59,949 nucleotides of DNA from Ruditapes philippinarum (lineage: Eukaryota): positions 124,001 to 183,949 of the forward strand of contig NW_026860434.1 in the NCBI RefSeq assembly GCF_026571515.1. Reading direction: 5' to 3'. Made by a program: the position numbers and the translations under genes. Below the pieces are notes generated by a model. That model was not told the DNA's origin. It worked only from the letters and a program-made list of their open reading frames with translations, and made no database searches. Shown piece by piece: positions 1-59,949 of this stretch. Numbering within the stretch: the first letter of the stretch is position 1; each line of letters begins with the position of its first letter.

Positions 1-698
1 GAATAAACACCTCAAAACAGTCAATTATAACTGCAGTTTTTTGCCCAAAATGTTTGCGAAATTCCAATGGCATTGTCATTCTTAACTCTTCCCTTTCTGG
101 CCAATAAATAAGCTTTTTTAGTTTGCAGTACATGATATGAATGATAACTAGAAATGTCTTTGATACAGTTGCAGGGGATGTTCTAAATCTGAATGCTAAA
201 TACTGAACTGGCATGTTTAATTTTAATCGCATTAAGGTCATAATCAGTCTTTCAAATTTTCCTAAGTCAGTGTTATGTCTGGGTGTTGGTATGTGCTCTT
301 TTACCAGATCAAATAGGGCCATTAGGACTAAATAGTTAGGTAGTCCTGTGAAGTATTTCACCTTGTCCGTGTTATTCTCAAAGCTTTCCACATTAAACCT
401 ATATTCACTGAGCTGACATTTCAGCATTCTGTTCTCAGACAAAAGTCTCTGAAGTTCAGAATCCACCTGACTCTTGTTGATTGGATCTGGAACATACTCC
501 TCATCAGCATTGTGCTCATCACTTAGCTGTCCTGTTAAGGTAAACTGGCATACCGGCTTAGGTTCAGGGATATCCTCACAATAGTCATACAATGGCGTAG
601 CAATGAATTCTGGCCCAGGGTCACTGGCAAGCTCCAACAATGCTCGGGCTGCATGATGCTTTTTCTTAACTATTCCCCTCTCTTGGGCTCTCTCATAC
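1..698 (-). CDS. THAP transposase exon 3 (HTH + start of DDE domain), runs off window
   Basis: ttttttgcag acceptor; open frame ending in IIDCFEVFI at the window edge. Confidence 0.87.
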
Positions 699-1938
699 CT
701 GCAAAAAAGGAAAATGCAACAAAACTATAACAAATAAATGTAAGAATATTAAATAATAATAATGGCAAACATTAAATGAAACATTTATAAACTTTATACG
801 TCATCCAGTCCATATAAGAATTATGTACCGCCCTGGGTCTGTATGCGGTTTATGGACCGGATGCCATCATATTAAAAATGAAAGGGGTATACAAATGAGG
901 TATCATATATTATTTTGTTGTTAAATTATTCTTTTACTGAATTTATTGTTTTGTTAATTAGATAATGCACTCACTTCACAAATGAATTATTATATGAAAG
1001 CAAATTATAGTAGAAACAACAGAAATGACAACAAAAGGGATGAAAGGATTTAGAGTCGGTATAATACAACAGCTGTGCTTCGGGCCATAATATCTTCCTC
1101 AGTCTGACCAATCAGTCCGTTAACTTGCATATTGCCCTCAAGGCAATGTTTTATTGTTTAAATATTGTAATATAAAATAAAAATTTAAATGAATATGAAG
1201 AAATACCTTTTACGGTCAGTCTCCACTCTTTGTTTCTTTCTTTCCGATTTTGAAGGTGTAAGTGTATCGGTCAGATTCAGAGTTGGGGCCCAGTCGGGGT
1301 TGGGTTTGTCATACAGATCTGCTGGTTTGCCTGCAAAATATGAATTTCTTCGATAAAATCTTTTGGATGTCAAAGACACACCACATCAATCTATCATAGG
1401 GTTTTAGATAGTACACATTAAGCAGGGTGCTGCACCCCTATACCACTTTGGCCTTTGTGGTCAGTCCATATCAACTTTTTTTATTTTGATAATAAAACCC
1501 TTAAAAAGCATAGTTTAAAGTATTTCACACTAGAAATTTTTACTGTTAAAGTCGGACAAATATAACAGGGAAAAACAATTCTATTCTATTCTTTCTTCCA
1601 AATAGCACACACTGGACCGAGTGGTGTTTCATTTTGTTGAACATAAAGAAAAAAAATATATCAAGCTTGATTCAAGGTCATTGACGTCAAATGGAGATTT
1701 ACATTCAAAATAAAAACACATAACAACCTGTTACGAAATGGTCAGAACAGATCTTCGAGGAATCTGTTGGCTGATCCTTGCGATTAATGTTCGCCAGCCA
1801 CAACCGCCTTCGTTCAATGCTCAATTCCTTTGTTTTGACTCCCTCATGTTCTCTTACTTTCGGTATTGAATGAAAACTTCGTTGGATCGATGAGTCACGT
1901 CTATTTGTACAACCTTTCACCCAACAGGAAACTACCAT
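1..1938 (-). CDS. THAP-domain DDE transposase (PIF/Harbinger-ISL2EU type), 3 exons visible, 3'-partial
   Basis: Exons 1938-1728, 1330-1207 and 698-<1 join in frame at GT-AG sites. THAP: MVVSCWVKGCTN...FHSIP...RRLWLANINR...ICSDHFVTGKP...PDWAPTL. Then KYFTGLPNY...LMRLKLNMPVQYLAFRFRTSPATVS (HTH_Tnp_4-like) and WPEREELRMTMPLEFRKHFGQKTAVIIDCFEVFI (first catalytic D of DDE_Tnp_4). No stop in the visible part. Confidence 0.88.
1207..1330 (-). CDS. THAP transposase exon 2
   Basis: ttttgcag acceptor, encodes GKPADLYDKPNPDWAPTLNL..., gtattt donor; phases match the neighbouring exons. Confidence 0.85.
1728..1938 (-). CDS. THAP transposase exon 1 (THAP zinc finger)
   Basis: C-x4-C...W...C-S-D-H-F motif; donor GT at 1727. 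Confidence 0.88.
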
Positions 1939-2004
1939 ATTTGCTTTATTTTTAGAATTTTATTTTAAGAAATCGTGATACCGTGACCGTTCCGCTTGCC
2001 TCTA

Positions 2005-2063
2005 AAGATGGCGACCTAGTGATGAAGCGCCCGGATGTGTGACGTCACACGAAAACTATGTAT
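2005..2063. promoter_or_regulatory. Probable transposon terminus/promoter with palindrome GTGTGACGTCACAC and a YY1-like AAGATGGCG
   Basis: 14-bp perfect palindrome at 2037-2050 with a CRE core, ~100 bp upstream of the THAP ATG; the partner TIR is not in the window. Confidence 0.4.
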
Positions 2064-2561
2064 TACACTATTACAATGTATGCAGTGTCCATCATAGTAC
2101 AAGCTATTATGAGATCCACCTATTATTTCAAAGATTGCACACAAATTTGTACCAAGACTGCAGATTTTTAAATTCATGGATGATAGAAATAATAGCACCG
2201 CATATAGTGTTAATGCTCGTCTGTTAAGACAATTGTTTTTGACAAAAAAATCTAATCTAAAAATGGGCATAATTTCAAAAATCTCAGAATATGCCCCTTG
2301 TCCAACAACTGCATTGTATCTTGTGTATTCACAAGATAAGAATGTATACCAAGACATTTCATGTTTATTATTTTTAAATTAAAAATGTTTAAATAATGGG
2401 CTACATTTAAGATTTAGCACCATGACAACTGTGACAACAACCTAGAGATAATAATAACTGGATATTTTCTTGAAAAAAGACTGGTTTGTTGCCAAATTTT
2501 ATACGGGGAAGTCAAAGACCGGGCCCGCGAAGCTTTTGCTTGCCCGGCTATAGACTACACA

Positions 2562-5500
2562 CGGTTACACGACTTACCGGAATCGGCCGAATTACCGGAA
2601 TCGACCGGAATCGGCGGTGAATTACCGGAATCGACCTGTAACTTTGTAATAATTAAACTTTTTAAGTTTTTTCTTGCAATTTTATAAAATATAAACAATA
2701 TCAATGATTTATGAAAAGATTTTTATAAATAAAAACGCTTTTGATTAATTTAACAAGAGATCTAATATCGGCGAGCTACTGCCAAACTGCCAGTGACCGG
2801 AATCGGCCTGTTATTTCGTTGTTTATGCAACTTTTAATGTTCCTTTTGCATGTTTTTATAAAAACTAAATATTATCATTAATCTTCCTAGAGATTGTGAA
2901 AAAAATCGCTTTTAAATAATAATAATAAACAAATATTTATGATCAGCGAAAACGGGCAAACTGCCGGAATCGGCAAAGGATTACCGAAATCGGCCTGTAA
3001 TTTGCTTATCTTTATACTTTAAACAAAATGTTTGCACCCTTGATTATAAATAAACAATAGCAATAATATGTAATCAGATTATTGTCAATAAAATCACTTT
3101 TTATTAATTAAACAAGATATTTAATATCGGCGAGTTACTGCCATACTGTCGGAATCGACGAAGGATTACCGGAATCGACGTATAATTTAGTCTATTGTAC
3201 ATTTTTAACGTTTCTGTTGCATTGTTAATATTCGTCTTATAAAATATAAATATTATGAATGATATTTAAAAGTTTCTTTCATTCTTTTATTTTGTAAATT
3301 TCAATTCGCCTTTGGTTAATAAAGCAAGAGATCGAAGATCGGCGAGTTACATATACTGTCATACAGCCGAAATAGCCGAATGATTACCGGAATCGGCCTG
3401 TATTATTGTAATTTATGGACTTTGCAAGAAAAAAATGCAAACAATATAATAGATATCTAAAAAGATTTCTGTAAATGAAGAATCCTTATTAAATAATAAG
3501 CTAGAGATCTAAGGTCGGCGAATTACTGCCATATCGCATAATTCCGCATAATTATATGCAGTACCAGGGCTATCGGACAATTACCGGAATCGGTCTGTTT
3601 TTTCCCCACCAATATTTCAACGTTTAAAAAATAACCTTGAATTATTTTATTAAATACAAACACAATATAAACGATTTTTATAATGTTTATTGAAATCGGT
3701 ATTAAATAAGAAGCAAAAGATTTATGAAAAATCGCTGTTATATAATAATAAAAAGATTAATATTGAAGATCGGCAAAAACGGGAAACCTGTCGGAATAGG
3801 CGATGGATTACCGGAATCGACCTGTAATTTGGTTATTTGTGAACTTTTTAAATATTTCTTTTGCATGTTTTTATAAGATATAAACATTTTCAACGATATT
3901 CATTTTTGTAAGTAAATTCGCTTTTAATTAATAAAACAAGAGACCTAAGATCGGCGAATTACTGTCATACTGCCGATATAGGGGAAGGATGGGCGGGATC
4001 AGCCTGTATACTATAGTTATTTTTATGTTATTTTATTAAATGCAAATAATATCATTGATATAAAAAGATTTTTTATGAAATAAAGGTCACTTCTTATTAT
4101 AAACTAGATGTCTAAGATAGACTAATTACTATCACAGTGCCTGAATTAACAGGTAAATACCGGAATTAGTCTGTTATTTTGTTATATTTCAGCGTTTTAA
4201 AAATATCTTGCCATATTTTATTAAATACAAACAATTCAAATGATATTTAATAATATTTATTGTAATCGCTATTACATAATAAACAAGGTGATCTATGATT
4301 TCTTCCATACTACCGAATCGACGAGCGATTACCGGAATCGGCTTCACTTCGTCTAGGATTACTGGAATCGATTCTAATTTTGTTATGAATGTGAACTCAA
4401 TATTATTATTATCATTTATTTTTGCATGTATTTACAAACATTATCATTGATCTTTTATGGAATAATGCAATATCGTCTTTACATTATATTTTTCAGGACA
4501 TTGCTAACAGAGGATTGTTTGAAATGACGGATAACAATGGGCCAGTTTAGTCTTTCTTTATGTTTGCAAAACTCAATTCTTGATTTCATAAAGTAGTCGA
4601 TTTATAATTACATGCAATAATTTTTATTTGAATCTTTATTTAAACAATACAAACCTTATAAAATATTCACATGAAATCAATGTTTTACCAGGCAGTTACT
4701 TGACAGTTCATGGTCATTCTGGAGTATCAAATCAATTGTCGTCATTTGCGTTATTGGTGCACCATAAAAATATTACAAAGATTGCGAATAAGTCAATCGT
4801 TGAAACATAGATTATTTAGTCTTAAATAGTAAACAAATCATCTATACCCGTAAAGTATAAAACAGTGAGATATGGATGTTAACTATATACGCACAGATGA
4901 TACTGTCACTTTATTGGAAGTAAACGAGCTGTATATTGGGAGCTGTGTATTGGGAAGTGTGATATACTACAAAACAGTGGGGTGCCAATATACGGTATGC
5001 TGATATATTTCATAGTGGGAGGGTCTGTCTGTTACAGAAAGCGTGTTGTTTCGGGGAATGATTACCGGAATCGGCCTGTAATTTTGTTATTTATGAACTT
5101 TTAAAAAAAATCTTGCATCTTTTATAAAATATAAACAATGTTAATGACATGTAAAAATATTTTTATAAATAAAAATCGCTTACGATTAATTAAGCAACAT
5201 ACTTAAGATCAGCTAGTTACTGTCATACTGCCGGAATCGAGGAATGATTACCGGAATCGGCCTGTAATTTTGTTATTCATGAACTTTTAAACTTTTATAA
5301 AATATAGACAATTAATGACATGTAATAAGATTTTTTTATAAAAAAACACATTTGATTCATTAAAACAGGAGATTTAATTATGATCAGCAAGTAACTGTCA
5401 TCTGGGACATACGATATATCGTATGTCCCAGCTGTCATACTGCTGGAATCGGGGAATTATTACCGGAATCGGCCAGTAATTTCATTTATGAACTTTTTAA

Positions 5501-8500
5501 GAATTATTAAATACAAACAATATGAATGACATGTACAAAGATTTTTATAAACAAAATCACGCTTTATTAATTAAACTAGATCAGCAAGTTACTGAACTTA
5601 CTGTCATACTGTCGGAAGGATTGTTATTCGGGTAGTTTGGCAGTAGCTCGCCGATATTAGATCTCTTGTTAAATTAATCAAAAGCGATTTTATTTACATT
5701 TTTTTACATTTCATTGATATTGTATAAAGATGCAAGAACCTTTTTTTTTAATCTTCATTAATAACCAAATTATTATACAGTATGGCAATAACTCGCCGAT
5801 ATTAAATATCTTGTTTAATTAATCATTTATCAATGAGATTTTATTTACAAAAATCTGATTACATATCATTGATATTGTTTATATTTAATCAAAGATGAAA
5901 AAATATATATACATCACATTAAAAAAATATTGTGTGTTTATTTGGGATGTTCGCGGAAAATGTCATTATTAATTCAGTGTCATAAGCCAGAGACATAGAT
6001 GACTACATGTATATATCATAGTCCTTAACTTTAAAGGATCTTCTTCCATTTTTTATTAATAATTAAATGGGTCAAACGGTTAGAAATTATGCTAAACTTT
6101 GAAAAGAATCTTTAGATCTATACAGGGTGTTTATATTGTTGTTTTGTTTTTACATTGACTAAATCTTAAGTCTTTAAAAATTACGAAGTTCAATAAATCC
6201 TATGACTTATTTCATCTACAGCTTGCTGAACAACAGGCATTCTCTAACAGATAGTCTCTCCCACTATGAAATATATCAGCATACCGTATATTGGCACCCC
6301 ACTGTTTTGTAGTATATCACACTTCCCAATACACAGCTCCCAATATACAGCTCGTTTACTTCCAATAAAGTGACAGTATCATCTGTGCGTATATAGTTAA
6401 CATCCATATCTCACTGTTTTAAACTTTACGGGTATAGATGATTTGTTTACTATTTAAGACTAAATAATCTATGTTTCAACGATTGACTTATTCGCAATCT
6501 TTGTAATATTTTATGGTGCACCAATAACGCAAATGACGACAATTGATTTGATACTCAAGAATGACCATGAACTGTCAAGTAACTGCCTGGTAAAACATTG
6601 ATTTCATGTAAATATTATTGCATGTTATTATAAATCGACTACTTTATGAAATCAAGAATTGAGTTTTGCAAACATAAAGAAAGAAAGACAAAACTGACCT
6701 ATTGTTATCCGTCATTTCAAACAATCCTCTGTTAGCAATGTCCTGAAAAAATATTATGTAAAGACGATATTGCATTATTCCATAAAAGATCAATGATAAT
6801 GTTTGTAAATACATGCAAAAATAAATGATAATAATAATATTGAGTTCACATTCATAACAAAATTAGAACCGATTCCAGTAATCCTAGACGAAGTGAAGCC
6901 GATTCCGGTAATCGCTCGTCGATTTCGGTAGTATGGAAGAAATCATAGATCACCTTGTTTATTATGTAATAGCAATTGCAATAAATATTTTCAAATATCA
7001 TTTGAATTGTTTGTATGGCAAGATATTTTTAAAACGCTGAAATATAACCAAAAAAAAAAACAGACTAATTCCGGTATTTACCTGTTTATTCAGGCACTGT
7101 GATAGTAATTAGTCTATCTTAGATATCTAGTTTATAGTAAAAAAGTGATCTTTATTTCTCAAAAAAATCTTCGTATATCGATGATATTATTTGCATTCAA
7201 TAAAATAACATAAAAATAACTATATTACAGGCTGATTCCGCCCATCCTTCCCCTATATCGGCAGAATGACAGTAATTCGCCGATCTTAGGTCTCTTGTTT
7301 TATTAATCAAAAGCGAATTTATTTACAAAAATGAATATCGTTGAAAATGTTTATATCTTATAAAAATATGCAAAAGAAATATTCAAAAAAATCACAAATA
7401 ACCAAATTACAGGTCGATTCCGGTAATCTATCGCCTATTCCGACAGGTTTCCCGTTTTTGCCGATCTTCAATATTAATCTTTTTATTATTTATAACAGCA
7501 ATTTTTCATAAATCTTTTGCTTCTTATTTAATACCGATTTCAATAAACATTATAAAAAATCTTTTAAATTGTTTGTATTTAATAAAATAAGTCAAGGTTA
7601 TTTTTTAAACGTTGAAATATTGGTGGGGGAAAACAGACCGATTCCGGTAATTGTCCGATAGCCCTGGCACTGCATATAATTATGCGGAATTATGCGATAT
7701 GGCAGTAATTCGCCGACCTTAGATCTCTAGCTTATTATTTAATAAGGATTCTTCATTTTCAGAAATCTTTTTAGATATCTATTATATTGTTTGCATTTTT
7801 TTCTTGCAAAGTCCATAAATTACAATAATACAGGCCGATTCCGGTAATCATTCGGCTATTTCGGCTGTATGACAGTATATGTAACTCGCCGATCTTCGAT
7901 CTCTTGCTTTATTAACCAAAGGCGAATTGAAATTTACAAAATAAAAGAATGAAAGAAACTTTTAAATATCATTCATAATATTTATATTTTATAAGACGAA
8001 TATTAACAATGCAACAGAAACGTTAAAAATGTACAATAGACTAAATTATACGTCGATTCCGGTAATCCTTCGCCGATTCCGACAGTATGGTAGTAACTCG
8101 CCGATATTAAATATCTTGTTTAATTAATAAAAAGTGATTTTATTGACAATAATCTGATTACATATCATTGCTATTGTTTATTTAATATCAAGGGTGCAAA
8201 CATTTTGTTTAAAGTATAAAGATAAGCAAATTACAGGCCGATTTCGGTAATCCTTTGCCGATTCCGGCAGTTTGCCCGTTTTCGCTGATCATAAATATTT
8301 GTTTATTATTATTATTTAAAAGCGATTTTTTTCACAATCTCTAGGAAGATTAATGATAATATTTAGGTTTTATAAAAACATGCAAAAGGAACATTAAAAG
8401 TTGCATAAACAACGAAATAACAGGCCGATTCCGGTCACTGGCAGTTTGGCAGTAGCTCGCCGATATTAGATCTCTTGTTAAATTAATTAAAAGCGATTTT

Positions 8501-8669
8501 ATTTATAAAAATCTTTTCATAAATCATTGATATTGTTTATATTTTATAAAATTGCAAGAAAAAACTTAAAAAGTTTAATTATTACAAAGTTACAGGTCGA
8601 TTCCGGTAATTCACCGCCGATTCCGGTCGATTCCGGTAATTCGGCCGATTCCGGTAAGTCGTGTAACCC
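2562..8669. mobile_element. Non-autonomous foldback (Mutator-like) DNA transposon, 6108 bp, ~2.5-kb inverted arms, 9-bp TSD
   Basis: Ends CGGTTACACGACTTACCGG and CCGGTAAGTCGTGTAACCC. TSD GACTACACA at 2553-2561 and 8670-8678. Arms ~2562-5050 and ~6230-8669 are reverse complements built from ~180-210-bp units carrying ATTACCGGAATCGGC. No transposase ORF. Confidence 0.9.
5402..5431. repeat. 30-bp perfect palindrome flanked by a 7-bp direct repeat (micro-insertion)
   Basis: CTGGGACATACGATA|TATCGTATGTCCCAG flanked by CTGTCAT at 5395-5401 and 5432-5438; absent from sister repeat units. Confidence 0.85.
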
Positions 8670-9791
8670 GACTACACATGTATATTTAAAAGAAAATCAA
8701 ATAAAAAACAGTTTGAAAATATATAGAATTCTATACCTATCAATGAAATTTTCAGTGTCAGTTCTAGTCTGGAGCCGCCATTTACAATGTAACTTAATGA
8801 TAATAGGCGGGGTATTCCGATAACGGAACAAATCTCAACTTTTCGGATTAATAAATAATTGTCGAGTGTTCCGAGTGAAAACGGAAGTGGTGCATGTAAT
8901 ACCGAATGACACCTTTAAAACCGAAAGAATGAAAGGAATTTTTTAACAACTTCCCCGGTCATAGGCTTTGCCTAATTTCATATTATGAAATTATTAAGGA
9001 ATACAATGACTTTCATGTTGCACTTGGCAACTTGATATTACGATAGTTCAGCAGACATAACAGAGACATATATCAATGCACAGGTTGAAATGACCTGCTA
9101 CAATAAATTTTACTTACGAATTGGTATGCAGATACTCATAACTGAGCTGAGCGCGGCTCAGATTGTTGTAGGACATGTTAGACATCTCGATTTTCTATTA
9201 TTTACATCGACACCGGTTGGTAAAATTCACAAAAGTTTGGAGCTCAAATAATACAAAGGGGTCAACTGCTATGCAAGATAGTAAATGAATGTATCTGGAA
9301 CTAAAAATAATCATGCAGTATTATGTTAACCATTCTACTTCGCGGGAACGCTAACTTTTATGCATGATAAGAAATTTACAATTCCAATGCTGCCTCCAAA
9401 ACTTCCGGTGAAATTGTATTTCTGCGCGCTAGATTTTCTTATAGGTTTCAAAAAACATGTTGTCACACATTAGATAAACTGTCATTATATAACAAAATTG
9501 ATTTTCAAGTAATATTTGTGTTTGTATCATTCATTTTCGATTTTATTATAACATTTAAACTGTTATTTAATAAAGAAATAGTCCGAGGGTAATTAGTTCT
9601 GAAATAAAAAAATTATTTTTGACGAAAATGTTTCTGATATAAAATATCTTTTTAGACCTCTAAGTTTTATCTCAAGAAATAAAAATATATTATTGATTGA
9701 AATCGCCTATTTTCTATATTATTTGATAAATGACAACAGTATATAAGAAAGTTATATTATAATTTCGTTTATTTGTGATTGTATAACTATC

Positions 9792-9897
9792 ATGGCTGCG
9801 CCCATGGCCACAAGTCCTGAAACGTCTTCAAGCGAGGACGAGGAAGAGAATGCAAAATTTAAGGAAGCCGTGTTTGAAATCCCAATTGGAAAACAAG
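9792..9897 (+). CDS. CUSTOS: CUSTOS exon 1
   Basis: MAAPMATSPETSSSEDEEENAKFKEAVFEIPIGKQ; donor at 9898. Confidence 0.85.
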
Positions 9898-12800
9898 GTT
9901 ACTTACAACTGAAAAACATCATTATTGTCAGAGTATCAAAAAGAAGGAAATGCGGATTTGTAACGTATATTCGCGACATCTCACTCTGATTCGGATATTG
10001 CAACGCTTCGGACGATTTAAAGATGTTTTTCTGATATTCAGCTATTGCAATTGTTGATTTTATAGTATTTGAATGGAAAAATCGTGACAAGCGTGTGATA
10101 GTTATTGAAATAAAGACAACATGTGATTGAATGATATTCCAATCTTTAAATTATATGACAGCCACACAAATATACTGATGTTTCTGACTATACATTTGTG
10201 CGGCTGACATAAAATATTGGAACCTCATTCAATCACTTGTTATTGCCTTCATATATATATACTTTTAACTGTAAGTAGCGAAGACATTTTCATATTTTGA
10301 GGCTTAATATGAAATTAGGCAAAGCCTATGCACGGGGAAGTCGTTAAAAATCGTTAAAAATTCCTTTCATTCTTTCCGTTTTAAAGGTGTCATTCGGTAT
10401 TACATGCACTTCCGTTTTCACTCGGAACACTCGACGTTTATTATTTATCCGAAAAGTTGAGATTTGTTCCGTTATCGGAATATCCCGCCTATTATCATTG
10501 ACATACATTGTCAATGGCGGCGCCCGACTAGAACTGACACTGAAAATTTCATTGATAGGTATAGAATTCTATATATTTTTTAATTGTTTTTTATTTGATT
10601 TTCTTTTAAATATACACGTGTAGTCTATAGCCGGGCAAGCCAAAGCCCGGACTCGCTTCGCGGGCCCGGTCTTTGACTTCCCCGTATAATTATTGTTAAA
10701 TTTTGTGATTCTTTTTTTATTTAGTTCAAGTAAAGACAGACTTCCATCAAACGAATGATAAAGAAAGGATACCTTCTAAAAGGTAAAAACGTTTCTTGGT
10801 TTAAAAAATCAGATTGGTACAGTTTTGAGATGTACATGTACTAAACAAAAAAATATCACATGTGAAAATGTTCCTGGCAAAATTTGATATGCGGAGGCAT
10901 CTTCTTCAGCCTGCCGATCCCATATTTTGATAATATAATTGAAGTCTATATGTGTCCTTTACTTCAAATTATCTCTAGAAAATATGCAGTTCAGAGTTGA
11001 CTATGTAGCACTGATAAAAGTTCTGTGACCGAGTGCTGGTCTTCACACAGCTCTTGTTATAATTTGAAGAAAATGATGGTGTATCAAGTCCTTTTGTACT
11101 AAATTTGTGGTACTGGTACTTAAGCTAAACATTCAGTTACAATCTTTCATTACAGACCAGATAAAGACATTTCTGATGCAGACCAGTTTGACAATGCATA
11201 TAACACAACACCTGGCTTCAGAAAACATGTGTCCAAAAAATTATCAGAGGCTTTAGACAGGTAAATTCTTAGCACATTTTATCGTAACTATTTAAAGAAC
11301 AAATAGAGCTATTGTACTTGCCCAGGTCAAAGTCGGCGTACACTTTGGTTAAGTATTTAGGGTGCAAGTTGGTATCACTAAAACTATGAAAGGGTTAAAA
11401 CTTTACACACTTATTTGAGAGCAAAATAGGTCACTTTCTTTGGCCCATAACTTTACATTGTAACTTTAATTTTGACAGAATTATGGCCCTTTTTGGACGA
11501 AGAAATTTCTACATAGGCTATGATCATGTATTACTATCAAGCACTGGAGCTGGCAGTTCTTGTTGAAGATTCATTAATTTGAGCCACGTCACGACAAAAC
11601 CAACATAATGCGTTTGCGACCAGCATGTATCCAGACCGCCTTTGGGCCCCCGCGCCCGTTTTGAATTTAGGATTCCCCTGCTGTTTGCTTTTTTCCCAAA
11701 CCCCATTACCCAAATTTGAGAAAATGATATTTAACGCATGGGGTCCCAAACGACTATTGGGTGCGCAGGGGTTGGTTTTGGAAAACCTTGGGTGGTCGCC
11801 AAACCCACTTTGTTTGGTTTTTTCCCTGACGTGGGTCAATTTTTTATTTTTTATGCAATTTTTAAAGCTGTTTTTTTTCTTTTTGGTTAAAAATTTTAAA
11901 AACCATACTTTTAATATTATTTTTTTTATAAACAAACTGTTTTTTAATTTTATTTTGTAGTTTTAATTTAAACCCCTCAACCCATGTGAAGTCAGTTTAA
12001 TTTAAAGATTTTTTTTAAAAATGACTATCACCCCAATGAGTAAAATGGGCTTGGGGTTTTTAGCCGACTATTTTGTTAACTTAAAAAGGCATTTTTTTAT
12101 ATATTTAAATTCTTTAATTTATATTAGTAAAACCTGTCACAAATAAATCTTACATTGTTTTCAGTGTGATTGATACCAGTTGTGAATATTTTGGTAAAAG
12201 TGTTGACAATGCAGAAGAGGACTCGGGTAAGTCTGTGAGTTAAGAGCAGGGAAATCACCCGGTGATAACATAGGGGTACAAATCAATGTATGTGTAGTAT
12301 CTTTAATTCTTACCTTACATATAATCAGATGTAAATAACATAAAAGGCCGAGAAGTACTGAAATTTTCACTTTGGTTATGCCCGTGTATTTGAGTAACCC
12401 CCCCCCCCATCACAGTATTACTACCATAATAGTTAACACATGAAAAATAGTCACTGTAGGCATTAGAAAAAAAAATCACTGTGAACACTTAATAATTATT
12501 CACAAAAATACTCTTCATACCATGTTCCAAATTATTTATTTTCTATATTTTTTTCGAAAATTTTTATGTCATTTGGTAAAAAAACCTAATGTTATTAGAA
12601 GGTACGGCTTATTAGGAAAAATTGTGAACACTTAATAAAAAATTAATTATCCCTTAATTAAAAGACCTAATGTTGTAATAAGCTATTGCTTTTTCCTTTT
12701 TTATTTATGGGAAGTTTTAAGGGTTATTTAAGCAAGAAATTTGCTCAGTATGAATTTTTTTTCGCAGGGTGTTAAAACTGTTTTCTTTCTTCAAAACTGG

Positions 12801-14620
12801 GGGTCCTTCAAAACTGGATTCTTCACAAGTGGAGAGTGGGAAACCTGTAAATAAACGACAGCCGCTGCGTTTCCAGTAGTGACAGCAGGTACATTTTAAG
12901 ACATTCCTCCTCCGATTTTCTTAAATTTAACTCTTTGTGGTTTGCCTTGAAAAAGTCGACATATAGCGGTTTCTTTTCTAGGCGGTGTTGGCGTCCAGTT
13001 AGTCTGGATACTAACTCAGTCACTATAGATTGACTCAAAACTTGGTATGTGACCTGAAGTGCAGAGCACAAAAATCGTTACTATGCAATTCTTTTTTTTT
13101 TGAGTTCTTGCCCTTTGTTAATTTTCATACTTTATTTTTGTCCAAACCATGCTCCCAAACTATAAAAGCTATGGACTTGAAACTTTATAGGATGATAGAT
13201 CTCATCGAGAAGGAATCCCCCCATTTTTGATTTAATGGGGAATTGAAATTCTGGTTAAAATTAAATTTTTTTTTTTCCAAAATCTAACAGTCGGATCAAT
13301 CTTTGATGTTTTGTTAAATGTATAGAAGGACACATGTTTATGTCACTTTGAAATAACAGTTTCTGTTAGTAAGAATTTTGGAATTAAGCAATAAGTATTG
13401 TACATTTTATCATTGAATATTTAAATTTACATTGTACATCACTGAAGACTTATGTTTTTTTGCATATCAGACAGGATTATTTACTGTTTACAAGTCTTGT
13501 GCTGTAAATGTTATTATTCCCATACACCTTATATAATTGAAGTGCTCTCTTAGGATGACATCATTTTGTCATTATGAAAGAAGTTGTAAGTTGTATTTGA
13601 TTCTATAAGAAAATATTGCATAATAAAAATATTAGTTTTCAAAAAAAAAATTCTGTTATAAGATTTATAAGTAATATGCAAGAAAAACAATCAAACAGTT
13701 GCTATTGTAACAGACAGGAATATCTAGCTCTGAGCAGGGTCTTTCAAATATTTCTATTTTAAAGAACCTGGTCTGAGATAACTGTTTTAGTGTTGCAAAT
13801 AGTTACCCTTGAACTAGATATTCTGGTCTGTACCGGCAGCCAATGTAAGATTCTAATAATGATGTTTTGGAATAAAATTGCTTAACATAAGCTTCCATAA
13901 GGTATATTATATATTCTTTGTTGTCCTTAAGGTTCTGTTAATATGCATGAAGGAAAGGGCCTCTATGACCTAGTAGATATGGTCGATGACATTGAACTTT
14001 TCCCCTCATTGCTGTGGGTTTGAATCCCACCATCGACTTATTTTGCTCTCATGTGAGCCAGCTGATAGCCGTTTCTTTTACTCAGGTGCCAGGTCAAACC
14101 TGAAATATTGCAGGAATGGGGCATCTGAGGTCTTCTTCACCATTTTAGTTGGAATGTCGCCTTAATTATGACCTTTGCATTATTTGTGTAGTTTTAAAAA
14201 AGTCAGCCAAATAAAAGGGGACAAAGTTATGAATGTATATTTGTATGCCAGTTATGTTTATCCCTTTAAACTAAGATGCCATTTATGTACAATCAGCCTT
14301 TTGTTTTTTCTAGTTCTGAAGATGAAAGACTTGCAGAAGCATCTGTGTCACATGACTTTGTGCTCCAGCAGAGTAACCTCCCCTACCTGACCAATCAGAA
14401 AGCAGCTGACATTATAATAAATCAAGCAGATCCACCTGGTGTGGCAAACAAGAACAATAATCCAACAGACAATTCAAATATTCATACCAAGATTAAATAT
14501 GACAGTGATATAGAAAAGACAAACAATGATCATATTGATAAAAACAAAGAAATTAGTGAATGTTCAATAAAGAAGCATAAAAAGAAAAAGAAGAAAAAGC
14601 ACAAAAAAGGAGTGGATTGA
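9792..14620 (+). CDS. CUSTOS: Protein CUSTOS (C12orf43 homologue), 6 exons
   Basis: Exons 9792-9897, 10725-10782, 11156-11260, 12165-12226, ~12768-12888 (indel errors) and 14314-14620. Motifs MAAP...SSSEDEE...FKEAV, PSKR, TTPGFRKHVSKKLSEALD, G(V)KLFS, SSSEDERLAEASVS and a Lys-rich tail follow the CUSTOS pattern (human TTPEFRAHVAKKLGALLD, recalled). Confidence 0.88.
10305..10688 (-). mobile_element. ~380-bp Helentron-like (HINE) element copy B, intact, in CUSTOS intron 1
   Basis: Reverse complement of 2500-2561 + 8679-8985; subTIRs ACGGGGAAGTC/GACTTCCCCGT and terminal hairpin AGGCAAAGCCT. Confidence 0.75.
10725..10782 (+). CDS. CUSTOS: CUSTOS exon 2
   Basis: tttttatttag acceptor; VQVKTDFHQTNDKERIPSKR; gtaaaa donor. 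Confidence 0.8.
11156..11260 (+). CDS. CUSTOS: CUSTOS exon 3
   Basis: PDKDISDADQFDNAYNTTPGFRKHVSKKLSEALD; AG/GT bounded. Confidence 0.9.
11581..11837. mobile_element. Sola-like palindromic MITE copy 1 (3' part garbled)
   Basis: Starts attt-GAGCCACGTCACGACAAAACCAACATAATG, as in the other four copies. Confidence 0.7.
12165..12226 (+). CDS. CUSTOS: CUSTOS exon 4
   Basis: ttttcag acceptor; VIDTSCEYFGKSVDNAEEDSG; gtaagt donor; in phase. Confidence 0.72.
12768..12888 (+). CDS. CUSTOS: CUSTOS exon 5 (frame broken by probable homopolymer errors)
   Basis: ttttttcgcag acceptor; reads GVKLFSSSK...KPVNKRQPLRSSSDS after removing extra homopolymer bases; phase-2 donor fits exon 6. Confidence 0.65.
13957..14205 (+). 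mobile_element. Degenerate tRNA-derived SINE
   Basis: B-box-like GGTTTGAATCCC at 14017, then body GGGGCATCTGAGGTCTTC(C/T)TC..CCA. The body recurs at ~15345, ~33330 and on the minus strand at ~26530, ~33010, ~49430. Confidence 0.6.
14314..14620 (+). CDS. CUSTOS: CUSTOS terminal exon
   Basis: ttttttctag acceptor; SEDERLAEASVSHDFVLQQS...KKHKKKKKKKHKKGVD*. Confidence 0.88.
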
Positions 14621-15475
14621 GGGAAATTGTTTGAAATTTTTATATTTTAAAATATACGAAGTTGTCAAACTGACACTTAAGTTATAGAAACTTTAATTCT
14701 ACTTCCCTTGTACGATTCACTTGAAAATTTCATACAATTTTCACAAGTGCTTGTAACCATAACCATGTGACAGTGACTGTGAAAGTGTCTGTAACTTCCC
14801 AGCTAAATTTTGCAGAAGTTCAAATTTCTGGAAATTATTTATAAATACTATTTAATGGAAGTTTCCAATGTAGGAATCAAACATACTTTGCAAGACATTT
14901 CATAGGTCTGATTTCTCATAATGTTTTAAACCGACTACGAGGACTTTTTTCCACATATGCTGCACAATGCTGATCTGTTTCAAATGCAAGTTTGAAATAT
15001 TACGACAGAAATCATGGTTGTATAGGTGTTTGACTAAAATTGGTCAACTTTAACCATGTGAACAACAACTACATGGAATAAACATGAAATTACTGTGAAA
15101 TAATGATGATGTGACTTTTATGATTTAGCCTATAGCTGCTCTATTTCAATATTTTCATATGAATTCCCTAAAACAGTTGACAGTTAAAATGTCAAAGCAG
15201 GACAAGTCTATTTAAACAATATGAGCAGATAAAGTAGAAGTGTCACAAAGAGACATATAAACATGGATATCTATCAATAATAAAGTATATAAAGAATGTC
15301 AGTGGATCTACTCTGGTGCCCATGCCTGCTTGAACTTATGCACAGAGGGGCATCTGAGGTCTTCCTCCACCAGTACAGCTGGAAAGTGACCATATGACCT
15401 CTACTGTGTTGATGCAACATAAAACTCAACAACAAAATATTAAAACAGAAAAATGTTGTTATTTCCTAATACGAT

Positions 15476-15493
15476 TTTATTTTATTCAATAAA
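15476..15493. terminator. Back-to-back polyadenylation signals between convergent CUSTOS and NLE1
   Basis: TTTATT at 15476 and 15481 (AATAAA on -) directly beside AATAAA at 15488 (+). Confidence 0.45.
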
Positions 15494-15734
15494 AATGTCA
15501 TTTAAAATGACAAATATCAGTAAACATGTGAAATTCTTGCATCCATCTGGGACAAGAAATATTTATTTTTTGTTCAAGCATCTGTAGAACTTTTTGTTAC
15601 ATAAATCTTTTCCAGGACCGGTGTTAATGTCTTAATTTCTTGGTATCACAAATTTCCCATGGTCCATCATATGCAAGCACTGAGTAAGATGTTTTGTATG
15701 CCAAGTTTTCCTAATTACACCTGTAATTGTCACC

Positions 15735-15747
15735 TCATTTTCTCCAA
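15735..15747 (-). CDS. NLE1: NLE1 last coding exon
   Basis: ttcag|T TGG AGA AAA TGA = (I)WRK*. Confidence 0.85.
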
Positions 15748-18700
15748 CTGAAATGTATATATCAACTTTTAATGACCAAAATATTTTAAATGTCTCTACA
15801 ATGGGTTTTCTAACTGTCTATAGAAAGATTTATTGTAATATGAGCATGCACTTACACCTTTTTTTCAATTATATGCCGTTAAAATTTTGTATGAAATTCC
15901 AAGTGTTTATTCAAAACTTGTAGAAATACACCAATGATGTCCAAATAGGAATTTATTTTTCATTCAATTGTGCATCATTGTGTAACAAGTTCTTGCAACT
16001 TAATAATTAATGCTTCTTCAAGGACTGACAGGTTTTGTTATTATATGACAAAATACAGCCATGACTTGAGTAGGATTTAAACTCTCAGTTCCTAAGATTA
16101 GAGGCAAATTTTTTAACCATTAAACAAGGAACAAGAAAGTTTATACAGATCTTTGGTCTACTTTGAACCTGTTACTCAAAGACACATTTTACACATAACA
16201 AAATAATTAATCTTTACATATTCTACTTTTCTTAAAATTTAATTAATAACAACTGTAAATATTAGTTCAAATATATTTGTTTTCAGGCCATTGTGGTAAA
16301 AATTTGTAGCATATTTGAATCACTCTCTTGCTTTCTTTGAACTTTATCTGTATTTGTGTAATAAGGAAACATGGCTGTGTTCCTTGTGGGGTTCGAACCC
16401 ATAATTCTCAGACTGACATGCAGACACCAGAATCACCAAGCCTTATCTCCCCTTATAGCCATAAAACTTGGGGACGACAGGTCACAAAATATTTTGAATA
16501 TTACCTATGAAATTATGAATGCATATTTTGATAATTACAGAGTGGATGAAAACATTTTACATATCTTACATTTTCAAAACCTTGTCCTTGCCACCACTGA
16601 CCACTCTTTGACCATCTGGACTCCAGTCAACAGCATAAACCTAAAAATATTCAATTTTCATCAATGTCTTTTGAGGTTTATTTCTCTTGAAAATTGATTT
16701 AAATAATTATTTTATATTAGACCTCAGATATGTAAATTTAATTCTTCTTAAGAAAGGGCAAATTTTTTATTTATGCTGTTTGAATAATGGATTTAAACAT
16801 GTTATATAATATGCTTGTCATGTGAAGAAAGAGACCTGCAGCTTTACACTTACAATGCTAAACTACTTAAGTAGACTTGTCCATCTTTAAAATTAAGTAC
16901 TGATTCAGACAAAACCATTTTAGGGAAAATTTCAAAATTAAGTACTGATTCAGACGAAACCATTTTTGGGAAAATTTTAAAATTAAGTACTGATTCAGAC
17001 AAAACCATTTTAGGGAAAATTTCAAAATTAAGTACTGATTCAGACAAAACCATTTTAGGGATAACTTCAAAATTAAGTACTGATTCAGACAAAACCATTT
17101 TCGGGAAAATTTCAAAATTAAGTACTGATGCAGAAAAAAACATTTTAGGGAAAATTTCAAAATTAAGTACTGACTGAATAGCAAACAGTGCAGACCATAA
17201 TTGAATGGCACAATATCCCAAATGACCTTGATCTGCACTGACTGGTTACAGTTACCTACAGCATGGTCAAGGTTAAATGCTTTAGCATGCTAAGATAAAT
17301 TATAATAATCAACTTAATAAATGCTATATTTTCATTTATTTATTATTCTTCCATCATGCCATATATTCAAATACAATCACAGATGAGTTATGTCCCTTTA
17401 AATAATAATGTATGTAGGAGTAATCTCCCCTTACCTCATCAGCATGGCCGGGTAAATCAAAAAGAAGTTTTTTCGTTTTCAAGTCCCAAACTTTCAGCGT
17501 AGAATCAGAGCTGCCACTACACAACAATCTGCTATCAGCCGACCATGACACCTGATATACACGACTAACATGGCCACGTAATGTAGTGATGAACCTGAAA
17601 TAGTTTAAAACATTGTAGGAAGATGCTAGAAACTGGTATCAGTATTTCAAATCTTACATGAATATTCAGATTTTAAAACACAGTGATTTCATGTCTACAT
17701 TTCAATTACAGCAGCATGCCTTCAGAATCATGTTAATTTTCACGAAAAATTTGAAAATGTATAAAAAATTGAACAAAAAAAAGTAATTTACACATTGCAA
17801 ACAGCACTTTCAAAATCCACGTAAATTACCAAATTAAGGTCATAATGTGCAAAAATAGCCCTTACTCCATTAGTCACATAGTAGAAATATGGTGATAAAT
17901 ACTGCAAACATTTTAGAGCATGTCAGATGCTTATCACATGAAGAAAGTAGTGTTAAATGTGATACTATTATTTGTCACAAAAGTATACATATATCAAAGA
18001 ATGAGTCTCAAAAAAAGGGGCTCCAATGGACAATAGCATAAATTCCATTTTGCTTTTTGACAATTTTTTTTCAAGTCTGTCAGGAACAAGAGTCCCCTAA
18101 TTAGACAAAAACCAACTACAGTAAGATGAAAAAAGTATTCGTTAATATGGGAGATAACGTCATAACGTTATTACCGAGAGATTACTTTCCCTTGCACCAT
18201 AACGATTTTAAATGACCTTGGTTGTTTATTGTGTAGTCTATTTATAGATAAATTATTGGAAAAACATGATGACGTAAAATTATGCTAGAAAAACGTCACT
18301 GAATGTTTACTTCTGCGCTTATTTTGAAATGGGTAGAAAAGGTTCAGAATTGACCATTGTGTAAAAAATATTGCTGTTTGTATGTATTAATGATGGAATG
18401 TCAATAGCAGAAATTTCGAGAACTCTACAGAAACCTCACAGTACCATTTTCATCTGTTTTAAAAAAAATTCAAATCATCAGGATCAGTGGAAAATTTACA
18501 AAAGATCAGGCCGACCTCGATTAGTGACAGACAGAGATTATCGCCATCTTGAAAGGACTGTGAAGTGCAAATCGTCGGGGCTTCATTAGCAGACATAACA
18601 AGTAAATTTAATGAGGGGAGATCAAAGCCAGTTTGTAAAAGAACTGTTTTCAAAATCATTTACATAAACATGGATTTTTCTAAAAGAAGTGAGTAAGAAA

Positions 18701-21700
18701 AGAGTTATTGTGTCAAAAGATGAATAGAGCAAAGCGCCTTTCTTGGTGTAGAGAGAAAAGAAGGTCTAAAGTAGTAGGTGAATGGGATCGTGTGATATTT
18801 TTCTGATGAAAGTCAAGTTGTTAATAGGCAGTGACAATAGCGTTTTGATATGGAGGAAGCGTGACGAAGGGTATAGACCAGATTTATTGACTCCGAAATC
18901 TTTCCAATAACAAGAAGGTGATCAAAGTGATGATATGGGGTGTGTCACTTGGCATGGTGTTGGTACTCTAGCGAAAGTCAGTGGTAACATTAATGCTAAA
19001 AAATATGAGGAAATTTTAGAAGAAAATCTTTGGCCAGTTATTGCTCGTCATTTTCCCGATAACTCTTACACTTTTCAGGACGACAACGCACCTGTTCATC
19101 GTGCACACAGTGTCAATCTTTATAAGACCAGAAACGGTATTAAATCCATGTTTTGGCCAGCACAATCACCTGATTTAAACATAATTGAAAATATCTGGTT
19201 ATATATTAAACGAAAACTTTCAAACAGTACAGTTATCATAAACAGTGAGCAGATATTATTTGACAAAAATTTTCGGATCTGGCAAGAGATTACACCCGCC
19301 TATGTTCAAAGCCTGTACAAGTCTATACCACGGAGAATTATGCAGGTTATAAAGGTTCAAAGGGCATTTAACTAAGTATTAAGGTTAGTAAACCGAGTTT
19401 AAAAGTTAGTTTACTAGTTCAGTTAATGTTAAAACCAAGTTTTAAGTTATGTATATAAAAGACAGAAAATCCAATATGGCCGCCAAATCACGAATACTTT
19501 TTTCATCTTTCTGTAGCTTACAAAAATTTGAAAATAATTGGTGCTACATGAAATAATTGTTACTTCAAAAGGGGCCCTTTTGGGGGGGGGGTTTTCCCCC
19601 CCCCCCAAAATTGGGGGGGATCAAAATTTTAAAAAATTTTTTAAAAAATCAAAACAGTTTAAAAAAATCCTTGTCCCGAAATGCCCTGGACGTGGCCCCG
19701 GGGCCCCGGGCCCTTTGGCCCCTAAACTGATGGCAAAAAACCATCCCCTTTTTAAAAACCCCGCGGGGGGGGGGGGCCCCACAAAAAATTAAAACCCTTA
19801 ACCCTTTTCCCCCCTCCCCCATCCCCCCCAAAATTTTAAATTGGGTTTTTTTTAAAAGAAAAAAACCTTGGGGGTTTTTTTGGGTTTTTTCTCCCCGGGG
19901 GGGGGGGGAGAAAATTCCGGGACTCCTTTAAAAAGTTTGCTGGTTTCCCCGGTTTCCCCCTTTTTGGCCCAAAGGGTTCTTGGGTTTTTGGGGCCCCCTG
20001 GTTTACCCTTAAAAAAAGTTTAAAACCCCCTCTGAAAACCCGGGAAACCCGCCCCCCCCTCAGCCCAGCACCCTGGGGGGGGGGAAAAGGAAAAAAAAAT
20101 TAAATTTTTGGGGGAATTTTTAATTTTGTTTTTTAAAAAATTTATATAAAAAAAATTTTTTATAGACATTAAAAATTTTGGGGTTTATAAATTTAAAAGC
20201 CCCAAACCCCCAAAGGGTGCTGCCGGGAAAAAGTAAAATTTGGTTTGGGAAAATTTTAATCCTAAACCGGGATATAGGGCCTTTAAGGAAAAAACAAAGC
20301 CATACCTGCCCCACTTTATCTGAAAGGTTTATTTTTCACTAACCCAAATGCTGCAAATAAATCCCGTTATGTAAAAACAATTCCCCGGGGGCCCCCTGGT
20401 TTTCCCCCAAACCAAATTTAAAGGACCCCCTTTTTCAAACATTAAGAATATATAAAAAATATTAAATTTATATACTTTTTTTTTTTCCAACCAACAAACT
20501 CACCAAATAAAAATAGGCAAACGCTTCACTATAAAAGGAATTAATACACTCCCAACAAATATTCATGATCAGAGGCCTCGAAGGCTTACAAATTTACAAA
20601 ATACTTAAATTAACTTAACATTAAGCAATCAAATTGTATCCTGTTTCTAAAAACCCCTTGTTTCCTGAATTTTTTCCATCCAAATCTTTTTTGAAAAGTA
20701 AAAAATGATATTTTTTGGTTTGGGTTATTGGGCCCAGTGGGTAAATAATGTTTAATTTATTAAATTTTTTTCAATCCTCTTTACTATATTTCAACCCCCT
20801 TTGGCTACATCATCACTGAAGCATTAATACTTAGTAGGTAATAAATTTCAATAAAGTTTTTTTTTGAAATTAACAATCGTAAATTCAAAAGGTTTTTTTG
20901 AAAGATTTAAAAGTTATTAACATTTAGTTTAAAGTTTTTAACTATTAGAATTTTAATTTCCACAGTTAATTTTTTTAAAAATTTAAAAAGATTTTAAACT
21001 TTTTGAAAGTAAAGTTTGAAAAATATAAAACCCTTTAATTTTTTTGGGTTTAAAATTAAAATTGAAAAGTAGGGAGTTAAACATTGAAAAGTTTTTTGTA
21101 GAATAAACCCGGAAAAAAGTTTTGGTTAAAGGGAATTTTAAAAAACCTTGGGGTGTAGGGGACAAAAAACCCTTGGAAAGTTGTAAGGGTATTTAAAACC
21201 CTTTAAAGGGTTTTGGGAAAAATTTTAAAAATTGAATGTATGGTTAAAAAATAAAAAAACCTTGGGAAAAAGTATGTTTAAAAATTATATTTAAACCCTT
21301 TAATTTTAAAGAAAAACATAAAACCTTTAATGTAGTAAGATAAAACCTTGGGAAATTTTTAAAATATAAAACCCCTTGGAAAAAAATTTAAAAGGGTTAT
21401 TTAAAAATTGGGTGGGATGTAGAATATTTAAAACCCTTTGAAAATGTAGTATGTAGTATATAAAACCTTGAATGTATGAAAAACATAAAACCTTGAAAGT
21501 ATGTTTAGAAAAACCTTCATGTATGTAAATAATAAAACCTTTGATGTATTGTAGATATATAAATCCTTTGAATGTATAAAGACATAAACCTTTAAATGTA
21601 TGTATTGACAATGGAATGTAAAAAGGTTATAAGCTCTATTATTTAAATCACTTAAATTGTTTTAAGAAATTTCCATAAATTTTTATATAAATTAAGATAC

Positions 21701-24700
21701 ATTCTTTTTTTAAAAATGACCCTTTATTAAAAAATTTGAATTTAAATATCATGAACCACACACAATTTGAAGGCCAGACTAACATCTGTAAACAAAGTTG
21801 TGTTGACCACCAGAACGAAAAAAATAGTCTGAAAGAAATAATTCTGCACGGGAGATTTTTTTTAAGACGTTAAGGGAAAATAATTTCACCTGTGGCACAG
21901 TTTTGGGGATATAAATCACCGCCTCCCGTATAAACATTAACCATAAAATAACAATTATTTCATAAGCAAAAAAGACGATTGACCGCATTTACGTCAGAAG
22001 TGGTGGTTAAATTGAAATATGTTGTTTTGTTAGTGTCTCAAAGATAATGTGAGTAAGAGGAATTATGGGTAAGTTGGTTAATAGTTTGTTGGACAAGGAA
22101 ACCTTTTTTTATGAAATAATTTTTTGATTATTCTTTATAGGCCATCAACCAGTTTAAATTTTTTGTTTATTTTTTTTTTTAAATTATTACATGATTTTCA
22201 ACATTGTTAATGATTAATATCTCAAGTTAAAAACTGAGCAGAATTTAACATTTCTAAACCTAATATTTAACATGAAAAATCAATAATGTGAGTCATGAAT
22301 TAAATTCTTGATTGAAATAAAAAACTTGTTAAAATCTTTTTTTTTTATAAAGTTCGATTAGATTAAAATACATTATTAAATGATTTAAATATTTGTGGCC
22401 ATAGTAACAGCATATACCACAGATTAGATTAATATGTCACACAATAAGGACAAGTTTTTTGTTTTTCAATTCAAAATATTTCAATATTGCCATATTTCAT
22501 TATCTAACAACACTATTTTTTATAAATTTTCTATTCAAAATATATCAATATTGCCATATATTTCATTATCTAACAACACTATTTTTTTTATAAATTTTCT
22601 ATTTAAAATATATCAATATTGCCATATATTTCATTATCTAACAACACTATTTTTTAATTTTTTATTTAAAAAAAATATCAATTTTTGCCCCCTATTTTTC
22701 CCTTTTAAAACCAAAAAATGATCAAGAAAAAAAATTCCAACTTTTGGGTTTTTCATATGTTTTCCCTTTCATTGCCCGATGGGATGGGTTTACAAATGTT
22801 TTTAAAATTCCCGGGGTTCTATAAATTGATTTTACAGCGGGAAAAAATTTAAAACCATGAAACCAAAAGACCCGCTTTGGAGCCCGGGTTTCCCGACAGG
22901 GTCAAAACCGCAGGCGGAAAAATTTTCCCATCAACCCACATAAAGTATTCCCCCTCATTTCCAAAGCCCCGTATGGGTTTTTTTGTTTCCCTCGTATTTT
23001 TGTCCTTGGAAAATTGGGGGAAAATCACCAAAAGACCCGTTTTTTATTTTAGAAATTTCATTTTTGGAAAGGGGGGGCCCAGTTTTTCGGCCTCTGACCC
23101 AAAATCGATAAAAGGGAATTGCTCCTAACTACTGCAGTAGGATCGCTTGCAATTGTGTTTGAAGTGCTTAATATAACTCGTGACATATGCAGCGGAAAAC
23201 CATGGGTCGACCTTGACCTGGATTCAGCATTAGTTGTTTGGATAAATGAAATACCCACACTTTCCGTAACGTTTGCTATAAGCCTTTGCCACAGTGAACC
23301 AATCAGCTATTTCCAGCTAACAAAATGTTTGATTGTAATAACATCTGTTATTTTACGCATTGTTGTCCCTCTTGTTCGTCTATATTTAGAACAAGGGGAA
23401 GAATCTCTGCAAAACCCATTCAGGAAATCTATTTATAAATTTGTGACAACTGTTGGATTATGTTTGGCATTGTGTGGAGCAGTAACAATTTTTACTTTCA
23501 CTCATGTTATTGCACTGGATGAGAGACAATTCAAATTTAAAATGCCGCACGAAATCTGGACTGGCAAATCATCTTTCGAGGAATACTTTGAAGATGTTGG
23601 TATTTATTTAAATCACAAAGACTTTAAAACATTCAAAGATGATGAAATATGGCTGAAACTAGCAGACATTGATGAATTTTATGGTGTTGACAGTATTAGT
23701 GTCAAGGTCACTTTTACTTTATCGTCTGATAGAAAAATTAAGAAACTAGTATTAAACAGTTATAATTCCACGGAGCAAAGATTCCGAGAATGTTATAATC
23801 TTGCCAAATCAGACAACGATGTGTATCAGTATTCATATGTAGAGAACTGTTCCTTTTCATTTATTACCTCAAAAGAATCCCAAGAGAAACTTTTGTTCAA
23901 ATTTGTTTTCCATCGTCCAAGAAGGCATCTTTTACTTGGTGACATCTTCTTTCATGTGAAAAATATAAAAAATTCTGTGTGCTATAATATTACAGGAAAC
24001 AATACTTATTTGTATGAGAAAATAAGGAACAAACCTACAGTTATTGGTCAAATATTGTATATGAAGCAGGAAACCAGTCTACGGTCAAGTCATAGACTTG
24101 TTCACCGAAATATATCATCTAACCAGTCTACAAACAGTCTTCTATTTGAAGCAGATCACTACATGAAAACAGCAGAAGAGATTTGGAAGACTGGTGTATA
24201 TGGCTGTGAATGCTCGGGAAAACATGGACCAACAACAGATGAAAACATAACATTGGCATGCTAATACACAGTTGCAGAAGAACACTTAACATACAAACAC
24301 CGAAATGTGAAATATGCAAATTAAAAACGTTAAATGCGAATAATTGCAAGAATAATTCACACTGTTTTAAAGAGGTTCAGTATAAACTCTGTCTGTTATA
24401 TGCATTGTGGTATAATTTTATAATCTGTTCTGTATCATGGTAAAATTGCTCTATCTGTTCTGACAGAAGACATTGAAATTAACTATGGATTGGTGTCAAG
24501 ATATATTTGACTGACTATAATGTGTCACAAAGTAGCACATGCTGAGTAAAACCCATTATTTCCTTCACAGATATACTTTATTCTTTAGATATATAACAAT
24601 TTTAGTATTTTTTATTACTTTTTTGTAAGGTCTGTCTTTTATTTGAAGTCATGGGTGTTAATAGCAATCAAGTGAAACTTTGACATATGTAATAGAAACT

Positions 24701-27700
24701 CACTGTAAATGAACATGCGAAATCATTTAGGAAGTCTCGAAAAAAAAAAGGTTATGACCTTTATTGAACAGCATCAACTTTTTAACAGTTATTTTACACG
24801 AGGTTTTAACATGTTTTGATGTAAAATATACATATGCACTTCCATGTACTCTGCTAATTAATCTATGTAGTTCTATATCAATATAAAATTCATTTCTTAC
24901 AAAAAAGATTTAAGAAAGATATTTGATATACAGTGAAATATGCTGAATATATATTTGAGCCGCGTCACGACAAAACCAACATAATGGGTTTGCGACCAGC
25001 ATGGATCCAGACCAGCCTACGCATCCGCGCAGTCTGATCAGGATCCATGCTGTTCGCTTATAAACCCTATAACAAGTAGAGAAACTGATAGCGAACAGCA
25101 TGAATCCTGATCAGACTGTGCGGATGAGCAGGCTGGTCTGGATCCATGCTGGTCGCAAACGCATTATGTTGGTTTTGTTGTGGCACGGCTCATTTGTCTT
25201 ATATATTGCTGATAAATGCTATATTAGTTTGATTAATAAATAAATGTACATAATTTTTTTTTCACATATCATGGCCAGTAATTTATTCTTATGTTAAATA
25301 TTCTGTCACAGTAGTATATAAAATTAGACAACTATGTAATTATATAGAGGATATTTGTTTAGTTCAGTGTAAGATAGGAATATATTTCACCAAGTGAGCA
25401 CCAAAAGGTATATTTCACGAGTGGCACAGCCACGAGTGAAATATGAACTTTTGTGTTCACAATGTGAAATATATTTCGATCTTACACTAAACTAAACAAA
25501 TTTTCTTTTTATTATATGCAAATAAACGTTTTAAAAAGACATTAAACCTAATACTGAATGAAAAGCGCGCCAAATAATAATACAACGTGACGTCATTTAC
25601 GACGTCACGTCATTAAGTTGGTACCCAGTACTGTGCACGCTGGTATTTCACTGAAACAACGTAAGGGGCTTAAATTCAAAAACAGTGAAATTATCAAAGT
25701 GGTAATTTCACTGCTTCAAACAGTGAAATTACCAGTTTTATATCACTGATATATTTCTATAAACCACCGAAAAGCATGTAATAAATGTGTAGTCTTAGAG
25801 TTTAAGACAAGGGAATTTTATTTCATATTCAGATATCAGGATTTGCACAAAAGATTATTATATTGTACATATAACTGCATGGAAATAAAATATAAAAACA
25901 GATTTTTCTTTGGTAAAATATACCTCTTCCCCGATATCTTGATATATTTTACCAAAGAAAAATTATAAATGGTTTTGCCCAGACTGAAAGGTGGACAAGC
26001 CCATTTAAGATATTTGAGTTGTAAATGTTTTAAAACTCTATCTTTCTTTCTTATATGATAAAATAAATATTTATCTGGAAAACTGATTAAACTGATCCAT
26101 AATGCATTGTAGATTTTTTAAGTATTAGTTGACTATCATTGTAAAAGCATACGCTCAGTGACGTGTAAGTCCAATCTGAAATACCGTACTTACTCAATAT
26201 AAAGTTTGCCGTTCATTTTCTGAAATACAGTATTTATTCCATATAAAAGTTACCATTCATTGATGAAGTGCTCTTTATTTTAGATTTTTTGTCTTCTCCA
26301 GAAAACATTCATTAGGTGTTACTTCTAAAATACTGTATTAATCTATATCAAAGTTGCTGTTCCCTGAAGAAGGGTAAATTTTGTTCTTCAAAAAATACGA
26401 ATTTATACAAGAACATAAGAAAACATAATGGCATCTCTGTTAATGACATCAAGTATTATTTTTTTTTATATTTTTGTTGTTGTTTTTTTTATTGGTTTTA
26501 CATCACACAAACACAGTATAGGTAAAACGGCAACTTTTCAGCTTTACTGGTGAAGGAAGACCTCGCGTACTCTGTTTAATGTACTCATCGTACTGTCAAT
26601 GCGCTAAAAATACAATTCAATGGCAACATATAACACAATTTAATGGCATCTATGTTCAATTACATCATACATATGTACTTAAACCAATTTTCTATAAGAG
26701 GGGGTGCTTATAAGAGGGTATATGGTTTACTTTCAGAATCTGCAAATAGCTTCAAATTTCACACGCTGGCACATGACCTTACACTTTCGGCTCATGTTAC
26801 AATACAAGAAGTTTCAACATCTCCACTACATATATAACAGAGATTATTATAAGTACTTGAGTCATATTTATATATAAAACAAAAAAAATCAAATCTACAT
26901 CATTAGCAATAAATACTTCAGAAAGGAAATTGGCTGGAGCTAAAAATAAACTTCCTGGCTGTGAAAAGTAAGTTTTTTGTTTAATTAACATAACATTCAC
27001 TATATATTTTTGTTTTTGTTATATAAAAAGAGGCCTGATATCAGATATGATCTGAGGCTGATATCTGCCTGTTTTATTTGCTTTGGTGGCTCAATATTTC
27101 ATGCCATAAATCTTAGTAATAATTGTAATTGAATAAAGTCTCCTTAAATAAATCACGATTTTGTGATCATAAATGAAAGTTGGTATAATATGCCATCATA
27201 ATACTGAATAATTAAAGCCGCATGCCTAAAGATGAGCCAAAATGTTTCAAGAAAATCCAACTTGAGAAAAATGTATGAAGATTTTAGAGAAAGTAAACTG
27301 ATACAAGATTCAAGTAGTAATTTACATGTTATGTGTGATTAATGACTGATTTTGCAGTTACATAATTTATCACATATTTCAACAGCTGCATTACTAACAC
27401 TGAGTATCTTACTTAGGGCTAATTTTGCATATTTTGATCACTTTTTGGTTACTTACGTAGATTATGTAATAGCATGACACAAGTTGTAAATTACTTTCTT
27501 TGCTCACTTAACAATATTTTGCTTTCAAATACATTTTCAAAAATTCATGAAAATTATCATGAATCTGGAGACACACTGTTTTAAAGCTGCATAAAATGGG
27601 AAACAAGAGGGCCATGATGGCCCCGAGGTCGCTCACCTGTATATAGCCCCCCCCCCCCCCAGGCCAATTTTTACCCAAGGGCTTTTATTTGAACAGACTT

Positions 27701-30700
27701 GGTAGACACCCATAAGAAGATGCTTCGTGCTAAACATCTAAGTTCTAGCTCATTGGGTTTTTTAAAAGAAGATTTTTTAAGTTTTAACTATACACATATA
27801 GTTAAAAACAATGACACCCCTGGGGCAGGGCCAGTTTTGACCCCCGGGCTTTTATTTGAACAAACTTTGTAGATATTTACTTAAAAATGTTTCATGTATA
27901 ATATTTAAACTCAAGCTATTTGGGTTTTTTCAAAGAAGATTTTTAACTTTTTGCTATACATATATAAGGAAAATCAATGACCCCCGGGGCGGGCCAGTTT
28001 TGACCCCAGGGCTTTTATTTGAACATACTTGGTAGACACCCATTAGAACATGTTTCATGCTAAATATCTTAGCTCTAGCTCTTTGAGTTCTTTAAAAGAA
28101 GATTTTTTAAGTTTTTACTATATGCAAATAGGGAAAATCAATGACCCCCTGGGGCGGGGCCAATTTTGACCCCAGGGCTTTTATTTGAACAAACTTGGTA
28201 GACACTCATTTGAAGATGTTTCATGTCAAATATCTTAGCTCTAGCTCTTTGGGTTCTTTTAAAGAAGATTTTTTAAGTTTTTACTATATGCATATAGGGA
28301 AAATCTATGACCCCTTGGACAGGGCCAATTTTGACCCCAGGGCTTTTATTTGAACAAACTTGGTAGACATTCACTAGAAGATGTTTCATGTCAAATATCT
28401 AAGCTCTAGCTCTTACGGTTCTTTAAAAGAAGATTTTTTAAGTTTTTACTATATGCATATAGGGAAAATCAATGACCCCCCGGGGCAGGGCCAATTTTGA
28501 CCCAAGGGCTTTTATTTGAACAAACTTGGTTGACACTCACTAGAAGATATTTCATGTCAAATATCTTAGCTCTAGCTCTTTGGGTTCTTTAAAAGAAGAT
28601 TTTTTTAGTTTTTACTATATGCATATAGGGAAAATCTATGACCCCCTGGGGCAGGGCCAATTTTGACCTCAGGGCTTTTATTTGAACAAACTTGGTAGAC
28701 ACTCATTAGAAGATGTTTCATGCTAAATATCTTAGCTCTAGCTCTTTGGGTTCTTTAAAAGAAGATTTTTTTTAAGTTTTTACTATATGCATATAGGGAA
28801 AATCAATGACCCCCTGGGGCGGGGCCAATTTTGACCCCAGGGCTTTTATTTGAACAAACTTGGTAGACATTCACTAGAAGATGTTTCATGTCAAATATCT
28901 AAGCTCTAGCTCTTACGGTTCTTTAAAAGAAGATATTTAAAGAATTTTCTTTCGGTTGCCATGGCAACCAGAGTTCTGCATGAAATGGAATTCTTTGAAC
29001 AATCTTGATAGAGCTTCATACAAAGAGTATTCCTGCCAAGTTTCATTAACATTGGCCTTGCGGTATCATAGAAGATGTCCTTTGAATATTTAAAATGTGG
29101 ACGGACGACAGACGACGGACGCCATTTGGTTGGCCATCCTAAAAGCTCACCTGCACTTTGTGCAAGGTGAGCTAAAAAACTCAAACATAACATAAACAGA
29201 TAAACTAATATTTTCAATGTTGATTGTTACAGATAGGAACTTTTCTCATAAAAAAACTTTTTTTTTTTTTCACCACTTAAAACCCCCACTTATAAAGGAT
29301 TTTAAGGCTTTTAAATTTTATTATTTTTTAATCAGTTTTATTTATCTTTTTTCCCCAAAATTTAAAAGCATATGTATACCAACTTCATCAAATCATTTTT
29401 TATAAATTACTGTATTCAGATGTGAAGAATATATATTAACTTTTTACTGTATGAGCATAATTGTGAAAAATAGCTGATTTCATTGAAAAGCCTCCTGTTA
29501 CAATTTCAAACTGCTTTGAAAATGTAAGAAAATGCTTCAATACTGATCAAACTTGGCACAAATGTTGACTGGACCATAGCCTTTTATTTCCTGTTACCAT
29601 GGCAATGGGAGACATCTCAAAATTACCAAATCAATATTTTGCGTTGATTTTTTCTATCAAAACTGATTTCAAAGTGCTGCAACTTCTCATTGGTTTGAGA
29701 TAGAGTCAAAGGCTTTTCAGCTTTGGTTAACACATTATGTTAAGATCAACCTTAAGTCATTTTTAGCCTCCGCAAGTCTATAAAATTTTCTTGGAGATGA
29801 GGAGGGGGGCTGCTGACCCCATCCAAACCTCTAAGCAGAAGGGGGCACATCATATTTTTAAAACAAAAACAAGTGTTTGGGCCAAATATGACATTTTTTC
29901 ACTATTTGAAGCCTCAAAAAAGAGGGGGGGGGGGGGGGGGCGGGTGAAGAGCAGTCAAAACACAACTATAAGGGTAAAGGTTTAATGAAGTTTCTTTGAC
30001 TGTAAACCACAAACTCAGGACTTGAACTTGCACATTTGCAGCTCACTTATGACCTAAGTCAGTCCACGTAATCAGACAGCATCACTATACTTGTGTATAT
30101 TTCAAAATGTTTACTGTAAATTCACTTAATTTTGTGGGCATGTAATTCCGTGATTTTGTCTCAAAGAATATTTTTGTGAGTTCTTAAATTTGTGGATTGT
30201 TTATTTATTTTCAAAAGGTAAATTATAAATAATGTACAGCAAAATAATTTTACAGCAGATGAAATAAAATTCCGTTTGATCTTAAATTTGTGGATTGACC
30301 TATACACGAAAATTAGTGCCCTAGGAATAATAATGATTTTGCAGTATATCTTCCATTATAGTACATAAGCACAGGCTGTATTTAGCTCTATTATCCATGC
30401 ATTTAATATACTAAACTTCCCTTGTAATTAAAAAACAATTTACATAAACTGAATGTTCTTTCATTTTCTGATGCTAAATTAAAATCAACCCTTTCTATGA
30501 TAAATATCTTAAGAGGACTTGTCCGTCTTTAAAGAGGATTTTTCTTTAAGATAAGGCATGTTTTCAATAAGTATTTCAAATATTGAAAAAAAATATATAT
30601 ATATATCAACATTTGGATATTCAATTTATATAAAATGTTGCTAGAAAAAATACAAGACTACCGTACATACAAGACTTACAGAATATAAAGCTGTATCTAA

Positions 30701-33700
30701 TGAAATATTTCTATAAAATTAATAAACAGTAAAATTATATTGTTTCCATATTATTATGGACCATTTTTAAAAGAAAGAGTTGTAATAAACAATAACACAC
30801 ATAAATATTGTAAGTATACAGAAAAAAATGTTCCAGAAAAAAATATTATTCCAAATATTTTTTATTTATAGCATGATTTAGTGCATGTACCATTCGTTTT
30901 TAAGGCAATTTACTAACATATTTGTTTGGAAATATTCTTCTTTAAAATTCAAACAATATTTTTACAGCAGATATATAGCTTTATACACTTTAATGAACAC
31001 CAATAAATTACAACTCAACAAAGTTATTTATTTAAAACACTAAATAATAACTTCAAAGAGAAAGACCTTGTGTTCACATTCCTACACATCATGAATCATG
31101 TGTCATTAGTGGTAATAAAGCAATATTTTACAAAATTAATTACATTAATCTGTCATCCCAGTGAATATTGTATCTTAATATATTTAGTAAAAGAGACAAA
31201 ATATTAAATTACAGCTTTTTGGTCTCAATACCTTTACAGCACCAAATTTGTATAATGGACTGGTCTGCTTTAAAATTTGGAACAGTCCTTCTCACTTCAA
31301 GGGATTTCAATATAGAAGCAGATAGAAATGAACTTGCCCAAATTTCTTTCATTTCTGGAAAAAATTCTCATTTTTTAAGGATCATCATCACCTTAGTGCA
31401 AAACTGGTAAACTCCTATTAAAAATTACAAGGACTTAACCAGTTTTACTGCGCCAAAATTGATGATATGAAATTATATGAAAGCAAAGGTGCGACCAGAT
31501 CCGAAGCAAGATTTGTGCCAGCTAATCTTGCTCTTGGGCCTTGTTGTTGATGGTAGAAATAATTTGCAAGCACGCTGAAGGTAAATTACCCATAAATAAC
31601 ACCAAGTCAAGTTTTTTAAAACTATAATTCTAAATTTAAAGTTAAAATTTTACAGCAGAAAAAGGCCTGGTGATAGATGTATAATATTATAGATATTTAT
31701 TGGCTTAAAAGGAATCAATGATCAAGTTTTCTATAATCAGGACATTTTTAAGTAGCCATGAGTGGTAGGTACCTGGCTTGAAATTTTAGATAAATTTAAA
31801 AATTCCAGATAAAGACCTTTTAATAAATCTCAAACTTTTAAATCCTAGATTAATTGTTTAATGGTGTCAGAAGGGAAATGATCAACTTAGTGTGTAAAAT
31901 CATAGTCTCCCGTCAACAGATGAAGTTAACAGAGATAGATCAGCTCTGCGGAGAAGAGGAATAAAATTTGGAAAGTATATATGCATAACTTCATCATATA
32001 ATTTAGATAGGTATGAAATAATTTGGGATATATAAAACACCCGGAAAAAACTTTTCTTAATTGAAAAATTTTTTTTTTTAAAACATTATATAATTTACAA
32101 GAAATCTTCCAAATCTACAAAATATCAAACTACTTGGAAAAGCATGATGTAAAAATCTGTGCATGATTTGGTAAACTGTAACCGGTACTTTAAATAAATT
32201 GGAAAAGGAAAAATTAATAATGATTTGGAACAGTATCCTTTGATTTGGATGTAGCAGACATAACTAAACTGATAAAAACTTTAATTTTTTTATTTAATTT
32301 GAAACAAAACAACAACATCAAGACATCTGGATACATTGCATAATAATGGCATAGGGATGTTAATCTGTATTTGACCTTCGATCTGTCAGGTAATTCATTA
32401 ATTTTATCATTACACAATGTTTATTATGCTCATCTAGATTAAATACGGACAAGTATTTGCCTATATATTATAACAAACCCATCTAATTAGCTATTAATAT
32501 TATGTATCCAGCTCATTACACTGTCTCGATATAGACATATACTAACTTTCATAGGACGGGGACGTTTATGGACAGATATTGACATATAAATATTTATTTC
32601 GGCTCATATACCTATCACGGTTTATATACAGATGTTTTATAAAAAATTGACATTCATGTCAAACTGTGCTGTCTGGAATTACTTCGGAAACGAAACGAAT
32701 GTGTTAATTTTTTTCATACATGTGAACAAAATTTAAATGATCTATGGAGGATAGCCTCGAGGGATGAATTGTGTTTGAAACAATGCATAAACTTAAATGC
32801 TTTGTTTTTGAACATAGTTTTGCATCAATATGTAATGGTAATTATATATTTTTTGAGAAAAATAAATAATACTTTTTGACAATCAAAATTTAATTGTTAT
32901 TGAGATTTTCAACAACTTACTTCTGACTTTATGCTTTTAAAAAACAAACAAACAATCTTTTCCATTTTTAAATGGGTTTTATGTCACACAAGACTGTTAA
33001 CATCAGATGGCAACTTTTCAACTTTACTGTTGGAGGAAGACCTCAGTGCATTTTTTCAGGCACAAGGTGGGGGAGATTTACGAAAGAATCCAATGTCCCT
33101 GGCAGGATTCTAACCCACGCTAGTGGTTGTAAGTGTCAAAGGCCTTAGCTACTTGGCCACAGATATCCCATTAAAACATATGGATTGATGCTATTGAAAC
33201 TTGAGGTGTCACTACATGGTGGTACTATGCCTGAATTTGCAGTGAAAGAACCTACAAGACAGCATACTATTGCAAAACTTTGAAACACAAAAAAGTATGA
33301 TTATGCAAAAAAATCATTCCGTAGTTTTACTCAGGTGCCTACTTGTTGACTAATATAAAGCATGGAGGAGCACCTGAGGTCTGATTCCCTCCACCAGTAA
33401 ACCTGGAAAGTTGCCATATTACATTAACAAAGTTGGACTGACTTTAAACCCAAACAAAAATTTCTGATAATCACTTGCATTTGAGGCCCAATTTTTCTCC
33501 AATTCTTCAATAAATGGGCTAAACTTTATCATATTTCAGCTTTTACACAACACTATTTCAACTCAATAAATCTAAAGATCTTTTTAATACAGTATTGCAC
33601 TGAATTCGGAATAAAACCAGGTTTCACGCAGGGTGGAGTGACTTTGTCGATGATAAAGTCAGCGGCAATCGAAATCCTGCAAATCAATCTGACCTAATCG

Positions 33701-36700
33701 CTACTGATAAGACATGACAACTTTGTCAATATAAAAGAAAAGACAGTGCACTAAATGTTCACCAAAACAAATATTCTGTAAACAGCAACCATATTTAATT
33801 AACGTCTTGAAACTCCAACGAGGTTCCATTTTTAATCTTATAGGCACTTATGTTTTGTGATATGGTCTTTTTCTTCTTGGTGAACATTGAGTATTAATCA
33901 TTTGGTTTGTGAGATTTTTTTTCTTTTAAGGTGATAATATCTTCACTATGCATGTTTATTTAAAAGTTTTTTTATCATAGTCACTGGCTACCATCTGAAC
34001 CTGTTGCTCCTAAAAACATTTGCTGCAAAATTTAAAGTGTTAGGTAGACATCATTCTTTTGACCCTTAAACTAATAATCATGTTCTTTAATGAACTTTTT
34101 CATTTTTTTTAAGGGTACTTATTAGTAAATATGGTTAAAAAGCTGGATAATTGCGCGTGAGAAATACTTAAACCCACTTAAATAATAATAATCAAATAGG
34201 AAAAAAAAACCTTACATTTACTCCAATTTATTTCCTTTTTTACAACAATATAAGTTCATTGTAGATTCATTTTAATAACTAAATTATCAACAACAAAAGA
34301 CAACAACAAAAGAACATCAAGAATCTACTTGACAAAGTCTTACAAAAAGGAAAATAATTTAAGTAATGTTTTAACAACAGGAGTTACGGCACTTGAAAAT
34401 TAATCATTTATTTGTTTCAAAACACAAGTAATTATGTTGATCCAATTTCATATTTTTCCACAGATTTGATAGAACAATCCTACCATTAAGGACAGCACAA
34501 AATAATGTTCGATTACCCAGCAAAAATGATCTCTCAGCAGTTTCAAAATAAAATGTATAGAACAATTACTGGTAATTACCTCCGGTGACAATTGAAATTA
34601 CTTTCCAAATACCTCGCTTGACAATTGAAATTCATTTCCAATAATCTCCCTTGACAATTGAGATTCATTTCCAATTACCTCCCTTGACAATTGAAATTCA
34701 TCTCCAATTACCTCCCTTGACAATTGAAATTTATTTCCAATTACCTCCCTTTACAATTGAAAATTCATTTCTTTTCATGGGCACTAATGAAACATACGAG
34801 AAACCTCTGAAAAATTACAATGAGTATTTGACTGGATGAAAATTTTTCTATCCTTAATTTGGTTTAAAAAAAAATAGAAATAATAATGGACTACCCCTTT
34901 AAAAAAACACATATTTCATACACATAATGTGTTGTCATGGTAACAAAATCAGCATGTCATCTACTTGTGATATAAATAACTAATAGGAATCAATAGAGAA
35001 CTATATGTATTATATCCATACAAAGGAAATTCTCCCTCAGTGTTCATTATAATATCTAATAAAAATATCAAACAACACTATTTCTGAAAGCTCTTTTAAA
35101 ACACTTTACAGCAACTCATCTCCAGATCCATGCTTTTAGTTTGTGTTGTTGTTTTTTAAGTGTTCCAAACAGAAAAATTCTCATCAAATGTCTGAATAAA
35201 AAGATTTAAAGCTGCAAGTCTCCAGACGAGTAAAAACTAGAAATGTGTCCATAGGACACGGATGCCCCCACACGCCACTGTTCTGTCAATCTTATGACTC
35301 TAAGGTCAAATATTTTTTGGACTACATGTGCCACAAGTTGAAAACTAAAAATCAACAAAGGGCCATAATTCTGTTAAATTTGGTCGCAGCAAAAATTCCT
35401 TCCTTTACTACCATCTACACATTAAGGTTGTTCATCCCTGGAAGTTTAAGCAAAATCTGCCATCCGGTTTAAGAGGAGTTGCGTTCACAAAATTTCTACA
35501 TAGTATGTAGTGAAAAAATCAACAAAGGGCCATAATTCTGTTAAATTTGGTCGCAGCAAAAATTCCTTCCTTTCGGGACGTACGGACATACCAACTTTTG
35601 ATGTTTATGAGGCAAATCAGCTCATAAACACCACCTGGACCAACGTCCATAAGCAAAATAAGCTCATAAAAACAAAAAAATAGCTCTTAATTTGAATTTT
35701 ATGAGTTTTTGTTCTTTATTTAACTACGGAATGAAGCTCATAATAATCAAATGTTTGCTCGGACAGACAGACGGACGGACAGACGTACGGACACTCAGAC
35801 GGACAAGTGCAACGCTATATGCTCCCACTCTGTGGGGGCATAAAAATTCAAGAAAGTCAATTTTGTGAAAAGACAAAGAGTTGGAAAATTTATATATATT
35901 TGTACTTATTTTAACACCTGAAATATTCTTGTTAAGTCCTTGAAAATCTTTTTACTCATCTAGCTGTATGTATGTAGCTTAAAGGTAGAATGCTACAGCC
36001 TCTGTTTGAATGCATGCTGCGTATTTCATCAAAGTCCAATAAAAAATCAAATTTATGCCGTTATAATGTTCAAGAGAAACACAAAACAAAACCTCTTGCA
36101 TATCAGTAGATATATGACATTAGAAATAATTTGCAAAGTTAACCAAAAAGTTCTCAAAGATAATGCAAGTTACAAATGGATTTAACACCTTAAACCATCT
36201 TGACGGCTTTTTTCTGCTTTAAAAATGGATCTTATAAAAATAAAAAGATTCAAAAGATCAAATGACATTTGAATCTAAAAATATATCTCTATAAAATTCT
36301 ATTATACAGCTTGCGGTGAAACGATTCAGAAGAACATTAATTTAAATTGACTATCAATATAGGGTTTAGGAATCACAAACAAATCTCTAATCTATTCTGG
36401 CCTAACTTTTCTGATAAGCAAAATGTGTTAGGTCTTTTTATTATTAGTAACTTACTTTACCAGGAGAGTTTAATTTCTGCGATATAAAAATTGTTAAAAC
36501 ATGGAAAGGTATGTTAAATTTATGTTTTTTATTTCAAATAAAAACATAAAATAAACATGTTTATTGAGGTTTTTTGACATGACGAGACTGGAAATATTTT
36601 TTCGAGATAAATGCTCAGTTTGATGAAGGTCTAGATCAGTAACTTGTGTGCAAAATTTTAGATCATTTGCTCTCTCGGTTTATCTAGGGTAATTATTCAA

Positions 36701-39700
36701 GCAGTGAAAAATGACCCAAAATTGAAAAGCGTTTAAACGCTTTTCACTCAAATCATATCAAAAATGTCACAAAAATAGGCTTTTCAATTCATTTCTGAGT
36801 AAATAGTAAATTTCTTAATTATTTTTTCATGTCTTCCTGTTTTACGTGCCCCAGCTGATCTGTGTAAAAAAAATTTTTTTTATGATTTTAGGCTTTTGAA
36901 CCTCAGTGGAGTTCCTTTAAACATAAAATTTTGTCTTTAAGAGATAGGTAATCTAATTTAATTTTGTAAATATAGAATATAGAATATAGATAGGTACCTA
37001 ATTCAATTTTATTGATATAGATTCAAGTTAGGTATCTAATTCTAACTGGAAATTTAATTAATCCTCAAATTCCTTAATTTAACAGCTCATCCTGACAACT
37101 TTCACCTACTGGTTCATATTGAGGATACGCCTGATCTATGGGTAGACACATATTCAAGTTGACTTTAGTTTAGGCTAAATGTTATTAGAATATGATATCC
37201 CAAAATTCAATTCCGTGTTTACTAGAGAAATCTGTATATTCCTGGTGAAAAAGATATTTTCAAAATTTTTCAAAAAGACATCAGTATTATCTAATTTTAT
37301 ACATTTAATTTTATTTCTTTCAACGTCAAATTATAAATAAATGAATCATTTAAATCTCCTTTTTTGCCAGTACTTACTATAGTTGTCATCCATAGAAATG
37401 ATATATATGTATCATTGATATTTCTCTGTCGATCAATAACGGATACACATTTGAAAAAATCGATTATTTTGATTTATTATTTTAATGTCTATGAATTATG
37501 AAAATTCATCCAAAAAATATACAAAAACAGGTGGCCATGTCTAACACTAAGCTGTTGTTATATAATTGAAACATTACATAGCGGTGATGACAAAAAATGG
37601 TTAAGAAAAAAATCATGCAAAGAACATTTATAAACTGGACACAACATATTTGTATGAGCAAAACATATATCTTACTAAAATCATTTAAACAGGTATGAAA
37701 GTGATTATATATACAAGAAATTAGGAGTATGTATCAATATATTGGTGTATCCAAATTATTTGTCATCCGATATCAATGTATCGTCAATATACTTTGCAAT
37801 GAATCAATGACAGCTCTAGTTCTTACCAGATTTTCAACAAGAAACTACCAATTGCCGAAATCTCTACCTAAATTATTCAATTTTGAAAAATTACTGATGA
37901 ATGGATCAATATTTATTGTTATAAAACAAAAATGTTTCACAAAATATGGGTCACACCCATGACTTAAACTGGTCAATCAATGATTTTTAAAGTTAATAAA
38001 CTATCTACTGGGATTATCAGACAGACTTCCTTTTCAATTACTAGTCAAATCTGTGGAAAAATAGAGAGAACAAGAATCCCTACAGAAAGCCCAACCCAGC
38101 AAAATATAAAATGTTGCTGGCTCGGTTACATGGAGCCTGTTCATGACTACAATGTCATGTTCTTCTAAATGAAACAACATGCTCATATAAAAAGTTTATG
38201 ATTTGATCAATCCACTCTGCAAATATGAAATATCACATTTCTTTTTATTGTACTGTACTTATTTAGAAAATGAAATCTTTGACAGGATAATAGATATATT
38301 TAACATCCAAAAACCTTCTAAAAAAAAAAAGCTTTAACGAAAGCAGATACATTGAAAGTGTTGTAAATATTCAAATGAAAAAAAAACAAAAAACGTCACA
38401 ATTTACTTAGATTTTTTTTCTTTTACAGACAAGGCCCACCTGACTTAAGGACGCACCAACAATTCAAACAGCCATGTCAGGAAGAAAGAAAAATGGGCAG
38501 ATAACTCCAATAGAGAAAATGGAGATGCAGGAAGTGTGTGCATATAGGCCCAAGTCAGGCAGCATGGTCTCAAGCATTCCGTGCTGCAGAACACTCCATG
38601 ACAAATTTTGTTTTAAACTGGTTGTGTTCTTGGCCGTATTTGTTCTCGATGCCGTGGATCTTGTCAGTGATTGGCTACTTTATGCAGATGTCGCTGGTGC
38701 CGAGGAAGGGCTGGTTTACGGACCACCGGAGGATGTGATACGCTACCTGCTACTCACATTCTCAATAATCGGTTCATTAACATTCACTTTTGAAATCATA
38801 AATTTATGGTGGGAAATTTTCCGCGATGATCCTTGGATCGACGTTGACCTACTTTCAGCCATTACTGTCTGGATAGAGGACGTCCCCCAAATAACAATCA
38901 ACGTTGTCATCGTAGCTTGTCGTGAAGAGGCAATAAGTTATTTTCAGCTTGTAAAGGCGTCTGTGATAATAATAGGTGCGGTCATCAGGATAATTGTCTC
39001 TTTAGTACGGTATTGCGGTAAAAAGGCTCGGCATGACCTTCAGTGTGCCCGTGTCAATCCTGAATCGAGGCGGCACGTTGTTTATAGAGTATTTATTATG
39101 ATAGCTCTCATACTAACACTAGGAGGCGCTATAACTATCTTTATGTTTACACAGTCTGAACGAAATCCCGATGGAAGTTTGAATTTCAAAATCCCTCACA
39201 GTGTGGTCGAGGGCGAGTATGATGATCAGAAATATTTCCAGGATGTAAACATCTTCTTTGCTCACGAGCTTTTTGACTGGGACTCAACTTCAGTCACTTC
39301 TGCCGAACAGTTAAACCTTGTCCGATTGTTCAAAATCAATGATATAAAAAATGAAAAGATTGACAGAACAATCAAAATACAATATGACACGGCAACTGGT
39401 CCGACGAAAGTAGTAATATGGGAAAGTGACGTAAGTGGCTCTATGCAAGTCAAGGAATGCTTCACAATGGATCGGAGCGGTAAAACAATTACCATCGGAA
39501 CAAACTGTGCGACGTACATTTCTGCTCCATTTAACCAATATGTGCTGAAATTCCACTATATCAAACCGTCGGTCCCAAGTCTTATATTTGGTGACATTAA
39601 ATATAACATCAAAGTCCAATACAGCTCTTCTACAAATTGTGAAACCCCCAACTTTGTCATCAATAACAACCTCAAGGACAGATCCAAAAACAGTAAAGTT

Positions 39701-42700
39701 GCCGCCCTTCATTACTTCAGGGTAGGAAAAGGTACTAACCAGACAAATCATGTGATCCAATCCGGTGCAAATCCGGTGGAATTTTACCATTCCAAGAGTC
39801 TTGAAGATATCATCGATGTATGGAAGACTGGTTTTGCTTACTGCAAGAGTACCGGAAGTCAAGCGCCACATCTGGACACTTCTATAGCAGTATTGTGTAA
39901 TTAACTCCTCAACTTTAATCATTCCTTAATCATAATAATTGGATTGATTGATTTTTTAACTGATTGATTGAATGATTGATTGATTGACTGTTTGATTGAT
40001 TGATTGATTAATAAAATCATATTCTTTTGAACATTATCATTAATTTTATGAAAAAATTTATTTCAAGTTACCTTGAATATTTTTATAGCAGTTACAGCAC
40101 TTTTTAAGTCATAATTTTATTAATTAATTTATTTTTTTAATCAATTGTAAATATTTTATTCAACTATCCAAGCAGTATCTTTTGAGATAATTTTTTACAT
40201 TTTCATTGTACATGTATAATGTATGACATATAAACTAGTGCTGTTGTCATAGAAAAATCGCCTATCATTCAATACTTTTCCGATACTGACATAGGAACTT
40301 TAAGACAAACATTCTATTAATATATTTTTACTTATGAAATTGGCATGTGTAAGACAATTTCATGAGTATAAGTGCTATTCTCATTACTTTTATTGTCAGA
40401 GCAACTTGTTTTCATTAGTATAAGTGCTATTTTGATTACCTTTATCACCATGGCAACTTCTCATTTTCATGAGTATATGTGCTTTTTTAATTACATGTAC
40501 CTTTATGAATATCATCATGGCAACTTCTTATTTTCTTGAGTATAAATGCTATTTTAATTACTTTTATTATCATGGCAACTTCTCATTTTCATGAGTATAA
40601 GTTTTATTTTAATTACTTTTATCACCATGACAACTTCTTATTTTCATGAGTATATGTGCTATTTTTTATTACTTTTATCACCATGGCAACTTCTCATTTT
40701 CATGAGTATACATGTAAGTGCTATTTAAATTACTTTTATCATCATGGCAACTTCACATTTGCATGAACTTAAGTGTTATTTTAATTATTTTTATCACCAT
40801 GGCAACTTTTCGATTTCATGAGTATAAGTGCTAATTTTATTACTTTTAACACACAATGGAAACTTTTTGTTTTCTGTACAATGGCAAGTTCATGAAATAA
40901 TTCTTTTCTCTTTTTTGAAATGGCATGTTCCTTAGAACTAATACCTTTCTATTTCAAATGGTTAGATTACATAAGTTATTACTCATTCCTATACATTGTA
41001 ATGATAATCATTCCCATTTCATCTTTAAAATAGCAAGATCTTCAGAGAAATTCTCATTTTCATTACAATGGCGCATTTATCTGAGCTATTCCCATTTCAT
41101 TAAAATGGCAGTTTTATGTGAGCTGCTCTCCATTGATTACAAGGGCAAGATTTAATGAGAGCTTTTCTCTTTTACATAACAATGGCAAGTTTATGAGAGG
41201 TATTCTCATATTTTTTACAATGGCAAGTTTATGAGAGGTATTCTCATTTTTTTTACAATGGCAAGTATATGAGAGGTATTCTCATTTTTTTTTACAATGG
41301 CAAGTATATGAGAGGTATTCTCATTTTTTACAATGGCAAGTTTATGAGAGGTATTCTTATTTTTTTTTAACAATTGCAAGTTTATGAGAGCTATTCTCAT
41401 TTCTTACAATGGCAAGTTTATAATATATATTCTCATTTTTTTACAATCACACAATCACAAGTTTATGGGAGCTACTCTCAATTTTTTACAATGGCAAGTT
41501 TATGAGAGCTACTCTCATTATTTTACAATGGCAAGTGAATGAGAGATACTGTAATATTTTGACTATGGCAAGTTTATGAGAGCTACTCTCATTATTTTAC
41601 AATGGCAAGTGAATGAGAGATACTGTAATATTTTTTCAATGGCCAGTTAATAAGAGGTACTCTAAATAATTTACAATGTCAAGTTTATGAAAGCCACTCT
41701 CTTTTTATGGAAAGTTTATGAAAGCTACATGCACTTTCATTATCTTTACACCAAAAAGTTTATGAGGGCTACATTCATTTTCTTAACAATGGCAAGTTTA
41801 TGAGAGCTACTTTCATTTCCTTAGAATGGAAAGTTTATGATAGCTACCGGTACTTTTATTCTTTACAATTTAAAAAATTATGCGAGCTACTAAATTATAA
41901 TTTTATGAAAGCTACATTTACTTTCATTTGTTTACCATGACAAGTTAATGAGGACTACATTTATTTTCTTTACAGTGGCGAGTTCATGAGAATTATTCTC
42001 AAAATGGCTATAGTAGTTCATGAAAACCATTTGTGATATTTCATTACAATTGCAGTCAATCATAGAAGCATAATAAAACTACTTCAATTATCATTTGCTT
42101 GTGTTTTATCCCATCAATGACATGACCAGTTTTTATTTGTTTGGGTTGTCAGACCAAACAAATAATGGTAGCGAAATTTCAGACTCTAATGCTGTTGATT
42201 GCTTCCCTTTATACGTGGGTTGTCCCAATATTCTGTGACAATATTGTTTAAAAGCTAAATAAAACGGGTACGAATTTGATATTTTAATATGTTATAAACC
42301 CTTATAATTGAAACATTTTCGCAAATTTACATAGAACAAGATATGTTTGTAAAACATGTATGCCCCCTATCAGCAGCCAATTAGTCATGTGATAAGGTTA
42401 TTATGCATGACTTCTGACCCAGTGATCAAACAATTAATAAGGGTTATCAAGTATCTACTGGTCATGACCTTGACCTTTGACCCCTTGACCAAAAACTCAA
42501 TAGGGGTCATCTGCTGATCACGACCAATCATCATACAAAGTTTGAAGTTCCTAGGCCTAAGCGTTTTTAGTTAATTGATCAGAAACCGTTTTTACCTACA
42601 AGGTCAATGTGACCTTGACCTTTGACCCCCTTGACCCCAAAATCAATAGGGGTCATCTGCTGGTCATGACCAATCACCATGCCAAGTTTGAAGTTCCTAG

Positions 42701-45700
42701 ACCTAAGGGTTCTTTTATTATTGATCCGAAACCGTTTTAACATACAAGGTCAATGTGACCTTGACCTTTGACCCCAAAATCAATAGGGGTCATCTGCTGG
42801 TCATGACCAATCACCATGCCAAGTTTGAAGTTCCTAGGCCTAAGCGTTCTTTAGTTATTGATCAGAAACCGTTTTTACTTACAAGGTCAATGTGACCTTG
42901 ACCTTTGACCCCTTGATCCCAAAATCAATAGGGGTAATCTGCTGGTCATGACAAATCACCAAACCAAGTTTGAAGTTCCTAGGCCTAAGCGCTCTTAAGT
43001 TATCGATCAGAAACCGTTTTTACTTACAAGGTCAATGTGACCTTGACCTTTGACCCAAAACTCAATTGGGGTCATCTGCTGGTCACGACCAATCATCATA
43101 CAAAGTTTGAAGTTCCTAGGCCTAAGAGTTTTTAGTTAATTGATCGGAAACCGTTTTTACCTACAAGGTCAATGTGGCTTGACCTTTGACCCCTTGACCC
43201 CAAAATCAATAGGTCATCTGCTGGTCATGACCAATCACCATACCATGTTTGAAGTTCCTAGGCCAAAGGGTTCTTAAGTTATTGATCGGAAAGCTTTTTT
43301 ACCTACAAGGTCAATGTGACCTTGACCTTTGACCCCTTAACCCAAAAATCAATAGGGGTCATCTGCTGGTCATGACCAATCACCATACCAAGTTTGAAGT
43401 TCCTAGGCCTAAGGGTTCTTGAGTTATTGATCGGAAACCGTTTTTACCTAAGAGGTCAATGTGACCTTGACCTTTGACCCCTTGACCCCAAAATCAATAG
43501 GGGTCATCTACTGATCATGACCAATCACCATATCAAGTTTGAAGTCCCTAGGCCTAAGGGTTCTTTTGTTATTGATCGGAAACCGTTTTTACCAAAGAGG
43601 TCAATGTGACCTTGACCTTTGACCCCTTAACCCCAAAATCAATAGGGGTCATCTGCTGGTCATGACCAATCACCATACCAAGTTTGAAGTTCCTAGGCCT
43701 AAGGGTTCTTTTGTTATTGATCGGAAACCATTTTCACCTAAGAGGTCAATGTGACCTTGACCTTTGACCCCTTAACCCCAAAATCAATAGGGGTCATCTC
43801 CTGGTCATGACCAATCACCATACAAAGTTTGAAGTTCCTAGGCCTTAAGGTTCTTTAGTTATTGATCGGAAACCATTTTTGCTTACAAGGTCAATGTGAC
43901 CTTGACCTTTGACCCCTTGACCCCAAAATCAATAGGGGTCATCTACTGATCATGACCAATCACCATACCAAGTTTGAAGTTCCTAGGCCTTAAGGTTCTT
44001 TAGTTATTGATCGGAAACCGTTTTTGCTTACAAGGTCAATGTGACCTTGACCTTTGACCCCTTGACCCCAAAATCAATAGGGGTCATCTACTGGTCATGA
44101 CCAGTCACCATACCAAGTTTGAAGTTCCTAGGCCTAAGGGTTCTTCAGTTATCACTCGGAAACCATTTGGTCTACGGACCGACGGACCGACGGACCGACA
44201 GACCGACGGACCGACGGACCGACAAGTGCAAAGCAATATACCCCCTTTTCTTTGAAATGGGGGCATAAAAATATCAACAAACAACAAAAATATGTCATAA
44301 ACACCATGGCAACTAACTGAATCGCGGCGCACGTCAAACGTCAAAGACGGCGTTTAATCTATATAAGGCGCCTTTCTCAAATACTCTCAATGGCTTTAAA
44401 CGCAATAATGGTGCAGCTTTACCCATAAATCGTCAATTACAGACCCAAATCATGATGTTGTTAATGTCTGTTGAATGTTTGAATGGCATACATTAATTTT
44501 TCCTATACGCAAACTTCCGGTTTCGTTGCACCTGTCTGTTGCTGTAGGAAATAGGCGACGAAGATCGCTCTTCCTATCCTTGTTTTCCTTATTTTCGCTT
44601 TTTGTAGCGCAAAACTCTGGTTCCATTCATGCCTTTTGTACACAAATGCTCAGGGCATGTTGCTAAACTGTTTTATTTGGTATATTTGTTGAAAATCGTA
44701 ACATGTGTCATCTCGAAATAGTCATAAAACCTGAGTGACCTGTTCACTGCGCCGCAAATTCTTCGAACGCCGCCATTTTAACTTTCCTATTTTATATGAG
44801 ATATTTTCATTTATTCGTATCTTTTTCGCTTCTTAAGTTATTTAAATAAAATTTTCTGAGATGATGTAAACATATTAGCAGAGGAAGTCAACGTGACCTT
44901 GTGCAGACACATCATCAGATATTTGAAATACATTGTATACGTAATTAAGTTTAGCCTATTCATAACAAAATGCAAACTATTTGACGTGCGCCGGTAACTC
45001 AAACCAATTTTGTTAATACTGAAAATTTTTAAGTAACTAGAGTAAATTTTTTGTAAATGATTTGTTGTTATGTTAAATAATAAACTTTGAGGTTATATAT
45101 GTGAATTATTTTCTATTGGCGTTAAAAATGAATCGTCTATAAAATTTGTCACGGACTTTTGGGACAACCCTCGTATATACACTAATGCCGAAAAATTCAG
45201 GGAAGATCACTGCGTAAAGATGGTCAAATGACAGGCGCATTAATTTTCAAGCAAAATAATTCCCGAATGGTCGAAGATTTCTAATATTGTTTTATTCTTT
45301 ACAGATATATATGCTTATAGTATGCGCCATGATTATTTACACAAGTGTTAAACAACAGTAACCGTCGTTACAAACCCTAATTCAGCATAATATGGTTTTC
45401 TTCAGGCCATGAAAATATAAATTCACCGTGGCTGAGGGGTTTGCGTGCTCGCATAGGAAGCGAGAGGTCTGGAGTTCAAATCCTAGTAAAGGCAACTCAT
45501 TTTTTTTTCAAATTGTTTAAGTCAAATAAACATTGGATTGAATATCAGTGTTGCAATTAGTCTTATAGCCAATTTACTACAATTAAAACGCTGGAAAGCA
45601 TTGGTGGCACTATACAAAAACAAATTGGTTTATAATCTCACAACCTTCACCTTTCTGACATTCCGAGACCCAAACAAATTCAGCCCTGTCTGTGCTTTGA

Positions 45701-48700
45701 TTTAAAACAACTTTATCAAGTCTTATATTAAGCCTATTTACCTTGCTTGTAAACAAAGCATGTATGTTACTTGATTTATTCATTCATCAGCTAACAAATA
45801 CTGGTAACATATGACCCAAGTTGGGTTCTCACCAACAACCCCTTGGGTGTAAAGCAGACTCCATAACCACTTTATCACCAGTCCTAAAAGCTATATTTTG
45901 GTTGTGATATTTTAAAGATGATGCATATTTCAGGATTTCTCTCAGCATAGACTTTCAGCATAGTTTTCATACGCAACATGTTTATGCAGTCTATGTGACA
46001 AAAAATAAGGTCAGTGACAAATTTCCCATTGATGACAGTATGAGGTTTTAAAAGCAATCTCTATTTAAAACTAGAGGATGCTTTTGTAAAAAAGCGCATG
46101 TCTCCCCCACTGCAACCGTCGCTGTGACCTTGACCTTTGACCTACTGACCATTAAAACAATAGGGATCATTTGATTAATAAGACCAATCATCCTATGAAG
46201 TTTGAGGGTTGTAGGTCAAAAGGAACTCTAGTTATCATCCGGAAATGAGAAATTGACCAACGGTCACTGTGACCTTGACCTTTGACCTACTGACCCCAAA
46301 AACAATAGGGATCATCTGCTCTATAAGACCAATCATCCTATGAAGTTTGAGGGCTGTAGGTCAAAAGGAACTCTAGTTATCATCCGGAAACGAGAAATTG
46401 ACCAACGGTCACTGTGACCTTGACCTTTGACCTACTGACCCCAAAAACAATAGGGATCATCTGCTCTATAAGACCAATCATCCTATGAAGTTTGAGGGCT
46501 GTAGGTCAAAAGGAACTCTAGTTATCATCCGGAAATGAGAAATTGATCAACGGTCACTGTGACCTTGACCTTTGAACTACTGACCCCAAAAACAATAGGG
46601 ATCATCTGCTCAATAAGACCAATCATCCTATGAAGTTTGAGGTCTGTAGGTCTAAAGGAACTCTAGTTATCATCCGGAAACGAGAAATTGACCAACGGTC
46701 AGTGTGACCTTGACCTTTGACCTACTGACCCCAAAAACAATAGGGATCATCAGCTCTATAAGACCAATCATCCTATGAAGTTTGAGGGCTGTAGGTCAAA
46801 AGGAACTCTAGTTATCATCCGGAAACGAGAAATTGACCAACGGTCACTGTGACCTTGACCTTTGAACTACTGACCCCAAAAACAATAGGGATCATCAGCT
46901 CTATAAGACCAATCATCCTATGAAGTTTGAGGGCTGTAGGTCAAAAGGAACTCTAGTTATCATCCGGAAACGAGAAATTGACCAAAGGTCACTGTGACCT
47001 TGACCTTTGAACTACTGACCCCAAAAACAATAGGGATCATCTGCTCAATAAGACCATTCATCCTATGAAGTTTGAGAGCTGTAGGTCAAAAGGAACTCTA
47101 GTTATCGTCCGGAAACGAAGAATGGACGGACGGACTGACGGACTGACAGACTGACGGACGGACGGGACGGACGGACGGACGGACAGGGCAAAAACAATAT
47201 GTCTCCCCCCGAGGTGGGGGAGACATAATAAAATAAACTGAGGACATAACTAATCTAACATACCATGGTCATGATCATTTATATTTTACTCATTTGACAC
47301 AAATACAAGTACGGTCAAGAAAGTGGTCTCAAGAGTGCCTCTTATGAGCCTCAAGCTTTTATCACAAACATGGCTATTTATAAGGGCAGCAGGGTGTAAT
47401 GGTTAGCATGACTGCCTCTCAACCCAGCAATGATGGGTTCGAGCCCTAATCTGGTCAAGACCATGTTTCCTCATATGACACCAGTACTGGCTGGTTCCAG
47501 GAAGTGGACTCGAAAGTGATAAATATATGCTGTCATAACTTGTTTGCCAATCGAACTTAAATAAATATGTTTAAACCAAGGTATTTTATAAAAATAAAAA
47601 AATTCATATTTCAACTAGGCTAACAAAGGTTTGTTTTTTTATTTTTTTTACCAGTACATGTATATGACATTACAAATATAAAAAATAAAATAAAACTTAC
47701 TTGATAATGTCTGTTCTCCATACACCTGCTCATCATCCCTTGGATCAAAAGCACCTGTTCGCATTACATAATCTGTGCTCAGTGCTAGAATGTTTACCCA
47801 GTGACCATGACCTTGTAATGTCCGACATAACATTCCCTAAATCAATTAACGTGTATAAGATAGTAATTATAATATTTTAATGTTTGATTCTGTTTTATAT
47901 TTAAATATGCATTATTCACATTCTTAAACAGTTTATTCTGGGATTAACACTGCCCCTCTGCATAACGGTGATTTTTACAGAATTATATTTGCTATTTAGA
48001 TACATGTATATAATTATTACCTTAATTAGTTTTGTTTGTTTGTTTGGGATGGTTTTATGAAGCACCAACACAATTCAGGTCATATGGCGCCAAAATATGA
48101 AAGAAGATTTTAGCTATCCTTGGATGTTACAAACTTAAAGCAACACCACGGGTCAAAACCACCTCACCTGCTGGAACTAAGAGATTCATAGACTCCAGTA
48201 ATTTGAACCCATTTAGTCGCCTCTTACGATCAACCTTAAAGGCAACCCTTCAGCCACTAGGTGCCCCTAATTACTGTAGGTGAAAGATATTGAAAGTGGT
48301 TTATTAATATCATACAGCTTTTTTAGTTTTACTAGCAGAGAACTTCTTGGATTCCCATCAGTACATCATTTCCAGCACTTTTCACTCCATTTAAACCTAC
48401 ATTTATAGAATAAATTTTTAACCTTTAAAAAATATCTTAATTTCATAAATCTGCACAAACTTACATCACTTTTCCAGACTTTAATAGTTCTATCTTGTGA
48501 AGCTGTATATAACAGGTCTGTCCCGCCCCATTTCACGCATGTCACACATTGTAAATGCCCCGATATACAAACTGTACACTGTGACAACACTGTGTCCCAT
48601 ATCCGAACTGTCGCATCCTGAAATATTGTAAATATAAATATACACATAAATGATCATATATTAATTTATCATTCTATAAATATCCTGATTGTGATTGGTC

Positions 48701-51700
48701 GAAATGCGTCATGTGATAAAAGAATATGAACGATATTTGTATGTATTATTTCATACCAGGAATATAAAATATAAAAGGTAGACTACTTAACATTCATTTA
48801 GATACTGTCTCACAAACAAAACAGGCTCAGAGGTTATAAAGAAATCCTCCAACCTCAAACTTAGATCTTAGATATTTGATTGGTCAGAAACTCCAACAGA
48901 ATGTACACTAACCAATGGAAAACCTGAGATCCGGAAAGAAGTTGTTTAACTTTGAGACCAGTTCTAAGGTCCCTTAACCTTCAGTTTTACACTTGGCTAA
49001 TAACTATTTACCAAATATCTAAAATGTCAGTCAAGAAATTGAAACCTCTCACAGGAAAATCTTTTTGTTTAACCTAAATATCCTTGTCCAATCGAGTTCA
49101 AATTGCATACAAGTACGGTGGTCAAAGTATCCTAATATTAGACATGTAATTATCAATACATTTAGATCCCATGTAGAAGCAGCAAGTACAATGTGACAGG
49201 ATAAAGGAGAAACTTGCTACTTTATGCCCATTTTCACCTCCATCTTGAAATATGGTGGCAGGAAAAAAAATACAGCCGTTGTGATACACTGCACACCTCA
49301 AGAACTTCCAACTTAAAGAAACCTTGCTGGATATTGAAGGTTTTATTAAGCATTCTTTCTAATGATTATTGAACAGGTTTAATTTTTTTCTTTCTTTAAT
49401 TGGGTATAATGTTGCACCAACACAGTATAGGTCATATGGCAACATTCCAGCTTTACTGGTGGAGGAAGATCTCAGGTGCACTTCTGTAAATCATGTCACG
49501 CACAATCCGGCTGCCGAGTAGAACTACCAACATTCTGTTAGCTTGCTGGATAACTTTCTCAGGATTAATGTATCAACTTAGAATGTGTAATAATTTGAGC
49601 CGCGTCATGACAAAACCAACGTAATGCATTTGTGACCAGCATGGATCCAGAACAGCCTGCGCATCCGTGCCATCTGATCAGGAACCATGCTGTTCGCTAT
49701 CAGTTTCTTTACTTGTTATAGGGTTTGTAAGCGAACAGAATGGAGCTTGATCAGACTGCCCTGATGCGCAGGCTAGTCTGGATCCATGCTGGTTGCAGAT
49801 GCACTATGTTGGTTTTGTCGTGACGCGGCTCATTTATCAGTTTTAAAGCCATGTCAGCTCTACATAATATCAAATTTTAGTTCATACCTTTGAAGAGCTT
49901 GCTAAAAATCTGCATTCTGGATCTCTGAAATATACAAGGTAAGTAGTTTACATAGTGTACCTTCATAGTTTTCTATTCATAAACTGATTAATCAGATATT
50001 AATAAAGACATGATAAAATGGTGTTTAACATGATGCTGTTGATAACCATAGAAAAGAAGACATTATTGTTAATAATTGATAAGATGTCCTAAAGATTTGT
50101 TCCCCTTGTCATATTCTGCATAAATCTATGGTAAACATGGTGTCTCTATTTTCTATGTTAGCTCTTGTGTTTATATGCACTGTATATTTATTAATTCTAT
50201 ACAAATTTGTTAGGGTTTTGCTTATATATATATTATGGGTATTTTTATTCATATTGTTGTATATAAATTTTGTACTATTTTGTTTCAGTTTTGACAATAC
50301 AATGTACAATGTACATGTAAACTTTATGTTCATTTACCTCATGAAATAAAATATTTTAAAATTAAGTGTTTCCAATTAATCAAAACGAAAATCAGACCTT
50401 CCAAAATGCTAGTCGGATAATCATAGCACAACAGATTTCAATGTCCATTGTTATGGTTAGAAATTTAAAGTGTTATTTAAATGAGCCGTGTCATGACAAA
50501 ACCAACATAATGGGTTTGCGACCAGCATGGATCCAGACCAGCCTGCGAAACCGTGCAGTCTGATCAGGATCCATGCTGTTCGCTATCAGTTTCTGTACTT
50601 GTTATGGGGTTTGTAAGCGAACAGCATGGATCCTGATCAGACTGTGCGAACGCGCAGGCTTGTCTGGATCCATGCTTGTCGCAAACCCATTATGTTGGTT
50701 TTGTCATGACACGGCTCAAATATAAATCAAAAGAGAATTTTTAGTAATGAAAAATCTACACAGACAAGCCTCATATGCAACTTACAGATGTAATGGTTTC
50801 CATGCCAACCAAGTAATCCACTGTTTATGAAGTGATAAAGTTTTTCCTATCTGTTTTCCTGTGGCTGGATCCCATACACAAACCTGCATCCAAACAAAAA
50901 ACAGCTGTTAAGAACTAATTCTAAATAAAGTTTAAATCATAAGGAGCACAAGTAACATTTTTCACTAGTTCACACTTATTTTAAGCTGAAGAGTCACTCT
51001 TTGTTCTAACCAGTGCTGGCAAAACTCTGATTTTCACTAGACATGATACAGTAAAAGACCTACCTTCATGTACTTCTGAAGATTTTTAGCTGTTTGGTGT
51101 GGTTTAAGTCAGTGTGACTTGCAAAAAATCTAGAAAAAGGGTGATCCCTCAGAAGCATTTATCACAACAAAATTACATTTAAATTGCAGACTCTGTTTAA
51201 TTGAGTCTGTACATGAGGGATAATGAAAAAGTACAACATCCCTCATGTCAATTGCACCAGCTTGAACAGTACCAAATTATCAACACTAATGTGCTGGAAT
51301 CAATGATCCTGAAGGACCAGAAAGAAAAAACAACACTGAAAGTCTTAACAAACTTGCAGAGCGAATTTGGGGACTTTTTATAAAAGTGTTCCCTATTTAA
51401 TTTTTGAACAAGCTATTTGTGGTCAAGGTAGCTTTGACCGACAGACATCAAGATAAGTAGGTCATAATCATCCTCCCCACAAAATCGGAGTTGAGTACAT
51501 TGCCATATTCTTTACATATGACAGGCTTTTCTCAGTAAACCTCTAAGATAAAAATTTCTTTGATTGATCTTAAATTGATTAGTAATCATCTCCAACATAA
51601 CTACCAAATCTAAGGCCTGTTTGCAACATTGTTCTCTAGTTATTAATTGTAAAAGCCTTTCTGGTGACCTTTGGCATTCTAACCTAAAATCTACAGGTGT

Positions 51701-52979
51701 TATTTAATTTGATCAACATTCCAAATCTAATGTCTGTAAATGTCTGTAATTTATCTGACATTTATCATTATGATCTACATGTATGTATCTACAAACCAAA
51801 CAACTGACTGAAATGGACAATGAAATATACAGTCATGTAATGTTATGAAATGTACAGCCATTTTTCTTTGAAGCAGGCAAAAATATTACTTATACTCAGC
51901 ATAATACCTGGCTATTTTTACATCCTGAGGCCAATTTTTTGCCATTTGGTGACCAAGCTATTGCCAATATCCAGTGTTTATGTCCTTTACAAGTATACTG
52001 TGGGGTTTCTGTATTTACATCCCAAAATCTTACAGTTGTATCCCCTGAACCACTTGCCAAATATCTGGAAAAAGTAAAATCAATCAATCAATCAATCAAA
52101 TATAGATGATCAGTATGTCGTACAGTGAATGTTAATAATAACAACTTATCAGCATTGGAAATAAGAAGCAGATATCTTTGGTGGTTGAAAAATATCTTGT
52201 AACAAAAAGTTGGCAACTGTTGCACAAAAAAGACTTTACATGAACCCCATGTTACATTCATGCTTGGATGAGCACAATAGGCCACTATTCTTTGAATAGT
52301 CAAACTTAAAATATGACAATTATTAAGGGAGATAATAATGCTAGAAGAGAGATAAAAATATGACCGACATTGAAGGCCTATGATGCCCCAAAAAGAGTTA
52401 TAATTCTAATTTTCAAGAGTTCATTATTTTCAATGCCCTGTTACAGTTTCCAAAAAGTTACTTTTGTTTCATTTGCATTTTTGACAATTAAAACAGTTAT
52501 GGTTTTTTATGTAATTTAGTCTTTAACCTTTTTGACCCTGCCGAAGGCAGAAGTGAATTGTCTTTGCCACCAGTATAAAACCAGGCCAGCTTGCACTTAC
52601 GTGCAGTCTGACCAGCCTCTATACTGTTGGCTAGCCAACTTCAAATTCTCACCTATTTATCACATAAAATTGATAATGGACTGTTCCAAAATGAAAATTG
52701 GGAAAGTCCATTTAAGAAATTCAGCAGGTGAAGGGTTCAATAATCTATGCAAGCTCACCTTCCATCTGGACTGAACTGTGCTGCTATTACAGCCTCCGCA
52801 TGACCTGGTATTGAACTGGTACATCTTGTGACAGCTCGAACCTTAAACACTGCCTGCGGCTGGTATATGATATCTAATACTTGCTCTGAACCTTCTAGTG
52901 TCTTTTCATCAAGGGTGTTGTCAAGACTTTCTGTGATCTCTTTGTCATTGACAAAGAATGAATACGGAACTTTTTCTTC
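15735..52979 (-). CDS. NLE1: Notchless protein homolog 1 (WD40 ribosome-assembly factor), 9 exons found; 5' exon and ~70 internal codons not found
   Basis: Exons 52979-52759, 52064-51908, 50883-50786, 49924-49888, 48617-48465, 47836-47701, 17594-17435, 16640-16570, 15747-15735. Hallmarks IIYQPQAVFKVRAVTRCTSSIPGH, LASGSGDTTVRFWD, GHGHWVNILALSTDYVMRTGAFDP, WSADSRLLCSGSSDSTLKVWD, DLPGHADEVYAVDWSPDGQRVVSGGKDKVLKIWRK*. Confidence 0.96.
16570..16640 (-). CDS. NLE1: NLE1 penultimate exon
   Basis: VYAVDWSPDGQRVVSGGKDKVLK. Confidence 0.94.
16886..17175. repeat. 45-bp minisatellite, ~6.5 copies
   Basis: AAAATTAAGTACTGATTCAGACAAAACCATTTTAGGGAAAATTTC recurring every 45 bp. Confidence 0.95.
17435..17594 (-). 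CDS. NLE1: NLE1 exon
   Basis: FITTLRGHVSRVYQVSWSADSRLL...LPGHADE. Confidence 0.95.
18119..19513 (+). mobile_element. Full-length Tc1-family (DD34E) transposon, 1395 bp
   Basis: 24-bp TIRs CAG(T/A)AAGATGAAAAAAGTATTCGT (23/24 match) with TA on both sides; transposase relic inside. Confidence 0.93.
18329..19382 (+). pseudogene. Tc1 transposase, frameshifted
   Basis: MGRKGSELT..., RSGRPR, FSDES, WGCVTWHGVG, FQDDNAPVH-(34)-SPDLNIIENIW, C-terminal KGHLTKY*; several frameshifts. Confidence 0.9.
21050..21600. repeat. Short-period tandem array (~27 bp, ATAAAACCTTGAATGTATG-like), noisy
   Basis: Recurrent AAACCTT(G/T)AATGTA, progressively garbled leftwards. Confidence 0.6.
22480..22690. repeat. ~65-bp tandem repeat, ~3 copies
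   Basis: CAATATTGCCATATATTTCATTATCTAACAACACTATTTTTT three times. Confidence 0.85.
22857..24264 (+). CDS. Uncharacterised multi-pass membrane protein with C-terminal ectodomain (paralog 1), nested antisense in NLE1; 5' ~260 nt garbled
   Basis: Clean 381-codon ORF 23119-24264 collinear with the 38474-39904 protein. tttacag acceptor at 22837 and ACCATG at 22857 mirror paralog 2. The garbled DNA still resembles EKGLVFGP. Confidence 0.82.
24957..25191. mobile_element. Sola-like palindromic MITE copy 2 (235 bp, ATTT TSD)
   Basis: GAGCC...GGCTC termini, ~100-bp TIRs, ATTT on both sides. Confidence 0.88.
25340..25785. mobile_element. Hairpin-type interspersed element (possibly Crypton-like non-autonomous)
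   Basis: Imperfect inverted repeat TTTGTTTAGTTCAGTGTAAGAT...ATCTTACACTAAACTAAACAAA centred on TTCACGAGTGGC-ACA-GCCACGAGTGAA; no TIR/TSD pair seen; family assignment is inference. Confidence 0.5.
27601..29178 (-). mobile_element. Helentron-derived HINE with eight ~165-bp tandem units
   Basis: Hairpin GGGCCATGATGGCCC + GCTCACCT at one end; AGCTCACCT...AGGTGAGCTAAAAA and GACG microsatellite at the other; GGCCAATTTTGACCCC every ~165 bp. Confidence 0.88.
34575..34770. repeat. 33-bp minisatellite, ~6 copies
   Basis: TTGACAATTGAAATTCATTTCCAATTACCTCCC. Confidence 0.9.
35235..35845 (-). mobile_element. HINE-type element
   Basis: AACTAGAAATGTGTCCATAGGACAC hairpin end; GGAC microsatellite; ATGCTCCCACTCTGTGGGGGCATAAAA end. 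Confidence 0.8.
38474..39904 (+). CDS. Uncharacterised 476-aa ~5-TM membrane protein with C-terminal ectodomain (paralog 2; XK/TMEM26-like D-x3-D and EDVPQ motifs), nested antisense in NLE1
   Basis: Intact ORF with GCCATG start, polypyrimidine-AG acceptor at 38428, higher GC than the flanks, five hydrophobic stretches, clear paralogy to 23119-24264. Confidence 0.92.
   Translation: MSGRKKNGQITPIEKMEMQEVCAYRPKSGSMVSSIPCCRTLHDKFCFKLVVFLAVFVLDAVDLVSDWLLYADVAGAEEGLVYGPPEDVIRYLLLTFSIIGSLTFTFEIINLWWEIFRDDPWIDVDLLSAITVWIEDVPQITINVVIVACREEAISYFQLVKASVIIIGAVIRIIVSLVRYCGKKARHDLQCARVNPESRRHVVYRVFIMIALILTLGGAITIFMFTQSERNPDGSLNFKIPHSVVEGEYDDQKYFQDVNIFFAHELFDWDSTSVTSAEQLNLVRLFKINDIKNEKIDRTIKIQYDTATGPTKVVIWESDVSGSMQVKECFTMDRSGKTITIGTNCATYISAPFNQYVLKFHYIKPSVPSLIFGDIKYNIKVQYSSSTNCETPNFVINNNLKDRSKNSKVAALHYFRVGKGTNQTNHVIQSGANPVEFYHSKSLEDIIDVWKTGFAYCKSTGSQAPHLDTSIAVLCN
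39941..40010. repeat. (GATT)n microsatellite in the 3' region of paralog 2
   Basis: Imperfect GATT/TGAT run. Confidence 0.9.
40340..42000. repeat. Compound minisatellite: ~57-bp units (40340-40850) grading into ~38-bp units (41170-42000)
   Basis: CATGGCAACTTCTCATTTTCATGAGTATAAGTGCTATT..., then ACAATGGCAAGTTTATGAGAGCTATTCTCATTTTTT. Confidence 0.88.
42214..45173. mobile_element. Mariner-like non-autonomous element (TA TSD) hosting a nested HINE
   Basis: TA-CGTGGGTTGTCCCAATATTCTGTGACAA ... TTGTCACGGACTTTTGGGACAACCCTCG-TA imperfect TIRs. Confidence 0.75.
42336..44270 (-). mobile_element. HINE with ~12-13 tandem 137-145-bp units
   Basis: AACAAGATATGTTTGTAAAACATGTATGCCCCC end; units with AAGGTCAATGTGACCTTGACCTTTGACCCC; GACC/GACG microsatellite; GGGGGCATAAAA end. 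Confidence 0.9.
46069..47230 (-). mobile_element. HINE with 7 tandem 145-bp units
   Basis: AACTAGAGGATGCTTTTGTAAAAAAGCGCATGTCTCCCCC end; TGACCTTGACCTTTGA at 46125, 46270, 46415, 46560, 46705, 46850, 46995; GACG microsatellite; ATGTCTCCCCC...GGGGGAGACAT end. Confidence 0.92.
47384..47575 (+). mobile_element. tRNA-derived SINE
   Basis: A-box-like GGTGTAATGGTTAG and B-box GGTTCGAGCCC, followed by a non-tRNA body. Confidence 0.6.
47701..47836 (-). CDS. NLE1: NLE1 exon
   Basis: GMLCRTLQGHGHWVNILALSTDYVMRTGAFDP. Confidence 0.95.
48465..48617 (-). CDS. NLE1: NLE1 exon
   Basis: DATVRIWD...TASQDRTIKVWKSD. Confidence 0.95.
49597..49831. mobile_element. Sola-like MITE copy 3 (235 bp, ATTT TSD)
   Basis: attt-GAGCC...GGCTC-attt. 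Confidence 0.88.
49888..49924 (-). CDS. NLE1: NLE1 37-nt exon
   Basis: DPECRFLASSSK; tttcag/gtatg boundaries; in phase. Confidence 0.9.
50483..50717. mobile_element. Sola-like MITE copy 4 (235 bp, AAAT TSD)
   Basis: aaat-GAGCC...GGCTC-aaat. Confidence 0.88.
50786..50883 (-). CDS. NLE1: NLE1 exon
   Basis: VCVWDPATGKQIGKTLSLHKQWITWLAWKPLHL. Confidence 0.93.
51908..52064 (-). CDS. NLE1: NLE1 exon
   Basis: YLASGSGDTTVRFWD...LASGCKNSQ. Confidence 0.95.
52759..52979 (-). CDS. NLE1: NLE1 exon (end of NLE domain, WD1)
   Basis: EEKVPYSFFVND...QFSPDGR; AG/GT bounded. Confidence 0.95.
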
Positions 52980-52997
52980 CTGAAATTCAAAAACAAA

Positions 52998-53970
52998 AAT
53001 AGAAATGTGTCCAGAGGACACGAGTGCCCCACACTCAACTGTTTTGTCAATCTTATTACTCTAGGTCAAATAATGTTTGGGCTACATGTGCCACCAGTTG
53101 AAAACTTAAAATCTTTTACTTAGTAAAGGGCAAGAACTTTACAAATTCTGAATAAAACCACAAGCAAAGCCCAAGGTGCATAAGTACACATGCTGACCAA
53201 CAATCTTGTAAACTTTTAGGCCTACAGGTCAAATACTTAATAAGCTATGTATAAACAAGTTGAAAATTGAAAATTTATACTACAACGGCAATAACTAACA
53301 AAAGTAAAAATAAAATTCACAAATAAAACCCCAGGTGCAGTCATTTTGCTTCACAGCTATATTGATCATTATTCCTGTAAAGTTTGTTGATTCTAACTCA
53401 AGCATTCATAGAACAAATATACAACATAATGGAACTGTTTTTACTAAGTTTAAGGTAAGAACTCTAGAAATACTGGATAAATCCACAAGCGAAACCCCAG
53501 GTACACAACTACTCATGCTGACGAACATTTCTGTTAAATTCATAACTGTAGGTTAAATACTTTTTGAGTTACACACGATACTAATTGAAAATTGCAAATT
53601 TTCACAGTCAAGGGCAATTACTCTGACAAAACAGATAAAATCATCAAGCGAAATCCCAGGTGCACAAGTTCACATGCTAATTAACATTCCTGTAAGGTTT
53701 CATGAACAAAATCAAATACGTTTTGAGCTACATGCAACACAAGTTAAAAATTGCAAATGTTCACTAAGTCAAGGGCAATAACTCTTACAAAACAGAATAA
53801 ATCCACAAGCAAAACCCCAGGTGCACAACTTCACATGCTGAGCAACATTCCTGTAAAGTTTCAAGACTTTAAGTCCAAAATTTTTGAGCTTCATGCGACA
53901 CAAAATGAGAACAGACGGATGGACGGACAAGGGTAAATCTAAATGCCCCCCTACAGTGGGGGCACAAAAA
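52998..53970 (-). mobile_element. HINE with degenerate ~120-bp units
   Basis: AGAAATGTGTCCAGAGGACAC end; CCCCAGGTGCACAACT units; ATGCCCCCCTACAGTGGGGGCAC end. Confidence 0.8.
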
Positions 53971-54074
53971 TGCATGCTTTAAGGAGTACATAATTCTGGA
54001 AATATTAATGCTAAATTTATAAACCTTTCATATAATTATGACATGGGAATTTGAAGAAACGAAGAAGTTTAACT

Positions 54075-55044
54075 AACAAGAGCTGTCCGTAAGACAGCGC
54101 GCTCGACTTTTTTATTGCTTGCCAATAAAAAAAGTTTTTGCAGTAAAAGGCAATACAAGAATCTCTGTATTTTTAAAGTGAACTAGTTGTTTGATACCCT
54201 TGAATATTACAGCAATGTTTATATGACATAATTTATGGTAAAGTGAACAAGTGGATAGGAATGAATTTTTTTAGATTTTTTAAGTTTTTTAGTGCTTGCC
54301 TATAATACAAAACATTGACAGTTAAGGGCCATAATTCAAATAAAATCTTTGACAGAATTACCTTCTCCTGGACATGTTTTTGGGAATCATGATTGTAAAC
54401 AAGTATTCCAACTTTCAAATTAATATCTCAAACAGTTCAGTCAAAAAGTGGACTGGTACTAAAAACTTAACCAAGATTCTAAGTCGATAAAAGGCCTTAA
54501 TTTTTAAAACAAATCCTTGACAGAGTTACCTTCTCTTGCGTACAGATGGGGGTAATGATGTGAAATAGCATTAAAAGTTTCAAAGCAATATCTCAAAGGG
54601 TTAAGGCAATAAGTGGATTTTACCCATATTCAATGTATTTTCTAAGTCAAAAAGGGGCATAATTCTGTCAAAAACCTTGACAGAGTTATGTCCTCTTGTC
54701 TGTTGATGAAGGTCGTGATGGTAAACAAGTATGGTCAGTTTCAAAGCAATACCTCCAATGGTTTTGAAATAAAGTGAGGTGGTACAAAAAACTTAACCAA
54801 GCTCAATACACTTTCTAAGTCAAAAAAGGGCCATAATTCTGTCAAAAACCTTGACAGAGTTATGTACTCTTGTCTGTAGATGGAGGTTATGATGGTGAAC
54901 AAGTATGGTAAGTTTCAAAGCCATACTTGTAATACTTCTGAAATAAAGTGGGGTGGTACTAAAAACTTAACCAAGGTGTGACGCCAACGCCGACGCCGGG
55001 GCGAGTAGGATAGCTCCCCTTTTCATAGAAAAGTCGAGCTAAAA
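54075..55044 (-). mobile_element. HINE inserted at the terminus of the next HINE
   Basis: AACAAGAGCTGTCCGTAAGACAGC-GCGCTCGACT ... AGTCGAGCTAAAAA; ~180-bp degenerate units. Confidence 0.78.
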
Positions 55045-56010
55045 ATGTGTCCATAGGACACTGGTGCCCCTACACTCAATTGTTTTGTCAATCTTATTAC
55101 TCTAGGTCAAATATTTTTTGGACTACATGTGCCACCAGTTGAAAACTAAAAATCTTTTACTAAGTAAAGGGCAAGAACTTTACAAATACTAAATAAATCC
55201 ACAAGCAAACCCAAAGGTGCATAAGTACACATGCTGACCAACATTCTTGTAAACTTTCAGGCCTACAAGTCAAATACTTTTTGAGCTATGCATGAACAAG
55301 TTGAAAATTGCAAATTTATACTACTGTAAGTCAAGGGCAGTAACTCTAACAAAACTGAAAAAAATCCACATGCAAAGTCCCAGGTGCATAGCTTCACAGT
55401 GATGTTGATCATTATTCCTGTAACTTAGTGATGTTGATCATTATTCCTGTAAAGTTGGTTGATTCTAACTCAAGCACACAAGGAACAAATAACAAAACAT
55501 AATAAAAGGGTTTTTACTAAGTCAAGGGAAATGACTCTACAAATACTGGAAAAATCCACAAGCAAAACCCAAGGTGCACAACTACATATGCTGAACAACC
55601 TTCCAGTAAGGTTTAATGACTCTTTGTCAAATCCTTTTTGAGTGACATGTGACACAAGTTGAAAATTGCAAAAAGATTTCTAAGTCATTGACAAAAATAC
55701 TCAGGTGCACAACTACACATGCTGATCAACATTCCTGTAAAGTTTCATGACTCTAGGCCAAATCCTTTTTGAGTTACATGCTACAAAAGTTGCAAATTGC
55801 AAAATTTTACTAAGTCAAGGGCAATAACTCTAAAAATACTACATAAATCCACACGAAAATACCCAGGTGCACAACTACACATGCTGATCAACATTCCTGT
55901 AAAGTTTCATGACTCTAGGTCAAATACTTTTATGAGTTACGTGTGACACAAGTTGAAAATTGCAAATTTTTACTAAATCAAGGGCAATCACTCTAAAAAT
56001 ACTAAATAAG
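55042..56010 (-). mobile_element. HINE, same family as 52998-53970, truncated
   Basis: AAATGTGTCCATAGGACAC start, collinear with 53000-53900. Confidence 0.8.
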
Positions 56011-56294
56011 TAAAAGTGGAGTCTCTTCTCACCCCAGAAGCACAATTTAACAAGGGACAGCTTAATTTGAACAATTTTTGTACACTGTCACCAAGAAAAT
56101 TTTGGTGTACAATTATTTCAAAATTGAACCAGTGACTGAGATGTTGCTCAGATGTTGTTTTCTAATTTTAGATCTGGCAGCCATTTTATTAAACAGTTCA
56201 ACTGGTCACTGTGAGAGGTGACCTAATAAAAAGATGACAGAAAAAGAGAAGGAAAACAAACATTTCACCTGGCTAGGGATTGAATTGTCTACCT

Positions 56295-56675
56295 TGATCC
56301 CTGGGATGGAGCCAATTTTGACCCTAGGGGCTTATTTCAACAAACATGGCAGACATACACTAGAAGATGTTTCATGCCAAATATCTAAGCTTAACTCTTT
56401 CGTTGTTTTACAAGAAGATTTTTTGTAAAATAATTTTTTGGTTGCCATGGCAACCAGAGTTCTTTATGGAATTTAATTCTTTGAACAACTTTGGTAGAGC
56501 TTCATGCAAGAAACATCCCTGCAATTTTTTAGTTTCAACAAATAAGTTTGGATAAAATTGGCTTAGTGGTTTATGAGGAGATGTCATTTAAAGTAAAAGT
56601 TTACGGATGGAAGCCGGATGAAAAGCAATCTCAAAAGCTCACCATGTCTCTTTGCGACTGGTGAGCTAAAAAAAA
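56295..56675 (-). mobile_element. Truncated HINE related to 27601-29178
   Basis: One GCCAATTTTGACCC unit, GGTTGCCATGGCAACC, AGCTCACC...GGTGAGCTAAAA. Confidence 0.78.
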
Positions 56676-57147
56676 TATGATTTGTGTTTCATTAAATCTG
56701 AGTTTTAATTAGTGTTGAACAATGACGATCTACCAAATTATATCAATGATTTCCTATTCTATATCAATAGTGGTTAACCTAATCTTATTAATGAGATATA
56801 ATCTATATTATCACTCTCCAGAAGACACTGACCAACAAAGCTTACTGTTTATTACTCATTACACTCTCCAACAAAGCTTACTGTTTATTACATATTTCAC
56901 ACTGCAATATATTTACAAATATTAGTATGAACAAATAAAATTCAATATCCCTTTTCTTTGTATACAATGATAAATGATATACTGTATTTCATCAGTGTGA
57001 TATATCATATATCACACTCCTATAAACTACAATGTAATTGTTTCTTCATACAGTTTTATCTTTTAGTATGATATGTATCAATGTGAAAACCTTTAACAGT
57101 ATTCTTAATATGTTGAACTTGCCATCCCTTGAAGTTGGAACTATCAT

Positions 57148-57367
57148 NNNNNNNNNNNNNNNNNNNNNNNNNNNNNNNNNNNNNNNNNNNNNNNNNNNNN
57201 NNNNNNNNNNNNNNNNNNNNNNNNNNNNNNNNNNNNNNNNNNNNNNNNNNNNNNNNNNNNNNNNNNNNNNNNNNNNNNNNNNNNNNNNNNNNNNNNNNNN
57301 NNNNNNNNNNNNNNNNNNNNNNNNNNNNNNNNNNNNNNNNNNNNNNNNNNNNNNNNNNNNNNNNNNN
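57148..57367. other. Assembly gap (220 N)
   Basis: Run of N. Confidence 1.
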
Positions 57368-57399
57368 GTAAAAATTCCCAATCTTCCATGTGGGCCTCT

Positions 57400-58564
57400 A
57401 AGAAAAACATAATTTACAATATATACAACTATGGTACAATATTACAAAAATAAATGCAACAATGGTAATATTGCAGTTTCTGAGTAAGAATTTTATGGTT
57501 TACAAGGTCAAATGCTTTGGTTAGGTCAAGAAAAATTCTGCCAACTAGTTCTCCATCATTTATTGCATTTATCCAATTGTCAACTATGTTTGTTAATGCT
57601 GTTTCACAAGAGTGCTTGGTTCTGAATCCTGACTGGGCCTTAAAAATAAATTTATCAGTTTCTAGAAATTGTTTTAGATGGTCAGATATGTGCTTTTCAA
57701 ATATTTTAGAAATGAGTGGAAGTACAGATATTGGTTGGTAATTATTTTTATCAGAATTTTGTCCTTTTTTATAAATGGGTGTAACTATTGATTGTTTTAA
57801 TTTGGTAGGAAACTATCCTGTTTGAATACTTAAATTGATAATAGTAGATAAAGGTCTAATTAAATTAAATACCTTTAAATATCTAAGATGTAATGGGCCT
57901 TTTTTTATTTTTTCCTTAGTTTTATGGGTAAAAACAATGGGGGAATGGTCACTTATTGAAAGAATTGGGATCTTAATATTACATATATTTTGAGGCTGAT
58001 TTGTGTAGAGATGGTAAATGAAAGTTGAGGATGTTTGTGTGACTGTAGTAGGTTGTGTTATAAGTTGATTTAAATTGAATGTACTGATTGTATTATTCCA
58101 TTTTGAATTAACTGAAATAGAATTAATAAAATTGTAGTTGAAATCGCCAAAGAGAATAATTTCTTTGTTTTCAACGTATAAGGTTTCTAATACTTTTTCA
58201 ATTTCTTCAATCCATGAATTAAGTGATGAAGGGGGCGGGCCTATAGATATATCCTACAATCAAAGGTTTTTGTTTGTCAAGCTTCATTTCTATCCATATT
58301 GCTTCTATCTCACTGGAATTAAGGTCTGTTCTAATTTCACAATGTAAGTTTGATTTTATATATAAAAAAAACTATTCCTCCCCCATTTGACTGTCTATCA
58401 TGCTTGAAAAGTTGATAATTTTTTAAATTAATTTCATTGTTAGAGAAAGCATCACTGAGAAAGGTTTCTTGTAATCCAAGAATGTCAATATCCGGGAGCT
58501 GCTTATCAACTAGAAACTGTATTTCACTGAATTCTGGATATAAATAATGTATATTGAGATGCAT
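57400..58564 (-). mobile_element. Degraded CR1/L2-group LINE ORF2 (APE endonuclease + RT), internally deleted
   Basis: Minus-strand motifs HLNI...DILGLQETFL...DRQSNGGGI, YRPPPS, ILFGDFN, VTPIYKKG...NYQPISVLPLISKIFEK, QSGFRTKHSCETAL, FLDLTKAF; stops and frameshifts. Confidence 0.88.
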
Positions 58565-58763
58565 AAAAAGTACTTCAGTATTTAAGTATCAGTAACACCA
58601 CCACCGCAAAAAGAGGACATTAATATTCACTTGAACGGAAACTTGCTCCAGACTAAAAAAATAAACTTTCAACTTGTGGAGTGACATATCAGAGACATAC
58701 GGTAGATATCTACATCTGTGGACATATTCAGGAAATTTTTCTGAAACAAGTTTAATTATATTT

Positions 58764-58998
58764 GAGCCGTGTCACGACAAAACCAACATAGTGGGTTTGC
58801 GACCAGCATGGATCCAGACCAGCCTGCACATCCGCGCAGTCTGATCAGGATCCATGCTGTTTGCTTACAAACCCTATAACAAATAGAGAAACTGATAGCG
58901 AACAGCATGGATCCTGATCAGACTGCGCGGATGCACAGGCTTGTCTGGATCCATGCTGGTCGCAAACCCATTATGTTGGTTTTGTCGTGACAAGGCTC
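58764..58998. mobile_element. Sola-like MITE copy 5 (235 bp, ATTT TSD)
   Basis: attt-GAGCC...GGCTC-attt. Confidence 0.88.
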
Positions 58999-59949
58999 AT
59001 TTATTGTCCCTATCATTACAAGTAACAAGGAAATGTTATGAAAATCTTATTTAAGTACTCATTTACCAGAAAATATAATCCTACAATTTGAATTTATTTC
59101 TGTTTCAAACAGTTTTCAAGGAAGTTAATGTGTATAAAACTATATATCTGTTGTTATTATTTTTCAAGATAATTATACCGGAGTGACAACACGGCCATTA
59201 TCAAGGCTTTGAACGAAACGAAACGAAATAATTTATCTAGATAATTTCTACAAAATACTGTAGAAATACAACATTCAAAGTAAGTTTAAAACTTTATTGT
59301 AAATCTCATTTATATAAAACAAATTATGTAAGAAAGTAGTTCAGGCAATACTTCAGAGTGTTTTTAATTTTTTGTGTCTCCCTTTTATCAATCTCAAAAA
59401 AGAAATTTTTGTTTAAATGAATTATGTATTTTAATAAAATAGAAATACTTTGTATACCGTACATAATTATGTTTTACATTATAATGTATTTTTCACAATA
59501 TATTGTGGTGTTATATAAATCTTAATTTCCACATATCTGGTCGAATGAAAAGAAATATGTTCTCTTCATTATTTTAAAGAAATTCAAATCCAAATTTCAA
59601 AGTAAGTTCAAAACTTCATTTTATGTACAAAAATTTCTCATCTATATTGGATGAATTATGTAAGAAAGTGTTACATGAGTAATTGAACAAGTGTTAAATT
59701 TTAGTGTCGCTCTTATATCAAAATTCTGAGAACAAGTATTAAAATTAACATAATAGAGAAGAAAAATACCACAAACAAATAGAGAAAAAATATGCAATAT
59801 TCTGATCAACTGATACTACCCGAACTAATTTTATCTTATGTTTCCTAATGTCTCTCCTGTTCTGTGTTCTGTTCTAGGACAAATAAGTAAACAAATAGAA
59901 GTATGTGATAAAATGAATTGACGACTGACAGAAACAATTTTTTCTTTAC

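What the first reader, a model, noticed from the sequence alone, without database searches (positions are those of the whole stretch)
22857..39904. Two diverged paralogs of an uncharacterised 5-TM + ectodomain protein nested antisense inside NLE1
Seen: two + strand genes, each coded in one exon, lie within the 30-kb stretch between minus-strand NLE1 exons 47701 and 17594. They share blocks over their full length: PWIDVDLLSAITVWIEDVPQ / PWVDLDLDSALVVWINEIPT; CREEAISYFQLVK / CHSEPISYFQLTK; GAITIFMFT...FKIPH / GAVTIFTFT...FKMPH; KYFQDVNIFFAH / EYFEDVGIYLNH; KFHYIKP...LIFGDI / KFVFHRP...LLLGDI; VWKTGFAYCKSTGSQAPHLDTSIAVLC / IWKTGVYGCECSGKHGPTTDENITLAC. Both have a splice acceptor 20-45 nt before the ATG. 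Heavy divergence with open frames implies an old duplication under selection (inference). I recognise no named family with this overall architecture. It could be a lineage-restricted receptor, channel or scramblase-like family living in a ribosome-biogenesis gene.
Basis: partly seen in the sequence, partly recalled or inferred. Interest (0 to 1): 0.8.

Follow-up and report, generated by a model that had tools for sequence, protein, structure and literature searches.

The report
Two old clam membrane-protein paralogs inside Notchless
Two anciently duplicated genes of an uncharacterised membrane-protein family found across molluscs, annelids, nemerteans and flatworms sit antisense inside the Manila clam Notchless (NLE1) gene; both are real, already-annotated genes, and the apparent truncation of one is an assembly error.

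Summary
The observation largely holds. Copy A (38474-39904, 476 aa) is intact. Copy B is an open frame at 23113-24264 (383 codons), 27% identical to A (E 7e-47).

B's first ~77 codons lie in a 3.5-kb homopolymer-inflated, corrupted assembly stretch (19560-23117). Contigs from four public runs break at exactly 23118, and the two that span the gap carry 371 nt of other sequence where the window has 539.

Both genes are already in RefSeq for Ruditapes philippinarum as uncharacterised proteins. Their relatives carry Pfam PF27623. The family is not mollusc-restricted: it also occurs in annelids, a nemertean and flatworms. The A/B duplication probably predates the split of oysters and scallops from clams. 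In B, 12 of 13 coding variants are synonymous.

Both genes lie between Notchless exons for residues 277-310 (47.7 kb) and 405-459 (17.6 kb). About 94 NLE1 residues are unaccounted for, so a single 30-kb intron is not shown. Function is unknown, and nesting is ordinary.

Another first-stage note of this scan on this same window (s1-804482) flagged the same XK-like motifs.

The parts
38474..39904 (+). Paralog A coding sequence: 476 aa in a single coding exon, intact from ATG to stop.
   Evidence: ORF. It is 97% identical to transcript-sized Logan and JGI contigs and 76% identical to Mercenaria LOC128547303. The same 476-aa protein is in NCBI on a 183,949-nt contig.
38606..39154 (+). Paralog A membrane domain, aa 45-227. 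It has five TM helices (45-74, 87-117, 124-149, 156-180, 196-227) and a short helix at 183-191. Conserved charged residues are D62, D66 and W67 (TM1), E107 and N110 (TM2), E135, D136, P138 and Q139 (TM3), C149, R150 and E151, and K161 and R172 (TM4).
   Evidence: AF2 model, pLDDT 84, pTM 0.78. Conservation from alignment A1.
39155..39901 (+). Paralog A ectodomain, aa 228-476. It is beta-rich, with invariant C329, C345 and C457 and near-invariant C389 and C475. No known fold matches.
38413..38428 (+). Candidate 3' splice site (polypyrimidine tract plus AG) 45 nt upstream of the paralog A ATG. This is sequence-level evidence only.
   Evidence: Sequence.
23113..24264 (+). Paralog B open frame: 383 codons plus stop. 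It corresponds to residues ~78-460 of its 460-aa orthologues.
   Evidence: Contigs from four runs cover it at high identity, and 12 of 13 variants are synonymous.
22939..23112 (+). Garbled remnant of the paralog B N-terminus (TM1 region). It is in the same frame, has 2 stops, and is 5 codons longer than in the orthologue.
   Evidence: tblastn of P0083 reaches back to 22939 in the ORF's frame. Translation.
19560..23117 (.). Corrupted, homopolymer-inflated assembly stretch. It may also hide the missing NLE1 exons.
   Evidence: Homopolymer fraction is 0.5-0.8. Stretch 22700-23110 is unique in the genome. All contigs break at 22578 and 23118, with 371 nt in place of 539. DNA depth is near zero at 19891-20087 and 22846-23042.
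18782..18871 (+). First coding exon of RefSeq model XP_060607938.1 (LOC132760064, 412 aa) for paralog B. It lies just upstream of a Tc1/mariner transposase fragment and is probably an annotation patch over the corrupted stretch.
   Evidence: tblastn of P0247 gives 100% identity over aa 1-30. The neighbouring transposase-like ORF is at 18935-19375. The Tc1-like reading is by eye.
52758..53060 (-). Open frame holding a Notchless (NLE1) exon, residues ~53-127.
   Evidence: Match to PDB NLE1 chains, E 8e-29.
51899..52087 (-). Open frame holding an NLE1 WD40 exon.
48369..48653 (-). Open frame holding an NLE1 WD40 exon.
47651..47836 (-). Open frame holding the NLE1 exon for residues 277-310. This is the last host exon seen upstream of the nested genes.
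   Evidence: Match to PDB NLE1, E 1.5e-16.
17357..17638 (-). Open frame holding the NLE1 exon for residues 405-459. This is the first host exon seen downstream of the nested genes.
   Evidence: Match to PDB NLE1 residues 405-459.
16569..16640 (-). Open frame holding the last NLE1 coding exon.

Best explanation
The window holds two real, expressed, anciently duplicated genes (A at 38.5 kb, B at 23.1 kb) of an uncharacterised membrane-glycoprotein family catalogued as Pfam PF27623. The family occurs across spiralian animals. Both genes lie on the same strand, 14 kb apart, antisense inside the Notchless (NLE1) gene of Ruditapes philippinarum. The apparent 5' truncation of B is an assembly artefact, not biology.

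Inferred anatomy of each protein:
- The N-terminus is cytosolic.
- Five TM helices bury a conserved acidic/polar cluster on TM1 (D..xDW) and TM3 (W-I-E-D-V-P-Q ... C-R-E-E).
- A disulfide-stabilised extracellular beta-rich domain of about 250 aa has an unrecognised fold.

Most likely mechanism (inferred, low confidence): the ectodomain binds an extracellular partner, and the charged helix bundle acts as a polar conduit or lipid-perturbing module, as in the N-terminal domain of XKR scramblases. Paralog B has a subfamily-wide altered TM3 motif (W-[LI]-[NED]-E-[IV]-P-T, C-H-[SN]-E). This suggests a diverged or partner role.

The gene pair, its selection, the nesting and the artefact are shown. 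Topology and function are inferred. The confidence of 0.8 applies to the shown part; the mechanism alone would rate about 0.2.
For: - Paralogy: E 7e-47.
- Separate orthologue sets for A (82 hits) and B (13 hits, about 460 aa, all with TM1).
- Family size and range: 315 representative clusters. Taxa named include bivalves, gastropods, Sepia, the annelids Owenia, Paralvinella and Dimorphilus, the nemertean Lineus, and the flatworms Cichlidogyrus, Schistosoma and Paragonimus.
- Tree: the B clade has support 100 and is sister to an oyster/scallop clade (89).
- Selection: 12 of 13 coding variants in B are synonymous and the stop codon is kept; binomial P is about 1e-7.
- Expression: the B ORF is held at 0.63-0.70 of sampled words in four small, probably-RNA runs from four studies. 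X7 contigs cover only ORF plus 3' flank.
- Artefact.
- Host gene.
- Structure.
- Positive-inside distribution and conserved ectodomain cysteines.
Against: - No functional data exist for any family member.
- The RNA status of runs X7 and X8 is the tool's guess, and all runs are contigs rather than reads.
- About 94 NLE1 residues are unaccounted for, so the exact intron or introns hosting the genes are unknown.
- The true 371-nt sequence of B's 5' end was not seen.
- In Mya, A-type and B-type genes sit on contigs of different length, so linkage of the pair is not universal.
Confidence: 0.8

Rival explanations
1. Copy B is a 5'-truncated pseudogene, or a chimeric gene that borrows a transposon-derived first exon, as in the 412-aa RefSeq model.
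For: The window has in-frame stops upstream of 23113 and no start codon. The RefSeq model joins 18782-18871 to about 23116.
Against: - Contigs from four runs replace 22579-23117 with 371 nt of different sequence.
- The rest of the ORF is open for 383 codons, and 12 of 13 of its variants are synonymous.
- All orthologues have a normal TM1.
- The broken stretch has sequencing-noise composition.
Confidence: 0.07
2. The membrane domain is a true single-repeat homologue of the XK-related (XKR/CED-8) scramblase N-terminal domain, so the family is a lipid scramblase or a scramblase subunit.
For: - Atlas feature hit 'XK-related', score 0.85.
- PF09815 is the top recurrent sub-threshold family: 2 of 43 and 4 of 87 members, best E 1.3e-3. 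P0176 residues 292-379 map to XK model positions 122-207.
- The two families share acidic residues on TM1 and an E-[DS]-x-P-Q motif on TM3 (PMC8298096).
Against: - hhalign P is 0.09-0.15.
- There is no PDB sequence hit.
- No window protein hits PF09815.
- The domain has five TM helices rather than eight plus two.
- There is no inner-leaflet helix between TM2 and TM3.
- The C-terminus is extracellular, so no caspase-gated cytosolic tail is possible.
Confidence: 0.2
3. The block is misassembled into NLE1, and the nesting is an artefact of a bad join hidden in the corrupted stretch.
For: The contig contains 3.5 kb of noise. About 94 NLE1 residues are missing. The assembly has 15,874 contigs.
Against: NLE1 exons on both sides are on the same strand and in the correct order: residues 53-127, then 277-310, then the gap holding both genes, then 405-459, then the C-terminus. 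Independent contigs join 22217-22578 to 23118-24592.
Confidence: 0.08
4. The two ORFs are retrocopies or transposon cargo that landed in an intron.
For: Each has a single coding exon. Many repeats surround them.
Against: - A and B are ancient and each has orthologues across bivalves.
- A-type and B-type genes also share a scaffold in the scallops Mizuhopecten (LOC110446047 and LOC110446049) and Ylistrum.
- Another paralogue in this genome is also coded in a single frame.
- No transposon protein domains were found in them.
Confidence: 0.03

Closest known systems
Pfam PF27623 proteins (for example Mercenaria LOC128547303 and LOC123533606, Ruditapes LOC132760064)
   Same: Full-length homology at E down to 0, with the same 5-TM plus ectodomain layout and the same motifs. 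The window's own proteins are already in NCBI.
   Different: Nothing differs; these are the same family. The family's name and description could not be read here because PF27623 is absent from the local Pfam copy. Every source name seen is 'uncharacterized' or 'hypothetical'.
XK-related (XKR8, XKR9, CED-8) lipid scramblases, N-terminal domain
   Different: XKR proteins have two repeats, eight TM helices plus two half-inserted helices, and a cytosolic caspase-cleaved C-terminus. This family has five TM helices, no helix between TM2 and TM3, and an extracellular C-terminal domain. The sequence relationship is not significant.
Nested intronic genes in animal genomes
   Same: Compact genes, each with a single coding exon, on the opposite strand inside a long intronic region of a housekeeping gene (NLE1).
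   Different: Here it is a pair of ancient paralogues. Whether the nesting is conserved in other molluscs could not be tested.

Membership tests
Pfam PF27623 (uncharacterised spiralian 5-TM plus ectodomain family) | Full-length similarity to proteins that carry the PF27623 annotation | tested here: met
   For copy A, 81 of 82 hits carry PF27623.1, with E from 0 to 3e-48. For copy B, all 13 hits carry it.
Pfam PF27623 (uncharacterised spiralian 5-TM plus ectodomain family) | Direct score of the window proteins against the PF27623 HMM above its gathering threshold | not testable with these tools
   The model is not in the local Pfam library.
XK-related protein (PF09815) | Pfam HMM match above the gathering score (24.8 bits) | tested here: not met
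   Neither window protein matches. Relatives reach only E 1.3e-3 to 3.6e-3, about 17 bits, in about 6 of 129 members.
XK-related protein (PF09815) | Two structurally related repeats, each with 4 TM helices plus a half-inserted helix (PMC8298096) | tested here: not met
   The AF2 model has one bundle of 5 TM helices followed by an ectodomain.
XK-related protein (PF09815) | Conserved acidic residues on TM1 and TM3 of the N-terminal domain (PMC8298096) | tested here: met
   D62 and D66 on TM1 and E135 and D136 on TM3 are at least 90% conserved. The motif aligns with FLESAPQL of XKR7-like and clam XKR proteins.
XK-related protein (PF09815) | Significant profile or fold similarity to XKR8 or XKR9 | tested here: inconclusive
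Tetraspanin (PF00335) | Pfam match above threshold, with 4 TM helices and a Cys-rich large loop between TM3 and TM4 | tested here: not met
   E 0.56, 10 bits against a cut-off of 32. The protein has 5 TM helices and a C-terminal ectodomain.
Notchless / NLE1 (host gene) | NLE-domain and WD40 exons that match NLE1 in order along one strand | tested here: met
   Residues 53-127, 277-310 and 405-459 match PDB NLE1 chains. The exons were searched one by one and were not joined.
Nested (intronic, antisense) gene | Host exons on the opposite strand on both sides of the gene | tested here: met
   Host exons lie at 47.7 kb and 17.6 kb, and both ORFs lie between them on the + strand. The exact intron is unknown because 94 host residues are missing.

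The most novel reading that the evidence does not exclude
The family is a single-repeat relative of the XKR scramblase N-terminal domain fused to an extracellular domain with a new fold. The conserved A/B neighbour pair would then work as a heteromer that rebuilds the two-repeat XKR architecture, with an acidic half and an altered half. That would be a spiralian lipid-scrambling or ion-conducting receptor controlled from outside the cell instead of by caspase cleavage.
Probability: 0.12. Interest if true: 0.7.

Novelty: already known. Interest (0 to 1): 0.3.

Why it matters
The genes and the family are already catalogued in RefSeq and Pfam, and nesting inside a housekeeping gene is common. The finding itself is therefore ordinary.

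Four things are still useful:
1. The RefSeq model of LOC132760064 is probably wrong at its 5' end. A 3.5-kb stretch of noise in the reference hides TM1, and probably also two WD40 repeats of NLE1.
2. The family spans several spiralian phyla, including parasitic flatworms. It has an ancient, often linked A/B pair and no known function.
3. Its 250-aa ectodomain folds with high confidence yet matches nothing in the PDB.
4. The acidic motifs on TM1 and TM3 give a concrete, testable link to XKR scramblases.

Tried and rejected
- The local Pfam library gave only tetraspanin at E 0.56.
- A profile search of PDB sequences found nothing relevant.
- Foldseek on the whole model and on the ectodomain found nothing at E<=1e-3.
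- The Atlas search on the ectodomain gave no usable hit.
- hhalign of the family against Limulus XKR7-like, a clam XKR ORF and a small alignment of clam XKR fragments was not significant.
- The last word-index search, used to collect XKR proteins, returned only one because the clam XKR is much longer than the 350-aa query.
- Regex and a home-made WD40 HMM found no NLE1 exons for residues 311-404 between 17.6 and 47.7 kb. The HMM was built from short repeats copied from the window's own exons.
- tblastn found no separate upstream exon for copy B, only the garbled in-frame remnant.
- A Pfam NLE-domain search of the genome did not hit this contig.
- Paper searches for PF27623 and for the LOC identifiers found nothing.
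Synteny in other molluscs and dN/dS against orthologue CDS could therefore not be done.
- The careful tree did not finish, so the quick tree (SH-aLRT only) is reported.
- NLE1 exons were searched one by one by reference. The joined spliced model was not built or searched.
- The N run at 57148-57367 was left alone.
Full report
**What is in the sequence**

Copy A is a clean 476-codon ATG ORF at 38474-39904(+). A polypyrimidine tract plus AG lies 45 nt upstream of its ATG.

Copy B is an open frame at 23113-24264(+), 383 codons plus a stop.

The in-frame sequence upstream of 23113 also has stops.

**Why copy B looks truncated**

Copy B has true orthologues of about 460 aa: P0083 at 85%, Mercenaria LOC123533606 at 76%, and Mya at 52%. 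All of them carry an N-terminal TM1. tblastn of P0083 runs back to window 22939 in the same frame as the ORF. A garbled remnant of the N-terminus is therefore present.

From 19560 to 23117 the window has 50-80% of its bases in homopolymer runs of 3 or more, against 20-30% elsewhere. By eye it reads like sequencing stutter. Stretch 22700-23110 is unique in the genome, so it is not a repeat family.

Contigs from four public runs were laid on 19300-25200. All break at exactly 23118. Two of them, X3 record 11 and X8 record 25, also lie on 22217/22258-22578. They carry 371 nt of their own between the two parts, where the window has 539 nt. DNA depth is near zero at 19891-20087 and 22846-23042.

The truncation is therefore an assembly artefact.

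RefSeq's 412-aa model of this gene is XP_060607938.1, LOC132760064, from Ruditapes philippinarum. It sits on a contig of the window's exact length, 183,949 nt. It bridges the noise by joining an exon at 18782-18871 to about 23116. By eye, that exon belongs to the Tc1/mariner fragment next to it (ORF 18935-19375).

**Are they genes?**

Of 13 listed coding variants in copy B among the laid contigs, 12 are synonymous. The stop-codon variant keeps a stop. With 21% synonymous sites, the binomial P is about 1e-7.

The B ORF is held at 0.63-0.70 of sampled words by four small contig sets that the tool guesses are RNA, from four studies. One of them, X7, covers only ORF plus 3' flank. All runs are contigs, so this expression evidence is suggestive rather than proof.

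Copy A is 97-98% identical to complete ORFs on 1.5-2.0 kb Logan and JGI contigs. It is itself in NCBI.

**Family and age**

All close relatives carry the precomputed Pfam accession PF27623, which is absent from the local Pfam copy.

An exhaustive profile search found 315 representative clusters at E<=1e-3. The 30 I sampled for source names came from:
- bivalves, gastropods and a cephalopod;
- three annelids (Owenia, Paralvinella, Dimorphilus);
- a nemertean (Lineus);
- flatworms (Cichlidogyrus, Schistosoma, Paragonimus).

No source gives any of them a functional name.

A quick ML tree places the B clade (support 100, long stem) as sister to an oyster/scallop clade (89). Both are apart from the heterodont A clade (98). 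The A/B duplication therefore probably predates the split of Pteriomorphia from Heterodonta.

In the scallops Mizuhopecten (LOC110446047 and LOC110446049) and Ylistrum, A-type and B-type genes share one scaffold. In Mercenaria they share a chromosome. In Mya they sit on contigs of different length.

**Structure**

The AF2 model of A has pLDDT 84 and pTM 0.78. It shows five TM helices, a short helix at 183-191, and a beta-rich C-terminal domain.

Basic residues sit at the N-terminus and in the TM4-TM5 loop. The C-terminal domain has invariant cysteines. In B it also has seven of the protein's eight N-x-S/T sites. These features argue for an N-in, C-out topology. This topology is an inference.

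Residues conserved at 90% or more include D62, D66 and W67 (TM1), E107 and N110 (TM2), E135, D136, P138 and Q139 (TM3), C149, R150 and E151, and K161 and R172.

Subfamily B changes W-I-E-D-V-P-Q to W-[LI]-[NED]-E-[IV]-P-T, and C-R-E-E to C-H-[SN]-E, throughout the subfamily.

**The XKR lead**

Evidence for a link:
- An Atlas feature hit of 0.85.
- PF09815 is the most recurrent sub-threshold Pfam family in two member sets: 2 of 43 and 4 of 87, best E 1.3e-3. P0176 residues 292-379 map to XK model positions 122-207.
- XKR proteins are characterised by conserved acidic residues on TM1 and on a hydrophilic TM3 (PMC8298096).
- Clam and Limulus XKR proteins carry F-L-E-[SA]-A-P-Q-L where this family has W-I-E-D-V-P-Q-I.

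Evidence against a link:
- hhalign aligns only that motif, at P 0.09-0.15.
- A PDB sequence-profile search does not see XKR8 or XKR9.
- The architecture differs: 5 TM helices rather than 8 plus 2, and an extracellular C-terminus.

Membership is not established. 'Works like' remains a hypothesis.

**Host gene**

Minus-strand frames match PDB Notchless chains as follows:

| Window frame | NLE1 residues | Support |
|---|---|---|
| 52758-53060 | 53-127 | E 8e-29 |
| 47651-47836 | 277-310 | E 1.5e-16 |
| 17357-17638 | 405-459 | |

Further WD40 exons lie at 51.9, 50.8 and 48.4-48.6 kb, and the last coding exon is at 16.6 kb.

Both nested genes lie between the 47.7-kb and 17.6-kb exons, on the opposite strand. 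No exon for NLE1 residues 311-404 is visible anywhere in the window. The corrupted 3.5 kb is the likely hiding place. 'One 30-kb intron' is therefore unproven.

**Verdict**

The finding is a real, ancient, selected gene pair of a catalogued but functionally unknown spiralian family, nested in NLE1. The gene model given for copy B was wrong because the reference assembly is corrupted there.

The finding is ordinary as a genome feature. The open biology is the family's function, its unmatched ectodomain fold and the XKR-like membrane motif.

Noticed in passing
window 19560-23117: A 3.5-kb stretch of homopolymer-inflated noise in the reference contig. It garbles the 5' end of LOC132760064 and probably hides NLE1 exons for residues 311-404. 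Public contigs do not match it.
   Followed up: yes
window 18782-19375 (+): A Tc1/mariner-type transposase fragment (146-aa ORF at 18935-19375). The RefSeq model of copy B takes its first 30 codons from 18782-18871, just upstream.
   Followed up: partly
window 24950-25200, also 58759-58917 and about 11540-11960: A very high-copy element, with summed contig depth of 1e5-1e6 in all four runs. Its frames share the peptide ...WSGSMLVANPLCWFCRD... at three places in the window.
   Followed up: no
window 57432-58588 (-): LINE-like ORFs with endonuclease and reverse-transcriptase motifs by eye, next to the masked N run at 57148-57367.
   Followed up: no
window 2-724 and 1708-1959 (-): A THAP-type zinc-finger ORF and a transposase-like ORF that runs off the left end of the window. 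Identified by eye and not scanned.
   Followed up: no
window 16850-17290 (-) and 42400-44100 (-): Tandem repeats that read as repeated peptides: SVLNFEIFPKMVLSE units between the last two NLE1 exons, and RTLRPRNFKLGMVIGHDQQMTPIDFGVKGSKVKV units near 43 kb.
   Followed up: no
G000 contigs C13714:749216-750535, C10007:7343-8672, C3758:186072-187426, C1501:30951-32504: Four further paralogues of the family in this genome. The C13714 paralogue is a single frame (50% identity to A). The others show frameshifts or stops, which could mean pseudogenes or more assembly errors.
   Followed up: partly
window 39311-39922 (-): A 203-aa ORF antisense to the copy A coding sequence. It is most likely a chance open frame opposite a real gene.
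   Followed up: no
L020 (G000:C8585:131334-132290) and G000:C12839:427342-428259: Two long clam proteins, each in a single open frame of over 800 codons in the genome search, with a full XK-related domain but no E-S-A-P-Q motif. A cluster of at least three XKR genes lies on contig C5249.
   Followed up: partly
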